From a virus: DNA of 64,000 nucleotides. Below are positions 1 through 64,000 of the stretch, in pieces; within the stretch, counting starts at the first letter, position 1, and every line of letters begins with the position of its first letter. Where the stretch lies: IMG/VR virus record IMGVR_UViG_3300044729_001198, positions 122,632 to 186,631 of that record; one strand, written 5' to 3'. The position numbers and the translations under genes were made by a program. Below the pieces are notes generated by a model. It had not been told where the DNA came from. It searched no databases and was given only the letters and a program-made list of their open reading frames with translations.

Positions 1-407
1 ACAAATGCAGGTTTATTAGTTACTCCTCCAAAAAAAGGAACATCAACATCGTTATGACACAAGACACCATCGCTATCTATTAGTTGTTTATAAAACCAAG
101 CCATAGATGTAAATGACTCATCTTGCCAGTCCCATTGAATACTTTCTTGCATCACATAAACTTTTCCACAGAAAGGCTTTATTTTTTGAATTAAATCAAC
201 TTGATTTATAGCAAGATGCTCTCTATTCTTTTCTTTTGGTATAATCACAATACCAACATCTATGAAATATGGAATTTCCGGCGTATTAAAGATTGGGATG
301 TGAATTGCATCTAAAGCACATACCCAAGCTTGGTCAGTTCTCATATTTGGATTATTTCGTGGAACTTTTCCAAAGTAACCACCTTCAGTAAAAAATGCTA
401 TTTTCAT
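1..407 (-). CDS. Partial CDS (runs off window), probable glycosyltransferase-related protein
   Basis: Manual translation from ATG at 407: MKIAFFTEGGYFGKVPRNNPNMRTDQAWVCALDA..., open to the window edge; ATGA overlap with the stop at 404; MKIAFF start is typical of GT-B enzymes; glycan cluster context. Confidence 0.55.
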   Translation of the reverse strand, partial: MKIAFFTEGGYFGKVPRNNPNMRTDQAWVCALDAIHIPIFNTPEIPYFIDVGIVIIPKEKNREHLAINQVDLIQKIKPFCGKVYVMQESIQWDWQDESFTSMAWFYKQLIDSDGVLCHNDVDVPFFGGVTNKPAF

Positions 408-973
408 ATGTGTTGTAATGTAGTGTAATAATTTGTAACATTCGGATGAAAGTAACTAACTTTACAATCAAATAAGGATTCATCGAGATATACAACTCCA
501 CCACAACCACTTATATATTCGGTTGCTGAAAAATGTTTACATATGTCTGCAAGCCGTTGTGAGCTTGACGATGTGATTCCTAACTCTGATGACCTGACCA
601 TGGGTGTTGTTATACCCAATGCAGTTCTACAATATTCAATACTAGCAATGTTTACGTCAACGAGAGAAGTGTGTGAGTATATATCTGAAAAGTCTATTCC
701 AAAATTGGTTTGTAACTTATTTAGGATTACACGTTTCCATTTTGGATTTTGACTAACGAAAATATCCTTGATTAGTTTTGAATTTGCGTGTTGTTCCAAC
801 TCAATAGTAAACCATTCATCTACACCATTTTTATTAAGAAACTTATTTCGATTCTGAAAGTTATTTTTTGTGTATTGAACATCGTCTAAAATTACAAATA
901 AGTCAGCCGATTCCATTTTTTGAAAGAATCCCATGTAGGGGAAATGTTCAGGTTGATGTATTGTTATTTTCAT
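404..973 (-). CDS. WbqC-like family protein
   Basis: N-terminal IHQPEHFPYMGFFQKM..D.FVILDDVQY and YISG.GG..YLD motifs of the WbqC family. Confidence 0.85.
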   Translation of the reverse strand: MKITIHQPEHFPYMGFFQKMESADLFVILDDVQYTKNNFQNRNKFLNKNGVDEWFTIELEQHANSKLIKDIFVSQNPKWKRVILNKLQTNFGIDFSDIYSHTSLVDVNIASIEYCRTALGITTPMVRSSELGITSSSSQRLADICKHFSATEYISGCGGVVYLDESLFDCKVSYFHPNVTNYYTTLQHI

Positions 974-1587
974 CGAGATAATACCATTAAAAAGTCAAAT
1001 TTTGATTTGTGTATTAAGGTAACATTTTCAGTTACCGATAAGGCAATCTCTAATGTAGATGATGGTGAGAAATACTCAATATTAGTGCTTCTTATAGAAG
1101 CCCATGTGCTTGGAAAATTTACCATAACAACATCAGAACAATCATACATACATTGTAGATATTCTTTTAATTTAGTTGGATGGTCAGCAGGTCCCCCTTG
1201 ATTTCCAGCAACTCCAGATGAGATTGCTAAATCATACTTTTTGTTAATCTTTGATTCTAAAATATCCGATACCTCAAACGAATGTTCTTTGTAATTTTCA
1301 GATGCAATTTTAACAAACTCATCATTTATATCAATACCATGATATGACTTACAATTATAACCAAAATCAAAGAAAGAACCCCAGCCACAACCAAATTCAA
1401 TAATTGACTTATCCGAAAACGGAATAATTGAATTCATAGCATCATATCTAAACTTCGCAGAAGTGCCATCAGCTGACCCCCATGTCAGAGACCTATAGTC
1501 TCCAACTCCATATGTTTTTAAAGACTCAGCGTACCAAGTCATCATTCTTTCACGTTGATTCATATTTAAACAATTATAGAAACCCAA
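970..1587 (-). CDS. Class I SAM-dependent methyltransferase
   Basis: IIEFGCGWG motif I, YHGIDIN motif II, KYDLAISSG. Confidence 0.8.
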   Translation of the reverse strand: MGFYNCLNMNQRERMMTWYAESLKTYGVGDYRSLTWGSADGTSAKFRYDAMNSIIPFSDKSIIEFGCGWGSFFDFGYNCKSYHGIDINDEFVKIASENYKEHSFEVSDILESKINKKYDLAISSGVAGNQGGPADHPTKLKEYLQCMYDCSDVVMVNFPSTWASIRSTNIEYFSPSSTLEIALSVTENVTLIHKSKFDFLMVLSR

Positions 1588-2252
1588 TCTACCTTACCAA
1601 TATACGAATTAATTTTATAACATCCAAGCCCACCAACAATTTTATGTAAGGGAATGTATGGTTCTCGTTTAGAATGGTCGGTGAAATACATACCACGAAG
1701 CCACGAACTTTCATTACCAATTAAATTAACACCAGCGTTCTTTATTTCGTTTGCCAAATCCACTCTCTTTATAAGATTAGATTGAATTGTTGGTTTTAAC
1801 TCATCAAACGTATATAGTGGTAAATCCATCATTTTATTTGAAAATACAAACCCACCTCTACCAAAGTTTAACCATTTGGATTTATTTGTAGATGAGACCA
1901 CAATGTCAGCATATTTACCCAACCCAACCAGACCATGACATTGACTTAAATCTTCGATTATTTTTAAAGACGTGTGTTCTCTTATGGTTTTAACATCAGC
2001 TCTGATACCAAACATATGTGGTATGATGATAGTATCATAGTCGTCAGCAACACTTAACACATCTTTGACATCAATTTGTAGGTCAAAATCACAATCAGAC
2101 AAGTAGTAATCACAATTGGTTTGTGTAACTGCTGTCAATATGTCAGTGCAAGTGTAGGATGGTATAATTACTTTTTTAGAATCTAACTCTTTCAAAGCAA
2201 TTATTAAAGCATCCGTACCGGATTTAGTTTGATATGTATATTTTTTATACAT
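1566..2252 (-). CDS. DegT/DnrJ/EryC1/StrS-like PLP aminotransferase (short form)
   Basis: SGTDALIIAL, VIIPSYTC, IIIPHMFG, IIEDLSQCHG, K.L..G.GG motifs; only 228 aa. Confidence 0.75.
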   Translation of the reverse strand: MYKKYTYQTKSGTDALIIALKELDSKKVIIPSYTCTDILTAVTQTNCDYYLSDCDFDLQIDVKDVLSVADDYDTIIIPHMFGIRADVKTIREHTSLKIIEDLSQCHGLVGLGKYADIVVSSTNKSKWLNFGRGGFVFSNKMMDLPLYTFDELKPTIQSNLIKRVDLANEIKNAGVNLIGNESSWLRGMYFTDHSKREPYIPLHKIVGGLGCYKINSYIGKVDWVSIIV

Positions 2253-2902
2253 TAGCGAACAATTTTTAAAACATTAAACGCTTCAGCATATTTAACACCC
2301 GACTGACTACCTCTGAATTTTGCTAATGTTTCAAGATTGGATATCATATCAAATCCATGACATTTGAATTTTTCTATCTGACTCCGGTGTTTTAGACACC
2401 CTTGAAGTTTGTAGTCAAATGACTCTGTGATATCAACATAATAGTTAGCTACAGGATATGTCGTAGTAATTCTTGGAAGTGGGACTTGTTCATAACAAAG
2501 TACATTTTTAACCAAACGGCCAGCAGCCATTGTAGCAGAAAGAGTATTAATGTGGTCTTGATGAGTATCACCACCCCAATGGGTATAGATAATATCTATA
2601 TTACGTTCTTTAATGATTTTTTCAAGGAACGCTACTGATTGATTATCAAATGGAACTTTAGTATCTTGAAATGGTCCAAGAATTAATTCAGCACCAATTA
2701 CATCAGCAGCCAATTTTGCTTCAATAATACTTTGAGAACTATCTCGTGTTACTTCTTGAGTATGAGCATCTTTAACATCACTTTGGGTCATTACAACCAT
2801 AGTCACATTATCACCATCATTGGTGTGTTTTTTTAGTGTGCCAAAACACCCAAATTCAATATCATCGGGATGAGCACCGATTGCTAAAATATTATAAGAC
2901 AT
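2252..2902 (-). CDS. PIG-L/LmbE family N-deacetylase
   Basis: LAIGAHPDDIEFG, IYTH...D.HQDH motifs; start moved to ATG at 2902 (MSYNILAIG). Confidence 0.85.
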   Translation of the reverse strand: MSYNILAIGAHPDDIEFGCFGTLKKHTNDGDNVTMVVMTQSDVKDAHTQEVTRDSSQSIIEAKLAADVIGAELILGPFQDTKVPFDNQSVAFLEKIIKERNIDIIYTHWGGDTHQDHINTLSATMAAGRLVKNVLCYEQVPLPRITTTYPVANYYVDITESFDYKLQGCLKHRSQIEKFKCHGFDMISNLETLAKFRGSQSGVKYAEAFNVLKIVR

Positions 2903-3857
2903 CTTTCCAACCTTTAAATTTATAATATGGGTGAAATAAATTAGCAAGATTTTGACTACTTGCTTCATAAGCCTTCTTATACCAAGAATGTTGTTCTCTT
3001 AACAAGCCCGTGTTTGTTGGGTCTATACCAACCTCACCTAAAACATTTTTACGCTTCGAATGGTGTTTTCTATTATGAACTAACAAAATATTTCTGATAA
3101 CATATTGTGGTATATTACCCAACAATTTTTGGGTCATCATCATAAACGCGGTATCTTCATGTACAAAGAACATACCTTTAGGAATATTAGCACCTGATTT
3201 GATAACTTCCGATGATATTACTAACCCACACCCGTTAAATTTATGTTGTGGTAAAACTACAACATCTAAATTTTCAGTTTCTTCATTTATAGAATCCATT
3301 TCGGATTCAGACATGGTGTAGCGTAATGACCACCAATTTTCAGTATCACCTTCTATAAAAGGTTTGGTTGTGAATTTCGGATGTTCCAATAATTTCCAAG
3401 AATCATCCCACATTTTACACCCACCAAAGAACGAAAGGTATTTTGGAGTTTGGTCTTTAACTTGCTGATGTAATTGGTCAAGTATAACGAACATTTGTTT
3501 TGGAGCCAGCATATCAGACTCACCCCAAATCAGAACATCAGCCGACTCACAATATCTTTCATTAAAATCCCTACGATAGTCTGCGATTGAATATAAGGTT
3601 GAGTGAGTTGTTATGTTTACAGAATAACCATCACGTTTCATATATTCAAATTCCGTGATTATTTTATTTAAAACCCATTCAAATTCATAATCTTTACCAT
3701 CAAATTTTTCAAGAAGTTGATTTGTAATCAATGCAAAGTCTACTTGTACTTTTGATTTATCATACAATTTTATAGAAGAGCGAATTGATGAGATATACTC
3801 ATCAATAATTTTCACCTCATACCATTGTACTAAACATCCTATAGCAAACTTTGTCAT
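2892..3857 (-). CDS. Putative GT-A fold glycosyltransferase
   Basis: VLIWGESD, FNGCG, FVHED and late H motif; cluster context. Confidence 0.45.
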   Translation of the reverse strand: MTKFAIGCLVQWYEVKIIDEYISSIRSSIKLYDKSKVQVDFALITNQLLEKFDGKDYEFEWVLNKIITEFEYMKRDGYSVNITTHSTLYSIADYRRDFNERYCESADVLIWGESDMLAPKQMFVILDQLHQQVKDQTPKYLSFFGGCKMWDDSWKLLEHPKFTTKPFIEGDTENWWSLRYTMSESEMDSINEETENLDVVVLPQHKFNGCGLVISSEVIKSGANIPKGMFFVHEDTAFMMMTQKLLGNIPQYVIRNILLVHNRKHHSKRKNVLGEVGIDPTNTGLLREQHSWYKKAYEASSQNLANLFHPYYKFKGWKDVL

Positions 3858-4366
3858 AGTATGTATCCCGTGTTTTCATCAAGAGCGAACCATGGTCTAC
3901 CAACGTGTTCTGAAACTTTAATCATCAAAGCACGTTCTGTATGTCTATTTATATCATCAAATACCATTGGTACTGATGTATTAAACATATCAATGTGTTT
4001 TAAAAAACCACCTCGACCAAACATACCATTTGGACCATCTATTAGAATTAAATCATAATGTTCTGGCAATTTACCAACTAACATTGAGGGGTCGTACCAA
4101 CCAATTTGGCGTTCCGAATGTTCTCCTGGAAGTTCGGGAGAAGTCCACTCCGAATTGTAGTTTTTAATTGGAGCGTAAATGTACGTTGAGTCATATTTAT
4201 CAATCCACTCTTTATAATTTTCAATTGAGTACATCGTATAGTGTCTACTCAAATAATCAGTACCAATACCACTACCGAATTCTAATATAGTTTTACCCTC
4301 TGGTAAAATCTCTTTAATAAAATTGTAACAGGACTCTTGGATAGCCCATCCACCTAATTTACTCAT
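3854..4366 (-). CDS. SAM-dependent methyltransferase-like protein
   Basis: ILEFGSGIGT, DLILIDGP, VFDD motifs. Confidence 0.65.
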   Translation of the reverse strand: MSKLGGWAIQESCYNFIKEILPEGKTILEFGSGIGTDYLSRHYTMYSIENYKEWIDKYDSTYIYAPIKNYNSEWTSPELPGEHSERQIGWYDPSMLVGKLPEHYDLILIDGPNGMFGRGGFLKHIDMFNTSVPMVFDDINRHTERALMIKVSEHVGRPWFALDENTGYIL

Positions 4367-4991
4367 GCCAAATAACTTTTGTAATTACACCTTCAAAATC
4401 TTCTAATATTCTAAATTGTTCATTGTAACGTCTACGTCCAAAATTGTGACCGACCCCATGCCCAATTCCTTTAACAAGTTCTATGTGGTTTTTGCTTAAT
4501 GCCAAATCAACAGCACGTTTTACGTTTTCCCTATGAACATTACAACCATAATCATCAAACACAATATAACATTCTGAAGAACAATTCATACCAACAGCAC
4601 GATTCAAGTCTGATATTACTTGGTCATATTGATGACCAGCATCTATTAAGAAAACTGAAATCTCATCCTGTATGTTTAACAACTGATTTGAATATAAATC
4701 GAAATTATGATAAACTATATTCGTTCGGTCATTATTCAATTCCTTAGCAGATTCATTTTCATTATGGTTTATTGTATGAACTTTGTCAAATAAAAATGAT
4801 AATATACGGGTAGTTTGTCCTTTATGAGTTCCAAACTCAACACATACTTTATCTTCAAATCCTTTAAAAAAGTCCCACAAATCAGTTTTGAATTTGAATG
4901 ATGTGGTTGAGAGGTTCTGGTGTTTATCTTCACCAACCTCTATTAATAGTTCTTCAATTGTTTTCATATAAATGTTTATAAGTTTTTTCAA
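4359..4991 (-). CDS. Class I SAM methyltransferase (Methyltransf_24-like)
   Basis: VEFGTHKGQT, IDAGHQYDQV, IVFDDYG motifs. Confidence 0.7.
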   Translation of the reverse strand: MKKLINIYMKTIEELLIEVGEDKHQNLSTTSFKFKTDLWDFFKGFEDKVCVEFGTHKGQTTRILSFLFDKVHTINHNENESAKELNNDRTNIVYHNFDLYSNQLLNIQDEISVFLIDAGHQYDQVISDLNRAVGMNCSSECYIVFDDYGCNVHRENVKRAVDLALSKNHIELVKGIGHGVGHNFGRRRYNEQFRILEDFEGVITKVIWHE

Positions 4992-5718
4992 TCCAATATT
5001 GCGATGATGGTGGCGTACCAGCGTTGTAATGACTCACATACCCATAACGAGTATGTAACATATCATCACCCAACACTTCAAATCGCATCATGTCTTGCAT
5101 ATTCCACTCGTAACCTAAAACTTTGTAGTCGTGTGGAATGTCACGATTTACAAAGAAGTTAAATACAGGTTGGTCGTTCCCAACACAATATGTATTTTGA
5201 ACCCAAATCAATTTATCACGATTTTCTTGATAAAAATTATGGATTGATTTAAATAACTCTTTGTGTTTTTTGTTGAACACCATAACCCCTGAATTAAAAT
5301 AATTGTAATAAGGGAATGTAAACCCATCAAACACAAACTTTGAATAGTTTTCAATACTACGACATACCCAATCCATATCACCATAATTTCTAACAGCTGT
5401 AAATTTATGGTCAGTCAACTCAAAAATATTTGGAGCATCAGGTGTAACGATGGTATCGTAGTCTACATATAAAACTTGGTCGTAATCAATCTCATTAGCC
5501 TCAAGAATATCAAGAATATACATTTTAAACCAATTTGGTTTCATCCATTCAATATCCATCAAAGGTTGGTCTAATACAAAAATATCACACCCCCATCGTT
5601 CCGCATAACTTTCCCAAGACTTTATTGACCACTCAAAAGCCCCCTTGAGAGTGTTTCCACCCCCTTGGAACTTTTTATCATGTTCTATGTTTATAAGAAA
5701 AATTATGTTTTTAGCCAT
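4954..5718 (-). CDS. GT-A glycosyltransferase (GT8/GT34-like)
   Basis: VLYVDYD (DxD), YFNSGVMVFN, NDQPVFN, SHYNAG. Confidence 0.75.
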   Translation of the reverse strand: MAKNIIFLINIEHDKKFQGGGNTLKGAFEWSIKSWESYAERWGCDIFVLDQPLMDIEWMKPNWFKMYILDILEANEIDYDQVLYVDYDTIVTPDAPNIFELTDHKFTAVRNYGDMDWVCRSIENYSKFVFDGFTFPYYNYFNSGVMVFNKKHKELFKSIHNFYQENRDKLIWVQNTYCVGNDQPVFNFFVNRDIPHDYKVLGYEWNMQDMMRFEVLGDDMLHTRYGYVSHYNAGTPPSSQYWIEKTYKHLYENN

Positions 5719-6493
5719 TGTACATCTCTTTTACGATATCCCATGTTTGTTTCATCAGAGAGTTTCGTTGTTTTCTATCAAAGCCGGAAAACTTCCATAA
5801 GTTACCATACTTGATAAAGTAAGGAGTCTGGTCTTCTTTTAACTGCCAATTGTGAGAAAACCAATTAAATCGATTCATGTGATTTACGTTAAATGAGTTG
5901 GGTAACTCAAACCTAAAATCTACACTCATAGATTGTAACATATAATTGTATACGGGCTGGTCAGTCCCACGACCAACACTTGACTCTAATATACAAATTT
6001 TCTCATAGTTTTCCAAATAAAAATCCTTTAAATTATTTAAAAATTCAATGTGTGATTTTGTAAATATTTGGAAACCACAATCGATATATTTTTTTAAATC
6101 AAAGTTTACATTTGGAAATAAATCATAATACCCACCAATTCCTTGAGACAACCATCTAACGTTTTCGAGAGATTGAAACGTGCTCAATCCATCAAAAGTC
6201 ATATTAAAAAAATTAGGAGAATCCCAACGAATCATATAAGAGGCATCAACAACAGCAACCTTATTCCAATCCAAATGTGAAAGTTTTGATTCTAAATCAA
6301 ACCACCGTGTCCAAGTTACTTTATGTTTGGTAGTGTCCCATTCCGTGGAATCGTATTCGTAAAACTCTACACCATTTTTTGTACACCAATGTTTCCAAGT
6401 GCTTTTAGAGTATTCAAAGTATTCGAACCCACCATGTTTTTCCATAGTGTTTTCATTAGAACTTTTAACCCCAACCCAATATACTACATTCAT
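5711..6493 (-). CDS. GT-A glycosyltransferase, paralogue of the adjacent gene
   Basis: VAVVDA, YIDCGFQIF, TDQPVYNY align with the adjacent GT. Confidence 0.65.
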   Translation of the reverse strand: MNVVYWVGVKSSNENTMEKHGGFEYFEYSKSTWKHWCTKNGVEFYEYDSTEWDTTKHKVTWTRWFDLESKLSHLDWNKVAVVDASYMIRWDSPNFFNMTFDGLSTFQSLENVRWLSQGIGGYYDLFPNVNFDLKKYIDCGFQIFTKSHIEFLNNLKDFYLENYEKICILESSVGRGTDQPVYNYMLQSMSVDFRFELPNSFNVNHMNRFNWFSHNWQLKEDQTPYFIKYGNLWKFSGFDRKQRNSLMKQTWDIVKEMYNG

Positions 6494-6556
6494 AAATAGC
6501 TAATAGATAAATTGAAAATTTTCTTTATGACACACGTCTCGTTCCCAAACATTCGT

Positions 6557-7168
6557 TCACGATAGGGTATCGTAGTAATCGTTTTGTTGTTCTTGTCTTT
6601 CAATGGTTTTATCATGGAATAATGATAATTCTAACATCCATGGTAAGTTTGAAATCGTCTCATATCCTTCGAGTCGTTCGTGTACTTTGTTAATCCAACG
6701 AATTGACTCTTTGTTCTTGTAGATTCTCCATTGCGGGTCGGGCCAATTAACCCAACCATGTTCGTTTACATTCCAACCCCATTTCTGAATATGGTCTTGT
6801 GTCAATCCTTCTACCGTGTTTACTCGTGGTACAAGGATTACATCAACATCGTTGGATTCAAGAATGTCTGGTAGATTAGCCAATAGTAATGGGTTGGGTA
6901 CTTCATCTGCGTCAATCTGAAAAATATAATCACCACTACAAAGTGATGTTAATTTGTTTTTCCAATCACCAAAGTGGCCATCAAATGAATCTGAAGTAAC
7001 ATTGATATTGTTAGATTCTAACCATTCGTGGATTTCTTGGAATCCGTTTTTGTTATCAAACAAAACTACAATCTCATCTTCATCACGTTTTCCCTCGGAC
7101 AAGAAACTGATAAGTCGTTGAATCTCTTTCAACTCTTTACATACTGTAACTGCGTAACTGATTTTCAT
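6557..7168 (-). CDS. Glycosyltransferase family 2
   Basis: ISYAVTV, EIVVLFD, DYIFQIDADE, WPDPQWRIYKN, VHE. Confidence 0.8.
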   Translation of the reverse strand: MKISYAVTVCKELKEIQRLISFLSEGKRDEDEIVVLFDNKNGFQEIHEWLESNNINVTSDSFDGHFGDWKNKLTSLCSGDYIFQIDADEVPNPLLLANLPDILESNDVDVILVPRVNTVEGLTQDHIQKWGWNVNEHGWVNWPDPQWRIYKNKESIRWINKVHERLEGYETISNLPWMLELSLFHDKTIERQEQQNDYYDTLS

Positions 7169-7172
7169 AATT

Positions 7173-7628
7173 TTAATCTATTTGTTCTCGTTCTTGTTCC
7201 GAAGCCACTCTATCAAATTTACCATATTTGTAATTGTAGATAATAATTGATGTAATGTTTCGTTCCACAAAAGTCCTATATCCCTCACTCAACATCTTTC
7301 GTTTGATTTCGGCCATATAAAATTGTTTAGAACTCTCGTTAATTTGTAATTTAGTCAAGTCCAACTTTTTTACTTTTGAACTTGTACTTTTAATCTCGGG
7401 ATATTCTTCCGCTAATTTTTCAAATACATTTGGTTTGATGTGCTTTAAGTCGATACAATGGAAATACTCCATATACTTGGGCTGTAATACGAATACAAAA
7501 TATTCTTCAATATCACCCGATACCTTTTTGTATCTCACTTTAGCAACCATACCCCTTTCCAATTTACTTTTTGAAATCGGAGTGGGGTCGGTCATTCTAA
7601 CTCTATGTTGACTTTTAAAATCAGCCAT
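7173..7628 (-). CDS. Hypothetical protein, weak resemblance to T4 gp2-like DNA end protector
   Basis: ORF fits the gene train; G(M)..(F/V).Y...Y..FV..P..F.(G/C)I.L.(H/Y) pattern only loosely recalled. Confidence 0.3.
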   Translation of the reverse strand: MADFKSQHRVRMTDPTPISKSKLERGMVAKVRYKKVSGDIEEYFVFVLQPKYMEYFHCIDLKHIKPNVFEKLAEEYPEIKSTSSKVKKLDLTKLQINESSKQFYMAEIKRKMLSEGYRTFVERNITSIIIYNYKYGKFDRVASEQEREQID

Positions 7629-8898
7629 TTACTTTTTTCAATTTAGGTAATTGTAAAGTCACTTGTTGTGGACCTTTACCTACGTTATGTTTTTGTAAAA
7701 TTTCACCAAGCAGTTCGGTCATGTTCCGAATTGTAAAATTGTCTTTGACAAACTTACGATTTTTTCTTGACATTTCCAAACATTTACCATGGTTTTCATA
7801 AATATATTTTAAGGTATTAGAAACCTCATTATAATTGATTGTAAACCAATTAGAATCTTTGACCAACCAATCGTTAGCAGCTGATGGGTGGATTTGTTCA
7901 AGATTCCCACCTACCAAGAAGTTGTATTCTTTATGTAAGAAATCTAAATGACCACTCCAATTTGAAGTCAAAATAGGTTTACCACTAACACAAGCCTCTA
8001 ACAATGGTCTACCAAACCCCTCACCTCGTGTTAATGAAACGTGAGCCTTTACTTTCGAATGGTTATATAATGAGTTCATCTCATCATCAGTCAAGTCACC
8101 ATCTACAATATAGATATTAGGTAGGTTTTTAGAATCAACCGTTGACTTGATTAAATCAATACGTTTACGAATTTCATGTACATTTGTAATTGATGGAGCC
8201 ACAATCGATGTCTTCAGAATCAGAGCGGGCTTTTTAGTTTTGTTTTTAAAACTTTCAAGAAACGTTTTAACCAAACCACTTACATTCTTTCGGTCTTGCA
8301 TAAATTCACCGGGTAACCAATGACCAACAAATAAGAAAGCAAAGTCTTCTTTTACCGAACCCATAATGTCATCTACCGACCTATGTACTGGCTTTTTATT
8401 ATCAAAGATATTTTCGTCAAATCCTTCGAACAAAATTTCAACTGGTTTTTCTAATTTCAATTCACCAATTTTTTGTTTGGTTTTTTCATCTTGTTTATCG
8501 TATGTAACCTCAAGAGTTTTCTTGGAGTGATTAGATGAAACAATAGTCAAATCCATTCTATTACAACCTTCGATAAACGCTGGACTTGCTGTATCAGTTT
8601 CAATAACAGCACTAACACCTATATTAAAATGACCAACTGACTGAAACTCATTTGGAATTGTAATCTGAATCCAAACATCCGGCTTTTGTTGAATTGATGT
8701 TATCATTCTTGAAATTAAATCATTGTCGATACCATCAGTAAGAGCCGTTTGAGGTGTATTTCCCCAACGTTGTGGTAAAATCTTAACATCCCACTCATCT
8801 TTTTTTACTTCGATAAGAGAACGTACAAAGTCTCTCGAACGAGACCCATATCCACTTCGAGTTGCGATTGGGCAACTAACTATACATAACTTTTTCAT
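7621..8898 (-). CDS. GT-B glycosyltransferase (GT4)
   Basis: SGYG, FLFVGHW, RKNVSGL, RGEGFGRPLLEA, GKP. Confidence 0.85.
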   Translation of the reverse strand: MKKLCIVSCPIATRSGYGSRSRDFVRSLIEVKKDEWDVKILPQRWGNTPQTALTDGIDNDLISRMITSIQQKPDVWIQITIPNEFQSVGHFNIGVSAVIETDTASPAFIEGCNRMDLTIVSSNHSKKTLEVTYDKQDEKTKQKIGELKLEKPVEILFEGFDENIFDNKKPVHRSVDDIMGSVKEDFAFLFVGHWLPGEFMQDRKNVSGLVKTFLESFKNKTKKPALILKTSIVAPSITNVHEIRKRIDLIKSTVDSKNLPNIYIVDGDLTDDEMNSLYNHSKVKAHVSLTRGEGFGRPLLEACVSGKPILTSNWSGHLDFLHKEYNFLVGGNLEQIHPSAANDWLVKDSNWFTINYNEVSNTLKYIYENHGKCLEMSRKNRKFVKDNFTIRNMTELLGEILQKHNVGKGPQQVTLQLPKLKKVNG

Positions 8899-10313
8899 GC
8901 TTTATAAATATCAAATCGTTTACGAGGTTTCCAATTTTGGAAACAATCTTCAAATGCTTCGATGAACTTGTCACCCATTGTTTCGGATGCCATATCACCA
9001 TCACCAACAACCCACTCATGACCACGTTGACCATAAATTTCTAACCTATCTCTACCATATGAAAATGTAAGGTTTAGAGCGTTAGCTACATCATGAAAAT
9101 CACATCGGTCATCAAAGATATACGGAGTCATCGGCGAACCCTGCAATGACCTGTTACTTGGCCAGACAGGAAAAGCCCACACACCATAAGATATGTCATC
9201 CGAATTCGACCACTCTCTATGGTTGTGTAGAGACCCGATTTCTACATAATCTTCGGCTGTTATTTGTTTACCAAACAATTCAAAACCACATTGGTCTTGT
9301 AGTCCACCGGTGACATTAACAATGATTGGAGTTCCGGCTCGTAGAGCTTCACATGAAGCCAATCCAAATCCTTCGTTAGAACCAATATTAAGAATAATAT
9401 CACCTGAATTATAATATAGATTTAATTCTTGGGTTGTCATTGGTCCGTTTGTGAATTTGTAATCACCAAACTTACCATTCCATTTGATTACTTCAGGAAT
9501 ATCAGTTCCATGTTCCGATACTTGTTCGGAGTGTATGAACAAACATACCTTTTTATCTTGATTCGTTTCGGCAAATTCATTAAATGCAAGAATTACATCT
9601 CCTGGAGATTTTCTACGAATGTTTCTATTGTTCCAAAGAACTACAAAGTCATATTTGTCAAGGTCGTATTTTTTCTTGAATTCAATCAACGATGTGTCAT
9701 CACTTGGAACTGGCTTGAACATTTTAGAAACACCATGTGGAATATACTTGTATGCCCAATCTTCTTTAGGCATTCCATACTTTTCCAATACACGTTTGTT
9801 GATACCATAGGTTTGTTTTGATATTGAAATCAATTGGTCACAACTTGCATAAAACGGAGCGTTCCACATTGGGTCTGGCAAATCATCCCAAATGTTGTAG
9901 TAAATAATTGGTACAAATTGTCTTAACTCAAGCTCCATGTCATACAACCACCCCCAAAAACGTGGGTCAGTAAAGTGCATGATGGCGTCGGGCTTTTCAA
10001 TGTTGATTAGTTCTCTGATAACTTCAGGACTACCATATCCGGTATGAGCATAAATTTTAACACTACCATCTTCGATTCCGGCTTCTTTACAAGCATCTTC
10101 AGAAACATCAAATACCTTACCATGGTCTGGATGTTTTAAAGCAGCTCCCAACTGAACCCAATCATACTTGTGTAGACTTGAGATGACAATTTCTTTTGAT
10201 TGAGTGGCAATTCCACTATGTAGCCGTAGGTCGTCTGACAATAAAAGAATCTTCTTTTTCTTTTGACGATTCGGGTCTACCTTTTTAAGTTTAGGTAATT
10301 TTAATTCTTGCAT
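8895..10313 (-). CDS. GT-B glycosyltransferase (GT4)
   Basis: SGIA, IPHGV, NRNIRRK, NEGFGLASCEALRAGTPII. Confidence 0.85.
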   Translation of the reverse strand: MQELKLPKLKKVDPNRQKKKKILLLSDDLRLHSGIATQSKEIVISSLHKYDWVQLGAALKHPDHGKVFDVSEDACKEAGIEDGSVKIYAHTGYGSPEVIRELINIEKPDAIMHFTDPRFWGWLYDMELELRQFVPIIYYNIWDDLPDPMWNAPFYASCDQLISISKQTYGINKRVLEKYGMPKEDWAYKYIPHGVSKMFKPVPSDDTSLIEFKKKYDLDKYDFVVLWNNRNIRRKSPGDVILAFNEFAETNQDKKVCLFIHSEQVSEHGTDIPEVIKWNGKFGDYKFTNGPMTTQELNLYYNSGDIILNIGSNEGFGLASCEALRAGTPIIVNVTGGLQDQCGFELFGKQITAEDYVEIGSLHNHREWSNSDDISYGVWAFPVWPSNRSLQGSPMTPYIFDDRCDFHDVANALNLTFSYGRDRLEIYGQRGHEWVVGDGDMASETMGDKFIEAFEDCFQNWKPRKRFDIYKA

Positions 10314-10329
10314 ATCGTAACTCTTTCTA

Positions 10330-10336
10330 ATAAATA
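10330..10336 (-). promoter_or_regulatory. Putative late motif TATTTAT upstream of the glycan island
   Basis: Same motif as upstream of the structural genes. Confidence 0.5.
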
Positions 10337-10344
10337 TAGAATTG

Positions 10345-10806
10345 TTATTGTATAAATGTTGCTTTTTTGTTGTTTCGTTCTAATACACGTTTAAAGTGAT
10401 TGAACTCACTTCTTGGAATTTCTCCAAAGTAAATAATCTTATCAGCATTCCAAACTATAGTGTCGTACTGATGTAATTTTTGTGTAGGATGAAATGGTTT
10501 TTCATAGTATTCATCGGTCATACCACTGTAAAGATTCATTGGAGTGTGTGCAGGATTGTATTCAATATACTTGATACCCATTTCCAAACTAAACTTTCTA
10601 ACGTGCTTTTCGATACCATTCTGATTACCCCTACTCATAATGATTAGGTCATCATTATATTTTTGTTTTAGTTTAAATAGCATTTCTTTTAGTTCACCAC
10701 GAGTTTCGTATTTCTCGCTACCAATTAGTGCTACCTTCATACCCTTATCTTTCTTGAATCTATAGTTAATCTTCACCTTTACGGATGTTTTTGGTTTTCT
10801 TATCAT
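10345..10806 (-). CDS. SLOG superfamily protein (DUF2493/YspA-like)
   Basis: KVALIGS, IMSRGNQNGIE, IVWNADKIIYF. Confidence 0.6.
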   Translation of the reverse strand: MIRKPKTSVKVKINYRFKKDKGMKVALIGSEKYETRGELKEMLFKLKQKYNDDLIIMSRGNQNGIEKHVRKFSLEMGIKYIEYNPAHTPMNLYSGMTDEYYEKPFHPTQKLHQYDTIVWNADKIIYFGEIPRSEFNHFKRVLERNNKKATFIQ

Positions 10807-11369
10807 TGAAACTTTTCTTTTAGTTTACGGTCCTCAATAACTTGCTTCAACATAACAACGTAGTTACCAGCCTCAGCGTAACTATTACCTAAATATCTAA
10901 AATAGTCGTCTTCACTACCGATACCCGATAGGAATCTACATTGGTAAAATGCGTAGTCATATACCGACTCTTCCCAAGAATCATAATATGCGTGATTGTT
11001 TTTAGTACCTTTTGCGGTATTAACACGAGACATTGCCTGTTTCATTCCAAACAAGTTATTGTTCTCTTTAAAGATGTGTGATTTGAAATCACCAGTTTCC
11101 AAAATAGATTGTGCCATTACAATATGTGGAAATTTAATCTTTAACTCCTTCATCAAACTCACCAACTCTTCTTCTTGAAATGGCTCGGAGTTCATGTTAA
11201 CAAGAACTACATTTTTTTCAAACCTTGATAAGTTTGTTATGTTCTGATACCTACCAATTAGGTATGAGGTTAAAGTAAGACCAGTCATCATTCCGAATAG
11301 AATGAGTGAGGGTTTTACCAACTTAACTCGTTTAAATTGTAGTCGTTTTTTGTCGTACTTGTAAATCAT
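10803..11369 (-). CDS. Glucosaminidase-family peptidoglycan hydrolase with N-terminal hydrophobic anchor
   Basis: AQSILETG, NNNLFGMK, YDSWEESVYDY, YAE motifs; hydrophobic LILFGMMTGLTLTSYLIG near the N-terminus. Confidence 0.8.
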   Translation of the reverse strand: MIYKYDKKRLQFKRVKLVKPSLILFGMMTGLTLTSYLIGRYQNITNLSRFEKNVVLVNMNSEPFQEEELVSLMKELKIKFPHIVMAQSILETGDFKSHIFKENNNLFGMKQAMSRVNTAKGTKNNHAYYDSWEESVYDYAFYQCRFLSGIGSEDDYFRYLGNSYAEAGNYVVMLKQVIEDRKLKEKFQ

Positions 11370-11385
11370 ATATTTGGTTTATTGA

Positions 11386-12333
11386 TTACGATTTTAACCT
11401 CTCTGCTTTTACACAAAGGTCGTGATTATCCTTGAATGGACAATATTTACAATTCTTATTCTTTTCACCAGCAGTTGCTTCAAACACACCATCAGTTCTA
11501 TATGAACCATCATCGTTAAAAGCACTCTTAACAAATGACTCAAAATTGTTACCGATTTGTTTGAGGGTCACACTGCCAGCAGCAGGTTCGAATTCTTGAA
11601 TTCGACTCTGAGCAAACATAACTTCTTCGTATAACTTACGTTTAAGAATGAAGTATTTTACTTGGATGTTCTCAATGGGATATCCGTATTGTTTGGAAAA
11701 GAACTTCTTGTATAAAACCAACTGAGCGGTTTTTGTTTTATCAGCTTTCTGATATTTGTTCCAACCATTTGTTGAGGTCTTGATGTCAAGGATTACCATG
11801 CGGTTCATAGTAACATCCTCAAATACCAAATCAAGGAATCCCTTCATCATTACATTTTCGTTGGTCTCGGTTGGATAATAAATCGGCAACTCAACACCTA
11901 CAAGTTTATAGTGACGTGTACTGAAATACTCACCACGTTTCTTTTGTAAGAAGTTTAGGATTTCCACACCATCTTGGTAGAACTCATTCATTTCTTCACG
12001 AGAGGTGAACTTGACACCATATATAGCCATAGCTTTTTTGTATTCTTTGGCCATATTGTCCCTCAACATGGTGTTCAAGTCCATCTCCTCTGCCTCTTTT
12101 ACACTATCGCTGTAGATAACCTTTAGCCAGTCTTGAACAACCTCGTGCATAGCAGTACCAAAAATCAAATGTATAGATGATTCATCTTTCTTATGACCAT
12201 CCATATACGTCAGTTTCCATTGTTTAGGACAATTAGCCCACATGGTGTATTGAGAGTAAGATACTTTAGAGTGTTCTTTCTTCTCTTCGTATGTTGGGAA
12301 ATTGAATATGTTGGAAACGACTGATTTTTTCAT
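11386..12333 (-). CDS. PD-(D/E)XK nuclease (RecB/Cas4-like exonuclease)
   Basis: SYSQ..CP, FGTAMHE, GFLDL, ILDIKTS, QLVLY, C-terminal CKYCPF...C. Confidence 0.85.
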   Translation of the reverse strand: MKKSVVSNIFNFPTYEEKKEHSKVSYSQYTMWANCPKQWKLTYMDGHKKDESSIHLIFGTAMHEVVQDWLKVIYSDSVKEAEEMDLNTMLRDNMAKEYKKAMAIYGVKFTSREEMNEFYQDGVEILNFLQKKRGEYFSTRHYKLVGVELPIYYPTETNENVMMKGFLDLVFEDVTMNRMVILDIKTSTNGWNKYQKADKTKTAQLVLYKKFFSKQYGYPIENIQVKYFILKRKLYEEVMFAQSRIQEFEPAAGSVTLKQIGNNFESFVKSAFNDDGSYRTDGVFEATAGEKNKNCKYCPFKDNHDLCVKAERLKS

Positions 12334-12338
12334 CTATA

Positions 12339-12370
12339 CAAATATAATAAATTTTTGGCAGACTGCCAAA
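12339..12370 (-). promoter_or_regulatory. Bacteroidota-type housekeeping promoter
   Basis: TTTG-N20-TATATTTG upstream of the nuclease. Confidence 0.75.
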
Positions 12371-12381
12371 CTTTTAGGGAA

Positions 12382-12795
12382 TTATTTTCCCCACTTACCT
12401 CTCTGAACGATTTGGGCGATAATACCATACACCGATAAATCTTCGTATGTGTCTTGGATAGACTCACCCACCTCATCCGGCTGTCCTAAAACAACCATTT
12501 GTTTTAATCTTTGAACCTTGTCATTGATTCTAAACCACAATCCGGTCAAAGACAATCTAACCTCATCTTGAGTTTGGAGTGCTGTACCAACCGAAATGTT
12601 ACCCGGTCCATAGTTTCTTTGTTTTTTACAAAATGTAATATACATCTCGTCCAAAATATTTTTAAACTCTTCAGTAGTTTGTGGATAGTTTTCTTCACAA
12701 TACGCAACAGCGCTTTGTTCTGGTCGTGATTCTGATGTGTAGGATTCGCCCTTCCACTCTACCTTTGTCGTTGCTTCTTTAATTACTTCAGCCAT
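12382..12795 (-). CDS. DUF1599 / nucleotide-modification-associated domain protein
   Basis: KKQRNYG, R..DK..RL, ESIQDT..DL..YGII pattern. Confidence 0.7.
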   Translation of the reverse strand: MAEVIKEATTKVEWKGESYTSESRPEQSAVAYCEENYPQTTEEFKNILDEMYITFCKKQRNYGPGNISVGTALQTQDEVRLSLTGLWFRINDKVQRLKQMVVLGQPDEVGESIQDTYEDLSVYGIIAQIVQRGKWGK

Positions 12796-13238
12796 TTTTG
12801 TATTTCTTCTTTTTTGATTCCGTATTTTTGTATGATTTCTATCACTTCCGATTGTGGTAAAATCTCAAGATAATCCATTACCTCACGAGATGATACATTA
12901 AAATGAGTACACAACCACTTAATGATGTTCTCATTCCATTTGTTATCATCTTTACCTTTAACGTATTTATCAAAGCTTTTTCTCTTTGGTAGAACATCTA
13001 AATAAAACTTGTAAACTTCACGAGTACCCATGTTACCAATGGTAAATTTCTGATACTCATTCACAAGCTCCAAGTAATCCATGTTCATGGATAGGAAGCG
13101 ATTCACCATAAACGGCGAAAATGACTTCCTATCCATTTCGGACAAGGATTCCCATGAAGTTTTTTGGTAGGTTAACCCACCCAAATGGTCGAATAGAGAT
13201 TTTGCCTTAATCGTGGCAGTATCACTTTTCTTCGCCAT
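12783..13238 (-). CDS. gp62: Clamp loader small subunit (T4 gp62-like)
   Basis: FSPFMVNRFLSM...YKFYLDVLPKRKSFDKYVK; position beside the RFC subunit; start set to MAKK. Confidence 0.7.
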   Translation of the reverse strand: MAKKSDTATIKAKSLFDHLGGLTYQKTSWESLSEMDRKSFSPFMVNRFLSMNMDYLELVNEYQKFTIGNMGTREVYKFYLDVLPKRKSFDKYVKGKDDNKWNENIIKWLCTHFNVSSREVMDYLEILPQSEVIEIIQKYGIKKEEIQKWLK

Positions 13239-13494
13239 TTTCGAATAGTTCTTTCGGTGTAAACTTTGGATGTACAGTACCACACTCATTACAAATTACA
13301 ACCGGAATTGGAAGCAATGACGCTTGACCGGTTGGTGATTGTAGTGCTGGGACTTCTTTGTACATAGTTACCTCACTAAAGAAGATACCTTCACAATTAG
13401 GACATTCAACTGTTTTTAGTTTGAATGGGTCTAACTGCATTTTCATTTGTTCGGGTTGCTTTTTACCCATTTCGATTACTTTACCTTTTGCCAT
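13222..13494 (-). CDS. Zinc-ribbon protein
   Basis: CPNC...CNEC. Confidence 0.6.
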   Translation of the reverse strand: MAKGKVIEMGKKQPEQMKMQLDPFKLKTVECPNCEGIFFSEVTMYKEVPALQSPTGQASLLPIPVVICNECGTVHPKFTPKELFENGEEK

Positions 13495-13495
13495 T

Positions 13496-14410
13496 TTAGA
13501 TACTTGTTATAATATTTAACATCATCGCCATCACGTTAATTTCTTTGTCTACTACCATTGAGTCTTTGTATTGACCATCTGCGATGTTTAGAATAGTCTG
13601 ACCCACTTTGTTGTTAGCGTATTCATCAACTCGGTCGTACAACAAACGATACAACGGAGTGAAATCTTTTACACCCGAATCTGCAATGATTTGACGTACA
13701 CTTACAAATTTAGATTTAGCATCACCATTACCTTGAAGAACCTTGACAACCTCTTCAGCATAATTCGCCTGAATTGTGGATTGTTTGTCGATTACTAACT
13801 TCTTGTTGATGACTTGTCGTTGAGCTGCGTTTAACACCCTACGAATGTCAGGATATCCACTATTAACAAGAACAGCAAGGTCCGACATTTCAAACTCAAC
13901 ACCTTCAGTTGTTAGAATATCATTCAATCGTTTTGCAACATCCTTTTTTGATGGTGGTGTAATAGCAAACGTTTGACAACGTGATTGAATTGGGTCGATG
14001 ATTTTTTCGACATAGTTACACGTCAAAATGAATCGGGTCGACTTACTAAAAGTTTCCATCAAATTACGGAGAGCTGCTTGAGCATTTGGTGTCAAGTAAT
14101 CAGACTCATCCAAAATAATGATTTTCCACTTTCTGAATCCCATTGATGAAGCGAACCCACGGATTTTGTCACGAACCGTGTCAACGTTGTTCTCATCAGA
14201 TGCGTTGATGTACATGACATCACAATCAATCTGATTTGTAATGATTTTAGCCAATGTGGTTTTACCCGTACCGGCTTGACCATACAACAGCAAATGTGGT
14301 ACGTCTTCGTTCTCAATGTAGATTTTTACTTTCTCAAGGATATGTTCGTTTCCGACATAACCTTCTAACGTATCGGGTCTATATTTTTCAACCCATAATG
14401 TATTACTCAT
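13496..14410 (-). CDS. gp44: Clamp loader AAA+ subunit (T4 gp44/RFC-like)
   Basis: WVEKYRP, GQAGTGKT, NASD, ILDESD, SRC; start at 14410 (ATGA overlap). Confidence 0.95.
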   Translation of the reverse strand: MSNTLWVEKYRPDTLEGYVGNEHILEKVKIYIENEDVPHLLLYGQAGTGKTTLAKIITNQIDCDVMYINASDENNVDTVRDKIRGFASSMGFRKWKIIILDESDYLTPNAQAALRNLMETFSKSTRFILTCNYVEKIIDPIQSRCQTFAITPPSKKDVAKRLNDILTTEGVEFEMSDLAVLVNSGYPDIRRVLNAAQRQVINKKLVIDKQSTIQANYAEEVVKVLQGNGDAKSKFVSVRQIIADSGVKDFTPLYRLLYDRVDEYANNKVGQTILNIADGQYKDSMVVDKEINVMAMMLNIITSI

Positions 14411-15597
14411 CTTCCTACTTCGTTTAAATACTTTTCTTTTGCGGCTTCCCAAGACATACCAATAATATCAAGGTAAAATAATGGTTCTGGTTTTATACGA
14501 CCCTCTTCGTGTAGTTTCTCATAACGAGATACTGCCTTCTTTTTCCACCAATTCATAGTGTATTCATCGCCTTTAGCAAATTTGTCTTTTAATACCAATT
14601 GGTCTTCGGTGATTTCATTTCGGAGAAACTCATTACCATTCTCATACATTTGAGCAAAGTATACACCCCTCTTAAATCCATGTTGATATTTAGAAGATTT
14701 GATACCAAGCTCCTTGAATATCATATTAATGATTTTTTGTTTTACTCCGGTAGCAGGTCCATCGACATTTGCCTTTTCAGCAGTTTGTCTTGCGTATTCT
14801 TCCGGCTGATTTTCCTTCATCCAATGATGCCATACTTCATATACCGAATCATCTGGTTTAGTAGCAACCTTACCTGCGGACTCACCAAGTGTTTTGAAGT
14901 GTGGGATGCCATTGTATTGTGAATGGATTCCATACAAAGATGTAGTACCGACAGCAATCAAAGTCTGACCATACTTTTCTTTCCAATACTTTCTTACGAT
15001 TGGTGATGTAGCCATACAAGCAATCAACTTACCACCCAAGAAGTTGTATCCCAATGGTTGGGTACATACAATAGTAGTAGCAATTGTTGTATGATTTAAT
15101 TTACCATCTTTGTATTTGTTGTCTTGAGTCCACCCAATATAAGCATCCCTTACACCCAAAGAGGTGACATCTGAACCTAACGAAATCATACCTAATACCT
15201 TACCACTAACTCGGTCTTTAACATAAATCTTGACATTACGACCGGGATTGGCTGAAAAAGCCATGGTGTGAATTAGTTTACGGATTTCAGTCCAACGAGT
15301 CGATTCTTTAGAATCATCAACAATCTCTACATAGGGTTCGAGTGCCATAACCTCTTTTATAGTTTGTTCTTTATTATAGATGTCAGTTGGCATCCACAAA
15401 GAATCAATATAAGTAGCCATAGCAGCCTTCCTCTTCATTGAGGATGGTAGGTCGGAATTCCACTCTTCCCATTTCTTGTAAAGAGTTTGTTCTTCAACAG
15501 ACATAGAAGAAAGGTAGTCCATATTATCTATGAACTTTTTCTTTTCAGCCGTGTAGTCGAACTCCGGTTTCGCTGGTTCAGTATCCCAAAAACTCAT
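14407..15597 (-). CDS. DUF4338/DruA-like protein (putative GNAT-like fold)
   Basis: NPGRNVK, GKVLGMISLGSD, RD.YIGW, PLGYNFLGGKLIA, TTSLYG..SQYN motifs recalled from DUF4338. Confidence 0.65.
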   Translation of the reverse strand: MSFWDTEPAKPEFDYTAEKKKFIDNMDYLSSMSVEEQTLYKKWEEWNSDLPSSMKRKAAMATYIDSLWMPTDIYNKEQTIKEVMALEPYVEIVDDSKESTRWTEIRKLIHTMAFSANPGRNVKIYVKDRVSGKVLGMISLGSDVTSLGVRDAYIGWTQDNKYKDGKLNHTTIATTIVCTQPLGYNFLGGKLIACMATSPIVRKYWKEKYGQTLIAVGTTSLYGIHSQYNGIPHFKTLGESAGKVATKPDDSVYEVWHHWMKENQPEEYARQTAEKANVDGPATGVKQKIINMIFKELGIKSSKYQHGFKRGVYFAQMYENGNEFLRNEITEDQLVLKDKFAKGDEYTMNWWKKKAVSRYEKLHEEGRIKPEPLFYLDIIGMSWEAAKEKYLNEVGR

Positions 15598-16292
15598 TAC
15601 TTAATCTCTACTAAATAGTAATTAGATTTAAACCCATCATGTTCGAATGCAACATGAGCAAGACCTTGAGACGAAATCTTCAAAGAAGATGCTTTTGCAC
15701 CTCGGTTAGCATTCAAGATTTCTTTAAGGTATTTAGCCGAGAATGAAATTGGTTCAACGTCAGATACACAAGTACACTCAACGTTGATGGAAATTCGGTT
15801 CGAGTTAATTTTAGAATATCCCAAAATAACCTCACCTTTGTTACCCTTACACTTAAATGTAAATGTGTCGGAGTCACTCAAAGCACCTTTTGATTTGATG
15901 AACTTACCAACGAACTCATCGTCAAGTGTAACGTTTGAACCAAACTCCGGAAGAGTTTTCAGTTCAGGAACTACAGGAATTACTGACAAGTCAGCCAACA
16001 TATAGTTTACAGACGTACCATTGTCTGAAAATACTAATGATGCCTCACCTTGTTCTACTTTGACGTTTGAATCCAAAACACCAAGAAGACCTTTTAGTTG
16101 TGAAGTCGTGTAAACACCAAACTCACCATTTGGAAATTCTTTCTCTTCAGTCTCAACACTACCCAATAGGGTTTTGTCATCGGAGATGAATCGAACAGAC
16201 ATTCCTTCATCAGTTGAGTTGATTTTTACGGATTCAACCTCACCACCCAAATTGTAACGGGCTACAAACCCTTCAAATGAACTTTTTTTCAT
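15597..16292 (-). CDS. gp45: Sliding clamp (T4 gp45-like)
   Basis: Size, FGVYTTSQL..LL, FSAKYLK motifs; next to the clamp loader. Confidence 0.75.
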   Translation of the reverse strand: MKKSSFEGFVARYNLGGEVESVKINSTDEGMSVRFISDDKTLLGSVETEEKEFPNGEFGVYTTSQLKGLLGVLDSNVKVEQGEASLVFSDNGTSVNYMLADLSVIPVVPELKTLPEFGSNVTLDDEFVGKFIKSKGALSDSDTFTFKCKGNKGEVILGYSKINSNRISINVECTCVSDVEPISFSAKYLKEILNANRGAKASSLKISSQGLAHVAFEHDGFKSNYYLVEIK

Positions 16293-16312
16293 GTTTTTAT
16301 TTTTTATTTAGA

Positions 16313-16344
16313 CAAATATACGAAATTATTTTGAATTATCCAAA
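16313..16344 (-). promoter_or_regulatory. Bacteroidota-type promoter
   Basis: TTTG-N20-TATATTTG upstream of the sliding clamp. Confidence 0.75.
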
Positions 16345-16947
16345 CCATTGGTGGATTTTTTGCTTTCTTTTTTTGAATCGGTAAATGTAAATGTTCTTTG
16401 TAAGGGTTTCCACATACTTAGCACTTCCATCATCCAATGCGTTTTTCAATTCAATAGCAACGGGCTTTAGTTTCCCATTGTGTTTGTTTCTTAAAGTTTT
16501 GTCGTGATACCTACGACCATTCCACATAATAACCCTTCCGGCTGAAGTTTCACCTACACATTCAAAGTTTGTAGCTTTATAAACCACACCTTCATGTCCA
16601 AATGTTTTATCAGCATATGAGATTATCATTTCTAAATCAGTATTTCGTTGTAACCACCGAAGCGTCCAACCTATGAAATAAGATTCAGTATTCTTTGGAG
16701 TATCATCAATACACACGAGTCGTTTTAACTCCAAAATCTTTGATGGATTGTTGGTGTACTTTTCAGCAACCCCAACCATACCCAACGACCCATACACCAT
16801 AGCACCAATCATAGTATCACCATCCATCAACTTAAAGCAATATGAAATGTGTAATCCATTCATATTTTTTGAATAGTGATGAGTTTCCACAAATTTTACA
16901 ATCTCACTCCGTGGACATAATTCTACTATGTAATTGGTTACACTCAT
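16336..16947 (-). CDS. Mom-like GNAT DNA-modification protein (copy 1)
   Basis: HYS, GAMVYG, LELKRL, NTESYFIG, ISYAD..GHEG.VYKATNF. Confidence 0.75.
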   Translation of the reverse strand: MSVTNYIVELCPRSEIVKFVETHHYSKNMNGLHISYCFKLMDGDTMIGAMVYGSLGMVGVAEKYTNNPSKILELKRLVCIDDTPKNTESYFIGWTLRWLQRNTDLEMIISYADKTFGHEGVVYKATNFECVGETSAGRVIMWNGRRYHDKTLRNKHNGKLKPVAIELKNALDDGSAKYVETLTKNIYIYRFKKRKQKIHQWFG

Positions 16948-17150
16948 TAATTTGTTCGATTGTTGAACTCGTCCTCCAACATTTCATTAATTTTTTCAAT
17001 GGTGTACGCATTTTGTAAAACTGAATCTAACACATCGTACGCGCCATCCTCCGAAATATCACCATATCGGTGGACATCATCGGTGTGCCAGAGATTATCT
17101 ACATAGTAACCATGTTCTTTTAATACTTGTTTTGCTTGTTCAATATTCAT
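16947..17150 (-). CDS. Hypothetical acidic protein
   Basis: Fills the gap between PolB and Mom1; likely start MNIEQ at 17150. Confidence 0.5.
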   Translation of the reverse strand: MNIEQAKQVLKEHGYYVDNLWHTDDVHRYGDISEDGAYDVLDSVLQNAYTIEKINEMLEDEFNNRTN

Positions 17151-17160
17151 ATCATTCAAA

Positions 17161-19683
17161 TTAAAATCCAAAAAATTGTGATGCTTTTTCAAGATTTGGG
17201 TTTGGTTTATCCCAACCCATAGCATCGTAGAAGTCGGTAATCTTGTTTTCCAACTCTTTTTCCCAAATCAAGTCCACATCGATGTGTTGACGAATCATGT
17301 CTTCAATTTGAGTTGGGTCGTTATGACCGGTGAAAGCCGTTGCCTCAATTCCAAGTGGGTTCTTTTTAAGATATACCCATTTGATTTTATCACCATCCTT
17401 CATAGGTTCATATTTGTAAGGAGCATCAAAGAATTTCAACAATCGATTGTACGTTATAGCAGCCTTAACGTGTGCTGGTGTACCTTTCTCAAACTCATTC
17501 AAAGAATATACGTTTCGCTTCTTGATATACTTTGACATATCTTTCACAGCAGAGTTCTTTGCGATATCCACGAAATTTTGGTCTGACATCTTGTCTTTGA
17601 ACTCAATAATCTTTGCGTCAATTTCTGATTTGTTAACACCTTTTAGGATATCCAACAACACAGTCTCCATTACCTTTTTAAAATATGTTGGGAATGATGA
17701 CCTACGAACATCCAATCCTTTTACATCCATCTTATCACACGGAACAGTATTGTCGTTGATAATCCATTGAGCATATCTTTTCTTTGATACCCAAAATCCA
17801 CCTTTTGCAATAGTTTCTTGTTTGATGTCAAATCGGTGAGAATTCACATTGAACAATTTTTTAGACATTGTGTCATAGACCTTGTTGATGTGTTCTTGAA
17901 CTTCTTTAGCTACCGACAAAATAGCGGGAACCATTTGTTCATCGGATGTGGGGTCAATATCTGGATTTCTGGCTTGAACCAATGGTAGTGCTTGATAAAA
18001 CACGGAGTCGGTATCGGTATACACGTTATAGTCTCCATCCTTACCAATGATTTTTGTGTAGTATTGGTTAGCTATCTTTTCAGTAGTCTTAATTACAGTT
18101 TGACCGGTGATAGTGGTAGCTTCAGCATTATCCACATCGTAGAATCTAAACGATGGTAATCCCAATACCCCATACAATGAGTTCAACATAATCTTTTGAA
18201 CTAACTGACGTTGGGAATAAAATTTGTAAAGGTCGGTCTTACCTTCCTTACCATATTGTTTTTCCAACTTTCGATACTCAACACGTTTATCAAACCACAC
18301 ATTTAAGATTTCAGGTATAACCCCAATCTTGTCTTGGGTGTATAAAACACCATTTGATGAAATTGAATAGTTAGATTCTTGGATTAGCTTTTGAAACTGT
18401 TCTTTATTCAAAGGTGGATATTGTGTACCATTTTCTTCGACAATTACATAAGACTCAATCATGTCTTTCATATAATCCTCTGAAGAGAATGATTTTAACT
18501 TACCAATCTTGGTTTCGGGGCTAACATTCAATGTCATAATGATAGATGGATATAGAGATGTCAAGTCCAAGTCATATACCCACTTGTAAAGACCAGGTTT
18601 TGGTTCTTTAACATAAGCACCTGTAAACTTTTCTTCACCATCAGTACCATCCTCATTTTTATCAGCTCTATGAGGTTTGTCAGGAGCAACACGGCCGCTC
18701 CTACGCAAGAACGTCAAGATAGCACCTTCTAACCATTTTGATGAGAATAAGAAATCTTCATAGAAAACGTGACCGGCGTGACAAATCGCTTGAGCAAGTT
18801 CAATGAACTGAAGTTTTTTATCCATGTCTACCACCAACTCAACGTCAACCAAGTTGTACTCAATGAATTTTTCAATGTCATCACGGAACAATTGGTCAAG
18901 ATTACCCTTGTATTCAATTTTACCACGACCCAATACGATATTAGCGATGGTGTCCAATCGATAGTTAGGGAATTCTTGGTAGGTAAAGTTTTTGTAGAGA
19001 GCCAAGTAGTCCAAACAACTCACCCCAGCAATGATATAACGATTACGATATTTGTTGTACCCAATCTTACCAATAGGCGATAGTTTGTTTGCCATTCGTT
19101 CACCCACAACATTCTTGAGTCGATTGTACAAATATGTAATATCAAAGTAGTCAATATTCCAACCCGTTACAATTGTTGGATTAATTTCTTGCCACTTGTT
19201 TAAGAATGATACCAATAGGTCTTCTTCAGTATCGAATGAACGAACCTCGGCTCCTTTAATACGTTTGTTAATATTACCACCCTTACTTACAACATATACA
19301 AAGTAATCGTTTGTAACCGAATCATGTCCTGCGATTGATGTAATCTCATTTTCAGCTTTATTGATATCTGGAAGACCAGAATTCATCTCAACCTCAATAT
19401 CGAATGTCAAGACTGTATGACCTGTAGATACTTCATCTGAATCGCCATACTCGTCAATCAAGAAACGAGTTACCTCGTTCACATCAGATTCGTATAGTTT
19501 TAGATTATCTTCTTTTTTCCAAAAGTTTATCTTTTTAAGACGCTCTCCGTGAATAGAAGTAAAAGCACCACTCCCATCTCTAACATAAGCATATCTACGG
19601 TACTTACTTGTAAAATAACCCTTTTTGTCATCCCAACAATGGATGATACTTTGTTCCTTATCATAGTATACATTTTGATACAT
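17161..19683 (-). CDS. gp43: Family B DNA polymerase (T4 gp43-like)
   Basis: Exo FDIE, GWNIDYFD, YNLVD; pol DLTSLYPS, K..LNSLYG, YTDTDS. Confidence 0.97.
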   Translation of the reverse strand: MYQNVYYDKEQSIIHCWDDKKGYFTSKYRRYAYVRDGSGAFTSIHGERLKKINFWKKEDNLKLYESDVNEVTRFLIDEYGDSDEVSTGHTVLTFDIEVEMNSGLPDINKAENEITSIAGHDSVTNDYFVYVVSKGGNINKRIKGAEVRSFDTEEDLLVSFLNKWQEINPTIVTGWNIDYFDITYLYNRLKNVVGERMANKLSPIGKIGYNKYRNRYIIAGVSCLDYLALYKNFTYQEFPNYRLDTIANIVLGRGKIEYKGNLDQLFRDDIEKFIEYNLVDVELVVDMDKKLQFIELAQAICHAGHVFYEDFLFSSKWLEGAILTFLRRSGRVAPDKPHRADKNEDGTDGEEKFTGAYVKEPKPGLYKWVYDLDLTSLYPSIIMTLNVSPETKIGKLKSFSSEDYMKDMIESYVIVEENGTQYPPLNKEQFQKLIQESNYSISSNGVLYTQDKIGVIPEILNVWFDKRVEYRKLEKQYGKEGKTDLYKFYSQRQLVQKIMLNSLYGVLGLPSFRFYDVDNAEATTITGQTVIKTTEKIANQYYTKIIGKDGDYNVYTDTDSVFYQALPLVQARNPDIDPTSDEQMVPAILSVAKEVQEHINKVYDTMSKKLFNVNSHRFDIKQETIAKGGFWVSKKRYAQWIINDNTVPCDKMDVKGLDVRRSSFPTYFKKVMETVLLDILKGVNKSEIDAKIIEFKDKMSDQNFVDIAKNSAVKDMSKYIKKRNVYSLNEFEKGTPAHVKAAITYNRLLKFFDAPYKYEPMKDGDKIKWVYLKKNPLGIEATAFTGHNDPTQIEDMIRQHIDVDLIWEKELENKITDFYDAMGWDKPNPNLEKASQFFGF

Positions 19684-20816
19684 TATCCGTTTAGTTTTTT
19701 ATGTAATTCTTGAATCATCTTGTCTTCGTTCAAAGATAGCTCCATTGCTCTTTGAAGTGACAATTTGTCTTGTTCTTGTCTGAATGTGTCATCATCCAAC
19801 ATTTTATCTAAATACGCAAAGAATTCTTTCTTGGTCTTAAAGAACATTCCGTTTGGGTCAATCTCATAGTAACAATCAGATTCTTGCCAAATCATTGGAG
19901 TTCCGTTCATCATACAATCCGTACCACTAACCGACCACCCATAGTTGGTTTGTCTCATCTGAACCCCAACCTTACAATTCTGAAGTCGTTGATAGTATTC
20001 GTGTTTTGGAACTTTTGTGTTGTCAATCCACGAGTGTGGAGCGTCACCTACTAATTGTGGAATCCAAACATTGAAGTCTTGTCGTTGTGTACGATACTCT
20101 TCCATCAATTCAATAAACTTTGGATATCCTTTGTATGCGGCCGCTCGATGGTTGAATACGATGGTATTTTCTTTTGAAAGTTTTACATCACCAACTATTT
20201 TATCTTGAGGTACACCCAAATTCCATACCTTTAAAATACCATCTAATTTTTGAACAAACTCATGGTTAAAAGTCTCCATTGCCTCATTTAAAACTCTATC
20301 TTTTTGGTCTTGGGTGTTAAGATAACAGACATCCATTTGTGATACTCCAAGGATTTCTATTGGTAACCACAACCATTTAGCTTTTCCAGCTCTATTGTCA
20401 GGCCCATTACATGACTTCATTTCCCACCAATGACAATAACCTACAATTTTAGTGTCCATTGATTTCTTGTATCTACCCACTTGCGGCCAGTCCGGTAAAT
20501 GTGAGTAGATTACATCATAATCAATGTCTTTCAGTAGGTTGATTAGTTTTGGAGATGGGAATGACCTCTGATTCATCATATCACCGGGAATATCAATCTG
20601 ATGTTGCTTGACGTTTGGCAAGTTCAACTTCTTACTGATTTTACCACTTGGCATGAGTATGTTCCAATAATACTCACCATATGATTCTAATGCTTTGATA
20701 TGATTATGTATCACATCTACAAAAGAATCTTTATCAATATTAGAAGAGTTGGTGATGTTCGGTATCACCAACACTTTCCGTGCTTTATTATAATCTATAC
20801 TATCCCAAAAACTCAT
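19683..20816 (-). CDS. GT-B fold glycosyltransferase coupled to PolB (possible DNA glycosyltransferase)
   Basis: IVFNHR...YKG, Y..L..CKVG, YGWSVS..D.MMNGTP; TAATG overlap with polB. Confidence 0.6.
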   Translation of the reverse strand: MSFWDSIDYNKARKVLVIPNITNSSNIDKDSFVDVIHNHIKALESYGEYYWNILMPSGKISKKLNLPNVKQHQIDIPGDMMNQRSFPSPKLINLLKDIDYDVIYSHLPDWPQVGRYKKSMDTKIVGYCHWWEMKSCNGPDNRAGKAKWLWLPIEILGVSQMDVCYLNTQDQKDRVLNEAMETFNHEFVQKLDGILKVWNLGVPQDKIVGDVKLSKENTIVFNHRAAAYKGYPKFIELMEEYRTQRQDFNVWIPQLVGDAPHSWIDNTKVPKHEYYQRLQNCKVGVQMRQTNYGWSVSGTDCMMNGTPMIWQESDCYYEIDPNGMFFKTKKEFFAYLDKMLDDDTFRQEQDKLSLQRAMELSLNEDKMIQELHKKLNG

Positions 20817-20820
20817 TTAC

Positions 20821-20852
20821 CTAATATACAAAATAATTTTTACATTTACAAA
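20821..20852 (-). promoter_or_regulatory. Bacteroidota-type promoter
   Basis: TTTG-N20-TATATTAG upstream of the GT-PolB operon. Confidence 0.65.
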
Positions 20853-21260
20853 TCAGACCATTGGAAATCCAACAGCTGAATTTGTCGTTGAACGATATTG
20901 TGGTGCGTTTGAACTCCAACCTTTTGAGTGATTACTAAAAGGCCGGCTACCAAATGAATTAGCTACCATTGGTGACGGTTGTCCAATACTATCCCAACTA
21001 CTTTCAAACTTTTCAACAACAGTACCCTCTTTAAATGTAATCGTTGACTCATCAAACGAATCTAACATTTTCATAGATACTTTACGAAACACATTCTTCC
21101 GCTCTGGCTTAATTACTTCAATGAATAAAAGTGAACGTACTTTAACACGACATACTTTTAAATTCATTGAGAACAATACACCTTTAACAGGTATAACCAC
21201 CTTTACAATTTTACCTTGAAGTTCTGATAATTCCATACTCATCATATTATTACTATACAA
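20853..21260 (-). CDS. Hypothetical protein with its own promoter
   Basis: ORF fills the gap; host-type promoter overlaps its 5' end. Confidence 0.5.
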   Translation of the reverse strand: MYSNNMMSMELSELQGKIVKVVIPVKGVLFSMNLKVCRVKVRSLLFIEVIKPERKNVFRKVSMKMLDSFDESTITFKEGTVVEKFESSWDSIGQPSPMVANSFGSRPFSNHSKGWSSNAPQYRSTTNSAVGFPMV

Positions 21261-21289
21261 AGATAAGGAATTAATTTGACATATACAAG
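21258..21289 (-). promoter_or_regulatory. Bacteroidota-type promoter
   Basis: CTTG-N20-TATCTTTG. Confidence 0.65.
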
Positions 21290-21294
21290 CCTTT

Positions 21295-22089
21295 TTACCA
21301 AAAGTTTACTTTATTTTCCGGCTCGTAAGTTTCGTATCGTTCTGCCTTTGGTAGAATATCATTGATATCTTTTGGTGGAGTTTCACATGGGTGTTTCAAA
21401 GAATTCAACAACTTTTTCTTTTCAGACTTGTTCGTTGGTAGAATTTGAATGTATCGTAGTTTGGACATTTCTTTTCTACGCCAGAACTCTTTATACCCAT
21501 CCTTACCAATTTCAGTTTTGAGGTGTTCCAAGTTATGTGACCCCCAACGTGAGAATACAGTCCGTGAATGAATGTACTGACCATCCTCACCTTCCAAACA
21601 AATTCCATAATTTGGCATTAATTGTATTTTGTTTGTATCTTGAAATAACCAATTCGTAGCACGATAGATACCACCCAAGTGACCTTGGAACGGGTCTGAA
21701 TATGATAGTAACATTTTGATATTTGGAGCGTGTTCTCTCATCCACTTAAATGTTTGACCCAAAGCGTATGATTCAATATTAGACCCATACCCATCGTGAA
21801 TGAACAATCGAGTCAACTCTAAACATTGGTCATTACCCAACCCATCAATTATTGAGGTTACAGCCGACCTGCCAACAGGAAATCCATAGACAGCAACACC
21901 AATCAGTTTTTCATCATTACCAAGAATGTCTTTCTCATCGGTTTTGTAAAACACACCCAATGCGTATCTACACATGGTCCAAGCGTGCGAATAGTGATAC
22001 GTTACAATCATATCTTTTGCAATCGCTTTGTTAATCTCACGAATTGATACTCGTGAGGTGTCCACATAATGTTTATTTTCCTGTTTCAA
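21295..22089 (-). CDS. Mom-like GNAT DNA-modification protein (copy 2)
   Basis: HYSHAW, GVAVYG.P, LELTRLFI, NIESY, SYSDP.QGH.G.IY.ATNW; TTG start at 22089 gives MKQENKHYVDTSRV, which aligns with the copy 3 N-terminus. Confidence 0.75.
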   Translation of the reverse strand: MKQENKHYVDTSRVSIREINKAIAKDMIVTYHYSHAWTMCRYALGVFYKTDEKDILGNDEKLIGVAVYGFPVGRSAVTSIIDGLGNDQCLELTRLFIHDGYGSNIESYALGQTFKWMREHAPNIKMLLSYSDPFQGHLGGIYRATNWLFQDTNKIQLMPNYGICLEGEDGQYIHSRTVFSRWGSHNLEHLKTEIGKDGYKEFWRRKEMSKLRYIQILPTNKSEKKKLLNSLKHPCETPPKDINDILPKAERYETYEPENKVNFW

Positions 22090-22699
22090 AATTAAAAAAA
22101 TGAGAATGGGTAGTAGTTGAACTTTCGATGAAACTAGCCAAAAAGTCATGTAGTTTATAGTATGGTTTAACGATATTAGACCATTTATAATTTACTTCTT
22201 GATGCTGTACATCTTTGTCACATTCAATCTTGTCGTTGTTTACAAAAATTACATTTTCAATACCAGCAGGTAACATTCTTAAATATTTTGAATTTCCTGT
22301 ACATAAAACACCTTTACTGTCTTTCGTAATCACAATATATTTTATACCCATTTTATGGTATCTCTCAATGTGTAGAATGGAAGCATATGCTGAATTGTCT
22401 TGGAATGATGATTTTGATGATAGTATAAGTTGAACTTTTCCAAATGGGTCAATCAATACAAAATCAACATCGGGAATATCACCATTCCATGCAATTTGTT
22501 TAAAAATTTCACTTGTTGGTTTTGTACTACCTATGTGTACAATATCCCATCCGGAGTACCACCTTAAAATTCTCGTAACATCATCAACGAGATATTTTTC
22601 AAGAGCATCGCCTCTTAATTTAAGAATAGAACCTAAATGGCTCATTGCGTCTTTTTCTTCGGGTTTAATTAAATCGCCTAATAATTCTACTCCTGTCAT
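22073..22699 (-). CDS. Putative type II restriction-endonuclease-like PD-(D/E)XK protein
   Basis: RGDALEKYL, IPDVDFVL, LILSSKSSFQD. Confidence 0.5.
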   Translation of the reverse strand: MTGVELLGDLIKPEEKDAMSHLGSILKLRGDALEKYLVDDVTRILRWYSGWDIVHIGSTKPTSEIFKQIAWNGDIPDVDFVLIDPFGKVQLILSSKSSFQDNSAYASILHIERYHKMGIKYIVITKDSKGVLCTGNSKYLRMLPAGIENVIFVNNDKIECDKDVQHQEVNYKWSNIVKPYYKLHDFLASFIESSTTTHSHFFNFETGK

Positions 22700-23451
22700 T
22701 TTACAATTGGTTCTAATTTATGTATCTCTTCTTCAAAGACCTCACTTACTTTTGGATATGGTAGTGATGGATACTTCAATGTATCAAATATACGATTTTT
22801 TTTCGACTTATCCAAAATATAAACATATCTATGTTTCCTTGGTTCTTTTTTAATCCAAAATGGTTTATCTACCATTTCTTGTATTTTTGTAGGATTGTTT
22901 GTACCATATCTAACAAACGAAGTTCTACTATGATGCCATTCATCGGTTTCATCCCATTTGAATGACCACGAATCATTGGGTCGGATTCTATTACCTTGAT
23001 ATATCCAATTTGTAGACTGATACACAGTACCCAAGTGTCCTACTTTAGGGTCTGAATATGATACCAATGCTCTAATGTGTGGTACGTTTTGACGTAACCA
23101 TTTAAAGGTCTGGCTTACAAACCAACTTTCAATGTTACAACCATAACCATCAAATACAAATAGTCGGGTCAACTCAAGGACTTCAGTTCGGTCAAGAAGT
23201 GGAGAAATGGATTGGCCGGAGTGTCTACCTACAGGATCTCCATAAGTAGCAACTCCGACCAACTCTTCATTTACACCACTAAAAAATTGATGTTCACTTT
23301 CTGATTTGTAAAATAACCCAAGAGCATAAGATACCTTTGTCCAAATACCACTATAGTGATTGTTTACAATGATATCTTTTGCAATTGATTTTGCGATAGG
23401 TCTTACCGAAAATTTACTTATGTCAGAATAAAGTTTACCTTCAACTTTCAT
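22696..23451 (-). CDS. Mom-like GNAT DNA-modification protein (copy 3)
   Basis: HYSGIW, GVATYG.P, LELTRLFV, NIESWFV, SYSDP..GH.G.VYQ.TNW. Confidence 0.75.
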   Translation of the reverse strand: MKVEGKLYSDISKFSVRPIAKSIAKDIIVNNHYSGIWTKVSYALGLFYKSESEHQFFSGVNEELVGVATYGDPVGRHSGQSISPLLDRTEVLELTRLFVFDGYGCNIESWFVSQTFKWLRQNVPHIRALVSYSDPKVGHLGTVYQSTNWIYQGNRIRPNDSWSFKWDETDEWHHSRTSFVRYGTNNPTKIQEMVDKPFWIKKEPRKHRYVYILDKSKKNRIFDTLKYPSLPYPKVSEVFEEEIHKLEPIVK

Positions 23452-23656
23452 ACGGCCAGTTTAGGATATGAGTCCAAGTTTCACCTTTAACAATCTTACG
23501 GATGTTTGCAGGAGAAACGCCATGATTTCTGGCAAGGACTTTAATATTCCTATGACCAATAGCCCATAGTTTACGAATTGCTTTAACTTGCTCTTCAGTA
23601 AGTTTATGGGCTGGGTGTGATTCTCCTCGTAACGACATCCTAAACCTTTTCATCAA
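23441..23656 (-). CDS. Stand-alone HTH protein (like the C-terminal DNA-binding domain of HNH homing endonucleases)
   Basis: GE.HP.HKLTE.QV..IR...LA..HGVS...I.KI..G.TW.H. Confidence 0.65.
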   Translation of the reverse strand: MMKRFRMSLRGESHPAHKLTEEQVKAIRKLWAIGHRNIKVLARNHGVSPANIRKIVKGETWTHILNWPYES

Positions 23657-24080
23657 ATTCTATTTGCATCTGACCTTCGCCACTTTTCCAAGCATCATGA
23701 ATAATCTTATCGATGTTTGGTTTAAAGTAGTTAGGTCCTTTCATAACTTTTCCATCTTCACGATAGATGGGTTTGCCATCCTCACCCAACTTTGACATAT
23801 TTGACCGATGGACTTCATCAAATATGGTTACGATTGTATCTTGCATACCATGAACTAACATAGTTCCCAACAAAATGTAAAGTTGGTCAGCAAGAGCATC
23901 AGCAATACCAACTGGGTCATCATTTTGATTTGCTTCGAGATATTCATCCAACTCTTCCTTACCAAGTCGGTATCTTAATTGAGCAAGTTCATCCGATTGA
24001 GCACAGGGTGATTTTTCAATTGGGTGTCCAAATACACTATGGAACTCTTTAAGTTGTTCTAATTGTTCTATCATAACCAC
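23640..24080 (-). CDS. MazG-like/PRA-PH nucleoside triphosphate pyrophosphohydrolase
   Basis: EELDE, DALAD..Y, EVHRSNMSKL, REDGK..KG. Confidence 0.85.
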   Translation of the reverse strand: MVMIEQLEQLKEFHSVFGHPIEKSPCAQSDELAQLRYRLGKEELDEYLEANQNDDPVGIADALADQLYILLGTMLVHGMQDTIVTIFDEVHRSNMSKLGEDGKPIYREDGKVMKGPNYFKPNIDKIIHDAWKSGEGQMQIEFDEKV

Positions 24081-24111
24081 TAATATACGAATTTATTTTT
24101 AATTTTCCAAG
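24080..24111 (-). promoter_or_regulatory. Bacteroidota-type promoter
   Basis: CTTG-N20-TATATTAG at the start of the MazG-HTH-Mom-REase-Mom unit. Confidence 0.6.
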
Positions 24112-25331
24112 ACATTTGCTAAATTTTTTGCGTCTACGATGTTATCCTCTATTGAACAATATGTCCAAGAACCATATCTACCTATGGAGTATATTCCCAA
24201 TTTATTATAATCTAAACACCAACTATTATATAGTTGTTTTGATTCTTTTGTAATATGTACATATGCTGGGTTCATAACTAAAAACTGATAATCAACGAGG
24301 TCATGAGTATCAACAATATTTACACGTTCTAAATCTTTCAGAACCATTTTTAACAAAACACCCTCATCTATAAGTTGGGTTTCAGACAAACCAATCTCAA
24401 CATATAAACTCATTTTTTCATGTCCCAAAATATTATTGTAAAACCCAACTCTGTAAAAAACCTCTGAACCCGGAAAGTATCTCCAATGTGTTTTTATAGA
24501 AGTACCTTTGTCAAATCCTAAATTAAAAACAGCTACCTTATTAGAAGATAGATTATCAAATTTACGATTGGATAATTTTAAAAGATTTTTAAATGGAATT
24601 GTACTTACAAGATTTTCAAATTGAATCTTTTCTCCTGAATTTGTAGTTACAATCTTATCATCATAGTCTATCGATGATATTGTAGTATTTAATTGAATCT
24701 TTGATTCATCTACCCGTTTTAGTATAGATTTTATATACTCGTAGCTACCACCGGTTGGATATATGAACGTGTCATTGTATGATTTTGATTTTTTCGAGTC
24801 TCGTAACTCATCGAAGCTAACCATTTTTGGAAAAAACCGACCCATAGAATCGGATTCAAGTTCATCGAGATTACAAGCATATAATTTTTCATTATACGGA
24901 ATTACAAACCTATCACAAATAGCAGCACCAAGGGATGATTTAACGTATGATTTAAATGTAGAATTATCAATCTCTTTACATTTTTCCAAGTCTTCCAAAC
25001 ATTGATGATATTCAGCATTACTTAACTGATGAATGTTATGTTGAAATGGAAAATCTATAATTTGATAGTTGTAGTAAATATCAGTAATTTTTTCAACTTC
25101 TAACAAATCACATTCTATGTTTTCTAAAACATAGTTTTTAATTTCTTCGTTTTTAAAGTGAAAGAAATGACCAGAATAATCCCAAACATAATCACCTCGC
25201 TTTTCGGTTTTGCAATAACCACCAAGTTCGGAGTCTTTTTCTAAAATGAGATAATCTCTCTTTGACAAATACGAAGCCAAAGAGAGACCGGTCACCCCAC
25301 CACCGATAATTAGTACATCAGTTTTTTTCAT
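24099..25331 (-). CDS. FAD-dependent oxidoreductase, UDP-galactopyranose mutase-like
   Basis: IIGGGVTGL, GGYC, HFFH, PYNEKLY, GRYGSW.Y. Confidence 0.65.
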   Translation of the reverse strand: MKKTDVLIIGGGVTGLSLASYLSKRDYLILEKDSELGGYCKTEKRGDYVWDYSGHFFHFKNEEIKNYVLENIECDLLEVEKITDIYYNYQIIDFPFQHNIHQLSNAEYHQCLEDLEKCKEIDNSTFKSYVKSSLGAAICDRFVIPYNEKLYACNLDELESDSMGRFFPKMVSFDELRDSKKSKSYNDTFIYPTGGSYEYIKSILKRVDESKIQLNTTISSIDYDDKIVTTNSGEKIQFENLVSTIPFKNLLKLSNRKFDNLSSNKVAVFNLGFDKGTSIKTHWRYFPGSEVFYRVGFYNNILGHEKMSLYVEIGLSETQLIDEGVLLKMVLKDLERVNIVDTHDLVDYQFLVMNPAYVHITKESKQLYNSWCLDYNKLGIYSIGRYGSWTYCSIEDNIVDAKNLANVLEN

Positions 25332-26484
25332 CCAATTTGTTGTTGAAATGTTTTAGATTGTCAAAAAGTCTATCTTTTGAAGATTCAAACTCTGAATCGT
25401 TTAATATTTCTAACAAATAACCAATACCTTCTTCATATCTACCAGTCCAATAGCAAGAAACAGACAATTCATCATTTATGTACTTACCATACGCTTTTTC
25501 ATTAATAAACAAAATGTATTTTGATTTTGCATTATCAAGGCTTAAAGTATGAGCTTTACTCAAATAGCCATAAGCAAGTTCCCACTCACCGATAGAATTT
25601 AAATATCCACCCAAAGTCAAATATGGTTCGGCTCGGTCTGGAAACAAGTTTATGGCAGATTCCATTTCTACAATAATTTCATTCAAATTACTTTGCAGTC
25701 TCATAAGACATACCGAACTTCTCATATGAGCCTCAAATACTTCTTCAATCCATACATTTTTTAATTTTAGATACAATCGATTCCATTGTAACGCTTCACG
25801 ATACATACCATAGTCCATGTAACTTTGGGCTGTATAAAATACAGACCGACTATTCAACTCATCAGGATCATTTACCAAAGTATCCCAAAATTGCTTTTGC
25901 AATCTTTCAGCATCATACAAATACTTTTTAGGGTCAAATGCTCGAGAACCAATACCTTCACCTGATATATAAAATCCGCCATTTGACAAATCTCCGGTTG
26001 TATAATTTGGCTTGTCTAAATTCTTGATTGTAGTATGAGCTACACCACAAAATTTCCAACTATGATTACCATTAAACATAATCAATGCTTTCCATTCTGA
26101 AGTACCACGTTTTACAGGAATAAAATAAGCGTCTCTAAAATCTATTGAAACATCATCAAAAACTTGTGCAAATTGAAAAGAAAAATCACCTACCAATAAG
26201 TCATCAGCATCAAGATGCATGATATAGTCGGCTTTACCTTTAGAACGCTCCATCATCAAAGTTTTATTGTGGTCAAAGCCCACCCACTCATCTTCATGTA
26301 ATTCGCCGGGAATATTTCTATCTTTAAAAAATGATTTTACAAGTTCTATTGTTTTATCAGTAGAGCCGGTGTCACACACAATCCAATAATCGATGTGGTC
26401 AGCTACTGACTCCAATGTTTGTAAAATACAATGTTCTTCGTTTTTGCACATTGTAGCAAAAACTATAGTTGGTTTTTTTATCAT
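25318..26484 (-). CDS. GT2 glycosyltransferase with TPR repeats
   Basis: MCKNEE, DTGSTD, LDADD; helical C-terminus (FY.AQSY, PDRAEPY). Confidence 0.8.
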   Translation of the reverse strand: MIKKPTIVFATMCKNEEHCILQTLESVADHIDYWIVCDTGSTDKTIELVKSFFKDRNIPGELHEDEWVGFDHNKTLMMERSKGKADYIMHLDADDLLVGDFSFQFAQVFDDVSIDFRDAYFIPVKRGTSEWKALIMFNGNHSWKFCGVAHTTIKNLDKPNYTTGDLSNGGFYISGEGIGSRAFDPKKYLYDAERLQKQFWDTLVNDPDELNSRSVFYTAQSYMDYGMYREALQWNRLYLKLKNVWIEEVFEAHMRSSVCLMRLQSNLNEIIVEMESAINLFPDRAEPYLTLGGYLNSIGEWELAYGYLSKAHTLSLDNAKSKYILFINEKAYGKYINDELSVSCYWTGRYEEGIGYLLEILNDSEFESSKDRLFDNLKHFNNKLDEKN

Positions 26485-26487
26485 AAC

Positions 26488-26724
26488 TTATGGGTTTAAA
26501 TATTCAGATTCCGACTTTACTCCAACAAATCTTTTAGTTTCTACTCCGTTTTCCAACAAAATTACAGTTGGAATATTTCTTACATTATATTGTCTGGCCA
26601 AATCAGGTTGGTCATCTACAATTACCTTTCTAACAGGTATTGTATTATTGACTCTATCCATAACAGGACCTAACATTTTACAGGGCCCGCACCAAGGGGC
26701 GCTGAAATACAAATATTGTCTCAT
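26488..26724 (-). CDS. trxA: Thioredoxin
   Basis: WCGPC, IPT. Confidence 0.9.
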   Translation of the reverse strand: MRQYLYFSAPWCGPCKMLGPVMDRVNNTIPVRKVIVDDQPDLARQYNVRNIPTVILLENGVETKRFVGVKSESEYLNP

Positions 26725-26727
26725 AAT

Positions 26728-28512
26728 CTATCCATCACAACTTAAACAATCAGGGTCAGTAGCACGACTGGCGATATCACCACGAAGTACCGATTCAGTT
26801 CTCATATAATAAAGGGTTTTGATTCCCTGCTTCCAAGCCTCCATGTGTACTTGGTTAATCCACTTTGGAGTTGCTTGTTGTGGGAACGCAAGATTCAATG
26901 ATACAGATTGGTCAACATATTGTTGACGAATTCCAGCTTGTTTGATTAATTCTAATTGATTGATTTCTTTGAATGTTTTGTATACATCTTTAACCCAATC
27001 AACTTCTTTATTATCAATATTAGTTTGAGAAATGTCTTGGATGTTGAGTAACTTACCATTAACAAATCCCCAATTATCTAATTCAACAATATCTTGAACC
27101 GAACCACCATCTTGTAGAATCTTATCCCAAGTATCTTTATTATTGATACCAATTTTACGGAGAACTCGTTCCAATTCGGGGTTCTTACGAATGAATGTAC
27201 CTTTAGCCGTTTGTTCAGTAAATACGTTAGCAGCCCATGGTTCAATTCCAGCAGATACATTACCACTCAATTTTGAGTTTGATACAGTTGGAGCAATAGC
27301 CATCAAGTGAGTATTTCTCATACCAGTACCAACACACCATAGCGGTTCACCATATTCTTCAGCCATATCCCTACTTGCTCTTTCGGCTTCAATACGAATG
27401 CCAGAGAAAATTTTACGAGTTTCAAATTGAGCAGGTAAACCTTCAAAGGACATACCCTTTTGTTGTAAGTAAGTATGCCATCCGAGAACACCAAGTCCAA
27501 GAGCTCTACCCTTTTCGGCTGAACGAACTGAATTCTCAAATCCTCTCATGTTTTTAGCTCTCTGAATGAATTCTTCTAATACACCATCCAAAAACCAAGT
27601 TGCGGTGTAAATTAGGTCGGTATCTTTCCATTCATCATATTTAGCCAAATTTACTGACGATAAACAACAAACAAACGAATGTGATTCATCAGTATGTAAT
27701 GTAATTTCAGAACAAATATTAGTCATAAAGACTTTCAACCCATTTTGTTTATATGCCTCTGGATTTTGTTTGTTTACATTACCTTTAAACATGATATAAG
27801 GTTCACCAGTAGCTTTTCGTTTCTGAAGTACCTTACCCCACTTTCGTCTAGCTTCAGCATCACCCTCTTCAAGTTTTCTCATAAACTTATCACCGATAAC
27901 AACACATTGATGTAGGTTTAGTGATTGACGATTCACATCACCCTTTGGTTCACGGATTTCAATCCACTCATCAAAGTCACCATGCTCAATGTTTAAATTG
28001 ATTGAAGCAGCTCCTCTACGAACTGAGCCTTGGTTTGTAGCAAGAATCGTTGAGTCGTAGATTTTACAAAAAGGAACTACACCATCAGATGTACCATTTC
28101 CGGTTATTTTTGACCCAGCAGACCGAATCATATTTACACCAAGACCAACACCACCACCATGTTTGGCAAGTAGCATCATTTCAAGGTTTTTTGCCCCAAT
28201 TTCTTGAATGGAATCACCCACGTCAATACCAAAACAAGAAATCGGTAGACCCCTATCAGTACCAGTATTGGAAAGGACAGGAGTAGCAAGATTAAGCCAC
28301 CCGCGCCAAATATAATCAAAAAACTTACTAGCAAGTTGAGGTTTACCCAACCTACGGGCAACAGCGGTCGATACGCGCCAGTAAGCGTCTTTTGGGGTTT
28401 CTCCGGCAAGGAGATATCCCTTTGAGATTGTTTTAACATAAATTTCGGTATTACCCCAGGTTGGAAAGTCTACTCCGAGCTCCCAACCCAATTCTTCTCC
28501 ATGATTTTTCAT
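26728..28512 (-). CDS. nrdA: Ribonucleotide reductase class Ia alpha subunit (no ATP cone)
   Basis: SCFG, TNICSEI, VCCLSS, APT, TLYY, C-terminal CLSCDG. Confidence 0.95.
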   Translation of the reverse strand: MKNHGEELGWELGVDFPTWGNTEIYVKTISKGYLLAGETPKDAYWRVSTAVARRLGKPQLASKFFDYIWRGWLNLATPVLSNTGTDRGLPISCFGIDVGDSIQEIGAKNLEMMLLAKHGGGVGLGVNMIRSAGSKITGNGTSDGVVPFCKIYDSTILATNQGSVRRGAASINLNIEHGDFDEWIEIREPKGDVNRQSLNLHQCVVIGDKFMRKLEEGDAEARRKWGKVLQKRKATGEPYIMFKGNVNKQNPEAYKQNGLKVFMTNICSEITLHTDESHSFVCCLSSVNLAKYDEWKDTDLIYTATWFLDGVLEEFIQRAKNMRGFENSVRSAEKGRALGLGVLGWHTYLQQKGMSFEGLPAQFETRKIFSGIRIEAERASRDMAEEYGEPLWCVGTGMRNTHLMAIAPTVSNSKLSGNVSAGIEPWAANVFTEQTAKGTFIRKNPELERVLRKIGINNKDTWDKILQDGGSVQDIVELDNWGFVNGKLLNIQDISQTNIDNKEVDWVKDVYKTFKEINQLELIKQAGIRQQYVDQSVSLNLAFPQQATPKWINQVHMEAWKQGIKTLYYMRTESVLRGDIASRATDPDCLSCDG

Positions 28513-28518
28513 AACTTA

Positions 28519-29535
28519 TTAAAATATATCAGACCAATCTTCACCCTCACCAGCCTTCGAATAATCGGTAGGTCGTAGAGCAAAAAAGTCGGTATGTGTT
28601 AAGCCGCCAGTCAAATGGTAAAACCATTCTAATTGTTCAGCTGATTCTTTATCATATTCAAAATAATCATCACCACCGGCAAATGGATTGTATCCAAGTT
28701 CAGCGAGTTTTTCATTTAGTCTCTGATTGATAAAGTTTTTTAGGTCGTCTTTTTTAAGATTTTCAAGGTCACCCATTTCAAACATCTTGTCGATGTAGTT
28801 GTGTTCTAATTTCTGAATTAAACGAGCAGCTTCATAAACTTTAGGTTTAACGGACTCTAATAATTCAGGATACTCATCACACATATGTCTGAATAGTTGA
28901 CATCCCATTTTTGAGTGTAACGATTCATCACGAACCGACCACTTCATTTGTTGACCAATACCTTTCAAAAGATTTCTCATTTGAAACGAATAAAGTACAG
29001 CAAATGATGAGTATAATGATACTCCTTCAGCAAAAGCGGAAAATACAGCCAAGGAACGAGCAACGTCTTCACGAGCTTCGGAATTCCATTTCAAGTCTTC
29101 GGGTGTATAATCAGCCGTTGTATTAATTAAAACTTCGAACTTTTCAGCAGTAGCAGATTCATGTAAGAACGCTTCAAAATCCTCAAGTCCGAGTGTTTCG
29201 TTTAAATACGAATAAGCCGTAGCATGAATGGTTTCTTGCGAACCAAACATCATAGCCATTTGTTTAATTTCATGTTTAGGAAACCATTTGGTAACCATAC
29301 CAGTCCAATAGTCAGATACAGCACACTCGGTTTGAGCAAATCCTAATAGGATATTACCAACCAAGTTTTTTTCCGAAACTGACAAATTTTCATTCCAATC
29401 TTTTACATCACCTTGCATCGGAATTTCCGTGTGCAACCAGAATGCTTGTGCTTGTTTCAACCAACCTTCAGTATAGTATTCAGTATACTCAAAGGGTTTA
29501 AATGGTATACGATTATCAAATAGCGCCATATACAA
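28519..29535 (-). CDS. nrdB: Ribonucleotide reductase class Ia beta subunit
   Basis: FW...E, E..H..AY, EG, RDESLH. Confidence 0.95.
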   Translation of the reverse strand: MYMALFDNRIPFKPFEYTEYYTEGWLKQAQAFWLHTEIPMQGDVKDWNENLSVSEKNLVGNILLGFAQTECAVSDYWTGMVTKWFPKHEIKQMAMMFGSQETIHATAYSYLNETLGLEDFEAFLHESATAEKFEVLINTTADYTPEDLKWNSEAREDVARSLAVFSAFAEGVSLYSSFAVLYSFQMRNLLKGIGQQMKWSVRDESLHSKMGCQLFRHMCDEYPELLESVKPKVYEAARLIQKLEHNYIDKMFEMGDLENLKKDDLKNFINQRLNEKLAELGYNPFAGGDDYFEYDKESAEQLEWFYHLTGGLTHTDFFALRPTDYSKAGEGEDWSDIF

Positions 29536-29587
29536 CTCTCCTTAAATTTTTGTTCATTTTTTCTAATTGGGTGATTATATATAGGTG

Positions 29588-30946
29588 TTAGAAATCCATC
29601 CCACCATTGATTTCTTTATATTTTTGTAACAATTCTTTTCTTACTAAACTCTCCCCACCTTTCATCTCTTTTTGTGTTTGTTTACCATCAATGGAAGCGT
29701 CATCAAATATCTGAATTTGACCATTTGAGAAGTTTGCTTTCGATGGGAAAGTCATACCATCAGGTCCAAACCGATTCTTAATAACGTGCCATCGACCAGT
29801 ACCACTTAACTTATCTTCAATCTTACGAGACAATGAAATTACAAAGTCAGCAGTCATCATTTTTGAGAATGAACCTGCGATTTTAGTACCTGTAATAATG
29901 TCATCTTCTGCCCCACTACGATTGATTTGAGATGCCGTGTAAATTGGGACTTCATATTCACCAGCCATACCACGGAGGTCTTCGATAATTTCTTCTAACT
30001 CTTCGTGTCGTTTTTCTTTGGACGGCCCTCTTAACAAATCAGCATAATCTACAATTACAACATCAGGACGCTTTCCTTGTAGAATCATTCTATCCAAGTG
30101 AGCTCTTAACGAGGTTACACTGGCAGTCTTGGTAGGGTAATACTTTACAATTAGGTCACCCTTTACGGACTTGACCATTTTGTCTACTTCCTCTCGGTTA
30201 AATTTTAGGTTAGCGACAGGTATGCCCGTTAAAACAGCATCATATCTTTGACCAACGTAACCTTCATTTAATTCCAATGTATAGTGGGCTACCGTCTTAC
30301 CTTGTTTCATAGCATTAACACCAATGTTAATTAATGACCAAGATTTACCAATTCCCGGAGGAGCAGCAAACATTACAAGTTCACCCTTACCAAAACCACC
30401 TTGTGTAACATCATCAATCACTTTCCAACCAGTAGATACCACGTTTCTAATTGTGTCTTCGTATCTAACATCAATCATTGTTTTGTAATCATGACCAATA
30501 TCTTGTGATTGACCTGATTTCATAGCATCATCAATCTTTTTCTTGATTGTATCGTATTTACCTTGTTCGAGTAATGATACTGAATCGAGAATAGCGTTCT
30601 TGATTGATTGATTTCTACAAAACTCTACCGATTGTTCTTTTACATAGTCTAAATCCTCGCTTTCAAGATTAGTCCAAGCGGATTTTAAAGTATCAACAAT
30701 TGAAGTCTTTAAAACATCACGTTCAACCGAATTAATCTTTACCTTCAGTACATCGAGGGTTGGTAACGTCTCATATGTGTCCATATAGGACATTATTTCC
30801 TTAACCAACCACTCCGATGCCTCTGAATCGAAATATTGTGGTTTAAGGATATCAAACACCTGTCTGGTAAAAACTCTATCACCAAGTAAGGATGATATAA
30901 CTTTTATCTGAAATGTGTTTGAGAACTTCGTTCCGAATTTTTCCAT
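29588..30946 (-). CDS. gp41: DnaB-like replicative helicase (T4 gp41-like)
   Basis: APPGIGKS, YTLE, IVDYAD, ASQINR, KNRFG. Confidence 0.92.
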   Translation of the reverse strand: MEKFGTKFSNTFQIKVISSLLGDRVFTRQVFDILKPQYFDSEASEWLVKEIMSYMDTYETLPTLDVLKVKINSVERDVLKTSIVDTLKSAWTNLESEDLDYVKEQSVEFCRNQSIKNAILDSVSLLEQGKYDTIKKKIDDAMKSGQSQDIGHDYKTMIDVRYEDTIRNVVSTGWKVIDDVTQGGFGKGELVMFAAPPGIGKSWSLINIGVNAMKQGKTVAHYTLELNEGYVGQRYDAVLTGIPVANLKFNREEVDKMVKSVKGDLIVKYYPTKTASVTSLRAHLDRMILQGKRPDVVIVDYADLLRGPSKEKRHEELEEIIEDLRGMAGEYEVPIYTASQINRSGAEDDIITGTKIAGSFSKMMTADFVISLSRKIEDKLSGTGRWHVIKNRFGPDGMTFPSKANFSNGQIQIFDDASIDGKQTQKEMKGGESLVRKELLQKYKEINGGMDF

Positions 30947-30950
30947 AAAC

Positions 30951-30981
30951 CAAATATACGAATTTATTTTCTATTATCAAA
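30951..30981 (-). promoter_or_regulatory. Bacteroidota-type promoter
   Basis: TTTG-N19-TATATTTG upstream of the helicase. Confidence 0.72.
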
Positions 30982-32019
30982 ATGATTTTTAAGATTTGTG
31001 TCCAAGCTTGTGAATGAATTTCTCAACCACGAGTCCACATTAGCAAATGCGGTGTACAATTTATCGTACATGAACATTTTCTTGAACTCAACTAAATCAA
31101 GAGCAGGTCTATGGTCATCCATAATGGCTCTAACATTTGATTTAATTGATGATGAGATTTCAGGGTCTCGTAACTGCATTAAGTCGTAATTTAAAGTTAT
31201 TGTATCTTTAGATTCTAACAATTTCTTTGATAACTTTTCATCACATTCAGTAGAACACCCATCCAAAAACCCATCCAGAGATAATTCTCCATTATTCAAG
31301 AATGTCATTTTTTGAGAAATGGTTTTTTCACCAATACCCTTAACTCCTGATATATTATCCGAAGCGTCTCCGGTTATAACCCTATAAAATACCAAGTTTT
31401 GAGGTATAACACCATACTCTTCTCGTACCAAAGCCTCATCATACATTTTTTTCTTGGTAGAAGCCCAGACGTTAATTCGTGGGTTTACCAATTGAAGAAA
31501 ATCTTTATCAGATGATACAATTGTTACTTTTTCTTTGAAGTAATGTACAGCAAGATATGCTATAATGTCATCTGCTTCAACGTGGTCTATGTAAGTTATA
31601 GTGATTGGTAGAACTTGTAGATATTCTATGAGTCTTGCAAATTGTTTTCTCATAGAGGCTGATTGGTCTTCTAAATCCTCATATCCAGCAAGTCTATTTA
31701 ACTTGGTCAAGCCAGTACGACCCTCTTTGTATTGTTTATAAACTGATTTTCTACGATTAGAACCACCTTTACCATCGAACACAATAACAACACGAGTTGG
31801 TTTAAGAGTTCGGATGGTAGCAGCGGTGGACAGTAAGAAACCTGTCACACCACCACAATGTTCACCATCATCATTTAAGGCAGGAACTGCACCAAAGACT
31901 CGAATGAACTGATTCAGTCCATCTATGATTAGAACTCTATCGTTTAACTCTTCAGTTTTTACTTCACTATGTTCCTTTTCTACTTCTTTGAGCAGTTCTT
32001 TATACCTATTAATCATCAA
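30964..32019 (-). CDS. 5'-3' exonuclease / flap endonuclease (T4 RNase H-like)
   Basis: IIDG, VFDG, YK..R, EADD, SSDKD, GD.SDNI.GV.GIG.KT. Confidence 0.92.
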   Translation of the reverse strand: MMINRYKELLKEVEKEHSEVKTEELNDRVLIIDGLNQFIRVFGAVPALNDDGEHCGGVTGFLLSTAATIRTLKPTRVVIVFDGKGGSNRRKSVYKQYKEGRTGLTKLNRLAGYEDLEDQSASMRKQFARLIEYLQVLPITITYIDHVEADDIIAYLAVHYFKEKVTIVSSDKDFLQLVNPRINVWASTKKKMYDEALVREEYGVIPQNLVFYRVITGDASDNISGVKGIGEKTISQKMTFLNNGELSLDGFLDGCSTECDEKLSKKLLESKDTITLNYDLMQLRDPEISSSIKSNVRAIMDDHRPALDLVEFKKMFMYDKLYTAFANVDSWLRNSFTSLDTNLKNHFDNRK

Positions 32020-33145
32020 AATCAGTTAATTCAACATTATCAATATTAGCTTCTTCACCTGCCTCTTTGTAAGACATAATGTATGTGTCACAAATTTGTT
32101 GGTAAATCGTCTCCTTTAACTCGGGGTCACTTGTAAGCGTTTCTTCAAAGTTTTTAGCTTGGAACTTAATTTCTTCACCTGTAATTTTGTTAACATAGGT
32201 GTACCAAGCCCCACTTTGATTTACAAGTTTGTAGGTCTTCATCATTTCCAACCAAGAACCATAATTATCAATACCACTATCAAAGTAGATATCATAATCA
32301 ACCGAACGTAGCGGTGGCCCCATTCGATTCTTGATAACTTGAGCACGAGTTTTGATACCAACAACTTGTTCTACACCACCAACTTTAGCTTTTAACTGGC
32401 CCATTTGTTTCAATCGAAGTCTACATGACGAGTGGAATGCAATTGCCTTACCACCACTTGTTGTCCATGGGTCACCAAACGAGACTCCCATACGAGTACG
32501 AAGTTGGTTTGTAAAGATTAATGAGATACGTTCACGGCCAATTAGGTTTGTGACTTTTCTCATAGCCTTTGAAATGATAATTGCCTTTTGAGTTGCATAA
32601 CCGGCTTGGTCATAGTCGGCTGAAATCTCAACCTTTGTAGAAGCACCAGCAACGGAGTCAACTACAATGGTAACCAACTTTTTCTTGTCACCATCAGCGG
32701 CTCTAACTGACTCGATAATTGAATCAATTGCTTCAAAGATGTCTTCAACGGTTTCCAATGGAACGTATAACATCTTACGAATGTCCACTCCAATTGCTTC
32801 AAGAAATTCTTGGTTTAGAGCATTTTCGGTGTCAATGTAAACACCCAACCCACCTTTACGTTGCGTATCAGCAATAGCATGAGCCGCAAGGAGTGATTTA
32901 CCACTACCTTCTAATCCTGTAATCTCGGTAATACGACCTACTGGCAAACCACCATGGGGTCTATTAGAGATAGCCAAGTCCAACATAGGAGAGCCGGTAG
33001 ACACCCACTCATCCAAATCGGTGGGTGTCTGTTCCGAGCCATCCAAGAAAAAAGCGACTTTGTGAGCCGATTTGAATTTCTTGTTTAGATTGGTAGCGAG
33101 GATTGACGATAGTTCATCACGAACTGAATCTTTCTTTCCTGCCAT
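32009..33145 (-). CDS. recA: RecA/UvsX recombinase
   Basis: GLEGSGKS, YIDTENA, IVVDSVA, FTNQLR, GGKA..F, KNR. Confidence 0.93.
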   Translation of the reverse strand: MAGKKDSVRDELSSILATNLNKKFKSAHKVAFFLDGSEQTPTDLDEWVSTGSPMLDLAISNRPHGGLPVGRITEITGLEGSGKSLLAAHAIADTQRKGGLGVYIDTENALNQEFLEAIGVDIRKMLYVPLETVEDIFEAIDSIIESVRAADGDKKKLVTIVVDSVAGASTKVEISADYDQAGYATQKAIIISKAMRKVTNLIGRERISLIFTNQLRTRMGVSFGDPWTTSGGKAIAFHSSCRLRLKQMGQLKAKVGGVEQVVGIKTRAQVIKNRMGPPLRSVDYDIYFDSGIDNYGSWLEMMKTYKLVNQSGAWYTYVNKITGEEIKFQAKNFEETLTSDPELKETIYQQICDTYIMSYKEAGEEANIDNVELTDFDD

Positions 33146-33148
33146 AAA

Positions 33149-33919
33149 TTAGTCGTTGAAAAGGTCGTCAAATGCTTCTTTTACACTGGCAGCACCACTT
33201 ACTGATTTAGGTGCTGATTCAGATTGTGTTGGTACTTCAGCAGCAGGTTCTGCTTCGTCAGCAACTTGACCAGTCTCTAACCATTGTTCAAGCATCTTAT
33301 TCATTTCTTCATAAGAAACTTTCTTAAACATTGTAGACAAGTCAATTTGGTCTTTACACAATTCAAGGATGTTTTTATCCTCTGAAACGGGAGTTGTGTT
33401 TGGTTTTACACGAATGTAAGTTTCTGGGTAAGATTTACCCACGTCAGCAGCCGACTTGAATTCTACAGTAATGTCACGGCCGGTCATAGGGTCGGTCAAA
33501 TCACCATAGTCAGGGTCAGCGAAGAATGCCAACAATTCTTGATAAACTTGTTTACCAAATCCCCAAAACTTAACACCTTCAGATTCTTCACCACGAACTA
33601 ATACAGGAACGTAAGTACGCATCTTTGGAGTCAATTTTTTAGAAAGATTCCAATCATCACGATTTCCGGTAGCCTTCAATTTTTCAGCAAACTCTACCAA
33701 TGGGTCAGCCCCACCATGAGAAATTGGAGATAGAACATTTTTACCACCAAAATCAAAATGGAAGTAAAGTTCAATAAAAGGGTTAGCGGGATTGTGGATG
33801 TAAGGAAGAATCCTAATTTGTTGTTTACCAGGTTGTGGTTTCCACAAGTTGTCAGTCTTTGTTACTTTGGTCTGAAGACTGTTCAGACGGTTTCGGATTG
33901 CATTTAAGTCAATAGCCAT
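33149..33919 (-). CDS. gp32: Single-stranded DNA-binding protein (gp32-like)
   Basis: LWKP, IRILP, KFWGFGK, DPMTGRD, acidic tail AFDDLFND. Confidence 0.8.
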   Translation of the reverse strand: MAIDLNAIRNRLNSLQTKVTKTDNLWKPQPGKQQIRILPYIHNPANPFIELYFHFDFGGKNVLSPISHGGADPLVEFAEKLKATGNRDDWNLSKKLTPKMRTYVPVLVRGEESEGVKFWGFGKQVYQELLAFFADPDYGDLTDPMTGRDITVEFKSAADVGKSYPETYIRVKPNTTPVSEDKNILELCKDQIDLSTMFKKVSYEEMNKMLEQWLETGQVADEAEPAAEVPTQSESAPKSVSGAASVKEAFDDLFND

Positions 33920-33958
33920 AATTTACCTTTTTTTATTTGTTAATTGTTAAACTTGTCA

Positions 33959-33990
33959 CTAATATACAACATTTGGGTGACAATTCCAAA
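33959..33990 (-). promoter_or_regulatory. Bacteroidota-type promoter
   Basis: TTTG-N20-TATATTAG upstream of ssb. Confidence 0.65.
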
Positions 33991-34030
33991 TGTATTTCAA
34001 AAAATATTTTTCAATGTTCAGTTTTTGTAG

Positions 34031-34060
34031 TACCTACTGGTATAATACCTACTGGTATAA
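34031..34060. repeat. Perfect 15-nt tandem duplication TACCTACTGGTATAA x2
   Basis: Read directly; intergenic. Confidence 0.9.
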
Positions 34061-34074
34061 ATATCAAGATACAG

Positions 34075-34464
34075 TTAATTAACGTCAATTATCCTGAATA
34101 AAGATGTCTTGAGTATCTTGTAACCATCACCATCGGTTAAAATTACAGCATTTCTATAATCATTCCAATGTATTTGGTAATCCTTGTCAACCATACCACC
34201 ATTCAATTGTGATATTAGTCTATTCAAAGCATTTATAGTATACATGGTGTTTGTTTCTTTTTTACGATGAACCATGATGGTATTTGGTAAAAATGAGTTT
34301 GTAGAAGTTGGCATGATGTTATAACTTACAACCAATTCCTTCGATGGGTCTAACTTCAGTATGAATATTTTTTTGCTAAACAACTCAAATGATGACTGAA
34401 TAGTATTGACCACATCTTCAAATGTGGATTCGTTTGTAAATGTACACAACAACTGCGTTCTCAC
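34075..34464 (-). CDS. Hypothetical phage protein
   Basis: Intact ORF (MRTQLLCTFT..., HRKK.TNT.YTINALN) in the gene train. Confidence 0.6.
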   Translation of the reverse strand: MRTQLLCTFTNESTFEDVVNTIQSSFELFSKKIFILKLDPSKELVVSYNIMPTSTNSFLPNTIMVHRKKETNTMYTINALNRLISQLNGGMVDKDYQIHWNDYRNAVILTDGDGYKILKTSLFRIIDVN

Positions 34465-34478
34465 TCATATCTCCCAAA

Positions 34479-36368
34479 TTATTTTGAATATACTTGTTTA
34501 TTAGCAGTTTCAAGTGTTTTAGCAAACCTCTTATCTAACTGCATTTCAAATTTTATCTGACCACCATATCCAACACCATCTTCACGAACAACAATTGTAG
34601 CCAAAGGAATTACCTTACCATCAAGGTCAGCTTTATAACCCAAATATGGTGGATTGCCATCTTCAGCAACTAACTTTTCTTTGATTTGTTCAAAGTCAGA
34701 CGTTCCAAATATTTTCTCCATGACTTTTTTATCAAGTGAGTTTGGACCAATAGCCATAGTCTCTTCACCATCTGAAACTGATTTTAGTGGGAACTCTTTT
34801 TTAATTTCTTCCAACATCCCAGCTTTCATTTTGGGATTGGTTACAATTGCTTTAACGGATTCGGCTTGGAACTTACGATGTGTCTCATCAACTTCTTTCA
34901 TGTAAGCTTTAGCATCAGCATTACCAGAATCAGCGAGAGCCTTAATACCCTCTAACACAACTTTCGACTTACCTCTACTACCACCACCCTTTGACAAATC
35001 AGATAAGGCTTCATTAAATGATATTTTTTTGGACTTCATCGTATCAACCAAAGATTTAACGGATGGGTCGTTTGAATCTATCAATTTTTGAATGTCATTT
35101 GAAAATTTAGAACCAACTTCAGTAAGACGTTTTCTTTGATTTGATGAGTATACCTTTTGGTTGATTTCGTCTGGCAAATTATCATCCCATTCGGAAAATT
35201 TACCAGCACCTGAATTCAAGAAGTTTACCATTGTAGATTTTTTCAATGAAACCTCATCTAAAATTTCGCTACCATCTTTTAATTTGATTTTAGCGTACAT
35301 ATCACTTGAAAACCCTTTGTTCTTATTGTAATTTTTCAAACCAAGAGCTTCTACCTCTTCTTTGGTATCCCATGATGTTGCTACAATTTCAGCACCCGGA
35401 TATTGTGAGCCAATTCGGTTTAATATAGCTTGCCTATTATTCTTTGCGGCTTGAATCCAACTCTTTGTAACAATACGACTACCTTCAGTTTTCATTCCAG
35501 GATTATTCTTAATCAGAGCCGTTTCATGTGCTGATAAAGCATCGGTCAACTTTGTAAACTCATCATTGGTCATTGATGTACCCATCATGGTCATCAATTC
35601 TCCAGCTTGAGCTGATATTTGTCCGGCTCCTCCAGGAATATCACTAAAGTGTGACCACTTTGTAGCATCACCAGTCGGTCTCGTATTCATCATACGTTCA
35701 AGAGCCTTCATATATCGTTTTGGGAATTTTGGATTAGAAACCAAATCTTCAGGAAGTTTGAATGCATCCGGTGGAGTTGGATTTGCTAATTTTGCGTTCT
35801 TTTTTGCAAAGTCATCATCGTTTGGAATCATGTCTTGACTAAATGCCTTCGATTCTAATGAATTTGTTTTTATTAAAGTCTTATCCTTACCAGAAATAAT
35901 ACGTTCTTCAGAAGCAGGTTCACCCTTTGGTTCATCCGCATCATCGGATGGGGTTGCCTTTTGCTTTGCCTTTTCAACATCATCTTTAGTAGCAGGGTCT
36001 TGTGTTTGTGGATTTAATTGTTTTACTTGATAAACCGAACCTGACTTTTTATTCTTTACCCAAGTTTCTTCATCGAGGTCTTGTTCTTCAGATTTCTCGT
36101 TGTACTTATCACGTTCAAGAGCTGTCATCATACCCAACTCGATTGTCTCAACATCTTTTTCACCAGCAGGTTCTTCTTTTTGAGCATCTTTGGGCAATCC
36201 ACCACCCTCTAATAGAGTTTTTACATACTCATCAGCAAACTCATAACCAAAACCTTCAGCCAAAACTTTATGCAATCCCATTAGTGAAGTTTCACTATAA
36301 GGGTTGGTCAAATCTATACCAACTTGAGACCACCATTTTCTGACTATTTTTTCGAACAATTTCTTCAT
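34479..36368 (-). CDS. Large late-expressed protein with possible PD-(D/E)XK motif
   Basis: 629 aa; SSDMY...EVSLKK; late motif immediately upstream. Confidence 0.5.
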   Translation of the reverse strand: MKKLFEKIVRKWWSQVGIDLTNPYSETSLMGLHKVLAEGFGYEFADEYVKTLLEGGGLPKDAQKEEPAGEKDVETIELGMMTALERDKYNEKSEEQDLDEETWVKNKKSGSVYQVKQLNPQTQDPATKDDVEKAKQKATPSDDADEPKGEPASEERIISGKDKTLIKTNSLESKAFSQDMIPNDDDFAKKNAKLANPTPPDAFKLPEDLVSNPKFPKRYMKALERMMNTRPTGDATKWSHFSDIPGGAGQISAQAGELMTMMGTSMTNDEFTKLTDALSAHETALIKNNPGMKTEGSRIVTKSWIQAAKNNRQAILNRIGSQYPGAEIVATSWDTKEEVEALGLKNYNKNKGFSSDMYAKIKLKDGSEILDEVSLKKSTMVNFLNSGAGKFSEWDDNLPDEINQKVYSSNQRKRLTEVGSKFSNDIQKLIDSNDPSVKSLVDTMKSKKISFNEALSDLSKGGGSRGKSKVVLEGIKALADSGNADAKAYMKEVDETHRKFQAESVKAIVTNPKMKAGMLEEIKKEFPLKSVSDGEETMAIGPNSLDKKVMEKIFGTSDFEQIKEKLVAEDGNPPYLGYKADLDGKVIPLATIVVREDGVGYGGQIKFEMQLDKRFAKTLETANKQVYSK

Positions 36369-36380
36369 AAATATAAATAT

Positions 36381-37607
36381 CTAAATACTTACCTTAACCA
36401 TATCTTTGTAATTATCACCAACTTCTACTTCAGTAGGATATCCACCAATTTCCATTATAGACTTAATTGATTTAATGTATTCAATACCATTATCAGGATG
36501 TACATCAAATAAAATTGAGTCATATGTGTATAGAACTGGCAAAGACCTCGACTCATGGAGTTTGGACAATTTGTCGATTATAATTATGTTTCTTTCAGTC
36601 TCAACCGATTGTAGAATATAGTTAAATAGTTTATTTTTGTTTAAATCATCAGACCATACAATTTTTCTATTTAATATAGGAGTCTCTACATAACCAATGG
36701 TTTTAAATTTACCCCACAAATATTCTATGTACTCTGATACTTTTTTGAAAAATGGAATGTGTATGTATTCTTCTTGAACACCCCCATATAATTGTCGGAA
36801 TGTAATTGCTTTTGCAGTAGAATCGTCAACTCCATACTGATTAGCCAACCACTTATGAGCTTTTATATCCAATGGTATATCCACGTCAATTAATTTACCA
36901 ATAAGTCTAATATGGTAACCATCAAAGTCTAACTGATATAGTTTACCATTTTCAAATCTTGATACAAATCTCTTACGAGTGTCACCATCCTTTTTGAGAG
37001 CAGCATAGTTAATACCACCAAATGCGTTGGATGGTCGTGATGTGGTTGTTAAGAAGTTGTAGTTTGTATATTCAATACCATCTACAGTATTTATACCATT
37101 TTTTTCAATATAGAACAAAGACTTTGGATATAGCTGTGCAAATCTTGAAGTCGCATTTTGAGACCACAAGTTTTTCCATTTTAAGAACTCCTCATAGTGT
37201 TTCCAAATAGGAATGAGGTCGTTTGCCCTTGGAGCTTGTCTACGTCTGAATATTGTATATATAACACCTTCGTCTACTTCATAATCTTTAGCCGAATGAA
37301 ACAATCCTGCCTCAAAGTCATATATATTAGAAGTATCACCTTTATAATGGTATAAAAAGTCTTTTAGTTTGTATACAAAGACTCGTTTGAACTCTGAAAA
37401 GTCTATATCATTTGAAACACATTCAGAGTCAATGTTGTGATAGTTTATAAACAAATCAATAACCCCATCCGATACCATGATTGATGATATACGCGTTTGA
37501 GCCGAATGTTTATTCAAACTTGATAATATGGGGTATACAAATATAGAATCCCTTGAAAGGGATTGAATACGTTTTGCCAATCGTTCGTTGGTGTCTACTA
37601 ACCTCAT
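36381..37607 (-). CDS. Family A DNA polymerase-like protein (compact)
   Basis: Motif A LDFDGYHIRL, motif B AKAITFRQLYG, NYILQS, motif C YTYDSILFD. Confidence 0.75.
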   Translation of the reverse strand: MRLVDTNERLAKRIQSLSRDSIFVYPILSSLNKHSAQTRISSIMVSDGVIDLFINYHNIDSECVSNDIDFSEFKRVFVYKLKDFLYHYKGDTSNIYDFEAGLFHSAKDYEVDEGVIYTIFRRRQAPRANDLIPIWKHYEEFLKWKNLWSQNATSRFAQLYPKSLFYIEKNGINTVDGIEYTNYNFLTTTSRPSNAFGGINYAALKKDGDTRKRFVSRFENGKLYQLDFDGYHIRLIGKLIDVDIPLDIKAHKWLANQYGVDDSTAKAITFRQLYGGVQEEYIHIPFFKKVSEYIEYLWGKFKTIGYVETPILNRKIVWSDDLNKNKLFNYILQSVETERNIIIIDKLSKLHESRSLPVLYTYDSILFDVHPDNGIEYIKSIKSIMEIGGYPTEVEVGDNYKDMVKVSI

Positions 37608-37613
37608 ATGTTA

Positions 37614-37644
37614 CAAATATACGAAAATTATTTCATATATCAAA
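37614..37644 (-). promoter_or_regulatory. Bacteroidota-type promoter
   Basis: TTTG-N19-TATATTTG upstream of the PolA-like gene. Confidence 0.72.
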
Positions 37645-37714
37645 GAGTATTCAAAAGTTCTTGATACTCTTCCCACTCGTCCGCTTGGACTTCGATATCT
37701 CTATATTCCCACAT
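37640..37714 (-). CDS. Putative 24-aa acidic microprotein
   Basis: MWEYRDIEVQADEWEEYQELLNTL*; fills the gap; AAGGT upstream. Confidence 0.35.
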   Translation of the reverse strand: MWEYRDIEVQADEWEEYQELLNTL

Positions 37715-37717
37715 ACC

Positions 37718-38035
37718 TTAATTGTAAACTTCATCAAGCACTTGTTCAAGTTCGGACATCAGACCCTCAACCACAAAGGGTTCACTAAACTCAACCTCAT
37801 GTGAGATGTACTCAAATCGTTCAGCAACCGTGTTTTGTTTTGCAATCAAACTTTTGATAGCAGTCAACAGGTGTTCTTGTGGGGCGTACATCATAGCATC
37901 GCTGTCAATGGGGAAGATAAAGTCAAAACCACCCTTGGGTTTCCAATAAGGAGTTTCACCAAAACCATCAGGCCCAACGTTGTAGTTTTCGTAATACTGA
38001 CAACTCACTCGTACATTAACTTCGTTATAATTCAT
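37718..38035 (-). CDS. Small hypothetical early protein
   Basis: Intact ORF in the early gene train. Confidence 0.6.
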   Translation of the reverse strand: MNYNEVNVRVSCQYYENYNVGPDGFGETPYWKPKGGFDFIFPIDSDAMMYAPQEHLLTAIKSLIAKQNTVAERFEYISHEVEFSEPFVVEGLMSELEQVLDEVYN

Positions 38036-38050
38036 ATTTTTTATTTTTTA

Positions 38051-38335
38051 TTATCCAATTACTTCCAACAAAGACATAGCCACATTATAAGAGTGACGAC
38101 CACTAATACTCACAACACTAGCGTTCTTTTGTTTAATATTACGAACGATGAACGTTTCAGTCGGATTAATCTTTGGGTGTTTAATTCGAACGTTATCACC
38201 CACCTTGAGTGAATGTTTCATCTGATAAGCCATCATCGATTGTTTTGACTTAATGACTTCGATTACAAGTCGGTTGAGGTTTTTGAGCTCCTCGATGCTC
38301 ATTCCGTTTAATTGATTATAGTTCATATCTCTCAT
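38051..38335 (-). CDS. Small early protein (KOW/SH3-like)
   Basis: LKVGDNVRI...; host-type promoter directly upstream. Confidence 0.55.
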   Translation of the reverse strand: MRDMNYNQLNGMSIEELKNLNRLVIEVIKSKQSMMAYQMKHSLKVGDNVRIKHPKINPTETFIVRNIKQKNASVVSISGRHSYNVAMSLLEVIG

Positions 38336-38354
38336 TGATTACAGAGTAAAGATA
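38323..38354. repeat. 32-nt exact repeat (second copy 39080-39111)
   Basis: tcatatctctcattgattacagagtaaagata at both sites. Confidence 0.9.
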
Positions 38355-38378
38355 CAATAAAGGTTTGACATATACAAG
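38347..38378 (-). promoter_or_regulatory. Early promoter
   Basis: CTTG-N20-TATCTTTA. Confidence 0.6.
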
Positions 38379-38398
38379 CCCCCAATGTTATCAAATTG

Positions 38399-38626
38399 TT
38401 AAATCTTGTTTTTGACCTTGTAAGAAAATAGGTATCCACAATCATCATCGTAGATGTCATCTTCTATTACAATGTAGTCCGATAGAATTTGCTCTAACCT
38501 TTCAAGGTCAGTTCTACGCCAGTATCCAAATCGTAGATAAAAGTCATTGTCTCCACCGATTACACGACCGGTGTTGAACTCACCCAATTCAGTTTGGATT
38601 TTATTTAAAATAGCTTCGCTTAACAT
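38399..38626 (-). CDS. Small hypothetical protein
   Basis: Intact ORF in the gene train. Confidence 0.55.
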   Translation of the reverse strand: MLSEAILNKIQTELGEFNTGRVIGGDNDFYLRFGYWRRTDLERLEQILSDYIVIEDDIYDDDCGYLFSYKVKNKI

Positions 38627-38808
38627 TCCGTTTTATTAAAATATTGTTCACGTTCTTTATATGAGTAATAATAATGTAACAATCGATTGTAAGTCCAATG
38701 TTTTTCAATGTGTTTGTTTGTGGCTGTATTATTAAAACCACCTTTTACACCAAACTCATTAAACAAAGCGTTGATGATATCTTCTCTACTTTCAAATCTA
38801 ATTCTCAT
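38620..38808 (-). CDS. Small hypothetical protein
   Basis: Intact ORF in the gene train. Confidence 0.5.
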   Translation of the reverse strand: MRIRFESREDIINALFNEFGVKGGFNNTATNKHIEKHWTYNRLLHYYYSYKEREQYFNKTEC

Positions 38809-38813
38809 ATCTT

Positions 38814-39092
38814 TTATTTTTGTTTTCTTTGACCTAATCTGCGTGTACCATATTCGACAGTGACAGCCGTGAATGAAACCTCATTTTCAAAGTTATACTT
38901 ATCAAAATGAATAAAGCCTTCTCGTGTCATTCTTTCAACAGTGTTTCCGGATTGGATACGCTCGAACGTAGCCTCATCAACTATCATTGTATCTCCTGCA
39001 TGGTACTTCACTGCTTGTCTATTATATCCGGCAGATTCAAGGATTTCTTTCTTAACTACTAATTTAAATTCTTTGTGTGTCATATCTCTCAT
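38814..39092 (-). CDS. Small early protein
   Basis: Host-type promoter directly upstream. Confidence 0.6.
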   Translation of the reverse strand: MRDMTHKEFKLVVKKEILESAGYNRQAVKYHAGDTMIVDEATFERIQSGNTVERMTREGFIHFDKYNFENEVSFTAVTVEYGTRRLGQRKQK

Positions 39093-39103
39093 TGATTACA
39101 GAG

Positions 39104-39135
39104 TAAAGATAATGTAATAAATTGAGATTTCCAAA
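39104..39135 (-). promoter_or_regulatory. Early promoter
   Basis: TTTG-N20-TATCTTTA. Confidence 0.6.
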
Positions 39136-39155
39136 TAATATTTGTTAACAAATTG

Positions 39156-39725
39156 TTAAGATTTTAACCATTCGGTTAAGTTTTTGACATACTCTGATAT
39201 CTTGGGCATTGTGTTTTCAGTCTCAAACAAGATTCTACGATTTGTATCAATTACACCACGTTCGATGTTGGTGTCATTTAATGGTCCTGTGATTTTCCAA
39301 GCAAGTTTTACTTTTATAAAATGCTCTTTATCAGCCTTACCATAGTTTTCAAGATTAACTTCGCTTATGTAATCTGAAGTACGTCTTTTTACAAAATATC
39401 TATAGAAATATCCACGGTCATAGTCCAGTTGAGTTGGTGTTTGTTTACTGTAGTTAGCAAATGTAAACTTTTTTGGAGTTTGAGCAACAAGGCCATCATA
39501 TTCAAACTTTTTCTTGTTAGCTTCTTCAGACATATTCACATATGGTATCAGTTTTTTCGAACGACCTCTAACATACGAGGATTCCGTAAATACTTCGTTT
39601 GTGGTGTATGTATGATACGCGCCTTTGAATTCAGTACCATCTTCCAACATCCACTCTTTTCCAGCGGTAAATCTCCCACCGAGAATTTGACCTTGAGGAT
39701 AATATATTTTCTTTCTACCTGCCAT
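39156..39725 (-). CDS. Hypothetical baseplate-region protein
   Basis: Last gene of the tail operon; stop/start overlap with the upstream gene. Confidence 0.5.
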   Translation of the reverse strand: MAGRKKIYYPQGQILGGRFTAGKEWMLEDGTEFKGAYHTYTTNEVFTESSYVRGRSKKLIPYVNMSEEANKKKFEYDGLVAQTPKKFTFANYSKQTPTQLDYDRGYFYRYFVKRRTSDYISEVNLENYGKADKEHFIKVKLAWKITGPLNDTNIERGVIDTNRRILFETENTMPKISEYVKNLTEWLKS

Positions 39726-41428
39726 TATACATTAACCATCATATATCCAACAACTGTAGTTTCCCACATACCATCTTCTTTTACTGAATGTTCAATTTCA
39801 CCGACTACAAAATATGTACTACCACCATTGTAAGCAGCAGGTAATGGTGTAACTTGAAACTTTTGGTAAAACGCTACTCCCGGCAAACCATCAAATGTCA
39901 AGCTCAAATCAATGTTGTATCGTAAAGATACATTTTTTACACCAGTCTCTTTACTTAATACATATTTTCTTAACGTGGTTTTAAAATCCGAAGCACCTTC
40001 AGCTTTCCAAGAACCTTCACCGATTTCCTTTATTTTACTTTCAACAGATGAGGCTGGGCTTGGTCCTTTTCTTTTAGATTGTGGTTTGGCTTTACATCCT
40101 TTAAAAATATTATCAGCGGCGCCTTCTGGAAAAGTACCACCACCACCTGCGAAAGCAATAGCAGCCATTTCAGGATCCATATTACTTGACATATTAATAC
40201 CTTTAATTGGGGAATCAATTCCAAGCAAATTTATAGTAGTACCACCCGAGCTCTTTTTTACGTCATTTAATTTATTTACAATATTATATTTTTTAGGATT
40301 ACTTGGCGTTGGGATTATAGCACACGAAGCAGCACCACCAGTACATTGGTCTATTTCAGCTAATACTCTTTGTAAAAATGAATTTGCTGTATAACTTGCT
40401 TCTCGGGTCTCTTTAGATTTAGTTAACAACTCCTTTTCAAGGTCTAATAATTTACCAGTAGAAATATAGATGTCATTTACATCACCAAATGTACCTTCAA
40501 ATCCACTAAAATCATTTTCACTACCATAATTACCACCCTCGCCCGGTAACATCACAGCCATCATATCAGCAGATTTTAATAAGGATAGAGTTTGATACTT
40601 AGCAGTACACACAAAATCAAAACCGTTACCCATCACCTCATTGTTTAAAAAGTCTATAATTTTTCTAACCTGAACATAACTAACGTAAACCTCATCAGCC
40701 GAACCGAATGATATTATAGAGTCAATAAACCCAGCCTCTTTTTGTAAAGTAGCTATACCAAATCCATTAATAGATTTACCAGTACCCTCTGATGGTAAAT
40801 TACCACCATCAATAGTACCATCATCCTCACGAGTCAAACCAAACGCCTCGTCACATTGGTCTTGTAATTGCTTTATTATAGAATATGATTCCGTAGAATT
40901 TTCCGCATCAGCACTGGCTACTCCAGTTTTAGCAGGGGTCATAGCGAAAGCACCAGCAGCCGATGACTGACCAAGCGCTTTACCCGTACATGAAAATGAA
41001 CCATCCGAATTATACGACCATCCGAAATCATAAATTCTGGCGTTAGATATTGAAATCTCACCACCAGTATTCCAACCAAATTTTACGTTGATTAAATTTC
41101 CAGGAATCATAAAAGCTTGTGACAATTGGTTTAAGTCATCAATCGTATAACAGGTATATGTAAATTCAATTTCCCATAAAGCAACATCGGTTATATCACC
41201 ACCACCTTGGTTTTTAGTAGTTACCGAATTTAAATATGGCTTTGGTCTACCATAAACAGAACCATAACCCGATCCAGGGTTCATTAATAAAGCAGGACCA
41301 CCACCACATGAAAATTGGTCGTTTTCACCACTAAATTGAACGGTAGCATATGCTCTACGTTTATATCGTTTAGCATCTCCCGTTGGGGCTGTTGGTGTTG
41401 GTAAACTTCCTGCGTCAAATATAGACAT
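39725..41428 (-). CDS. Putative baseplate hub protein
   Basis: Position after the LysM-like gene; C-terminal L.L..DG..G...YQ.F.V..LP..Y....YFVV.EIEH.V....WET pattern. Confidence 0.5.
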   Translation of the reverse strand: MSIFDAGSLPTPTAPTGDAKRYKRRAYATVQFSGENDQFSCGGGPALLMNPGSGYGSVYGRPKPYLNSVTTKNQGGGDITDVALWEIEFTYTCYTIDDLNQLSQAFMIPGNLINVKFGWNTGGEISISNARIYDFGWSYNSDGSFSCTGKALGQSSAAGAFAMTPAKTGVASADAENSTESYSIIKQLQDQCDEAFGLTREDDGTIDGGNLPSEGTGKSINGFGIATLQKEAGFIDSIISFGSADEVYVSYVQVRKIIDFLNNEVMGNGFDFVCTAKYQTLSLLKSADMMAVMLPGEGGNYGSENDFSGFEGTFGDVNDIYISTGKLLDLEKELLTKSKETREASYTANSFLQRVLAEIDQCTGGAASCAIIPTPSNPKKYNIVNKLNDVKKSSGGTTINLLGIDSPIKGINMSSNMDPEMAAIAFAGGGGTFPEGAADNIFKGCKAKPQSKRKGPSPASSVESKIKEIGEGSWKAEGASDFKTTLRKYVLSKETGVKNVSLRYNIDLSLTFDGLPGVAFYQKFQVTPLPAAYNGGSTYFVVGEIEHSVKEDGMWETTVVGYMMVNV

Positions 41429-41439
41429 AACTAATCCAA

Positions 41440-41736
41440 TTATTGATTTAACGTGTTATATAGGTCAATTATTTCAAAATGATTTGCTGGAATTCTAATT
41501 TGTTTTCCGATTGGCACGACAAGATTACCATATCCAATATTATTAGCTCGTGCGATTATCCACCATAACGTAGAGTCCAGATAATATTTATTTGCTAATA
41601 AATCCAATCTATCACCAACCTGACCTGTTATATAAATATCATTTTCAGTTGGTTCAATTTCAGGATATAATACAGTTTTACGGAATCGCTTTCCGTTCTT
41701 GTCTTTTAAAATTTCTATGTCAGTATATCTTTGCAT
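41440..41736 (-). CDS. LysM-like baseplate wedge protein (gp53/tail X-like)
   Basis: GDRLDLLANKYY.D.TLWWIIA.ANN...G.QIRIP. Confidence 0.7.
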   Translation of the reverse strand: MQRYTDIEILKDKNGKRFRKTVLYPEIEPTENDIYITGQVGDRLDLLANKYYLDSTLWWIIARANNIGYGNLVVPIGKQIRIPANHFEIIDLYNTLNQ

Positions 41737-41747
41737 TTTTTACCTTA

Positions 41748-44132
41748 TTAATACATAGCTAATGTAGCACCAACTGAAACATCAATACCTATTGGTTTTT
41801 CATGAGCAATATCCCAGCTGATTTCATCAGGAACAGTATAAGTAAGCGATGTTATAAATCCATTTTTATCGATGATACTTCCAATTTTTATTTTGATAAG
41901 TTGTCCGGTGTAATATTGACCACCGATGTTTGGTAATGTATAATTTGATAAAGCTTGTAATTTTTCGTATACAGTTTTAAGTTCCGGTTCGGCCATAGCA
42001 TATACTTTAAAATTGAATGATACAGTGCGTTCAAACGACTCGTACATATAAACCGGATATGGATTTCCAGGATATTTAACATTATTCCAACTTGGTGACC
42101 AGTTATCAGTAATTCCATTTAAAGTGGCTCTAAATTGTGTACTACCGATTATAAATTTAATTAAATCGTTTTCTTCTGGAAAATTAAAAAATCCAGCCTT
42201 ACCATCCCAACCTACACGTTTTTTTAAGTTTCTATTTTTAAAATCCTCACTTGATGCTCTATTTTTTGTATTTGTATTTTTAGAGGCTAATCTGAAATCA
42301 TTAAATGCTGATATTGTATTACCATCAGCATCTTTACCACTAGCAAATTTTTTAATTGTACCATATGACAACATTTCATAGTCAGCAATATCAGGACTGC
42401 CGGCTATAAATCCATCGGACTTTAATAGATTTTTTTTACGTTCTAAACTCGATGGAGCTACACCCGGAGTTGGCTTACCATCATTTGCATCATCAATTGG
42501 AATGGGTGAGTTTTCTTCCGTTTGAGATATAAGTTTGCTCTCAAAATTATCAGAATACTTTGTAGGTGTGGATTCTACAATACGACTAGCAACTCCAAAT
42601 TGTTTCTTTTCAGCATCAGTTACAGGGATTGTAGTTTTATATGTGAGCCCATCAGCGTTAACAGGCGCATCAAGTGGATTAAATTTTTGTTTAAAACTTG
42701 ACATTGGTGATACACCACCACCTGCTATAAAATCACCATAAAGTTTACCAGCATTTTTAAATGTGTTTATGGTACGAGTTGTATTTGTAACACCAATACC
42801 ATAGAACGAATCAAAACCACCTCGTAAATCGGTTTTTAATAATGGACTACCCAATAATACTTTACGATAAACACCAACCAATTCAGGCCCATTTGTAAAT
42901 AAATTTGTGTATCTAAATGTATCATCGACCGGCAAAACTCCAGCTCGTGGGAACTTTAATCCCAAATGTTGAGTTCCTATATTTGCTAATAGATTTATGG
43001 GAGTCCAAGTTTTTCCGTATCTTTGACTTCGTTGCATACCAACTTGTTTCAACGACCAAATAATACCACGAGGTGTTAATAACATTTGTCCAATTCTCAC
43101 AACATCTATAGCAGCCCTTGTAACGGCTGTAACAGCACCACCTCTGATAAAAGACAATCCACCAATACCATAATTAAATGGTTCACCTTTTTTGGTTTGA
43201 ATGCCGGTAAGAATAAGTGGATGTTTAATAAACCAATTGTTATACGAATCTTCTTTGAGGTTATATTTGTTATACAATCCCTTTAGTTTAGAATCAGTAT
43301 ACGATTTACCCAATCCGTTATCGAGGTCTTTAGTAACACCATAATTAGTAGATTTAAATAACCCATACAATGAATTATTTTTGAATATAGTTTGTGATGG
43401 GTCTACACCTGTAAACTTTGATTTAGTGTCGACTTTTTGTGAGAATCCAATCGCCTTATCGTTTTTGAAAAAGTCAACTCCAATGTTTGTATTCCAAATC
43501 GTAGTCTCACCTTTAAACTTATCACCTTGAACAACTAAATTAGGTGTAGTTTCACCTTTAAATTGTTCGTCTTGATTTGTAGGAATTGGAGTTACTTCAC
43601 CTTTAAACTTGTCACCCTGTGATACACTATTTGTAGTGGTTTCGCCAAGAAATTGTTGTACAAATGTAAATGGCTTTGGAGAAACTTCACCAAGAAATTG
43701 TTTTACAAACTTAAAAATCTTTGGTTCGTTTTCGCCCTTGAATTTTTCAGTATTGTCATAAAGTTTAGGGTCAGACTGGCCTTTAAATTCTTCAGTATTA
43801 TCGTATATGGTTGGAGTAGTCTCACCTTTAAACTTTTCAGTATTATTATATAATGTGGGGTCAGTCTCACCTTTAAACTTTTCTGAATTGTTATATACAA
43901 TCGGAGTAGTTTCCCCTTTAAACTTTTCAGATTGGTCAACTGGCTTTGGAGTTACACCACCTATCAGTTCAGGTTGTACAGGTCGATTCGGAGAAGACAC
44001 ACCATTAGCAAGACTCTCTAATGGAGTCGTGTTTATTTTAGTATTCACATCAACCCTTGGTTTATCCACTAATGGTTTATCAATGGGTTTTCTGAATTTA
44101 GATAAGTCTGATTTTAAGTCTATCAATGCCAT
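41748..44132 (-). CDS. Baseplate/tail-tube initiator-like protein with N-terminal repeats
   Basis: C-terminal FRA.L.GI.D..SP.W....Y.G....Y.Y..FER.V.F.F; 15-aa repeats. Confidence 0.55.
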   Translation of the reverse strand: MALIDLKSDLSKFRKPIDKPLVDKPRVDVNTKINTTPLESLANGVSSPNRPVQPELIGGVTPKPVDQSEKFKGETTPIVYNNSEKFKGETDPTLYNNTEKFKGETTPTIYDNTEEFKGQSDPKLYDNTEKFKGENEPKIFKFVKQFLGEVSPKPFTFVQQFLGETTTNSVSQGDKFKGEVTPIPTNQDEQFKGETTPNLVVQGDKFKGETTIWNTNIGVDFFKNDKAIGFSQKVDTKSKFTGVDPSQTIFKNNSLYGLFKSTNYGVTKDLDNGLGKSYTDSKLKGLYNKYNLKEDSYNNWFIKHPLILTGIQTKKGEPFNYGIGGLSFIRGGAVTAVTRAAIDVVRIGQMLLTPRGIIWSLKQVGMQRSQRYGKTWTPINLLANIGTQHLGLKFPRAGVLPVDDTFRYTNLFTNGPELVGVYRKVLLGSPLLKTDLRGGFDSFYGIGVTNTTRTINTFKNAGKLYGDFIAGGGVSPMSSFKQKFNPLDAPVNADGLTYKTTIPVTDAEKKQFGVASRIVESTPTKYSDNFESKLISQTEENSPIPIDDANDGKPTPGVAPSSLERKKNLLKSDGFIAGSPDIADYEMLSYGTIKKFASGKDADGNTISAFNDFRLASKNTNTKNRASSEDFKNRNLKKRVGWDGKAGFFNFPEENDLIKFIIGSTQFRATLNGITDNWSPSWNNVKYPGNPYPVYMYESFERTVSFNFKVYAMAEPELKTVYEKLQALSNYTLPNIGGQYYTGQLIKIKIGSIIDKNGFITSLTYTVPDEISWDIAHEKPIGIDVSVGATLAMY
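43501..43928 (-). repeat. About ten tandem 45-nt (15-aa) repeats, consensus EKFKGET.P..Y.N.
   Basis: Read directly from the translation and the repeated ctcacctttaaactt on the plus strand. Confidence 0.9.
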
Positions 44133-44140
44133 TATTTACC

Positions 44141-46306
44141 TTACTTCATCTGGTCACGATAACCTTGCATTCTCGTGTTCTTCTTGTTCATTTCCGTAAC
44201 AACTTTGTCGTTGATGACTATCTGAATTGGCTGTCCTTGAATATCAGCTCTCAAACCTCTAATTTCTTCGAGTAACGGGTCGGAGTCTTTTTTACCACCA
44301 CCCGAAGATGACTCTTCCGATGAACCACCACCAAGACCAAGAGCACCCGTAATTAATGGTAGAGCCGCAGCCAATATAAGAAGTGTTGGTAAAAATAAAG
44401 TTACTGCCGCAAGTCCAATTGATAATCCTATTAAAGACAATCCTAATAATCCAAATATACCAGCCAAAGCAATAAGACCTGGAGCAATCATTACCAACGC
44501 TGTAAGTTGAGTTGTTAACTCACCCATCATTCCAAATCCAACAGCAATTTCTTGAATAGCTTTACCAAGTACAAATAGAGCGGCTGCGATTATCAACATA
44601 GCAGCAGCACCTGCTATAATAGCAACAGCACCCACACCACTCATCATTATAGCACCAACGAGAGCAAGAGCCCCAACAAGTGCTAACATTGATACTACAG
44701 CCATAGCGATAGCACCCCAATCAACCTTCATGAATTCTTGAACGGCTTTTGCAAATACAAATACGGATGCAGCCACCAATACAAGAGCAGCACCACCCGC
44801 AAGTAATTTTTTGGCATCAATCTTGGATATAGCATCAGTCATACCCTTCATCATACCACCACCCTTTTCACCACCACCCGGCACTTCCGGAGCAGCAGGT
44901 TTCTTACTTTTAAAGAGGCCTCCAAGTTTATCTGTACCTACTCCGAGATTTTTCATAAGACCCACCGATTGAGCCAAAATGGGTAATGCTGACATCATAG
45001 CACTACCAAATCCCATAGCACCTTCTTTTATTTTGTTATATGCTTTTGCACCAGTTTCACCAAATGTAGATACTTCTTCGTTATGTTGCTGTTGTTTAGT
45101 CAACATTTCAGTAATACCATCAGTAGTCATACCAAATGCATCAGCATACGCTTTTTGTTGCATTGGTCCGAGTTTTCCAAATTCTTCGGCAGAACCAACT
45201 TGTTTTGTTAGTTCTTCACTTAATTTGGAATAATCTCCGGTAGTTTGAGCTATCATAGCAGCTTCTCGGATTGCCTGTGAATTTATATCTTTACCTGTCA
45301 TTAAACGCGCCTTCATTTCAGCTCGTAACGAACCTTCAATATCTAGCACATTTTCAGATACCGATTTTAACATATCCATTGACTGACCATGTTTTTTCAA
45401 CTCTGCTGTTTTCTTAGCAAGCAGTTTAATTTCTTCCGAGGTTTTACCAACCATTAAACTTGCGTTTTGACCCATCTCTTTAAATACAACAGATGCATCT
45501 ACACCAGCATCTTGAGCTATAGTTTTAATGTCAGCCGTTAATTCGGCAGCATTACCACTTGCATCTTGTAAAATAGAGTTCATCTGAACAGCACCAGCAC
45601 CATCACCCATCATTGCAGTAAGTTCGGTTACGTTTTTCAACATATCAGATGTTATCCCATGGGTACTTCCATAATATTCGCCAGTAGCCCTTGCGGCTTC
45701 AGCTACTGCTTCAGCACCATACATAAGACCGGTCATTGAAAAACTAGCAGCCGTAACTTCCCCACCAACTCGTGCAGCTTCACCTGCAGTAGTACCCATA
45801 TGTGTGTACATTTCCTTAGCGAGACCGACCGTAGACTCAAATGCGGTTGTTATCATTTCCGCACCTTTTTTAGCTACCATCATACCAAGACCAAACTTTA
45901 TTCCGTTTTTAAACATTTCGGATGAAAGTCCAACCGATTCTAATAAACTATCTTTTGTACCATCTGCCAAATCTTTCAATTCTTCAGATTTGTCTTTTCT
46001 CTTTTTTTCTATTTTTAATAGTTTTTCAGTATTTTCGATACGTTCTAACAAACTTTTAGCAAGTTCTTGGTCAGTATCCCAATATTCTTCTATTATTTTT
46101 TGTTTTTCTTCAAGAATTCCGGTCAGTTTGTCTTCTAAAGTTTTTTGTTCACTTAAAGAGCTTGTCATTTCTTTAACAAGCCTACCCTCTTTTGTTCTTA
46201 AATCAAGATTTGCTTTTAAAATTGCAGAAAGATTCATCTGAACTTGTTGTTCAGCTTTCATCGCATTTACACGAGATTGTGTGTCTTTTCTTTCTTCAGA
46301 AGCCAC
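44141..46306 (-). CDS. Tape measure protein
   Basis: Coiled-coil, Ala/Gly-rich, hydrophobic segments; downstream of the tail chaperones. Confidence 0.8.
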   Translation of the reverse strand: MASEERKDTQSRVNAMKAEQQVQMNLSAILKANLDLRTKEGRLVKEMTSSLSEQKTLEDKLTGILEEKQKIIEEYWDTDQELAKSLLERIENTEKLLKIEKKRKDKSEELKDLADGTKDSLLESVGLSSEMFKNGIKFGLGMMVAKKGAEMITTAFESTVGLAKEMYTHMGTTAGEAARVGGEVTAASFSMTGLMYGAEAVAEAARATGEYYGSTHGITSDMLKNVTELTAMMGDGAGAVQMNSILQDASGNAAELTADIKTIAQDAGVDASVVFKEMGQNASLMVGKTSEEIKLLAKKTAELKKHGQSMDMLKSVSENVLDIEGSLRAEMKARLMTGKDINSQAIREAAMIAQTTGDYSKLSEELTKQVGSAEEFGKLGPMQQKAYADAFGMTTDGITEMLTKQQQHNEEVSTFGETGAKAYNKIKEGAMGFGSAMMSALPILAQSVGLMKNLGVGTDKLGGLFKSKKPAAPEVPGGGEKGGGMMKGMTDAISKIDAKKLLAGGAALVLVAASVFVFAKAVQEFMKVDWGAIAMAVVSMLALVGALALVGAIMMSGVGAVAIIAGAAAMLIIAAALFVLGKAIQEIAVGFGMMGELTTQLTALVMIAPGLIALAGIFGLLGLSLIGLSIGLAAVTLFLPTLLILAAALPLITGALGLGGGSSEESSSGGGKKDSDPLLEEIRGLRADIQGQPIQIVINDKVVTEMNKKNTRMQGYRDQMK

Positions 46307-46317
46307 TTATACCTCTT

Positions 46318-46536
46318 TTATTTAAACCAAGGGTCGTCTTTGGTAGAATTATAATCAACAGGATCTATGTTGTATTTTTTTAACAACTCTTTGTAACGAG
46401 GGTCGTTATTTAACTTTTCAAATTCTTTTTCTTTTTTCTTTTGCTTTATAGCATCTATAAATTTACCAATAAAACTTTCGCTAAGGCCTTTTGACTTTAG
46501 AAGCTCTGTAAGTTTTGATGTTTTGATAGTACCCAT
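46318..46536 (-). CDS. Hypothetical basic protein
   Basis: Late motif upstream. Confidence 0.55.
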   Translation of the reverse strand: MGTIKTSKLTELLKSKGLSESFIGKFIDAIKQKKKEKEFEKLNNDPRYKELLKKYNIDPVDYNSTKDDPWFK

Positions 46537-46569
46537 TGATTACCTCATGTTATATCCTATAAATATAGA

Positions 46570-46595
46570 AATACCCAACATTTCCGTTGGGTATT
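46570..46595 (-). terminator. Intrinsic terminator-like hairpin
   Basis: aatacccaac-6nt-gttgggtatt, a perfect 10-bp stem at the end of the gp51-like gene. Confidence 0.7.
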
Positions 46596-46875
46596 ACTTT
46601 CTTCTTGAAGCTGCTTTAATTTTTGCAGATTCTTTATCATGTAGTTTTTTCTCTTCTTGTTTGAACTCTATAATTTTTGTGATGTAAAACTTACGAGCCC
46701 ATACAGGCATATTGTAAACATCACCAAAATTAAACCCACCATTTCCATGGTAAATTAGTTCAAAAATGTGAGTATGTAAATGTTTTCTATAATCAAGATT
46801 TAGGCCAAAAAAAGGTAACATCCATAGGGAGTACCATTTCTCTCCTTCCCCCGGTCTCTTCAGATACAAATTCAT
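46594..46875 (-). CDS. gp51-like tail assembly chaperone C-terminal ORF (probably frameshift-fused)
   Basis: Y...LH..IF.L...G.GGF.F.DVYNMP.W.R.FY; overlaps the upstream gene at a U7 run. Confidence 0.6.
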   Translation of the reverse strand: MNLYLKRPGEGEKWYSLWMLPFFGLNLDYRKHLHTHIFELIYHGNGGFNFGDVYNMPVWARKFYITKIIEFKQEEKKLHDKESAKIKAASRRK

Positions 46876-47662
46876 ACATCAAATCGACATCAGGAACAAC
46901 TTCATTAATATACGCTCTGAAAGCCTTTGAGTCTACCGCAAATAATTCGTTGTCTACGAAATGATTAATAACCTTCTGTTCATTCTCACCATCAACCGAA
47001 AGAATCATATTTTTCAAACGAGTTGTTAACTCTCTCGAAGTATCGTCTTTTAACTTACGATTAGCACGGGCCAATTCTTCAATTTGGTGTTTAACTTTAC
47101 GTTCTTTTGATTCGGTCATAGCCATAAATGTAATTTTACGACCTGAACGTGGTAATGTGAATTCGAATTCATTCTTATGAAGTTCCACTTGAGATGAACC
47201 ATCATATTCTTTGTTTTCGAATTGTGTTAAATCGATTACGTCTTTTTGTTTCTTACCACTAAAGGGGTCTTCGATTTCAACTTCGTAATCTTTACCATAT
47301 CCCAAAACTCGAGCAGCAATCATGATTGCGTTTTTGTCACCAGTCACCAAATCTACATACTTGATTGGATGTCCTTCACCATTTGAGATAATCAATGATT
47401 GAAACAATCGGTCCAAAACTGAACCATCTTTAATGTATGATTGTGTAGTAAGAATATCCTCTTCTTTAGCGGTCATGTATTTCATTTCCACTTTACCACT
47501 TGATAATGGGTTTTCTTTAGGATATAAAAGCCCCTTTGATGGGAGCTCAATAATTTCGGTTGGGAATTTGTAATCACGAACTTGATTAGTTTCGTATTGC
47601 TGTTTCGCCTGATTAACCATGTCCTCATTGGACATTTTGTAGTCGTCTTGTAAATCTACCAT
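46793..47662 (-). CDS. gp26-like baseplate/tail assembly chaperone
   Basis: IELPSKG..Y, YMTAKEEDIL, L..GDK.AI...AR...YG, FFWP end. Confidence 0.7.
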   Translation of the reverse strand: MVDLQDDYKMSNEDMVNQAKQQYETNQVRDYKFPTEIIELPSKGLLYPKENPLSSGKVEMKYMTAKEEDILTTQSYIKDGSVLDRLFQSLIISNGEGHPIKYVDLVTGDKNAIMIAARVLGYGKDYEVEIEDPFSGKKQKDVIDLTQFENKEYDGSSQVELHKNEFEFTLPRSGRKITFMAMTESKERKVKHQIEELARANRKLKDDTSRELTTRLKNMILSVDGENEQKVINHFVDNELFAVDSKAFRAYINEVVPDVDLMYEFVSEETGGRREMVLPMDVTFFWPKS

Positions 47663-47681
47663 AACCTATTTCTTTTATTTT

Positions 47682-47930
47682 TTAAATTTGTTCGAATGAA
47701 TAAACACCATCCACATAAACTAACTTATATTCAACTTGCGGGTAGTCTAATGGAAGTTCTAATTCAACCGAAACATAATCGTAATCATTAGTATCCCATC
47801 CACCTGTGGGTAAATTCCATTCGGTTGTAGCTTCATCAATTGTAAATGCGGTATCACCTACAGATACAAACTGTCCGATACCATTAGCATAAACTACACC
47901 ATTGTCTGTTTTTCGTCTAACTATATTCAT
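47682..47930 (-). CDS. Small acidic late protein
   Basis: Own late motif at 47951. Confidence 0.55.
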   Translation of the reverse strand: MNIVRRKTDNGVVYANGIGQFVSVGDTAFTIDEATTEWNLPTGGWDTNDYDYVSVELELPLDYPQVEYKLVYVDGVYSFEQI

Positions 47931-47983
47931 ATGTTCTCCTTTTATTCCTATATAAATATGTAACTCAAAACTTTTTAAAACAA

Positions 47984-48009
47984 AAAACCCCTCGAATTAG
48001 AGGGGTTTT
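47984..48009 (-). terminator. Intrinsic terminator after the tail tube gene
   Basis: aaaacccctc-6nt-gaggggtttt stem, with a U-run on the minus strand. Confidence 0.8.
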
Positions 48010-48028
48010 CTCATTTTGCAGTCGTAAA

Positions 48029-48517
48029 TTAGTATTGTAAGATAGCGTAATCGTAAGTCAATGTTAATTCAACAGTTGCTAAATCTTCACCAGCGTAATC
48101 CATATCAGAGAATTTTGCACTCTGAATAAAAGCACCTTTCAATGTCCATTCTTCAACTTTATCACCAACAGGTCCTAATGAGTTAAATGTAATATCTTTT
48201 TTGTAGAAGTCAGCATAACCATCACGGCCGGTTACTGACTCGTGGTGTAAACGAACCCACTCCATTACAGCTTGAGCAGCAGATGGGACTACGGGGTCAT
48301 AAAGAGTAACTGACAAATCTTGCCATTCTGAACGACCTTTGATATATCTACGAGTGTTGATATGGTCAATTGTAATTTTACCATTCTGAATTTCAGGTCT
48401 AGCAGCGGTCTTCACCAAGTACGCAGGGATACCCTCGATGTACATAATGAACCTATTTGACATTTTAGGTTCAAAGTTGGTGAACATTATTTCATTTGGG
48501 TCTAACAAATTTGCCAT
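48029..48517 (-). CDS. gp19: Tail tube protein (gp19-like)
   Basis: EPK..NRF, G...W..L.VTLYD, EEW.L.GAF, L..DYA. Confidence 0.88.
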   Translation of the reverse strand: MANLLDPNEIMFTNFEPKMSNRFIMYIEGIPAYLVKTAARPEIQNGKITIDHINTRRYIKGRSEWQDLSVTLYDPVVPSAAQAVMEWVRLHHESVTGRDGYADFYKKDITFNSLGPVGDKVEEWTLKGAFIQSAKFSDMDYAGEDLATVELTLTYDYAILQY

Positions 48518-48562
48518 TTATATTTCTCCTAATTCTTTCTAATAAATAGTGTTATCTTAAAA

Positions 48563-50896
48563 TTATGCCCCTGGGAACGTAGCGCCAGTTGGAAGAATGT
48601 TGAAATCGAGTACGATAAATTCAGCAGTCTTCGTAGGTTGTAAGTAAATTTCACCTACCATAATGTTTCTATCGATAACATCTGGTGTGTTGTTTGTGTC
48701 ATCCATCACCACTTTGAAAGCGTAAAGACCATTTCTTTGTTGGATTGATTCCAAGTATGGATTTACGATTGATAAGAAGCGATTTCTTGTAGCAGCGGTA
48801 TTTTGTTCGAATACCAAGTATCTTGTAGAGGATGCGATGTATTTCTTAACAGCAATTAACAATCTACGAACGTTAATTCTATCAAGAGCAGATGGTTTAG
48901 CTTGTAAGGTCTTTTGACCAAATACAGTAGCACCTTGTCCAGGGAATGTAGCGATTGGGTTGATACGACCTTCGTATAGTGAATCTCTTTCATCGTGAGT
49001 TAAACGAGTCTTAACTTCAATAACGTTTGTCAAACCACCACGATTCAAACCTGCGGGAGCGTACCACTCAGCACCAACTGAATCGTTGAAAGCAATAACA
49101 CCAGGAAGAACAACACTTGGTGGAACCCAGACTGGCTTATTCTTGTCAGTATCAAGGATTTTAACCCAAGGGTGGTAAGTAGCAACATAATTCGAGTCAA
49201 ATGAAGTCAACGTGTTTACAGCAGTAGCGATTGTATCACCATAAGCAGCCGTATCCATCACAAAGAAACAATCTTGTCTATCTTCACACATATCCTTAGC
49301 GTATGTAGTAACTGAAGAGTGTAATCTATGTAACAAACCTGGAATAACAACCATGTTAATATCAAATTCATCAGGGTTTGAAATTGCGTTGATAGCTTTT
49401 CTCAAAGCAACAGTACCACTAGCAGTAGCAGATGAACAATCCAAACCTTGAGTGTTTCCAGCAACAATATTAGTTCCGGTGTAAACTACTCGGTTTGGCT
49501 CCCATCCATCAAAACCACCTTGGAAAGGTACGATGAATTTTTTGTAATCAATATTACTTGTTAACGATACAGTACCTGAACCTGATTGACAAGTTGCCAA
49601 ATCAAATGCATTACCAACCACCTCGGTATTAGCATCCGGAGTTGGATTCAAGAAGTTTAAGTTATCAGTTGTAGCGAAATCAAATGAGTAACCAAAGAAC
49701 ACTTTAGAGTTGTAAACACTATCCAAAGATTGTGTAGTTACATAAGTTGGTTCTGGTAAAGTATAACCACTATGAAGTGGTGATGTTACAGCAGCAAATC
49801 CAAATGGAACTAAAGTTGAATCAACAGCACCATTTTTAACATCATCAGCAACTTCAACACGAATGTGAGCTGATGTGTTAGGATAATCACCATTGAATAC
49901 TAATTTACCTGTAGATTCTACAGTAACGTATCTATCACCAATAACTCTTGCGATGAAATTTGGAGAGTTCGGGTCAAGGTTAACATTTGTAAATTCTTCT
50001 ACAATATTAGGTCTAGCATCGGTATCTTGTACGTTTTGACCAAAGATAGAATAAGGAACTTTAGAAGTATCGACTCTACGAACTTGTACAGTGAATGTAC
50101 CAAATTCAGAACCTGGAACTTCAGAAGCAGGTTTGATGTCACGGATACCAATTTTGAATTCGTAGTTTGTAGCATTACCATGTGATAATGTATGGAACTT
50201 AAACAAGTTAGTAGCGACACCACCAACTTTTTGAGAAACGATATAAGGAGTAGATGCTTCGGAGTAAGCTTTAGTGTAATCGGTGTCGAATTGTACAACT
50301 GATACTTTTGCGTTCTCACCAGTAGCAAATGATTGTGACTGGAATGTTGAGAAGTTTAAGTAAGTGTAAGCAACTTTAGATGACTTTGGAGCGAATCCAT
50401 AAAGTTTTGTAAAGTAGTTATCCGAGGTCGGATTCATAGAAGCTGAAGTAGCAGTTGAACTAACCAAACTACCAGTCAATGTCAAAACAAAAGCAGATGC
50501 ACTTGCAGCAGCATCAACACTTGATAAATCAAAGTCACCACCATTTGTGGTTGTAGTTGGGTGAAGTACAGCAGCAACCTTTACACCAGCTGAAGATGAA
50601 ACTACTAAAGCAATTGGTTTAGCAGTGTATCCATCAGCACCTAATACTCTAACGATAGTAGCATTAGAAGCGTCTTCTAAATATGATTGTGCGGTATACG
50701 GGAGGTATGAATCTTCAGTCAATCCTCCAAACTTTTGTTGGAATTCATTGAAAGACTCAACCTTCGTTGGTACGAAAGCAGGTCCCTTTATAGTTTGTCC
50801 TATAAGAGCTCCACCTATCTCAGCAATACCCGCAGGTAAGAACGAAAGGTCTTTTTCTCTTGTGAATACACCAGGACTTACAATTCTTTCAGCCAT
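48563..50896 (-). CDS. gp18: Tail sheath protein (gp18-like)
   Basis: SPGVFTRE.D, G...KGP, WYAPAG.NRG, FGQKTL, RINVRRL, P.K.AEFI.L.F. Confidence 0.95.
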   Translation of the reverse strand: MAERIVSPGVFTREKDLSFLPAGIAEIGGALIGQTIKGPAFVPTKVESFNEFQQKFGGLTEDSYLPYTAQSYLEDASNATIVRVLGADGYTAKPIALVVSSSAGVKVAAVLHPTTTTNGGDFDLSSVDAAASASAFVLTLTGSLVSSTATSASMNPTSDNYFTKLYGFAPKSSKVAYTYLNFSTFQSQSFATGENAKVSVVQFDTDYTKAYSEASTPYIVSQKVGGVATNLFKFHTLSHGNATNYEFKIGIRDIKPASEVPGSEFGTFTVQVRRVDTSKVPYSIFGQNVQDTDARPNIVEEFTNVNLDPNSPNFIARVIGDRYVTVESTGKLVFNGDYPNTSAHIRVEVADDVKNGAVDSTLVPFGFAAVTSPLHSGYTLPEPTYVTTQSLDSVYNSKVFFGYSFDFATTDNLNFLNPTPDANTEVVGNAFDLATCQSGSGTVSLTSNIDYKKFIVPFQGGFDGWEPNRVVYTGTNIVAGNTQGLDCSSATASGTVALRKAINAISNPDEFDINMVVIPGLLHRLHSSVTTYAKDMCEDRQDCFFVMDTAAYGDTIATAVNTLTSFDSNYVATYHPWVKILDTDKNKPVWVPPSVVLPGVIAFNDSVGAEWYAPAGLNRGGLTNVIEVKTRLTHDERDSLYEGRINPIATFPGQGATVFGQKTLQAKPSALDRINVRRLLIAVKKYIASSTRYLVFEQNTAATRNRFLSIVNPYLESIQQRNGLYAFKVVMDDTNNTPDVIDRNIMVGEIYLQPTKTAEFIVLDFNILPTGATFPGA

Positions 50897-50969
50897 TATT
50901 TTTCTCCTAATATTCTAATTTTGGTTTTCCTTAATAATAAATACACAAAAAATTAGGGAAACGAGATAG

Positions 50970-51251
50970 TTATTTTTTAGGAACAAAGGTATTTGTACTT
51001 ATATCGTACTCACCCTCTCCATATTTTTCTTTTAATGCTTTAGAAATTTCATCTTGTGTCTTCATTAATTGTAAGTATTCACCATACAATGTAGACTTTT
51101 GTGATTTTAAAGTTTCAAAGATTTGTTCTAACTGATAAATTTCGAGTTCTATCTCACCCATTTTTGTTGTAGTAAACAAAACTTGTTCTTGAAGAGCTTG
51201 AACCTTGTCAGACTCTTCTTGTGTAAATTGAATAACTGTTTTTTCTTCCAT
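50970..51251 (-). CDS. Small coiled-coil protein
   Basis: Heptad-rich; ends KYGEGEYD.ST.TF. Confidence 0.55.
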   Translation of the reverse strand: MEEKTVIQFTQEESDKVQALQEQVLFTTTKMGEIELEIYQLEQIFETLKSQKSTLYGEYLQLMKTQDEISKALKEKYGEGEYDISTNTFVPKK

Positions 51252-51285
51252 AATATTGTTAGTTTACTATATAAATATCTAATTT

Positions 51286-52101
51286 TTAGACATCACCACC
51301 TAATTTTGGGTTTTCACCCCAAGAAATCTTTCCAACTGAAAATCTTCTTTTTGTATTTGGCGTTGTACCCTTATATTCTGGCACAATATACGCTTTTGCG
51401 GTCAATCCTATAGTTGCCTTTGAAATTCTATCTTGACTCATCTCGGCCATAGTCTCAAATGAATACGAATCACCTTTGATTACAAATTTATATCTCTCAC
51501 CAAAAGATTGTCCTTGGAAATAGATTATTTGTTCTACTATTTTATTTACTTGTTCCATGTAATCACACCAAACCACAACCTCATACTCTAAATTGACATA
51601 ATCAGGTCTAGCAACAGCCACATATTCTTTTACAGGTTGTTGTCCTGTCAAGATTGAGAATTGGTCATATCTATTGGCTCGTGTATATTTACGTTCGAAC
51701 ATTTGTTCAGCATCTTCAGAATTAGCAACTTTTAATTTTGACAATTCCGTGTTTATTGATAAGTTATTTCGTTTGAATGAAATCACGGGTGTTAAAATCA
51801 TCCCATTATCATCTCTCATGAAACCATCACGTTGAGCACTTGCCCATTTTTCAGGAGAAGCATACATAACAGGTACTGGTATAAATCTACCACCATCTTC
51901 TACCAAAGGTTTAACATCTAATTCTAAAAAAGACTTGAACGCAAGGTCAATATCGTAAATACCAACCGATACGTTTTTTAAATCATCATTATCTCTACGA
52001 GTTTGATTTGCCTTATTTAATTTAGGGTCTAAACTTGTAGAAGATTGAGTCTGATTCAGATTCGGTTTGTTTGGGTCTGATGTTCTAAATTTTGTAGCCA
52101 T
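51286..52101 (-). CDS. Tail completion/terminator protein (gp15-like)
   Basis: VP..YASPEKW, P.I.F.R; position upstream of the sheath. Confidence 0.65.
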   Translation of the reverse strand: MATKFRTSDPNKPNLNQTQSSTSLDPKLNKANQTRRDNDDLKNVSVGIYDIDLAFKSFLELDVKPLVEDGGRFIPVPVMYASPEKWASAQRDGFMRDDNGMILTPVISFKRNNLSINTELSKLKVANSEDAEQMFERKYTRANRYDQFSILTGQQPVKEYVAVARPDYVNLEYEVVVWCDYMEQVNKIVEQIIYFQGQSFGERYKFVIKGDSYSFETMAEMSQDRISKATIGLTAKAYIVPEYKGTTPNTKRRFSVGKISWGENPKLGGDV

Positions 52102-52631
52102 TATAATCCCATCGGTATAGTGTTAGAATTTGAATTTGAATTACCAAATCGAGTTTCTACCAAATTTAGTGTAGTGTGTCGTGTAACGTGAGCATCACAT
52201 ATAAGTGATACTGAATAACCTTGAATTTCACCACCATCCCAATGGTCTGGATTTTTACCAGCAAAGAATTGAGCTTCATTGATTGAATCGATTTGAAAAT
52301 ACTCACCCATCCAATCTACAATATCACCAACTTCAGGATAAATGTCTTTATCATCCTTTAATGTGTCTTTCAAGAACTTAAATATTGCTGTTCTTGTATA
52401 TGACTGACCAAAATCATCCGAAACTTGGTCGATGGTATTATACTCAATCAAACATGGAACTTTTACAGGATTGTAATAAACTTTATCTTTACCCTCACCA
52501 TATACATTTACATTGGTGTCAGATATCACAAGTTTATAGTAATACACTTCCGTATCAATAATATCATTGATAAGTTCTTTGTTTAGCGTTCTAAACAAAC
52601 TCATGTCTCTTTGACCGCTGAATAATGCCAT
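52101..52631 (-). CDS. Neck protein (gp14-like)
   Basis: E.I..I...VYYY, PEVGD.V.W...YF.I. Confidence 0.65.
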   Translation of the reverse strand: MALFSGQRDMSLFRTLNKELINDIIDTEVYYYKLVISDTNVNVYGEGKDKVYYNPVKVPCLIEYNTIDQVSDDFGQSYTRTAIFKFLKDTLKDDKDIYPEVGDIVDWMGEYFQIDSINEAQFFAGKNPDHWDGGEIQGYSVSLICDAHVTRHTTLNLVETRFGNSNSNSNTIPMGL

Positions 52632-52634
52632 TGG

Positions 52635-53798
52635 TTATCCTATATAAATTGCTCTTGGAACTCTAGCAAGTGTTGATTCTAAAAATTCAGCCTCATCACG
52701 TTTTGCTTCCATTAATGCTCTTTTTGAAACGGCTTCCAAAGTTTCTTTTAACTCGGTTAATAGATTTTCTTTTTCAGTAGAAGCCTCACCTCTTAAATCA
52801 GCACCATCTAAAGTAACATCAGCCCCAGGAATTGGAATAGCGGAGAATTTAGCTCTAACAGCACCCAACATTTCTTTAGCCAATGCTAATGTGTATTTAG
52901 TAATCCATTGTCTACCAGCAGCGTTAATATCTGAATATAACAATCTCAAGAACGGAGCGTTTGATAAATCACTAACAACATTTGATGCCATTGCAGGATT
53001 ATTACCTTCACTATTTCGTGTATATTCAAAGTACACTTTTGTTCCAGTATCAGTTGATGTTGGTAATGGGAAAATCTTAATACGATTATTAACTAATTGG
53101 AATGAGTATTGTGATTTACGAATTTGGTCATTAAATTCAATTGCTTGTAAACGAAGTAAATCATCATACATCGGTTGCATCATAAACGATACGCCTGGTG
53201 AGTAATTACCCCATCCAAAAGTCTCCATCATTTGTTGTGAACCAAGACCAGTTCCGACAAATGGGTCAAAATAACGAGTAATTGCAGGAGGCGCCTCATG
53301 AAACACCTTACGGATTGTAAGACCATCGGAAACTGAACCAGATTCAAGTGATACTACACTTGCATTCTTTAAATCATAAATTTGTTCACCACCAACTAAC
53401 GTAAATGAACCTGTATAGTATGTTAATCTACCACCACTCTTTGCTTCAGTACCATAATCTTTTGCGATATTCACAACAGAACTCAAATTAGAATTAAGTT
53501 GTGTATTTCGTAAGTCAGCTGAAATGTTTGACCCTTGTAGTGAGAGCATACTTTCTCTCGTTCTATATAGGTTAACTTGTGATGAGTATTCATTGGTAGC
53601 TTCTTCAAAACAAGCAAAAAAGTTTATATCTTGTAATTCAATATCAACGATGGGATATCCCAGTCGTTTTGCGCACCACCCAGCCACCTTTGGAGCATCT
53701 GACCTGAATTGTGAATCAGAATCAAAAAATCCGAAAGGAGTGGAACTTCCACTTGTGAATGTCGCTGCGCCTGTCCAAATTGGTATGTTAACTGCCAT
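52635..53798 (-). CDS. Neck/head-tail adaptor (gp13-like)
   Basis: RLGYP..DIEL, WI..YTLAL.KE.LG..R.KF..IP.PG..VTLDG. Confidence 0.75.
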   Translation of the reverse strand: MAVNIPIWTGAATFTSGSSTPFGFFDSDSQFRSDAPKVAGWCAKRLGYPIVDIELQDINFFACFEEATNEYSSQVNLYRTRESMLSLQGSNISADLRNTQLNSNLSSVVNIAKDYGTEAKSGGRLTYYTGSFTLVGGEQIYDLKNASVVSLESGSVSDGLTIRKVFHEAPPAITRYFDPFVGTGLGSQQMMETFGWGNYSPGVSFMMQPMYDDLLRLQAIEFNDQIRKSQYSFQLVNNRIKIFPLPTSTDTGTKVYFEYTRNSEGNNPAMASNVVSDLSNAPFLRLLYSDINAAGRQWITKYTLALAKEMLGAVRAKFSAIPIPGADVTLDGADLRGEASTEKENLLTELKETLEAVSKRALMEAKRDEAEFLESTLARVPRAIYIG

Positions 53799-53827
53799 TT
53801 AAAAACTCCATAAGGGTGTTATCTCTA

Positions 53828-53835
53828 TATAAATA
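53828..53835 (-). promoter_or_regulatory. Putative late motif TATTTATA upstream of the neck genes
   Basis: Recurs at 36372, 46558, 47951, 48541, 50936, 51270, 58131. Confidence 0.6.
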
Positions 53836-53845
53836 GTAACACACT

Positions 53846-56212
53846 CTATCTTTCACTATTTTTCATAAAAGATACGATAATATAACGAGTTCCGTTTGTT
53901 ACGGCTCTAGCACCATGTTTGTGAGTTATGTTTCCAGGGTGTATAGTACAATATCCAATTGGTGATTTTACTAATTGTTTTTGTCTTCTAAACCAAGTAC
54001 CACCACCATCATATTCGTCTAAATCTGAAAGTTGTACAAGACAAGTTATGTCGGATGAGTCGTGGTGTATAGACAAGTGTCCTTGTGCATTTGGGGTATA
54101 TTTAGCCAAAAAGTTTTCAGATTGCATAGAAGTCCAACCCCGACCCTCAAGGGCCCAAATGTAAGTCGAAAACTTCATAACATATTCACGGAGAACATCC
54201 ATATAAATGTCATTCATGTCAATCACATTTAATAACATATCGGTTGTTGGGTAATTTTCATGCCTATCAACAGTCCAAGAATTAGCGTATTCGGCCTCTT
54301 CACGAATCATTCTACAAAACTCTTCAGTAAACAATGGAAATGTAAAACAATTATCAAATGGTTCATCGGTTATCAAATCCCATTCTTGTGTTCTAGCGGA
54401 ATATGATATAAATCTATTTTTCCATTCAATTGGGTTTTCATAATAAGTGTAAAGTTCGGGATGTAATTTCATGTTTAAATGAATAGTTTCGGTTGTAGAT
54501 TTTATTTGACTATGACCTTGACTTATTAATTGTGTTCTTAATGAGTAAGCATTTACATCTGACTCAATAGAGTTTAAATCATTTCGATTTGGATGTATTG
54601 AATATGTACATATGAAAAATTCATCTAATGGTATAATATTGTTTTGTAAGTTTTTACTCAACATTTTTTCTATACCATTTTTACTCAACATATAAGCATG
54701 GGTGTTGTAAGATGGATATGGTTTTACAATTTCACCCAAACCGATTTCAACATCATCTCCCGGTGACAATTTATTTCTACCAAGATACATCAAGTCCCAA
54801 TCGGATGGTAGGTCATCTATGATATATGGGGATAACTGACCATGAACCATGAAGTCCTCTTCAAGAACCAATATATTTTCATGACCACTTTCTTTTGCAA
54901 GATTCCAAACTTGGAGATGTGATAAAGCACAACCAATCTCTCCGGGCAGAATAGGTCTATTATACCATTTATTTGTAGATTCTATTTTCCAATTGGTAAA
55001 TACTGACCAATCTCCATCGTAAATATTTAAATTACTACCATCAACTGCTCTATGAATATGAATAACGCTTCGAGGGTCTAATCCTAATTTATTAATTTCA
55101 GAAACCCACCTATCGTAGTTATTAAAATTCTCGGATAACCCAATCACATATACACAATCTATTTTGGTGTATCGCTTTGGTTCATCTATCACACTATACC
55201 ACTCATTAACACGAACATCCCATGTATTTTTTAAAGCATATTCTCTTGCGTTTTTTAAATTGGTTTGTTGTAGTGATTTGTTATTGTGTAAATCCACAAA
55301 TGCTTCAAAAAACTCATTATTTGATGCATTATGACTTACAAGTTTAGCTTTACCATTTAATAGATTCAAAAGATTACCGGAATCAGTTGATACTATTTTT
55401 ACACCACCAAACATCATTTCAAGAGCAGTTATACAATAGGTTTCTTCATACTGACTTGGATATAACCAATATTCAGCCGAATTTATCAAATTGTATAATT
55501 CCATTTTCCCCAAAGCGCCAATAAAATGAACCCCTTCTAAAACTTGTTGATAAGAGTCATAAACATCCAATGCATATGGTGGGGTTGCTACCCATAAGGT
55601 AGCGTCTGGTAACATATTCTTTATGTTTGGCCAGATTTCTAATAGATTTGACAAACCACGTTCAGCTGATGATGTATACACAAACTTATTTGGGACTTTA
55701 TCAACCGAATTCATTAAAAAATCAGTCGTTGATATTGCGTTTGGTATTACACGAATACGACCTCTCATTTGTGGATATTTTTTTTCTAAAATGGCGGCCT
55801 GATATTCAGATACACAAATGAAGTTAGTTATTTCTAAACTTGATAAGTAGCCCAACCCATCATTCTCTAAAGTAACACCATTCCACCATGGATAAAAGTC
55901 AAGATTATGTAACCAAAAATATGATTTATCAAAGGTTATATTTCTTGATTTCAATTCTACTAAATAGTGTATATAATTTGTGGCAATTACAACATCGTAT
56001 TGTGAATTTGATTCCAATTCGCTGTATTCACAATATTTGACATTATCTATTGTAGAACTTATAAGGTCACCACATATGGTAACGTCATGGGAACGTGCCA
56101 TAATTTCTGCAAGTTTCATTACAGCATATTCCGACCCACCGATACCATTTTCGTACCAAGTGTTCCAATTCCATTTTTCTTTTTGATATCCTACTACAAA
56201 TAATATTTTCAT
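53846..56212 (-). CDS. Tri-domain enzyme: GT4 + GT25 (COLGALT-like) + PLOD-like 2OG-Fe(II) lysyl hydroxylase
   Basis: GIGGSE, YTSS..RGL, ET.CI.A.E (GT4); AVDG, GEIGCALSH, VLEED, WDLMYLGR (GT25); FPLFTE, YPT.D, HHDSS, GGGT.F, HPG..TH.H, GTRYI.VSF (LH). Confidence 0.85.
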   Translation of the reverse strand: MKILFVVGYQKEKWNWNTWYENGIGGSEYAVMKLAEIMARSHDVTICGDLISSTIDNVKYCEYSELESNSQYDVVIATNYIHYLVELKSRNITFDKSYFWLHNLDFYPWWNGVTLENDGLGYLSSLEITNFICVSEYQAAILEKKYPQMRGRIRVIPNAISTTDFLMNSVDKVPNKFVYTSSAERGLSNLLEIWPNIKNMLPDATLWVATPPYALDVYDSYQQVLEGVHFIGALGKMELYNLINSAEYWLYPSQYEETYCITALEMMFGGVKIVSTDSGNLLNLLNGKAKLVSHNASNNEFFEAFVDLHNNKSLQQTNLKNAREYALKNTWDVRVNEWYSVIDEPKRYTKIDCVYVIGLSENFNNYDRWVSEINKLGLDPRSVIHIHRAVDGSNLNIYDGDWSVFTNWKIESTNKWYNRPILPGEIGCALSHLQVWNLAKESGHENILVLEEDFMVHGQLSPYIIDDLPSDWDLMYLGRNKLSPGDDVEIGLGEIVKPYPSYNTHAYMLSKNGIEKMLSKNLQNNIIPLDEFFICTYSIHPNRNDLNSIESDVNAYSLRTQLISQGHSQIKSTTETIHLNMKLHPELYTYYENPIEWKNRFISYSARTQEWDLITDEPFDNCFTFPLFTEEFCRMIREEAEYANSWTVDRHENYPTTDMLLNVIDMNDIYMDVLREYVMKFSTYIWALEGRGWTSMQSENFLAKYTPNAQGHLSIHHDSSDITCLVQLSDLDEYDGGGTWFRRQKQLVKSPIGYCTIHPGNITHKHGARAVTNGTRYIIVSFMKNSER

Positions 56213-56213
56213 G

Positions 56214-57506
56214 CTATTTCACTATGTAATTTAAAACTTGTTCACTCTCACCAAATTTTGTATAATCCATATCATCTTGAAATTTCCAAGAATGGCCATC
56301 GGACTCATTCCAACACCAATCATCTTTTCCAAGCTCAAGGATTCGTTGATGAATAAATGGGTCGTAATAATCTTTTATTAATCTAGCCCTACGATTAATA
56401 TCGGTTGAATTATTATCTACTGTCGAATCACCATTATTATATTGTACATATAACATTTTTTTAAGGTGAATTATTCTTGTATGTAAAAATGTCTTTACAA
56501 TTAATTCAAAATCATCAGCTACCGAAATATCTCTACTATGTCCTCTGATTTCTGAATATGTATCTCGTCTCCAAATACGGCAATGGTTTGGCATACCAAT
56601 ATTGAATCGTATTGATTTCGGATTTATATCAGGATAATGGTGTACCAACCAATCTTGACCATCAATATTTTGCCATGTGTGTCCTGCATAACCCCAATCA
56701 AATTTATTTTCCGGATGACCATACCAATCGTCACCTATATAACCATATTGACGTGGTGCTCCATTTTCATAAACCTCGGTTACATCCGTATATATAAATC
56801 CAGCATCTTCATGTTGCCATGAGGCATGTAATACTTCTTGTAAACAAGTTGTTATCAAAGTGTCATCATGGTCAAGTTCTACTAACCACTCACCATTACA
56901 TAACATGGCAGCTCTATGTTTAACCTCACCAACATTACCACCACTATTTGGTGACATTCTATATGGTTTTACTCTATAATCTTCGTCAGCTATAGTTTTT
57001 AGATATTCCCACGTTTTATAATCACCTTCAGGTGAATCATCAACGACCACCCATTCCCAATTTGGATACGTTTGGTTTTTTAAAGATTCATATGTTCTGA
57101 ATATACGTTCGTTGGTTTTGTACGTTGGTGTGAAGATTGAGAATATAGGCGTTTCTCTATTTCCAAATACTTCTTTTTGAGACCTACAAGCCCAAAACGT
57201 TGATTGACATACAATATCATTTGCAAGAACATTGTCAGCTGGAATTTCAGTATATGTAAAAACTTTTGACATCACAAATGTATGGCTGGTGAATTGATAA
57301 ACTTGTCCATTTCCCGGCCCAATTAATATAATGATGTCCGGCTTATGTTTAGCAAAATCTGATTTAAAATTACAAGCACAATCGTATGAATATATTTTTA
57401 CAAATTCATATAAATTTTCTTCGTGATATACATCAGATTTTAGTGTTATCTCACCAAATCTATTCCAACCATAAACCAAAGCAGTTGGCAAACTCGTTTT
57501 TCTCAT
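56214..57506 (-). CDS. GT2 glycosyltransferase with N-terminal extension
   Basis: FSIFTPTY, WVVVDDS, VELDHDD, ADDFEL; start set to MRKTS. Confidence 0.82.
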   Translation of the reverse strand: MRKTSLPTALVYGWNRFGEITLKSDVYHEENLYEFVKIYSYDCACNFKSDFAKHKPDIIILIGPGNGQVYQFTSHTFVMSKVFTYTEIPADNVLANDIVCQSTFWACRSQKEVFGNRETPIFSIFTPTYKTNERIFRTYESLKNQTYPNWEWVVVDDSPEGDYKTWEYLKTIADEDYRVKPYRMSPNSGGNVGEVKHRAAMLCNGEWLVELDHDDTLITTCLQEVLHASWQHEDAGFIYTDVTEVYENGAPRQYGYIGDDWYGHPENKFDWGYAGHTWQNIDGQDWLVHHYPDINPKSIRFNIGMPNHCRIWRRDTYSEIRGHSRDISVADDFELIVKTFLHTRIIHLKKMLYVQYNNGDSTVDNNSTDINRRARLIKDYYDPFIHQRILELGKDDWCWNESDGHSWKFQDDMDYTKFGESEQVLNYIVK

Positions 57507-57507
57507 A

Positions 57508-58113
57508 TTATCTATATGGTTCTCCACCAACCCAAAGTACAAATGATTTACGAGTACCTTTAGTTACGGGTTTGACTCTATGTAAATAAAAAGATGGGAA
57601 TATCACAACAACACCCTTACCCCTTGGAGCTTGAGTGGCTCCAGCTCCCAACATAAATTCTAAATCACCACCCTCATACTCATCTGGACCTGAAAGTTGA
57701 ACTGTTACTGATACTTTTCTTTGATTCTGAATTCCAATACCACAATCCATGTGCCAATCGTAGTGACCACCACCTTCGTAATATTCGGTATATTGAATCC
57801 GTTCTCGCATATGAGTCAAATCAAGTTTCCACATAAATTGATTTGCTTCAGAAATCATATTATGTAATTTAGAATACACCCATTCCCACTTTTCATTTTG
57901 TGGACACCATTTTACTGATGATTTTCGATAAGTCTCATTCTTTCGGCTAACGTTGTCTTGACCAATAGCAGCTTCTTCAAACTTTAAATCTGAAGTCAAT
58001 TCTTCGATGGTCTTCAACTCTTCAGGTGTAAACCCTTCGTGAAACCAATAATAATTTGTGTAATTCACATCCAAACGATGTGGGTCTCGGTCAAATTTAA
58101 ATCCATTTTCCAT
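57508..58113 (-). CDS. 2OG-Fe(II) dioxygenase (prolyl-hydroxylase-like)
   Basis: YDWHMD, RK.S..VQLS....YEGG.L, FPSF..HRV.PVT.G.R.S.V.W. Confidence 0.88.
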   Translation of the reverse strand: MENGFKFDRDPHRLDVNYTNYYWFHEGFTPEELKTIEELTSDLKFEEAAIGQDNVSRKNETYRKSSVKWCPQNEKWEWVYSKLHNMISEANQFMWKLDLTHMRERIQYTEYYEGGGHYDWHMDCGIGIQNQRKVSVTVQLSGPDEYEGGDLEFMLGAGATQAPRGKGVVVIFPSFYLHRVKPVTKGTRKSFVLWVGGEPYR

Positions 58114-58130
58114 AACTTATATTCTTTTAA

Positions 58131-58138
58131 TATAAATA
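58131..58138 (-). promoter_or_regulatory. Putative late motif TATTTATA upstream of the oxygenase-GT2-GT/LH cassette
   Basis: Intergenic; same motif as other late sites. Confidence 0.6.
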
Positions 58139-58153
58139 TGGAATCTAAACTTA

Positions 58154-61100
58154 TTAGAACAAATATTTGTAAGTTTCTACAATCCAAACACGGTCACCAT
58201 TTACCCAACCATGTTTTTTGAATGTTAATTTTTGTAAAGAATTATCCCACTCAAAATAACCACCAGCAAGTTCATTACCCTTATCGCCTTTTGCATTTGT
58301 ACCACCTTGAGCGCCTTGGTTACCTTGACCCCCAACAGCACCATCATACGTTCCTTCAGGAGCAGCGGGAGCGGAACTTCCTTGAGCTCCAGTAATACCC
58401 TTTACACCTTGAGCTCCTTGAGCGCCAGTAGCACCAGCAGCACCTTGAGCACCTTGGTGACCTGTATTTCCCTTTGTACCTTGAGCGCCTTGAGGACCAG
58501 TAGCACCAGCAGCACCTTGAGCGCCTTGGTTACCCTTTGTACCAACAGCACCTTGAGCACCTTGAGCGCCGGTAGCACCTGCGGAACCCTGAGCTCCTTG
58601 AGCACCAGTAGCTCCTTGAGCTCCTTGAGCGCCAGTAGCACCAACAGCACCCTGAGCGCCTTGGTTACCCTTTGTACCAACAGCACCTTGAGCACCTTGA
58701 GCGCCGGTAGCGCCCGCAGCACCTTGAGCGCCGGTAGCGCCCTTTGAACCAGTAGCACCTTGAGCCCCTTTTGTTCCATGGATACCGTTAGGAGTTTCAG
58801 TTATGGATAGGCCTGTGAAATATCTCCAAGCGCCGGTTGTTCCTGATGGAGCATATCCAACGTACCAATGATGTTCTCCGGTTGCGTCTGCTGTGGACGT
58901 AAATGAATATTTCTTTCTATACCATGTTAGTGTAGTACCAAGTTCGGATGAATATAAATCTTTTTGGTCTATAATTGTTCCATCTTCTACACCAGTAGAA
59001 AAGTGACCACCACCACTAGCAAATTGCCTCATGTGGAACATACCATAATTTGCACCACTACCAGCCCAGTTTACATCGTAAGCTACCCAAATTTCAAGGG
59101 TATATGCAGTAGATGGTTTTACAAAAAATTCAGTAACTTGATATTCAGCAGCACCAGAGCTATCTTGTCGAAGTACATAAGCAGAATTAGCCGATTGTGG
59201 ATTATTAGATAATCCAAATGCTTGAGTAGTAGCATTATGACCCGTATAATACAAGTCTATATTGTTAGCAGCACCAATTGCAGCAAAGTTAGGGTCTAAC
59301 ACTTTATTACCAGCATAACCTTGAGCACCTTGAGCACCTTGGTTACCGGTGTTTCCTTTAGGACCTGTAGCACCTGCGGCTCCTTGAGACCCCTGATTAC
59401 CTTGTGCTCCAACATTTCCGGTTGAACCAATACCACCACCTGAACCAATAAGTCCGGTAGCCCCTTGAGCACCTTGTGAGCCGGTAGCCCCTTGAGCCCC
59501 AGTAGCACCTGCGGCTCCTTGAGCACCCGTAACTCCAGTAGCACCCGTATTTCCTTTTGGTCCAGTAGCACCTGCGGCCCCTTGAGAACCAGTAGCACCC
59601 TGACCCCCACCTACACCTGTATTTCCTTTAGCACCCGTAGCACCAGCAGCTCCTTGAGAACCAGTAGCACCTTGAGAACCTTGAACACCCTTGTTTCCTT
59701 TAGCACCAGCAGCACCACCACCACCACAATAGAAATCTAAATAGGTGTTATTATTTGATGTACCATATGTAGCATTATCACACGTTAAATTTGTAAGAAC
59801 AATTGTGAATCGCTGATTACCTGAATCATATGTATTGGATACAACTTGGAATTCACCAAATGCTGGGTCTGGAAATCCTTGACCAATATCAAGTCTACAT
59901 CCATTATTTACCGTGATTAAATATGAATATCTATCCGTACTGGTAAACCAAGAATATCTACTAACAACTATAGTAGTTAGTGAACATGAATTTGTGTTAT
60001 TAAATGATATTTGACCAGTACCAACCGCACCGGAAGTTGCTTGCCAATAAGTTGATAAGGTAGTTGGTGTTGTTCCCGGAGCACCTTGAGCACCGGTAAT
60101 TCCTTTAGGGCCCGTAGCACCTGCCGCTCCTTGAGACCCCTGATTACCTTGTGCTCCAATGGTTCCAGTAGGACCAACTCCCCCACCCGAACCAATAAGT
60201 CCGGTAGCACCTTGAGAACCTTGTGGGCCGGTGGCTCCTTGTGGACCAGTAGCACCAGCAGAACCTTGTGAACCGGTAGCTCCTTGTGGGCCGGTAGAAC
60301 CCGTGTTTCCTTTAGGACCTGTAGCACCAGCAGCTCCTTGAGAACCTTGAACGCCAGTAGCACCTTTCGGACCTTGAGCGCCAGTAGCACCTGCCGCTCC
60401 TTGAGGACCTGCGTTACCTTGAGCACCTATAGCACCAGTAGCACCCGTATCACCACTTCCACCTAAAATACCTTTTGAACCTTGTGGACCTGTTGCTCCC
60501 GTACTTCCTTTTGAACCAGTATCACCAGTAGCGCCTTGTGGACCTTGAGGGCCGGTTGGGCCTTGAGGGCCAGTTGGGCCGGTTGGGCCTGTATTACCTT
60601 GAGAACCAATCGGACCTAATGCACCTGACCTACCAAGTTCAGATGTATATTGATACCAAGTACCACCACCCGATTCAGATGGACGTTTCCAAAAGACTCT
60701 CATACCTTCACCACCACCATATTCTTGAGTTCTTACCAAAAATGAATAAGCAGTGCCAGCGGTTAATGAAATTGTACCTGTAGTTGTTCCCAATGCTGGA
60801 GTACCTCTACCACCATAAAATGATGCTACAATAGTTCCATTAATAAATAAATCAATTGAGTCATCGGATTCCGCTGTAAAAGTATATGTTCCGGTTTCGG
60901 ATGGTATAAACGTCCCCCAAGCTCTAACGGAAAAGAATTCACCTGAATTTGGAACACTTACCCCAGCACCAGTCAATGTAGTATAGGATGTCCAATCAAG
61001 AATTGTTGCGGCATTTACAATACCTTGTGAGTGTAATGTTGAATTTGTATATGCAGCATCGAAGAACTTACCAAAGTCATTTGAGTTTGTTGGATAAACA

Positions 61101-63622
61101 CCATATTGTGATGTAGAACCATTTCCGGCATGAGTTGACCATACTTGATAGTTTAAAGTAGCAGAACCAAACGCAGTACCCTTTTGACCTTGTGGGCCAG
61201 TACCACCTTGAGCACCCGTTGCGCCAGTAGCTCCTTGTGGGCCAGTAGCCCCTTGTGGGCCAGTAGCCCCTTGAGCTCCAGTAACACCAATATCTCCCTC
61301 TCCACCAGTAGTACCAACAGCACCTGTAGTTCCTTTTGCACCCGTACCACCTTGAGCGCCCGTTGAGCCGGTAGCACCTTGAGGGCCGGTAGCACCTTGA
61401 GGACCTTGAGGGCCAGTAGCTCCTTGAGGACCTGTAGCTCCTTTATTACCCTGTGGACCTTCACCACCTTGACCACCAGTAGCACCAGTAGTTCCTTTTG
61501 AACCAGTCCCACCTTGTGGACCTTGTGGGCCAGTTCCACCTTGTGGGCCGGTGGCACCTTGTGGGCCGGTGGCACCTGTAGAACCTTGAGCGCCGGTAGC
61601 ACCTGTTGGACCAGTACCACCTTGTGGACCTTGTGGACCAGTACCACCTTGAGCTCCGATAGCCCCTTGAGCTCCAGTAGCACCTTGTGGGCCAGTTGGC
61701 CCAGTACCACCCTGAACGCCTTGAGAACCTTGTGGGCCGGTAGCCCCCTGTGCTCCTTGAGCTCCTTGGTCACCAGTTATACCAATAGCACCATAATTGT
61801 TACACCACTTTACATCTTGTACAGCAGCATTACCTGAATAAAACGATGAATCTAAATAGAATGTTGCGCCAGCACCATGGTTTACACTTCGTCTGATAAC
61901 ACCATCTAAAATATAATGTACATACTGACCATCGTAGTATATAGCAAATGTAGTTACACCATTTGTGTATCCAAATGATAAATCGGTTACAAAGTTACAA
62001 CTCTCATAAATTTGAACACCACCACCGGCATATGGATACCATGCGTAATCTATAGAACAATAAGAAGCATCAGCAGCAGGGTCGGTATTTAAACCAACCA
62101 TTTTATATGTGTAGTTTGTAGATTTAAATTCTACATATGCGCCAGCGCCATATCCTAAATCAGAATATACACCACCACCCCAAGAACCAGCACCTTGTTT
62201 TGCAAATGATTGAACAGCTGTATTGTTGTTTGTTATTGCGACTGCTTGTCCGTTGTTAGTTGATGGATACGAACATCCCTCATATCCTTGTGGACCGGTA
62301 GCTCCTTGTGGACCAGTAGCGCCAGTACCACCTTGTGGACCGGTAGCACCAGTAGCACCTTGTAACCCCTCTCCACCGAAATCACCTTGTACGCCAGTTG
62401 GGCCTGTAGCACCGGTGGCGCCTTGTGGGCCTGTAGCACCTTGTGGGCCAGTAGGGCCTCCGTTACCACCAAATCCGGTGATACCTTTCGGACCTTGTAC
62501 ACCAATTTCACCTTGTGGTCCGGTTGCTCCAACTGCTCCGGCTGGACCCGTAGAACCACCACTACCTTTAGTACCCTTGAGACCAGCAGGCCCTAAAGCA
62601 CCTTGAGCACCAACAGCACCGGTTGGTCCCGGAGGTCCTCCAGAACCACCAACACCTACAGCACCTTGAGCTCCCTGCGGGCCGTTTGCTCCTTTTGGAC
62701 CAACAGCACCTTGAGAACCGCGTGAACCGGTTGGACCTGTAGAGCCGGTAGCACCCTTTGCGCCAGTAGCTCCAGTTGGACCAGTACCACCTTGTGGACC
62801 AGTACCACCTTGTGGGCCAGTAGGACCGGTATTACCCGTAATACCTTTTGAACCTTGAGGGCCGGTTGGACCTGTCGATGTATCAGGGTCACCACTTGGA
62901 CAAGCACCACAACCACCACCGAAACAAGATTGAACGTTACCATCGATATTACCACCGTTATTATAACCTGGAGGTATACCATCGAAACGGCCAAATTCTT
63001 GAACTTGATAGCAACATCCATCATCCATAGTGACAGCATCACCACAAGCACACCAATTGTCTATAGCATAATATTGAGCGGTAGAATTACTATCATATAC
63101 GTTTGAACAACCCGGGTCACATGCGTTTAATAGCCAATAACACGTTGAATTATGTACTATATATCCATTCAGTATATAAACGTCATCTGGTTCTATACCA
63201 ATTTTATGTAAGATTTCTGAATTAGTATCAGTATATGCGTCTTCGAGTAATTCTTCTGATAAAGAACCACTTTCATATTTTATTAGATAGTCACTACCTA
63301 CTTGTAAATCTTGTGATGATTTGAATCTATATGTGTTGGTAGAATCTTTTACAAGAATTTTTTTACCATATCCAACTGATAACGAGTCGTTGAATACCGC
63401 AAATTCTTCAGCAGTAGAACCACTTGTATTAAATACAACTGAAGCTGAAGTTATCTGAATTTCACTTAAAGAGGAACCTGTCCAATTTGTTGAAGATATT
63501 TCAGAAAAGTCAGTTCCAGATAAATGGACTGCTGTTACTAAAGTTCCTGTGGTAATGTTCTGAAGTTGTTCAGAACCACCACCCCATAAATTGACTAATT
63601 GATTCCCTTTAAATCCTGACAT
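58154..63622 (-). CDS. Giant collagen-like fibre protein with N-terminal Hint domain, Cys-rich segment and interspersed globular (PA14, lectin/CBM-like) domains
   Basis: Five G-X-Y blocks; PA14 F..R..G......G.YTF...SDD...L.I; Hint C-terminal block LNGYIVHN|S. Confidence 0.88.
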
Positions 63623-63635
63623 ATAACCTTTTTAA

Positions 63636-64000
63636 TTAGTATGCTGAACCACTTAAATACATATGAACCACATATGTGTTTCCACCATTGTTAAATGTTA
63701 AATACCCACGAGTTGCGTTCCACGAAAGTCCCGGAGATACACCACTAATCAAAGTACCAAGAGCAGCATCGCCCTTTTGACCTTTAGCACCTTGAGCGCC
63801 GGTAGCGCCGGTAGCACCTTGAGCTCCTTGAGCTCCAGTAAAGTTTGAACCAACAGCGCCTTGAGCTCCTTGAGGACCTACAGCACCTTGAGCACCTTGA
63901 GGTGAAGCACCTTGAGCGCCAGTAGCACCTTGAGCACCTTGAGCACCAACAGCACCTTGAGCGCCAGTAGGAGATGCTCCTTGAGCGCCAGTAGCACCTT
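63636..64000 (-). CDS. 3' end of a second collagen-like protein (partial)
   Basis: Manual translation [14 protein letters not shown]...[12 protein letters not shown]...[29 protein letters not shown]; stop at 63636-63638. Confidence 0.85.

What the first reader, a model, noticed from the sequence alone, without database searches (positions are those of the whole stretch)
14407..23451. Shared terminal aromatic motifs suggest sliding-clamp-tethered DNA-modifying enzymes
Seen: PolB ends SQFFGF, Mom1 ends HQWFG, Mom2 ends VNFW, Mom3 has an internal HQFFSG, the nuclease has HFFNF near its end, and both the DruA-like protein and the PolB-linked GT begin MSFWD. Established: T4/RB69 PolB binds gp45 through a C-terminal hydrophobic-aromatic peptide, and PCNA PIP boxes use Q..(FF). 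Inference: several modifiers dock on the clamp and modify DNA as it is replicated.
Basis: partly seen in the sequence, partly recalled or inferred. Interest (0 to 1): 0.72.

Follow-up and report, generated by a model that had tools for sequence, protein, structure and literature searches.

The report
Clamp-docking tags on phage DNA modifiers
In this uncultured 187-kb marine phage, several unrelated DNA-modifying enzymes carry a tiny, strictly conserved Phe-Phe or Phe-Trp tag on a floppy chain end. The tag resembles the tail that ties the DNA polymerase to the sliding clamp, so these enzymes probably ride on the clamp and modify new DNA as it is copied, but binding has not been measured.

Summary
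Five are conserved short linear motifs:
- PolB tail xFF[GS]F
- Mom1 tail WFG(F)
- Mom2 terminal FW, invariant in 29 unique orthologues after a variable linker
- N-terminal M(x)FWD of the DruA-like protein (38 unique)
- N-terminal MxFW[DE] of the PolB-linked glycosyltransferase (14 unique)

The genome's endonuclease I carries the same FF tail.

Two motifs are weaker. Mom3's internal HQFF is conserved, but it sits at a hairpin tip that reads DILG/DVFG in Mom2. The nuclease is a gene insertion seen only in this genome, so its HFFNF cannot be tested.

The PolB tail aligns with the clamp-binding tails of T4 and RB69 gp43. The clamp model has a PCNA/gp45 fold. Accessory-enzyme tails track the PolB tail of their own lineage:
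- L071 lineage: KFF in PolB, an amidotransferase and a GNAT.
- Phage Melnitz lineage: PolB TLEDFFG, Mom-like TLEGFF, kept in 58 relatives.

T4 gives precedents for C-terminal (gp43, gp55, gp33), N-terminal (RNase H) and internal-loop (ligase) clamp peptides.

The DruA-like protein models as a GNAT whose closest solved structure is Mu Mom. Its first five residues are predicted disordered.

Clamp docking is the best explanation (about 0.6), but binding is untested. This scan has reported the same pattern in at least eight other phage genomes.

The parts
17161..19683 (-). Family-B DNA polymerase of the gp43 type. The C-terminal tail ..LEKASQFFGF (tag at 17164-17181) is the reference clamp-binding peptide.
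   Evidence: PF00136/PF03104 and phrog_262. RB69 gp43 matches at E 4e-84, with the alignment ending 18 residues before the C-terminus. Tails compared: T4 EEKASLDFLFG, RB69 EKKASLFDMFDF. xFF[GSAE]F is kept in about 80 orthologues of 46-95% identity.
15597..16292 (-). Sliding clamp, a two-domain PCNA/gp45-type protomer; the proposed docking platform.
   Evidence: phrog_223 at E 4e-11. AF2 model with pLDDT 92. Foldseek to PCNA chains at E 1e-13, TM 0.75. 76 orthologues in the PolB loci.
13496..14452 (-). RFC/gp44-like clamp-loader ATPase.
   Evidence: phrog_168 at E 3e-81; PF00004 and PF21328 Gp44_lid.
14407..15597 (-). DruA-like (PF14236) GNAT-fold protein between the clamp and clamp-loader genes. 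The N-terminal tag MSFWD lies at 15583-15597.
   Evidence: PF14236 at E 1e-24. F3, W4 and D5 are invariant in 38 unique orthologues. Synonymous and whole-codon changes around TTTTGGGA[TC] point to selection on the protein. AF2 pLDDT is 94, with residues 1-5 below 50. The best structural match is Mu Mom 8bv8, Z 10.0.
16336..16947 (-). Mom1, a Mom-family GNAT. C-terminal tag ..KKRKQKIHQWFG at 16339-16353.
   Evidence: PF25680 at E 5e-34. WF is invariant in 7 unique orthologues; the 76%-identity orthologues end LKWFGF.
19683..20816 (-). GT-B-like glycosyltransferase whose stop overlaps the PolB start. It has a 13-residue N-terminal extension MSFWDSIDYNKAR (tag at 20802-20816).
   Evidence: Weak PF13439 and PF13524 hits. 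MxFW[DEG] is kept in 14 unique orthologues. The 30%-identity type B paralogues at the same locus start directly at the first strand (MRVLVIPNY), and type C starts MSKFFTD.
21295..22089 (-). Mom2, a Mom-family GNAT with its true start at TTG 22089. Terminal tag ..PENKVNFW at 21298-21309.
   Evidence: PF25680 at E 2e-46. The terminal FW is invariant in 29 unique orthologues of 56-95% identity, after a poorly conserved linker of about 25 residues and variable length. The Polaribacter phage P12002L homologue lacks this tail. The start was checked.
22696..23451 (-). Mom3, a Mom-family GNAT with no terminal aromatic tag. The internal HQFFSG (residues 54-59, 23275-23292) sits at a beta-hairpin tip.
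   Evidence: PF25680 at E 4e-45. H-x-FF is invariant in 28 unique orthologues. The same hairpin in Mom2 reads DILG, DVFG or EFFG and is absent from Mom1.
22073..22699 (-). 208-aa nuclease-like ORF inserted between Mom3 and Mom2, with HFFNF at 22088-22102. It probably does not belong to the tag system.
   Evidence: No Pfam or PHROG family. No relative in viral contigs or in the 80 PolB loci. In relatives Mom3 directly abuts Mom2.

Best explanation
The terminal aromatic pairs are short docking peptides on flexible chain ends. They most likely insert into the hydrophobic pocket of the phage's own PCNA/gp45-type clamp, the same site used by the polymerase tail.

Proposed clients besides PolB are Mom1, Mom2 (perhaps acting together with untagged Mom3), the DruA-like GNAT, the PolB-linked glycosyltransferase, and endonuclease I elsewhere in the genome. 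Clamps loaded at the fork and left on new duplex DNA would concentrate these enzymes on freshly made, still unmodified DNA. That would couple post-replicative modification to replication.

Shown here:
- the motifs, their conservation and their disorder;
- homology of the PolB tail to the T4/RB69 tails;
- the clamp fold;
- matching of accessory tails to the PolB tail within each lineage.

Inferred, not shown:
- physical binding to the clamp;
- that the N-terminal and C-terminal tags use the same site;
- the chemistry and the target base of each modifier.
For: 1. Anatomy of a short linear motif. The aromatic pairs are invariant at the extreme termini, next to variable linkers that also vary in length. 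DruA-like residues 1-5 have pLDDT below 50 in a model of pLDDT 94. The GT tag sits on a 13-residue extension that type B paralogues lack. The Mom2 tail is missing from the homologue in a small siphovirus.

2. The polymerase tail is a clamp peptide by homology. KAS followed by an aromatic stretch aligns with the T4 and RB69 gp43 tails. Those tails bind gp45 (PMC3012046, PMC2988020).

3. The clamp has a PCNA/gp45 fold.

4. Accessory tails match the PolB tail lineage by lineage:
- Window: PolB SQFFGF; Mom1 HQWFG; endonuclease I QSFF.
- Endonuclease I orthologues..FFDFSK..FFG or ..FF, with FF kept in all complete copies among 80 loci.
- L040/L075: PolB SEFFGF; Mom1 LKWFGF.
- L071: PolB KKFFSF; AsnB-like amidotransferase DKFFG; GNAT EKFFNI.
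- Phage Melnitz: PolB TTLEDFFG; Mom-like ATLEGFF. The pattern [ST]-L-[DES]-x-F-F is kept in nearly all of 58 unique relatives.

5. The N- and C-terminal tags look like one class. FFDY occurs at the N-terminus of a DruA-like paralogue and at the C-terminus of endonuclease I orthologues. Among distant DruA-like representatives, 15 of 103 carry [FWYLM][FW][DE] in the first 16 residues, against 2.6 expected.

6. Gene position. The DruA-like gene lies between the clamp and clamp-loader genes here, and between gp44 and gp62 in cyanophages. Among 50,697 cultured phage records it occurs only in T4-like marine myoviruses.

7. T4 precedents exist for N-terminal (RNase H), C-terminal and internal-loop (ligase LDFLF) clamp peptides. 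The RB69 pocket is hydrophobic with two basic residues, which fits an aromatic pair followed by an acidic residue (PMC3012046, PMC6212786).
Against: - No binding measurement and no multimer model; the tools fold single chains only.
- The shared core is only two aromatic residues, and the canonical PIP box Qxxhxxaa is not met.
- Tags are not universal. GT type B, Mom3, the Aeromonas AS-zj Mom, and the cyanophage and pelagiphage DruA-like proteins lack them.
- The window's RNase H homologue, the expected N-terminal positive control, has no such tag.
- No gp55 homologue was found to serve as a second control.
- The one experimental precedent for a clamp-bound phage DNA modifier, T4 alpha-glucosyltransferase with gp45, was not reproduced in a 2025 preprint (10.64898/2025.12.06.692756).
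- Mu Mom works on dsDNA without any clamp (PMC13219725).
Confidence: 0.6

Rival explanations
1. The tags are real docking peptides, but for a different shared partner. Candidates are the clamp loader, the single-strand-binding protein, the helicase, the polymerase itself, or a scaffold of a multi-enzyme modification complex. The N-terminal FWD class and the C-terminal FF/FW class may also bind different partners.
For: Conservation and disorder show a docking peptide but not its partner. The DruA-like gene neighbours the clamp-loader genes as much as the clamp gene. The N-terminal class differs in polarity from the PolB tail. The RNase H homologue lacks it.
Against: The C-terminal class follows the PolB tail of each lineage closely, and that tail binds the clamp in T4 and RB69. 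In T4, clamp peptides occur at either terminus (PMC3012046). FFDY occurs at both termini in this clade.
Confidence: 0.22
2. The aromatic pairs are unrelated functional or structural elements of each enzyme. Examples would be a wedge that flips the target base, a contact with the tRNA or sugar donor, or a strand that packs back onto the fold. The resemblance to the PolB tail would then be coincidental.
For: Mom3's HQFF lies at a hairpin tip that carries a hydrophobic pair in Mom2 (DILG, DVFG) and in the clamp-less Polaribacter phage homologue (DELF). That suggests a feature of the fold. The shared core is only two residues.
Against: The terminal tags sit on variable linkers or appended extensions that paralogues and outgroup homologues lack. 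The DruA-like N-terminus is predicted disordered. The same tag appears on at least six unrelated folds: GNAT, GT-B, endonuclease I, an amidotransferase and PolB.
Confidence: 0.13
3. Chance and composition: an AT-rich genome rich in Phe codons produces aromatic termini by accident.
For: Phe is common. Two identical four-residue starts among 256 proteins are not very improbable on their own. The nuclease HFFNF and the spurious MTFW start of the long Mom2 ORF show that such strings do arise by chance.
Against: There is a five- to eight-fold excess at C-termini. The pairs are invariant across 56-95% identity orthologues while the flanks diverge. Codon-level changes are synonymous or remove whole codons.
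Confidence: 0.03

Closest known systems
T4/RB69 gp45 clamp clients: gp43 C-terminal tail, gp55 and gp33 C-terminal epitopes, RNase H N-terminal peptide, DNA ligase internal loop LDFLF
   Same: A short hydrophobic/aromatic, often acidic peptide on a divergent linker of variable length, at either terminus or in a loop, and similar to the polymerase tail of the same phage. The PolB here belongs to the gp43 family, and its KAS+aromatic tail aligns with theirs (PMC2988020, PMC3012046, PMC6212786).
   Different: The clients here are DNA-modification enzymes (Mom-type and DruA-like GNATs, a GT-B) and endonuclease I, not replication or late-transcription factors. The core is an adjacent aromatic pair (FF, FW, WF) rather than LDFLF. 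No gp55 homologue was detected. Binding is untested.
PCNA-interacting PIP box (Qxxhxxaa) and its DNA-modifying clients such as DNMT1 and UNG2 (recalled from established knowledge)
   Same: An aromatic pair that would plug a pocket on a PCNA-fold clamp, found at N- or C-termini. The concept is the same: a DNA-modifying enzyme tethered to the clamp behind the fork.
   Different: The Q and the h position are mostly absent or wrongly spaced. The N-terminal tags have only one or two residues ahead of the aromatic pair. This is a phage system, not a eukaryotic one.
T4 alpha-glucosyltransferase-gp45 interaction (proposed 2004, cited and re-tested in 10.64898/2025.12.06.692756)
   Same: A phage GT-B DNA modifier proposed to ride on the clamp and modify DNA while it is replicated.
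   Different: That interaction has no defined peptide and was not reproduced with C-terminally tagged protein. Here a defined, conserved tag is visible, but nothing has been measured.
Phage Mu Mom (PF25680; Gly-tRNA-dependent GNAT acting on dsDNA, PMC13219725)
   Same: Mom1, Mom2 and Mom3 are family members by HMM. The DruA-like model's best structural match is Mu Mom.
   Different: Mu has no clamp of its own, and Mom is not reported to bind one. The terminal tags and the hairpin insertion are additions seen in this clade.
ParB-dependent phage thymine dioxygenases (PMC13229309)
   Same: A DNA-hypermodification enzyme that depends on a partner of a DNA-clamp-forming family. Some DruA-like homologues carry an N-terminal ParB-like domain in place of the tag.
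   Different: A different partner family (ParB CTPase fold, not PCNA/gp45), and the partner is a protein or domain rather than a short peptide tag.

Membership tests
gp45/PCNA clamp-interaction peptide (T4/RB69 type) | Lies at an extreme terminus or in a flexible loop, joined to the fold by a divergent linker | tested here: met
   Mom2 has a variable linker with an invariant terminal FW. Mom1, the DruA-like protein and the GT carry their tags at the termini. DruA-like residues 1-5 have pLDDT below 50.
gp45/PCNA clamp-interaction peptide (T4/RB69 type) | Resembles the clamp-binding tail of the same phage's polymerase | tested here: met
   Window: QFFGF against QWFG and QSFF. L071: KFF in three proteins. 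Melnitz: TLEDFFG against TLEGFF. The match is weaker for Mom2 and the N-terminal tags, where only the aromatic pair, with or without an acidic residue, is shared.
gp45/PCNA clamp-interaction peptide (T4/RB69 type) | Binds the hydrophobic pocket of the clamp and depends on the aromatic residues | not testable with these tools
   Only single-chain folding is available. No multimer model or binding assay could be run.
Canonical PIP box | Q-x-x-[ILM]-x-x-[FY]-[FY] | tested here: not met
   The aromatic pair is present. Q and h are missing or mis-spaced: PolB ..EKASQFFGF; Mom1 ..QKIHQWFG (I-x-x-W-F, but Q sits two residues before I); Mom2 ..ENKVNFW; the N-terminal tags have at most two residues ahead.
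PCNA/gp45 sliding clamp (ORF 15597-16292) | Two-domain clamp protomer fold, encoded next to an RFC-like loader | tested here: met
   AF2 pLDDT 92. Foldseek to PCNA chains at TM 0.75. phrog_223. RFC/gp44-like gene at 13496-14452. Trimer formation was not tested.
Mom family (PF25680) | HMM match above the curated cut-off | tested here: met
   Mom1 118 bits, Mom2 159 bits, Mom3 155 bits, against a cut-off of 27.1. Catalytic activity and donor substrate were not tested.
DruA (PF14236) | HMM match above the curated cut-off | tested here: met
   87 bits against a cut-off of 27. No other Druantia genes are nearby. It is a family member, not part of a Druantia system.
GNAT/Mom-like fold for the DruA-like protein | Structural similarity of the core to solved GNATs, Mom in particular | tested here: met
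   VIA-align Z 10.0, rmsd 4.1 A, 172 residues to Mu Mom 8bv8_B. This was the top of 48,161 chains, with other GNATs at Z 8.6 or lower. The profile-profile comparison with the Mom alignment was not significant.

The most novel reading that the evidence does not exclude
T4-related marine phages use a general clamp-docking code. A two-residue aromatic tag at either chain end would recruit a whole, fast-evolving toolkit of DNA-hypermodification enzymes to the phage's own sliding clamp, so that nascent DNA is modified at the fork. The toolkit would include Mom-type aminoacyl-tRNA-dependent GNATs, DruA-like GNATs, glycosyltransferases and amidotransferases. As a corollary, the DruA protein of the bacterial Druantia defence system would be a Mom-like DNA acyltransferase.
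Probability: 0.45. Interest if true: 0.8.

Novelty: new variant of a known kind. Interest (0 to 1): 0.66.

Why it matters
How post-replicative DNA hypermodification keeps pace with replication, and so protects nascent phage DNA from restriction, is an open question. The only proposed case of a clamp-bound phage modifier, T4 alpha-glucosyltransferase, is disputed.

This clade and an independent one (Melnitz-like phages) offer defined, conserved peptides on Mom-type and other modifiers. These can be tested directly with peptides, a purified clamp and tag mutants.

If the hypothesis holds, it extends the clamp 'tool-belt' to DNA-modification chemistry in phages. It would also give a sequence rule for spotting DNA-acting enzymes among unannotated phage genes, namely a terminus that mimics the phage's own PolB tail. 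And it would link the unexplained Druantia protein DruA to Mom-like DNA acylation.

Tried and rejected
- **Close DNA relatives.** megablast of the region against cultured phages found nothing. The nearest cultured PolB is Microcystis phage Mel-JY01 at 49% identity.
- **Nuclease.** No family and no relative anywhere, so HFFNF cannot be tested. I treat it as chance.
- **Orphan tagged ORFs.** The three small ORFs ending NKFF, GDFW and TSWW have no family and almost no relatives. Only the GDFW protein has one 78%-identity orthologue, which ends GNFW.
- **Positive controls.**
  - phmmer with T4 gp55 and gp45 against the genome found nothing.
  - The RNase H homologue (30964-32019) has no N-terminal tag.
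- **DruA-like against Mom.** hhalign of the DruA-like alignment against the Mom alignment gave probability 0.4. The relationship rests on the structure search alone.
- **Context of distant DruA-like representatives.** The look-up of encoding contigs returned only contigs of 2-6 kb, which are uninformative.
- **A nucleotide-level cause for the N-terminal motif** (shared start-region signal). Rejected because upstream sequences differ, the second codon varies or is deleted in frame, and the D/E codons vary synonymously.
- **Multimer modelling.** I did not try to build a clamp-peptide fusion for folding.

Full report
**Setting**

The window is the last 64 kb of a 186.6-kb IMG/VR phage record that is about 98% complete. 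The nearest cultured PolB is that of Microcystis phage Mel-JY01 at 49% identity.

The block 13.5-23.5 kb is transcribed on the minus strand. In transcription order it encodes:
- Mom3
- an inserted nuclease-like ORF
- Mom2
- a 135-aa ORF
- a GT-B-like glycosyltransferase
- PolB
- a 92-aa ORF
- Mom1
- the clamp
- a DruA-like protein
- an RFC/gp44-like clamp loader

Eighty related loci from viral metagenomes, with PolB at 46-95% identity, share the core order Mom3-Mom2-(variable genes)-PolB-(Mom1)-clamp-DruA-like-RFC.

**Observation**

Across the whole genome, 5 of 256 ORFs end exactly in [FW][FW], against 0.8 expected (P 0.0015). Seven do so if QWFG and QFFGF are counted. The extra cases are:
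- endonuclease I (PF05367), which ends QSFF;
- three small orphan ORFs.

The 'MTFW' start of the long Mom2 ORF is an artefact. Orthologues begin 20 codons downstream, where the window has a TTG.

**Conservation**

- **PolB.** xFF[GSAE]F is kept in all complete orthologues of 55% identity or more. The more distant ones end KFFNFK and ERFF.
- **Mom1.** WF is invariant. The 76%-identity orthologues end LKWFGF, which is closer still to the PolB tail.
- **Mom2.** The last two residues, FW, are invariant in 29 unique sequences of 56-95% identity. The 25 residues before them are poorly conserved and vary in length. The 48%-identity homologue in the small Polaribacter siphovirus P12002L stops before this tail.
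- **DruA-like.**
  - F3, W4 and D5 are invariant in 38 unique sequences.
  - The residue after Met varies or is deleted in frame, and the Asp codon varies synonymously.
- **GT.**
  - MxFW[DEG] is kept in 14 unique orthologues, on a 13-residue extension.
  - At the same locus, type B paralogues start directly at the first strand without a tag, and type C starts MSKFFTD.
- **Endonuclease I.** All complete orthologues among 80 loci keep FF after a variable linker, as ..FFDFSK..FFDYSK..FFG or ..FF.

Further families in these loci also carry N-terminal tags of the form aromatic-aromatic-acidic:
- a 239-aa DruA-family paralogue (MSFFDY);
- a fourth Mom-family protein (MEFWK);
- an unannotated 543-aa protein that occupies the DruA position in more distant lineages (MNYFYE).

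**Is the partner the clamp?**

The PolB belongs to the RB69/T4 gp43 family (E 4e-84). Its last 18 residues lie beyond the aligned thumb domain, as the gp43 tail does. The three tails share KAS followed by an aromatic stretch:

| Phage | PolB tail |
|---|---|
| T4 | EEKASLDFLFG |
| RB69 | EKKASLFDMFDF |
| Window | LEKASQFFGF |

The literature on T4 and RB69 gives these points:
- The gp43 tail binds a hydrophobic pocket of gp45 that also carries two basic residues (PMC3012046).
- gp55 and gp33 carry interchangeable versions of the tail on divergent linkers (PMC2988020).
- RNase H carries its clamp peptide at the N-terminus (PMC3012046).
- DNA ligase carries LDFLF in an internal loop (PMC6212786).

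The clamp ORF models with pLDDT 92 as a two-domain PCNA-like protomer.

Accessory tails follow the PolB tail of their own lineage:

| Lineage | PolB tail | Accessory tails |
|---|---|---|
| L071/L072 | KKFFSF | AsnB-like amidotransferase DKFFG; small GNAT EKFFNI |
| L040/L075 | SEFFGF | Mom1 LKWFGF; Mom2 hairpin GEFFGS |
| Methylophilales phage Melnitz (distant T4-like) | TTLEDFFG | Mom-like ATLEGFF |

In the Melnitz lineage, nearly all of 58 unique relatives keep [ST]-L-[DES]-x-F-F. That is the form of the gp43 tails of Mosig, HTVC008M and S-SM2. I regard this as the strongest indirect evidence that Mom-type enzymes of clamp-encoding phages are clamp clients.

**The DruA-like protein**

A search of 1.84 billion representatives found 1126 homologues. 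Among 103 full-length distant ones:
- 15 carry [FWYLM][FW][DE] within the first 16 residues, against 2.6 expected. Examples are KFFDIEP, DFFDITEP and LFDFIEP.
- Five instead carry an N-terminal ParB-like domain.

The model (79 sequences, pLDDT 94) leaves residues 1-5 disordered. Its core, residues 81-328, matches phage Mu Mom best of 48,161 solved chains (Z 10.0, rmsd 4.1 A, 172 residues). Ordinary GNATs follow at Z 8.6 or lower.

Among cultured phages the family occurs only in 31 T4-like marine myoviruses. In cyanophages S-SM2 and S-SCSM2R the gene lies between the clamp-loader genes gp44 and gp62. These copies lack the N-terminal tag. So the link to the clamp operon is older than the tag.

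**Weak points of the original list**

Mom3 has no terminal tag and ends KLEPI... Its HQFF is conserved, but it sits at the tip of a hairpin whose counterpart reads:
- DILG, DVFG or EFFG in Mom2;
- DELF in the Polaribacter phage homologue;
- nothing in Mom1, which lacks the hairpin.

It could be an internal clamp loop, as in T4 ligase. It could equally be a DNA wedge or a fold element. I rate clamp binding there at about 0.3.

The nuclease is a gene insertion seen only in this genome, and its last residues (ETGK) look inherited from the former Mom3 tail (IERGK). HFFNF is best treated as chance.

**What argues against clamp docking**

- There are no binding data and no multimer model.
- The shared core is minimal.
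- The canonical PIP box is not met.
- Several homologues lack a tag.
- The RNase H homologue has no tag.
- The T4 alpha-GT-gp45 precedent was not reproduced.
- Mu Mom needs no clamp (PMC13219725).

**Verdict**

No paper found in the held library links Mom-type or DruA-type enzymes to a sliding clamp.

Notes from this scan report the same pattern in at least eight other phage genomes, with similar conclusions. One of them pointed me to the T4 RNase H N-terminal precedent, which I checked in PMC3012046.

Noticed in passing
window 22073-22699: The 208-aa nuclease-like ORF is an insertion between Mom3 and Mom2 found in none of the 80 related loci. Its last residues (..ETGK) resemble the Mom3 tail of relatives (..IERGK), and the window's Mom3 ends early (..KLEPIVK). 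The cassette therefore seems to have landed inside the Mom3 3' end.
   Followed up: partly
window 14407-15597: The DruA-family protein models as a GNAT whose closest solved structure is phage Mu Mom (Z 10.0). This suggests that DruA of the Druantia defence system is a Mom-like acyltransferase. The sequence profile comparison with Mom was not significant.
   Followed up: partly
proteins P0007, P0013, P0017, P0040, P0049: Distant DruA-like homologues of 550-630 aa carry an N-terminal ParB-like domain (..PNPxN..) in place of the short tag. This is a different way of attaching the enzyme to DNA and recalls ParB-dependent phage thymine dioxygenases.
   Followed up: no
L182 1306-2364 (S-SM2); L181 2510-3631 (S-SCSM2R): In T4-like cyanophages the DruA-like gene lies between the clamp-loader genes gp44 and gp62. 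These copies, and a second 379-aa ORF in HTVC008M, end in a conserved ..[IL]-x-I-I-R, not in an aromatic pair.
   Followed up: no
window 29588-30946 and 32009-33145: The DnaB-like helicase ends ..NGGMDF and the RecA/UvsX-like protein ends ..ELTDFDD. These are hydrophobic-acidic C-termini that my strict [FW][FW] scan did not count. They may be further clamp or SSB contact peptides.
   Followed up: no
window 19683-20816 and the same position in L005-L084: The slot just upstream of PolB is a variable cassette. It holds GT type A (MxFWD), type B (no tag, 30% identity), type C (MSKFFTD, 447 aa) or no GT. It is often preceded by unannotated 590-610-aa proteins ending ..NIFNG, ..LNFGA or ..NLFV.
   Followed up: partly
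G000:C1:93759-94841 (outside the window): A thymidylate-synthase-family gene (PF00303, 316 bits) lies in a 371-aa open frame. I did not resolve whether it is ThyA or a pyrimidine hydroxymethylase that could supply an acceptor for the GT.
   Followed up: no
L192 (Aeromonas phage AS-zj, near PolB): A 386-aa ORF beside the split PolB ends ..EVDQLFG, much like the PolB tail ..FSLDDLFG of the same phage. It may be another tail-mimicking client in a classical T4-like phage. The Mom of this phage has no tag.
   Followed up: no
window 21295-22149: The longest Mom2 ORF (284 aa, ATG) overlaps the nuclease by 77 nt. The orthologue-supported start is the TTG at 22089 (264 aa).
   Followed up: yes

Follow-up and report, generated by a model that had tools for sequence, protein, structure and literature searches.

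Gene arrangement of the locus

The window analysed here, a stretch of 64,000 nucleotides, belongs to the genome of an aquatic, T4-like phage (186.6 kb, 98% complete), and marine as well as freshwater metagenomes contain phages of this group in abundance. From the ORF positions in the window, we recognized a cassette of three genes, Mom1, X and Mom2, all of which are encoded on the minus strand and mutually overlap with their neighbours (Table 1). The original prediction that two Mom paralogues flank a 208-aa gene was borne out by the Pfam Mom matches of both flanking proteins, which are old paralogues with 47% identity to each other. The overlaps predicted on both sides of X were also found: Mom1 and X share an ATGA at 22696-22699 (TCAT on the plus strand), and X and Mom2 overlap by 17 nt, given that Mom2 starts at the TTG at 22089-22087. 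Judging from the sequence comparison, this TTG is most likely the start of Mom2; it is kept in four related contigs, and the N-terminus read from it aligns residue for residue with Mom1. An ATG at 22149, which would yield an N-terminus of 'MTFW', was rejected as the start codon because, unlike the TTG, it is not conserved among the relatives.

Table 1. Coordinates of the Mom-X-Mom cassette and of related genes in the window
Feature	Position	Strand	Evidence or remark
Helix-turn-helix (HTH) protein, 71 aa	23441..23656	-	Overlaps Mom1 start by 11 nt
Mom1, 251 aa	22696..23451	-	PF25680 E 3.5e-45; phrog_1384 E 4.9e-52
X, 208 aa, PD-(D/E)xK nuclease with BsaWI-like fold (modelled)	22073..22699	-	AlphaFold2 model, VIA, Foldseek, PF18643
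Catalytic core of X	22412..22465	-	D79 = 22463-22465; S94-S95-K96 = 22412-22420
C-terminal X tail, disordered, residues 198-208, F201-F-N-F204	22076..22108	-	Candidate clamp-binding peptide
Mom2, 264 aa from TTG, C-terminus NKVNFW	21295..22089	-	PF25680 E 1.8e-46
Family B DNA polymerase (PolB), C-terminus ASQFFGF	17161..19683	-	ORF and tail
Mom3, 203 aa, C-terminus HQWFG, downstream of PolB	16336..16947	-	PF25680 E 4.7e-34
gp45-like sliding clamp, 231 aa	15597..16292	-	phrog_223 'DNA polymerase processivity factor' E 4.4e-11

The small HTH protein encoded upstream of Mom1 matched Pfam HTH_28 (E 0.002) and, in PHROG searches, HNH endonucleases over their C-terminal part (E ~1e-5). The equivalent position is occupied by a gene of 67-72 aa in loci L014 and L015. 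This protein may regulate the cassette or may instead be a leftover DNA-binding domain of a homing endonuclease. The overlap of its gene with the Mom1 start recalls that of com with mom in phage Mu, albeit the product is an HTH protein here and a zinc-finger protein in the case of Mu Com. Purifying selection acts on all three genes of the cassette (dN/dS 0.04-0.19; 0.09 for Mom1, 0.13-0.19 for X and 0.035 for Mom2). A scan for promoters and terminators gave counts near those expected by chance.

Mom paralogues and absence of methyltransferase matches

Against the Pfam Mom profile (PF25680), of which the cut-off is 27.1 bits, Mom1, Mom2 and Mom3 scored 154.6, 158.8 and 118.3 bits, respectively. 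Mom3, which is 33% identical to both Mom1 and Mom2, lies beyond the original prediction, as do the genome-wide absence of matches to five methyltransferase families and the polymerase-like tail of X described below. When the three proteins were aligned with Mu Mom, the equivalents of its residues R111 and S124, both essential in Mu Mom (PMC13219725), were invariant. The chemistry of Mom, a Gly-tRNA-dependent modification of adenine N6, has been solved only recently (PMC13219725). The source phage encodes tRNA-Gly(GCC), which is at most suggestive of a Gly-tRNA(Gly)-dependent modification. As the identity to Mu Mom is only 26-29%, this phage may use another acyl group and another sequence context.

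No DNA methyltransferase had been noticed in the window by the original prediction, and the absence in fact extends much further. Across the entire 186.6-kb, 98%-complete genome, we found no match to any of five methyltransferase families (PF01555, PF02086, PF00145, PF02384 and PF05869), nor to the methyltransferase that accompanies X in other phages (see below).

Fold and active site of X

The AlphaFold2 model of X (pLDDT 78) comprises a core of a helix (residues 13-45), three strands (52-55, 80-83 and 89-96), a second helix (101-116) and a further strand (120-125). D79 and S94-x-K96 occupy the positions expected for a PD-(D/E)xK core, in which strand 2 begins with the Asp and strand 3 ends with the (D/E/S)-x-K. 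Enzymes of the CCGG family (AgeI, PfoI, PspGI, SgrAI, Ecl18kI, Bse634I, NgoMIV, Cfr10I and BsaWI) filled nearly the whole top of the structural list. VIA placed BsaWI (PDB 4ZSF) first with a Z of 13.2 over 176 residues, followed by AgeI (11.3), PfoI (10.4), PspGI (9.9) and SgrAI (9.0), while the best match other than a restriction enzyme had a Z of 8.7. All top matches in Foldseek were CCGG-family enzymes as well, and the best Atlas cluster was annotated entirely (100%) as RE_BsaWI (TM 0.65). Pfam RE_BsaWI (PF18643) was matched, weakly but repeatedly, by 10 of the 15 X-family members examined at E up to 1, with a best E of 1.4e-5. X of the window scored 13.1 bits, below the gathering score of 26.2, and its relationship to RE_BsaWI, as seen in the sequence, is one of distant homology and not of membership. 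According to its model, X is a PD-(D/E)xK nuclease that folds like enzymes of the Cfr10I/NgoMIV/BsaWI (CCGG) family, in agreement with the nuclease proposed originally.

The motifs on which that proposal was built are all present in X (G30..L33-E34, P76-D-V-D79 and S94-S-K96..D101), and the family alignment shows little or no variation at D79, S95, K96 and D101. The spacing of D79 and K96 parallels that of the catalytic D145 and K165 in BsaWI (PMC4652773). Two residues before K96, X has a Ser, giving the S-x-K known from Cfr10I, while a Glu found there in the clade of L004, L046, L047 and P0014 gives the canonical D-x15-E-x-K. In the PD...K...E variant of the active site, the second acid is located on the following helix; D79 and K96 agree with this variant, and E112 is retained in most, but not all, members. 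Nevertheless, X departs from the CCGG family in its putative recognition elements. In these enzymes, the CCGG core is read by an R-(D/E)R motif that follows the catalytic Lys (R169-D170-R171 in BsaWI; PMC4652773). The corresponding residues of X, 4-6 past K96, are Q-D-N, so that the nearly invariant D101 occupies the place of the Asp in R-D-R, and none of the family members, which have QDD, NDD, SDS, NEC and similar triplets, carries an arginine at this position. Thus, the original label 'Cfr10I/NgoMIV-type' holds for the fold and the catalytic core but not for the specificity. X is also smaller (208 aa versus 270-310 aa) and lacks the N-terminal helical domain; it further differs from the CCGG enzymes in having a clamp-type C-terminal tail, in being encoded by a phage and in being paired with Mom.

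X found no match by tblastn among 50,697 phage records, nothing meaningful in a profile search against PDB sequences, and no match in PHROGs, NCBIfam or PADLOC. Neither did we find longer, fused forms of X, although this is weak evidence. A feature search of the Atlas gave leads only, namely viral hypothetical proteins and a MunI-like protein at 0.90.

Gene partners of X in other phages

The X family is tiny and occurs only on phage-like contigs: it amounts to 7 clusters, as compared with 2518 for the sliding clamp, whose homologues carry the JGI name "sliding clamp". X is therefore a rare accessory gene, as genes of restriction-modification (R-M) systems typically are, and we counted this in favour of an R-M reading of the cassette. 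The order Mom-X-Mom was found in the window and in L012, L014-L017 and L039. In four other lineages, X adjoins a DNA methyltransferase with an SPPY motif, and in three of them the two genes overlap. X is followed by the overlapping methyltransferase in L018/L019, L046 and L047, and the methyltransferase precedes X in L022. This partner matched PADLOC MTase_II (E 1.6e-9) and has the motifs DFSxGxG and TSPPY. X-methyltransferase pairs are found on either side of the X tree, in which L018 and the Mom-X clade are sisters (support 83/91). The association with a methyltransferase in four lineages, together with the tree placement, is what one would expect to see for the R gene in an R-M pair. As X is paired with a DNA methyltransferase in related phages, Mom has probably taken the place of the methyltransferase beside X in the window clade, which would make the cassette an R-M module that has exchanged methylation for Mom chemistry. 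The comparative data and the structural model thus support an R-M reading of Mom-X-Mom. The co-occurrence with Mom that the original prediction had proposed as a check turned out to be partial, because most X homologues are not adjacent to Mom; what recurs beside X is a modification gene of another kind, the methyltransferase.

Several observations count against the R-M reading. A 73%-identical X in a ~226-kb TARA phage has neither a Mom nor a methyltransferase gene within ~32 kb, and the same is true, within reach, of the 31%-identical group of L004-L008 and L041 (the presence of Mom around L001, L018 and L006 was checked within stretches of 7-32 kb). These solitary homologues show that an adjacent modification partner is not obligatory. 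X adjoins a glycosyltransferase gene in L035 and L036, and a GmrSD_N/NsnA-like gene in L028-L030. The Q-D-N found in place of the R-(D/E)R motif likewise counts against this reading, as does the lack of a clear second catalytic acid in X. Mu Mom modifies ~20% of dA in a loose SAS context (PMC13219725), and the Moms of the window may fail to cover some X sites. Finally, the synonymous divergence of X between relatives is 2-4 times below that of the flanking Mom genes, which hints that X moves on its own.

The last point would fit an alternative in which X is a selfish, free-standing mobile nuclease, similar to a homing endonuclease or an addiction R gene, which was inserted between existing Mom genes and benefits nothing but its own spread. 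Besides the low dS, the patchy distribution of X and its varied contexts are consistent with this alternative, as are the homing-endonuclease genes or remnants adjoining X (NUMOD3 in L018 and HNH in L022) and, in the window, the helix-turn-helix of HNH type encoded upstream of Mom1. Homing endonucleases of the PD-(D/E)xK type do exist, and one of them, I-Bth0305I, reached a Z of 6.8 with X in VIA. Nevertheless, the start/stop overlaps on both sides and an arrangement kept across relatives with a dS of 0.4-1.5 argue against a fresh insertion, and the identity of just 47% between Mom1 and Mom2 against a recently split or duplicated target. The clamp-type tail found family-wide argues for an integration of X into phage physiology. 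As R-M systems are themselves mobile, this alternative overlaps with the R-M reading rather than excluding it. On its own, we regard the selfish nuclease as quite improbable.

The solitary copies and the GmrSD_N/NsnA-like neighbour in L028-L030 (GmrSD being a type IV enzyme) could instead mean that X needs no protection by Mom, either because it is a type IV-like, modification-dependent nuclease that attacks DNA with a foreign mark or because the phage avoids the X site, Mom being an unrelated neighbour. Some site counts agree with the second possibility. The genome of the window strongly avoids many palindromes (for instance, GATC occurs 13 times versus 668 expected), so that the DNA of this phage is not broadly restriction-proof, which also speaks against the R-M reading. 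The TARA phage with the solitary X lacks both CCGG (0 versus ~14 expected) and GATC (0 versus ~137 expected), while CCGG is enriched in the window's genome. However, the two phages also have unlike avoidance spectra at many further sites (GGWCC, CCSGG and CTNAG), and the CCGG contrast is thus not attributable to X; such differences look like the result of host pressure. In addition, the structural relatives of X are type II enzymes that are blocked by modification, and the repeated pairing with a methyltransferase or Mom fits a modification-blocked cleavage. We consider it highly unlikely that X acts without regard to Mom.

C-terminal tail and sliding clamp

The last residues of X (198-208) have a pLDDT below 50 in the model. 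Throughout the X family, the proteins carry an aromatic motif, [FY]F.[FW], at their C-terminus, and this motif resembles the C-termini of the PolB proteins of the same phages: ..HFFNFETGK and ..ASQFFGF for X and PolB, respectively, in the window, ..FFNFEK and ..KFFSF in L022, and ..FFDFI and ..KFFTFS in L018. PolB of the window and the polymerase of Microcystis phage Mel-JY01 share 48.6% identity. Aromatic tails of this kind were found in ~10 of the 239 ORFs of the genome, and the strict form, [FY][FY].[FW], only in PolB, X and two others. In RB69 and T4, the polymerase C-terminus binds the clamp (PMC6212786), and the candidate peptide of X shares with the RB69/T4 peptide on gp45 the aromatic motif, the position at the extreme C-terminus and a preceding disordered linker. 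Since its conserved FFxF tail is like the clamp-binding end of the phage polymerase, X may ride on the sliding clamp, and the gp45-like clamp encoded in the window is the presumed docking partner. Mom2 and Mom3 probably bear polymerase-like C-terminal tails as well.

If X is indeed tethered to the clamp, it could be a nuclease of replication, recombination or repair, comparable to a resolvase or to PCNA-bound NucS/EndoMS; Mom would then serve counter-defence only, as in Mu, and the adjacency of the genes would stem from a shared replication block. The conserved polymerase-like tail is what this alternative calls for, and X is located beside the genes for PolB, the clamp and the clamp loader in several lineages. 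Another nuclease of the same genome (phrog_945, G000 39493-39912) also ends in SFF, the nucleases Bax1, NucC and Can2 reached a Z of ~8 with X in VIA, and hundreds of phages have Mom without any nuclease. Nevertheless, the rarity of X relative to the clamp does not befit a core replication factor, and the best structural matches are type II restriction enzymes, which lead by over 4 Z units. Furthermore, a modification gene adjoins X in five lineages, and overlaps it in four, despite an inverted order and different neighbours, for which the synteny of a module is hardly a sufficient explanation. Such a DNA-processing role of X thus appears unlikely to us.

Proposed function of the cassette

R-M systems are defined by methylation. 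We know of no R-M system demonstrated to be protected by an acyl or aminoacyl mark, and the sole proven role of Mom is, to our knowledge, passive anti-restriction. Against this background, we lean, if only slightly, towards regarding Mom1-X-Mom2 as a phage-borne, R-M-like cassette, in which X cuts unmarked DNA, the Mom proteins protect the phage DNA and an ancestral methyltransferase has been replaced. The evidence is comparative and structural, and consists of the order and overlaps of the genes, the fold, the conservation of the catalytic residues and of the tail, and the change of partner among relatives; from it we infer the cleavage by X, the protection by Mom, the target DNA and the binding to the clamp.

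In the proposed scheme, X would be an active PD-(D/E)xK endonuclease with the BsaWI/CCGG-family fold and a recognition site of a non-CCGG type, directed at DNA without the phage mark, that is, host DNA or that of competing phages. Mom1 and Mom2, and perhaps Mom3, would attach an acyl group derived from glycine to adenine N6 within or beside the X sites, and the phage's own DNA would be spared because of these marks. The ancestral partner of X would have been the SPPY DNA methyltransferase, for which Mom was substituted in the window clade. As X, and probably Mom2 and Mom3, carry polymerase-like tails, the module may work on the phage sliding clamp; behind the fork, Mom would re-mark hemi-modified daughter DNA, while X would scan clamp-loaded DNA.

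It is attractive to speculate further that R-M is coupled to the replisome, with the nuclease and the Mom proteins all docking on the clamp by their polymerase-like tails, daughter DNA being re-marked behind the fork and unmarked, clamp-bearing DNA being cut. The cassette would then represent the first natural exchange of the protective partner seen within one restriction nuclease family, a tRNA-dependent aminoacyl-transfer enzyme having supplanted a SAM-dependent methyltransferase. This extended version is tentative, and we hold it to be possible but doubtful. If the clamp-type tail does bind, R-M would be linked to the replication fork, a link known for no restriction enzyme.

The cassette offers a compact, testable case of three genes, a 208-aa nuclease and two Moms, for which natural controls exist because other phages pair an X-family nuclease with a methyltransferase. 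In combination with these controls, it could tell whether Mom-type marks serve as a 'self' label for restriction. If the R-M reading is correct, restriction nucleases can swap modification chemistries, and the locus possibly holds a new small restriction enzyme along with a modification blocking such an enzyme.

Comparison with known systems

Viral nucleases that destroy unmodified DNA, with a modification protecting the viral genome, are familiar from T4 (EndoII and EndoIV, with hydroxymethylcytosine) and from the type II R-M systems of chloroviruses. The role proposed for X, cutting unmarked host or rival DNA while sparing marked viral DNA, matches these precedents. In contrast, the chemistry would differ (N6-acyl-adenine made by a tRNA-dependent GNAT enzyme), as does the nuclease family, and X is possibly tethered to the clamp. 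We know of no restriction enzyme that uses a sliding clamp. A restriction-like nuclease able to work on a clamp is NucS, albeit its structural similarity to X is only weak (Foldseek E 0.06).

The idea of Mom working with a restriction-fold nuclease is not new. Iyer, Anantharaman, Krishnan, Burroughs and Aravind (2021, Viruses 13:63) predicted fusions of Mom with restriction-fold nuclease domains in jumbo phages, and proposed the same logic, namely that momylation shields the phage DNA and the nuclease attacks host or superinfecting DNA (PMC7824862). Both systems are predictions. In the jumbo phages, the Mom protein itself contains the nuclease as a domain, whereas here the nuclease is a separate gene with the fold of a type II enzyme, BsaWI, situated between two Mom genes; X also differs in having methyltransferase-paired relatives. 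The nuclease domain of the Mom fusion in PA5oct (L038:406-2022, 538 aa) gave only a weak match of the Vsr/MTES_1575 type, and homology between this domain and X was ruled out (hhalign probability 0.2).

Mu has one Mom, no nuclease and a purely anti-restrictive use of Mom, while the phage of the window has three Moms and X. Several Mom paralogues per phage have also been described for jumbo phages (PMC7824862).

Gene order around the nuclease gene

The virus record is 186,631 bp long and an estimated 98% complete; the window covers its right-hand 64 kb, and nearly all genes lie on the minus strand. The family B DNA polymerase (PolB) shares 48.6% identity with its counterpart in Microcystis phage Mel-JY01 and ~32% with the polymerases of T4-like cyanophages, which marks the phage as an aquatic, distantly T4-like myovirus. 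Two Mom genes flank the 208-aa gene, here called X. Downstream of Mom2 follow, in order, a 135-aa ORF, a GT-B-like glycosyltransferase, PolB, a 92-aa ORF, Mom3, the gp45-like sliding clamp, a DruA-like gene and the clamp loader.

Features around X (window coordinates)
Feature	Length	Position	Strand	Place
Helix-turn-helix gene	71 aa	23441-23656	-	first of set in transcription direction
Mom1	251 aa	22696-23451	-	after helix-turn-helix gene
X	208 aa	22073-22699	-	after Mom1
Mom2	264 aa	21295-22089	-	after X
GT-B-like gene		19683-20816	-	upstream of PolB
Mom3		16336-16947	-	between 92-aa ORF and sliding clamp
DruA/DUF4338-like gene		14407-15597	-	between clamp and clamp loader

The ATGA at 22696-22699 is common to the Mom1 stop and the X start. 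The start codon of Mom2 is almost certainly the TTG at 22089, because (i) this codon is kept in four related contigs and the upstream ATG is not, and (ii) the protein read from it aligns with Mom1 from the first residue; X thus overlaps Mom2 by 17 nt. The 71-aa gene, which overlaps the start of Mom1, resembles HNH homing endonucleases in their C-terminal, DNA-binding portion (PHROG match, E ~1e-5). It occupies the position of Com in Mu and is placed as the controller protein is in many restriction-modification (R-M) operons; it may be a regulator or a relic.

Three Mom genes and no methyltransferase match

Mom1, Mom2 and Mom3 all score well above the Pfam Mom threshold and keep the residues equivalent to R111 and S124, which are essential in Mu Mom (2026 study, PMC13219725). 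Mom1 and Mom2 are 47% identical and either is 33% identical to Mom3, so Mom1 and Mom2 are paralogues of long standing that did not arise by a recent duplication. The dN/dS values of Mom1, X and Mom2 (0.04-0.19) indicate purifying selection, and hence functional genes. The original prediction saw no DNA methyltransferase in the window, and this now extends to the whole genome, where neither five DNA methyltransferase families nor the methyltransferase that accompanies X in relatives found a match.

The genome also carries nine phage tRNAs outside the window (G000:C1:66587-77395, genome coordinates), including a tRNA-Gly(GCC) at 74955-75028. Mu Mom uses Gly-tRNA(Gly/GCC) as co-substrate, and the GCC isoacceptor was shown to support the enzyme in vitro (PMC13219725). 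The donor tRNA for the three Mom enzymes may thus come from the phage itself.

Fold and catalytic core of X

The AlphaFold2 model of X, built on the family alignment (pLDDT 78, pTM 0.74), shows the alpha-beta-beta-beta-alpha-beta core that is classical for nucleases. A structural comparison with all 48,161 PDB representatives returned BsaWI (Z 13.2 over 176 residues), AgeI (11.3), PfoI (10.4), PspGI (9.9) and SgrAI (9.0), followed by Ecl18kI, Bse634I, NgoMIV, Kpn2I, EcoRII-C and Cfr10I; the best protein other than a restriction enzyme reached 8.7. Foldseek independently placed BstEII, BsaWI, Ecl18kI, PspGI and AgeI at the top, and the best ESM Atlas cluster was the RE_BsaWI family (618 members, TM 0.65). 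Pfam RE_BsaWI was matched by 10 of 15 family members (best E 1.4e-5), the window X itself falling below threshold. D79 lies before strand 2 and K96 at the end of strand 3; two residues before the lysine, most members have Ser, as in Cfr10I, and the L004/L046/L047/P0014 clade has Glu, giving the canonical D-x15-E-x-K. The fold searches and these residues agree, and the Cfr10I/NgoMIV-type enzyme originally proposed is therefore correct for fold and catalytic core, but not for specificity. Enzymes of the CCGG family recognise the core of their site through R-(D/E)R directly after the lysine (R169-D170-R171 in BsaWI; PMC4652773), whereas X has Q-D-N there and no family member has arginines at this position. 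Judged from these residues, X should not be classed as a CCGG cutter.

Partners of X in related phages

Taken by themselves, sequence searches reveal little about X. No more than ten proteins emerged when 1.8 billion representatives were searched exhaustively with HMMER, and a word-indexed search found seven clusters; all derive from metagenomes of marine or freshwater origin, and their contigs carry phage-type genes. The chief new evidence comes from the neighbours of X in these relatives. Mom-X-Mom is kept in close relatives (85-100% identical). X is followed by an overlapping ~410-aa gene in L018/L019 (45% identical) and in L046 and L047 (~28%), and this gene lies just before X, in inverted order, in L022 (36%). 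It carries DFSxGxG and TSPPY motifs and matches the N6_N4_Mtase and PADLOC type II methyltransferase models. Such pairs occur on both sides of the midpoint root of the maximum-likelihood X tree, in which L018 branches off next to the Mom clade as its nearest outgroup (support 83/91), and the genes beyond the pair vary among lineages. On the simplest reading, X and the methyltransferase would be an R-M pair whose methyltransferase was replaced by Mom in the window lineage.

Other neighbours occur as well. X adjoins a GT-B glycosyltransferase in L035, with Mom 5 kb away, and a GmrSD_N/NsnA-like gene in L028-L030, with the methyltransferase 4 kb away. In the latter, X starts 2 nt after a 550-aa GmrSD_N (DUF262)/NsnA-like protein (L028:624-2276, L029:3347-4999, L030:3347-4999; PADLOC NsnA E 8.7e-13), and the pair may constitute another nuclease system, of two genes, that draws on this X family. 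Within the stretches covered (7-32 kb), X stands alone in L001/L050/L052 and L004-L008, and these solitary copies are the real counter-evidence to the R-M reading. The original prediction named homologues usually found without Mom as evidence against itself; literally this is what we found, but the partners that stand in place of Mom strengthen the R-M logic. That X is a nuclease with no need of Mom protection seems to us very improbable.

In comparisons with L012 and L014, the synonymous divergence of X (dS 0.39-0.47) is 2-4 times below the values for Mom1 (1.2-1.6) and Mom2 (1.0) in the same phage pairs, and relatives may have exchanged X at a later date than the genes on either side of it. 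This divergence, the patchy distribution of X and the homing-endonuclease genes or remnants adjoining it would all suit a selfish mobile nuclease, an explanation that we regard as quite improbable and that overlaps the R-M reading, because R-M genes are themselves mobile.

Site avoidance

The whole genome avoids palindromes to an extreme degree: it has 13 GATC sites where 668 would be expected (z ~ -31; in the window at 23235, 25866, 40174, 41271 and 46362), and AGTACT, GGTACC, ACATGT, GCTAGC and TACGTA each occur 0-1 times against 15-40 expected; CTNAG is depleted as well, in contrast to CCGG and GCGC, which are enriched. These counts suggest that type II restriction by the host exerts heavy pressure on the phage, despite its three Mom genes. 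The solitary-X phage L050/L052 (TARA scaffolds of ~226 kb, X 73% identical) has no Mom or methyltransferase within a 32-kb stretch, in which CCGG (~14 expected), GATC (~137 expected) and CCSGG are absent and GGWCC occurs once. We rejected site avoidance as a guide to the target of X, given that the avoidance patterns of the two phages also diverge at many further sites.

A candidate clamp-type tail

The last ~10 residues of X, disordered in the model, contain F201-F-N-F204, and [FY]F.[FW] recurs at the C-terminus throughout the family. This tail, which the original prediction had overlooked, is very similar to the last residues of the polymerases that these phages encode (ASQFFGF in the window, KFFTFS in L018, KFFSF in L022); in T4 and RB69, the polymerase tail docks on the gp45 clamp (PMC6212786). 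Aromatic pairs also end Mom2 and Mom3, and polymerase-like aromatic tails occur in ~10 of 239 genome ORFs, including a 139-aa resolvase-like phrog_945 endonuclease (E 1.3e-52; G000:C1:39493-39912, minus strand; L054) ending in ..TQSFF. Tail and location would fit a clamp-bound replication or repair nuclease, but X is too rare for this (seven clusters vs 2518 for the clamp) and repeatedly abuts a modification gene, so that we consider it unlikely.

Proposed mechanism and earlier proposals

In the R-M reading, X would cut DNA without the phage adenine mark, and Mom1 and Mom2, co-translated with it, would shield the DNA of the phage. Through the putative clamp tails, modifier and nuclease would both sit on clamp-loaded DNA, where hemi-modified daughter duplexes would be re-marked and unmarked DNA cleaved. 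The anatomy, fold, conservation and comparative linkage in this scheme are observed. To our knowledge, no Mom-based R-M system has been tested experimentally so far.

Iyer et al. proposed that momylation protects phage DNA while a nuclease attacks host or superinfecting DNA, and reported several Mom paralogues per phage (PMC7824862, section 3.4.7 for the proposal). In their example, Pseudomonas phage PA5oct (MK797984), we found one Mom-matching frame, a 538-aa fusion (L038:406-2022; Pfam Mom E 1.7e-5, below threshold) that also contains zinc-finger, NUMOD3-like and weak Vsr/MTES_1575-like segments; PF25680 at E 0.01 did not recover the "five momylating enzymes" reported for this phage. The fusion is unrelated to X, and homology between the two was rejected. 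New here are the free-standing nuclease of BsaWI fold, the sandwich of two Moms around it, the comparative evidence for a probable switch of partner from methyltransferase to Mom, and the putative clamp-type tail across the X family.

The DruA-like gene (Pfam DruA E 1.3e-24) and the GT-B-like gene share an MSFWD N-terminus, possibly a docking motif, and DruA-like genes also lie near X homologues in L028 and L035.

Follow-up and report, generated by a model that had tools for sequence, protein, structure and literature searches.

A phage polypeptide with GT4, GT25 and PLOD-type lysyl hydroxylase domains, encoded directly behind collagen-like fibre genes

To our knowledge, hydroxylysine, with the sugars attached to it, is regarded as characteristic of animal collagens, with mimivirus L230 as the one exception. 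What role might an animal-type lysyl hydroxylase (LH) have in a tailed phage, in one polypeptide with two glycosyltransferases (GTs)? Its gene lies directly downstream of collagen-like fibre genes. This arrangement suggests that collagen lysines are hydroxylated and glycosylated in tailed phages, as they are in animals and in mimivirus. Prokaryotic collagen-like proteins are described in reviews as mostly lacking hydroxylation and glycosylation (PMC8968730), and a literature search turned up no account of a lysyl hydroxylase encoded by a phage, nor of a phage protein of GT4-GT25-LH layout. We favor a reading, predicted from sequence and held with a probability of about 0.75, in which this 788-aa protein acts as a trifunctional enzyme that matures the collagen-like fibres of the same phage. 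All coordinates refer to the window, the whole 64,000-nucleotide stretch of DNA that was analysed.

The gene of the 788-aa enzyme (53846..56212, minus strand) begins with ATG, has no internal stop and encodes three complete domains in the order GT4 (aa 1-345), GT25 (346-575) and lysyl hydroxylase (576-788). The earlier note had claimed a single polypeptide fusing GT4, GT25 and a PLOD-like LH, and sequence, profile and predicted fold bear this out. Foldseek searches with an AF2 model (pLDDT 87.7) matched LH3, L230, COLGALT1 and GT4 enzymes, and thus included all three proteins (PLOD3/LH3, COLGALT1 and mimivirus L230) that the note had proposed for a structural check. The similarities of the domains to known families are far beyond chance; NCBIfam has no family above cut-off for the enzyme or for the two enzymes encoded just upstream, a GT2 and a PKHD-type oxygenase. 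Across 34 homologues of about 40-90% identity, all three domains keep their catalytic residues with little or no variation. These residues are the counterparts of ones that experiments have shown to be essential in LH3 and COLGALT1, which supports the trifunctional reading.

The lysyl hydroxylase domain (53846..54487, minus strand, aa 576-788 plus the stop codon) was identified by phmmer and Foldseek as a PLOD-type 2OG/Fe(II) dioxygenase. It matches human LH3 with a phmmer E value of 9e-31 and mimivirus L230 with 1.8e-19 (Foldseek TM 0.88 on the target, rmsd 2.2 Å). The Fe(II) triad is present as H716-x-D718 and H766, corresponding to H667, D669 and H719 of LH3, and the 2OG-binding arginine as R776 (R729 of LH3) in a G-T-R-Y-I motif; all four residues are invariant in the 34 homologues. 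The proposal that the C-terminus is a PLOD catalytic domain with HxD, distal His and 2OG Arg intact is thereby upheld by phmmer, alignment and conservation, and every motif quoted for it (FPLFTEEFC, YPTTD, HHDSS, GGGTWF, HPGNITHKHG, GTRYIIVSF) occurs in the translation. For the N-terminal part of this domain, Pfam offers no more specific label than 'OGFOD2-like'. The only solved structures matched by sequence are LH3 and L230, rather than the generic bacterial P4H enzymes with which a grouping had been named as counter-evidence. By sequence, then, the domain belongs with PLOD and L230 and not with the generic P4H enzymes.

The GT25 domain (54488..55177, minus strand) is homologous to the catalytic GT2 domain of COLGALT1. 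It aligns residue by residue with the COLGALT1 chains 9evj, 8zgc and 9u7h (phmmer E 1.1e-13), reaches 41.6 bits for Pfam PF01755 (cut-off 24; E 1.6e-10), and matches 9evj in Foldseek at 2.9e-15. In human COLGALT1, C412, E435, D437 and D522 are essential for activity; E435 and D437 form the Mn-binding Glu-x-Asp of the EDD motif, and Cys412 belongs to the uridine pocket (PMC12003778). Their counterparts in the phage domain are C428, E451, D453 and D530; E451 never varies among the 34 homologues, and C428, D453 and D530 are at least 90% conserved. A fifth residue departs from this pattern. The substitution W495A in the catalytic cavity inactivates human COLGALT1 (PMC12003778), and the phage residue aligned with W495 is N503, an asparagine that is nearly invariant among the homologues. 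The donor, the acceptor geometry or the acceptor may therefore differ. With Trp495 to Asn as the exception, the idea that the middle of the protein follows the GT25 domain of COLGALT holds up by phmmer, PF01755 and Foldseek, and the motifs cited in its favor (AVDG, GEIGCALSH, VLEED, WDLMYLGR, IPLDEF) are all in the translation. A GT1-like domain was looked for with Pfam and VIA and is absent from the 788-aa enzyme, GT4 being the N-terminal neighbor of GT25. The protein thus lacks the GT1+GT2 architecture of COLGALT, and its middle domain is a member of GT25 and not a COLGALT orthologue.

The N-terminal GT4 domain (55178..56212, minus strand) is a complete GT-B fold of two Rossmann domains with an N-terminal G-G-S-E loop. 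It carries the motif E257-x7-E265, both glutamates being invariant in the 34 homologues. Pfam finds Glyco_trans_1_4 (PF13692), Glycos_transf_1 (PF00534) and Glyco_transf_4 (PF13439) here, the first two above their cut-offs. Against the PDB the domain alone gives only a weak sequence match (E 0.07), and the assignment was settled by fold comparison: in VIA, residues 1-346 superimpose on PimA with Z 30.1 and an rmsd of 2.7 Å over 310 aligned residues, and BshA, MshA, HepE and the alpha-1,2-glucosyltransferase tll1591 follow with Z 26-29. In a second VIA look at the 788-aa enzyme, the match list was filled by GT4 folds. A role for GT4 as the second sugar transferase is plausible.

The enzyme gene is the last in a tightly packed, same-strand cassette that runs from two giant collagen-like fibre genes through a PKHD-type 2OG oxygenase and a GT2 to the 788-aa enzyme; a gp13 neck gene follows. 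The GT2-family (GT-A) glycosyltransferase (56214..57506, minus strand, about 430 aa; Pfam PF00535, 3.7e-16) is taken to start at the ATG at 57506, the mechanical ORF list running on to a TTG at 57542. Its PDB matches are chondroitin synthase and other GT2 enzymes, and its syntenic homologue in L005/L006 has 432 aa. The oxygenase (57508..58113, minus strand, 201 aa) is PiuC/YbiX-like and belongs to the P4H superfamily (Pfam PF13640, 2.9e-14; PiuC in the PDB at 7.8e-10; NCBIfam family PRK05467 below the NCBIfam cut-off). As the sole PF13640 match in the genome, it is a candidate second hydroxylase. Both junctions, read directly, leave a single nucleotide: the stop codon of the oxygenase gene lies 1 nt before the GT2 ATG, and that of the GT2 gene 1 nt before the ATG of the 788-aa gene.

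Downstream of the 788-aa gene, the first gene encodes a gp13-like neck protein (52635..53798, minus strand) with a PHROG head-tail adaptor match; its syntenic 387-aa homologue matches PF26809 (Phage_T4_gp13), and the genes for gp15, sheath and gp19 come next after it. This adjoining neck gene places the cassette inside the virion structural module. The 777-aa tail sheath (48563-50896) is most similar to that of Microcystis phage Mel-JY01 (57%), on which we found no paper, and the genome encodes a T4-type gp23. Sought as a cyanophage marker, psbA is absent from the genome, and a megablast search of the 12 kb around the locus against cultured phages returned no match. The source is a marine T4-like phage with no close cultured relative. 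The T4 late-promoter motif TATAAATA was found 11 times against 7 expected, and the matches that adjoin the cassette (53828 and 58131) are both on the plus strand, opposite to the cassette genes, so the motif gives no guide to the timing of their expression.

Do the fibres offer lysines for such an enzyme? The nearer fibre gene (58154..63622, minus strand) encodes 1822 aa (Pfam Collagen 1.2e-96, PA14 1e-9), with 297 G-X-Y triplets in five long blocks and one short one, broken by globular domains that include PA14. Lysine occurs 27 times at Y and never at X, proline 59 times at X and twice at Y, and threonine 103 times at Y. Only the 3' end of the second collagen-like gene lies in the window (63636..64000, minus strand). 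Collagen matches occur at both ends of the 186,631-bp record, and an uninterrupted reading frame of 1184 codons bridges them, so that this gene spans the end and start of the record and would encode 1166 aa if the record is circular. Its product has 315 triplets, with lysine 8 times at Y and never at X and with threonine at 129 of the Y positions. The two fibres together have 35 of 35 lysines at Y among 612 triplets. They are only moderately lysine-rich (lysine in 9% of the triplets of the 1822-aa protein and 2.5% of those of the second), a point against the trifunctional reading. Y is the triplet position targeted by lysyl hydroxylases. These two fibres are the predicted substrate of the 788-aa enzyme.

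This linkage extends well beyond one genome. IMG/VR holds at least 399 relatives of the 788-aa enzyme, and the best 150 LH clusters at 50% identity include at least 24 three-domain and at least 28 GT25-LH proteins; the three-domain architecture recurs in dozens of homologues of 40-90% identity. We surveyed 54 IMG/VR loci with at least 3 kb of upstream DNA, using a search seeded with alignment A1 (the LH-only alignment A2 was too divergent as a seed). In 46 of the 54, which include related loci and so are not independent samples, a same-strand collagen-like ORF ends 41-1952 bp upstream of the enzyme gene. The 38 unique collagen ORFs carry 3487 lysines at Y (29% of 11,939 triplets) and 29 at X. 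As controls we used 83 viral collagen-like ORFs with no LH domain in the locus; in their 4,815 triplets, lysine occupies Y 205 times (4.3%) and X 74 times. Lysine at Y is therefore enriched about 7-fold in the enzyme-neighboring collagens, in which lysine at X is almost absent. The control collagens also favor Y (73% of Lys), so the position of lysine alone is weak evidence.

The same enzyme-collagen linkage is seen in two unrelated cultured phages. Synechococcus phage S-8S53 has a GT25-LH gene (WLW37456) behind a tail fibre with 24 lysines in 55 triplets, and Roseobacter phage CRP-6 has gp58 (GT25-LH) behind gp60 with 26 lysines in 99 triplets; in both, all lysines are at Y. The annotation of such two-domain forms goes no further than '2OG-Fe(II) oxygenase family protein' or 'hypothetical protein'. 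Syntenic relatives of 558 aa have GT4 and LH but no GT25, which makes GT25 dispensable at this locus, and their nested position inside the three-domain forms in the LH tree suggests two to three losses of GT25 under midpoint rooting. In two jumbo-phage contigs with a three-domain gene, no collagen gene lies within 10 kb. Among 185,579 prokaryote species genomes there was one full-length match, a three-domain relative of 38% identity with collagen-like ORFs upstream, on a 24-kb contig of a Flavobacteriaceae MAG; as a clue to the host, this contig is a weak hint.

For the enzyme we infer activity, sugar identities, step order and the fibres as acceptor as follows. Modification would take place in the cytoplasm of the infected cell, before the triple helix folds. 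With Fe(II), 2-oxoglutarate and O2, the LH domain would convert the Y-position lysine of G-X-K-G to hydroxylysine. The GT25 domain, presumably an inverting, Mn-dependent GT-A enzyme like the GT2 domain of COLGALT1 and the GT of L230, would transfer the first hexose onto the new hydroxyl. GT4, a retaining GT-B enzyme, would most likely add a second, alpha-linked sugar; alternatively, it may glycosylate hydroxylysine directly in the relatives without GT25. The upstream GT2 and PKHD-type oxygenase would probably make further modifications.

Some of these results could also be read with the hydroxylase and the transferases acting at different fibre sites. The LH domain would hydroxylate fibre lysines, and the GTs (GT4 and/or GT25, and the GT2) would glycosylate another site on the fibre, most likely the Y-position threonine, leaving hydroxylysine free or available for cross-links. 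Threonine-glycosylated models are Bacillus BclA and the cuticle collagen of vent worms. The abundance of threonine at Y in both fibres (103/297 and 129/315), the GT4-LH forms without GT25 and the lack of a conserved COLGALT1 Trp495 are all consistent with this alternative, and threonine glycosylation of collagen-like regions is established (PMC8968730). However, at least 52 of the best 150 clusters at 50% identity have GT25 joined directly to LH, and the closest relatives of GT25 with a known function, COLGALT1 and L230, each have hydroxylysine as their target. Moreover, threonine-rich Y positions (1337/4815) are common in control viral collagens with no such enzyme nearby. On this evidence, a division of labor between lysine and threonine seems unlikely to us.

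We think it far less probable that the fibres are bystanders, either because the protein acts on the host or because its hydroxylase acts on something else. As an auxiliary metabolic or host-takeover enzyme it would alter the surface of the host, be it the O-chain of the LPS, the capsule or a host protein, for instance as a barrier to superinfection. GTs in the tail-fibre region of pelagimyophages have been read as LPS modifiers (PMC7029224), PHROGs classes the matching families as 'moron, auxiliary metabolic gene and host takeover', the Pfam name of GT25 refers to LPS biosynthesis, and the two jumbo-phage contigs lack an adjacent collagen gene. Yet PLOD-type hydroxylases have no known part in making LPS, the gene sits in the neck/tail module as one of a tight row (1-nt spacers) behind fibre genes, the full-length form is almost absent from the prokaryote genomes, and the co-occurrence with Lys-at-Y collagens (46/54 loci) would go unexplained. 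Equally improbable, in our view, is an LH-like domain that hydroxylates Pro, Asn, Asp, free lysine or a small molecule and is linked to collagen by hitch-hiking with fibre genes. Both the roughly 7-fold enrichment of lysine at Y, with lysine at X almost absent, and the identity of the sole solved relatives by sequence (LH3 and L230, both lysyl hydroxylases) speak against it, even though 2OG oxygenases switch substrates readily, the Pfam label is only 'OGFOD2-like' and cyanophages have many 2OG oxygenases of unknown substrate (PMC2938197).

The 788-aa enzyme defines a large, unannotated phage family that is genomically tied to lysine-rich collagen fibres, and the cultured phages S-8S53 and CRP-6 make this family immediately testable. 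If the enzyme is active, phage fibres bear a post-translational modification that has not been considered in host-range and structural studies, and the GTs in the host-recognition region of marine T4-like phages, which have until now been taken for LPS modifiers (PMC7029224), call for a new interpretation. Activity would also make the origin of PLOD and COLGALT testable with a much broader outgroup, and would offer a compact enzyme, suited to the bacterial cytoplasm, for hydroxylated and glycosylated recombinant collagen in E. coli. A wider proposal is tentative, and we lean against it as a whole: one cytoplasmic polypeptide might carry out the full animal-like pathway on receptor-binding fibres, from lysine through hydroxylysine and hexosyl- to dihexosyl-hydroxylysine; the phage LH/GT25 clade might be a reservoir for the PLOD and COLGALT genes of giant viruses and metazoans; and glycosylated hydroxylysine might be a widespread but overlooked determinant of fibre stability or host recognition in the ocean.

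How does the phage enzyme compare with known systems? Human LH3/PLOD3 (GT - AC - LH) has a homologous LH domain with the same Fe and 2OG ligands, and a similar logic of N-terminal retaining GT, central GT-A-fold domain and C-terminal hydroxylase; Foldseek aligns about 490-500 columns of the two proteins. However, the N-terminal GT of LH3 has a GT-A fold and that of the phage is GT-B/GT4, the central AC domain of LH3 is non-catalytic whereas that of the phage keeps the catalytic residues of COLGALT1, and LH3, unlike the phage enzyme, is an ER-luminal glycoprotein. The LH domain is only about 34-35% identical to the animal PLODs retrieved (Lingula and a cestode). COLGALT1/GLT25D1 shares homology in the catalytic GT2 domain, including C412, E435, D437 and D522. 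The phage GT25 differs in lacking a partner like the structural GT1 domain, in Asn for Trp495, in EED for EDD, and in sharing one chain with LH; the association of COLGALT1 with LH3 is non-covalent. The two-domain phage forms (GT25-LH and GT4-LH) share the LH clade and the place behind Lys-at-Y collagen-like fibre genes, and each lacks one GT domain.

Mimivirus L230 is a bifunctional collagen lysyl hydroxylase and hydroxylysine glucosyltransferase (Luther et al. 2011; PDB 6AX6). Its GLT25D1-like GT is fused to LH, and in experiments it hydroxylates collagen lysine and adds glucose; it acts on the virus's own collagen-like proteins, with lysine at Y (PMC9614988). A single chain that combines hydroxylation and the first sugar transfer thus has a precedent. 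Like the phage enzyme, L230 is a viral single chain with a GT25-like GT (E-D-D motif) and a C-terminal PLOD-type LH, and the phage enzyme likewise joins a GT25-like GT and LH in one viral polypeptide that adjoins collagen genes. L230 differs in its length (895 aa), its origin in a giant virus of amoebae, its lack of a GT4 domain, and its N-terminal GT domain, which lies several hundred residues from LH; metagenomic proteins of L230-like layout have a spacer of 450-500 aa and, in an unrooted LH tree from which L230 itself was left out, fall with animal PLODs, outside the phage clade. In the phage enzyme, GT25 sits directly against LH, a GT4 is added, and the setting is the bacterial cytoplasm. 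L230 is therefore the nearest known precedent, and what is new here is the tailed-phage setting, the added GT4 and the compact layout.

The 788-aa protein encoded at 53846-56212 on the (-) strand contains every motif quoted in the earlier note, and the three-domain architecture proposed there is borne out. Pfam places GT4-type families at residues ~70-324, GT25 (PF01755) at residues 357-460 and an OGFOD2-like domain at residues 582-682. In sequence searches of solved structures, the C-terminus (residues 581-783) matched the lysyl hydroxylase (LH) domain of human LH3 (9e-31) and mimivirus L230 (1.8e-19), in agreement with its claimed likeness to PLOD, and the middle region matched COLGALT1 (~1e-13). 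An AlphaFold2 model with 34 homologues as input (mean pLDDT 87.7) recovered the same three proteins in Foldseek (LH3, 3e-24; L230, TM 0.88 on the target, rmsd 2.2 Å; COLGALT1, 3e-15), together with many retaining GT4 enzymes. The GT4 assignment of the N-terminus also held, residues 1-346 matching PimA with Z 30 (VIA).

To examine the active sites, we aligned 34 three-domain homologues (40-90% identity). The HxD motif, distal His and 2OG-binding Arg are intact, as had been noted: H716-H-D718, H766 and R776 correspond to LH3 H667, D669, H719 and R729, and H716, D718, H766 and R776 are invariant. In the GT25 domain, C428, E451, D453 and D530 are invariant or at least 90% conserved and align with COLGALT1 C412, E435, D437 and D522, each of which abolishes the activity of the human enzyme when mutated (PMC12003778). 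The GT4 domain likewise keeps E257-x7-E265, the signature motif of the retaining GT4 family, without variation in the alignment. Conservation of three active sites over this range of identity argues that all three domains are functional. A real difference from COLGALT1 is that W495, which is essential in the human enzyme, is Asn503 in the phage domain and Asn in nearly all homologues, so donor and acceptor details may differ.

The whole cassette, including the collagen genes and the neck and tail genes, lies on the (-) strand. Most upstream, spanning the record ends, is a collagen-like gene (63636-64000 in the window; 1166 aa in a circular record), followed by a gene for an 1822-aa collagen/PA14 protein (58154-63622), a 201-aa PKHD/PiuC-type 2OG oxygenase, a GT2, the 788-aa enzyme and then gp13, gp15, sheath and tube. 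A single nucleotide separates the oxygenase stop from the GT2 ATG, and likewise the GT2 stop from the enzyme ATG, so we read these three genes as one unit. The mechanical ORF list starts GT2 at a TTG at 57542 (-), overlapping the oxygenase gene by 35 nt; the ATG at 57506 (-), one nucleotide past the oxygenase stop, is the likelier start because the resulting ~430 aa fits a 432-aa homologue. In T4, wac and gp12 lie just upstream of gp13, and by this analogy the collagen proteins of the window may be neck or baseplate fibres, not long tail fibres.

The source record, IMGVR_UViG_3300044729_001198, is 186,631 bp long (estimated completeness 98%), and the window covers its final 64 kb. The virus is a T4-like myovirus, with gp23, a neck protein resembling gp13, gp15, a 777-aa sheath and gp19; psbA was sought in this genome and is absent. 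The frame of the end-crossing collagen-like gene, 63636-64000 (-) in the window plus positions 1-3190 of the full record, stays open through the record end and start for 1184 codons, which suggests that the 'linear' IMG/VR record is actually a complete circular or circularly permuted genome.

Collagen lysyl hydroxylases target X-Lys-Gly. In the 297 G-X-Y triplets of the 1822-aa protein, all 27 Lys occupy Y and none X, and Pro occurs 59 times at X and twice at Y; all 8 Lys in the 315 triplets of the second collagen-like protein are also at Y. Among the 80 best of 399 IMG/VR relatives, 54 loci extended upstream by 3 kb or more, and in 46 of these a same-strand collagen-like ORF ends 41-1952 bp before the enzyme gene. 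The 38 unique LH-linked ORFs comprise 11,939 triplets, with 3487 Lys at Y (29%) and 29 at X, and in some of these fibres over half of the triplets contain Lys. In contrast, the control set, taken from 80 viral loci picked out by a generic search pattern for G-X-Y coding repeats, had 83 collagen-like ORFs without an LH domain in the locus, and their 4815 triplets contained 205 Lys at Y (4.3%) and 74 at X; these loci are short, and the rest of each contig may carry an LH gene. Thus, LH-linked collagens are about seven-fold richer in Y-Lys and nearly devoid of X-Lys, a figure that counts related, non-independent loci. The window's own fibres sit at the low end of Lys density among them. At the other extreme are the ~2000-2240-aa collagen-like ORFs adjoining three-domain homologues upstream in IMG/VR loci L083, L073-L079, L086 and L089, which are extreme in G-X-K content, with Lys at more than half of Y positions (e.g. 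248 of 434 triplets). A 322-kb jumbo-phage contig (L002) encodes a 962-aa Peptidase_M9, a microbial collagenase, at 15011-17899, 2.5 kb downstream of a GT4-GT25-LH homologue that has no collagen gene within 10 kb.

The best-supported reading, to which we assign a probability of about 0.75, is that the 788-aa protein is a fibre-maturation enzyme. The LH domain would convert Y-Lys to hydroxylysine on unfolded fibre chains, the GT25 domain would add the first sugar to hydroxylysine, and the GT4 domain would add the second, or modify hydroxylysine itself in proteins lacking GT25; further modification steps would fall to GT2 and the PKHD oxygenase. Thr and Gln together fill two thirds of the Y positions in the 1822-aa protein, and the GT domains might glycosylate Y-Thr instead of hydroxylysine, although we consider this unlikely. 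Host-surface remodelling, as proposed for glycosyltransferases of pelagimyophage host-recognition clusters (PMC7029224), is very improbable for this enzyme, and we give as little credence to an LH-like domain that acts on a non-lysine substrate.

A word-indexed search returned 361 relatives of the enzyme, the best 120 of which comprise 41 GT4-GT25-LH, 78 GT4-LH (~558 aa) and 1 GT25-LH proteins. In close relatives, the 558-aa GT4-LH form holds exactly the slot of the 788-aa gene, in the order collagen repeats, 200-aa oxygenase, 432-aa GT2, GT4-LH, gp13, gp15 and 777-aa sheath. In one such syntenic locus (L005:1-8100), the upstream collagen region is split into short called genes with 411-441-bp tandem repeats, which stem either from misassembly of the repeats or from true breaks in the frame. 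In the maximum-likelihood LH-domain tree, the three-domain forms are basal and paraphyletic with GT4-LH nested among them, so that, under midpoint rooting, GT25 would have been lost two or three times.

An exhaustive LH-domain search yielded 2243 clusters (50% identity), of which 85 scored below 1e-30. The best 150 included 24 GT4-GT25-LH, 28 GT25-LH, 4 GT4-LH and 94 with LH alone or other N-termini; animal PLODs (Lingula PLOD1 and a cestode protein) appeared near the bottom of these 150, at 34-35% identity. Phylogeny had been suggested as a guide to the direction of transfer. The FastTree LH tree resolved two clades, but it is unrooted and therefore gives no direction. One clade unites the sequences from animals and other eukaryotes with 825-1159-aa proteins of the L230 layout (N-terminal GT25 domain, 450-500-aa spacer, LH), and the other, phage-type, contains all three-domain and most compact forms.

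Scanning 185,579 prokaryote species (one genome each) with patterns seeded from the GT4 domain produced a single full-length three-domain match; the three-domain form is thus essentially phage-borne. This match, on a 24-kb contig (PAUJ01000013.1) assigned to a Flavobacteriaceae MAG, is preceded by two collagen-like ORFs that have 87 Lys at Y in 453 triplets, and its frame is seemingly interrupted. The contig probably comes from a phage and was swept into the MAG by binning, so it hints only weakly at the host.

Collagen-like genes also precede the enzyme gene in two cultured phages. In Synechococcus phage S-8S53, a tail fibre whose 55 triplets carry 24 Lys at Y is followed by a small hypothetical gene, two small oxygenases and a 621-aa GT25-LH protein; in Roseobacter podophage CRP-6, gp60 (26 Lys at Y in 99 triplets) is followed by gp59 and the 589-aa gp58. 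Around the S-8S53 GT25-LH gene and a tail assembly chaperone, several more genes (4728-5908 and 9437-10686 of locus L008) encode small dioxygenases of the 2OG-Fe(II) and phytanoyl-CoA types, much like the tandem arrays of dioxygenase genes that cyanophage Syn9 is reported to carry.

Family members are named in databases as 'hypothetical protein', '2OG-Fe(II) oxygenase family protein' or 'glycosyltransferase involved in cell wall biosynthesis', and our literature searches found no paper on a phage lysyl hydroxylase. We conclude that the three-domain enzyme, with its predicted activity, is a genuine variant of the viral LH/GT class that is well supported and has apparently not been described before; such variants are widespread in tailed phages. 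The principle of the fusion is known, since mimivirus L230 already joins a GLT25D1-like GT to an LH, and L230 hydroxylates and glucosylates collagen Lys according to the account of Luther 2011 in PMC9614988. LH3 is similarly ordered as a retaining GT, a GT-A-fold domain and LH, but its N-terminal GT is GT-A and its central domain accessory, whereas the phage N-terminal domain is GT-B and the central one is predicted to be catalytic.
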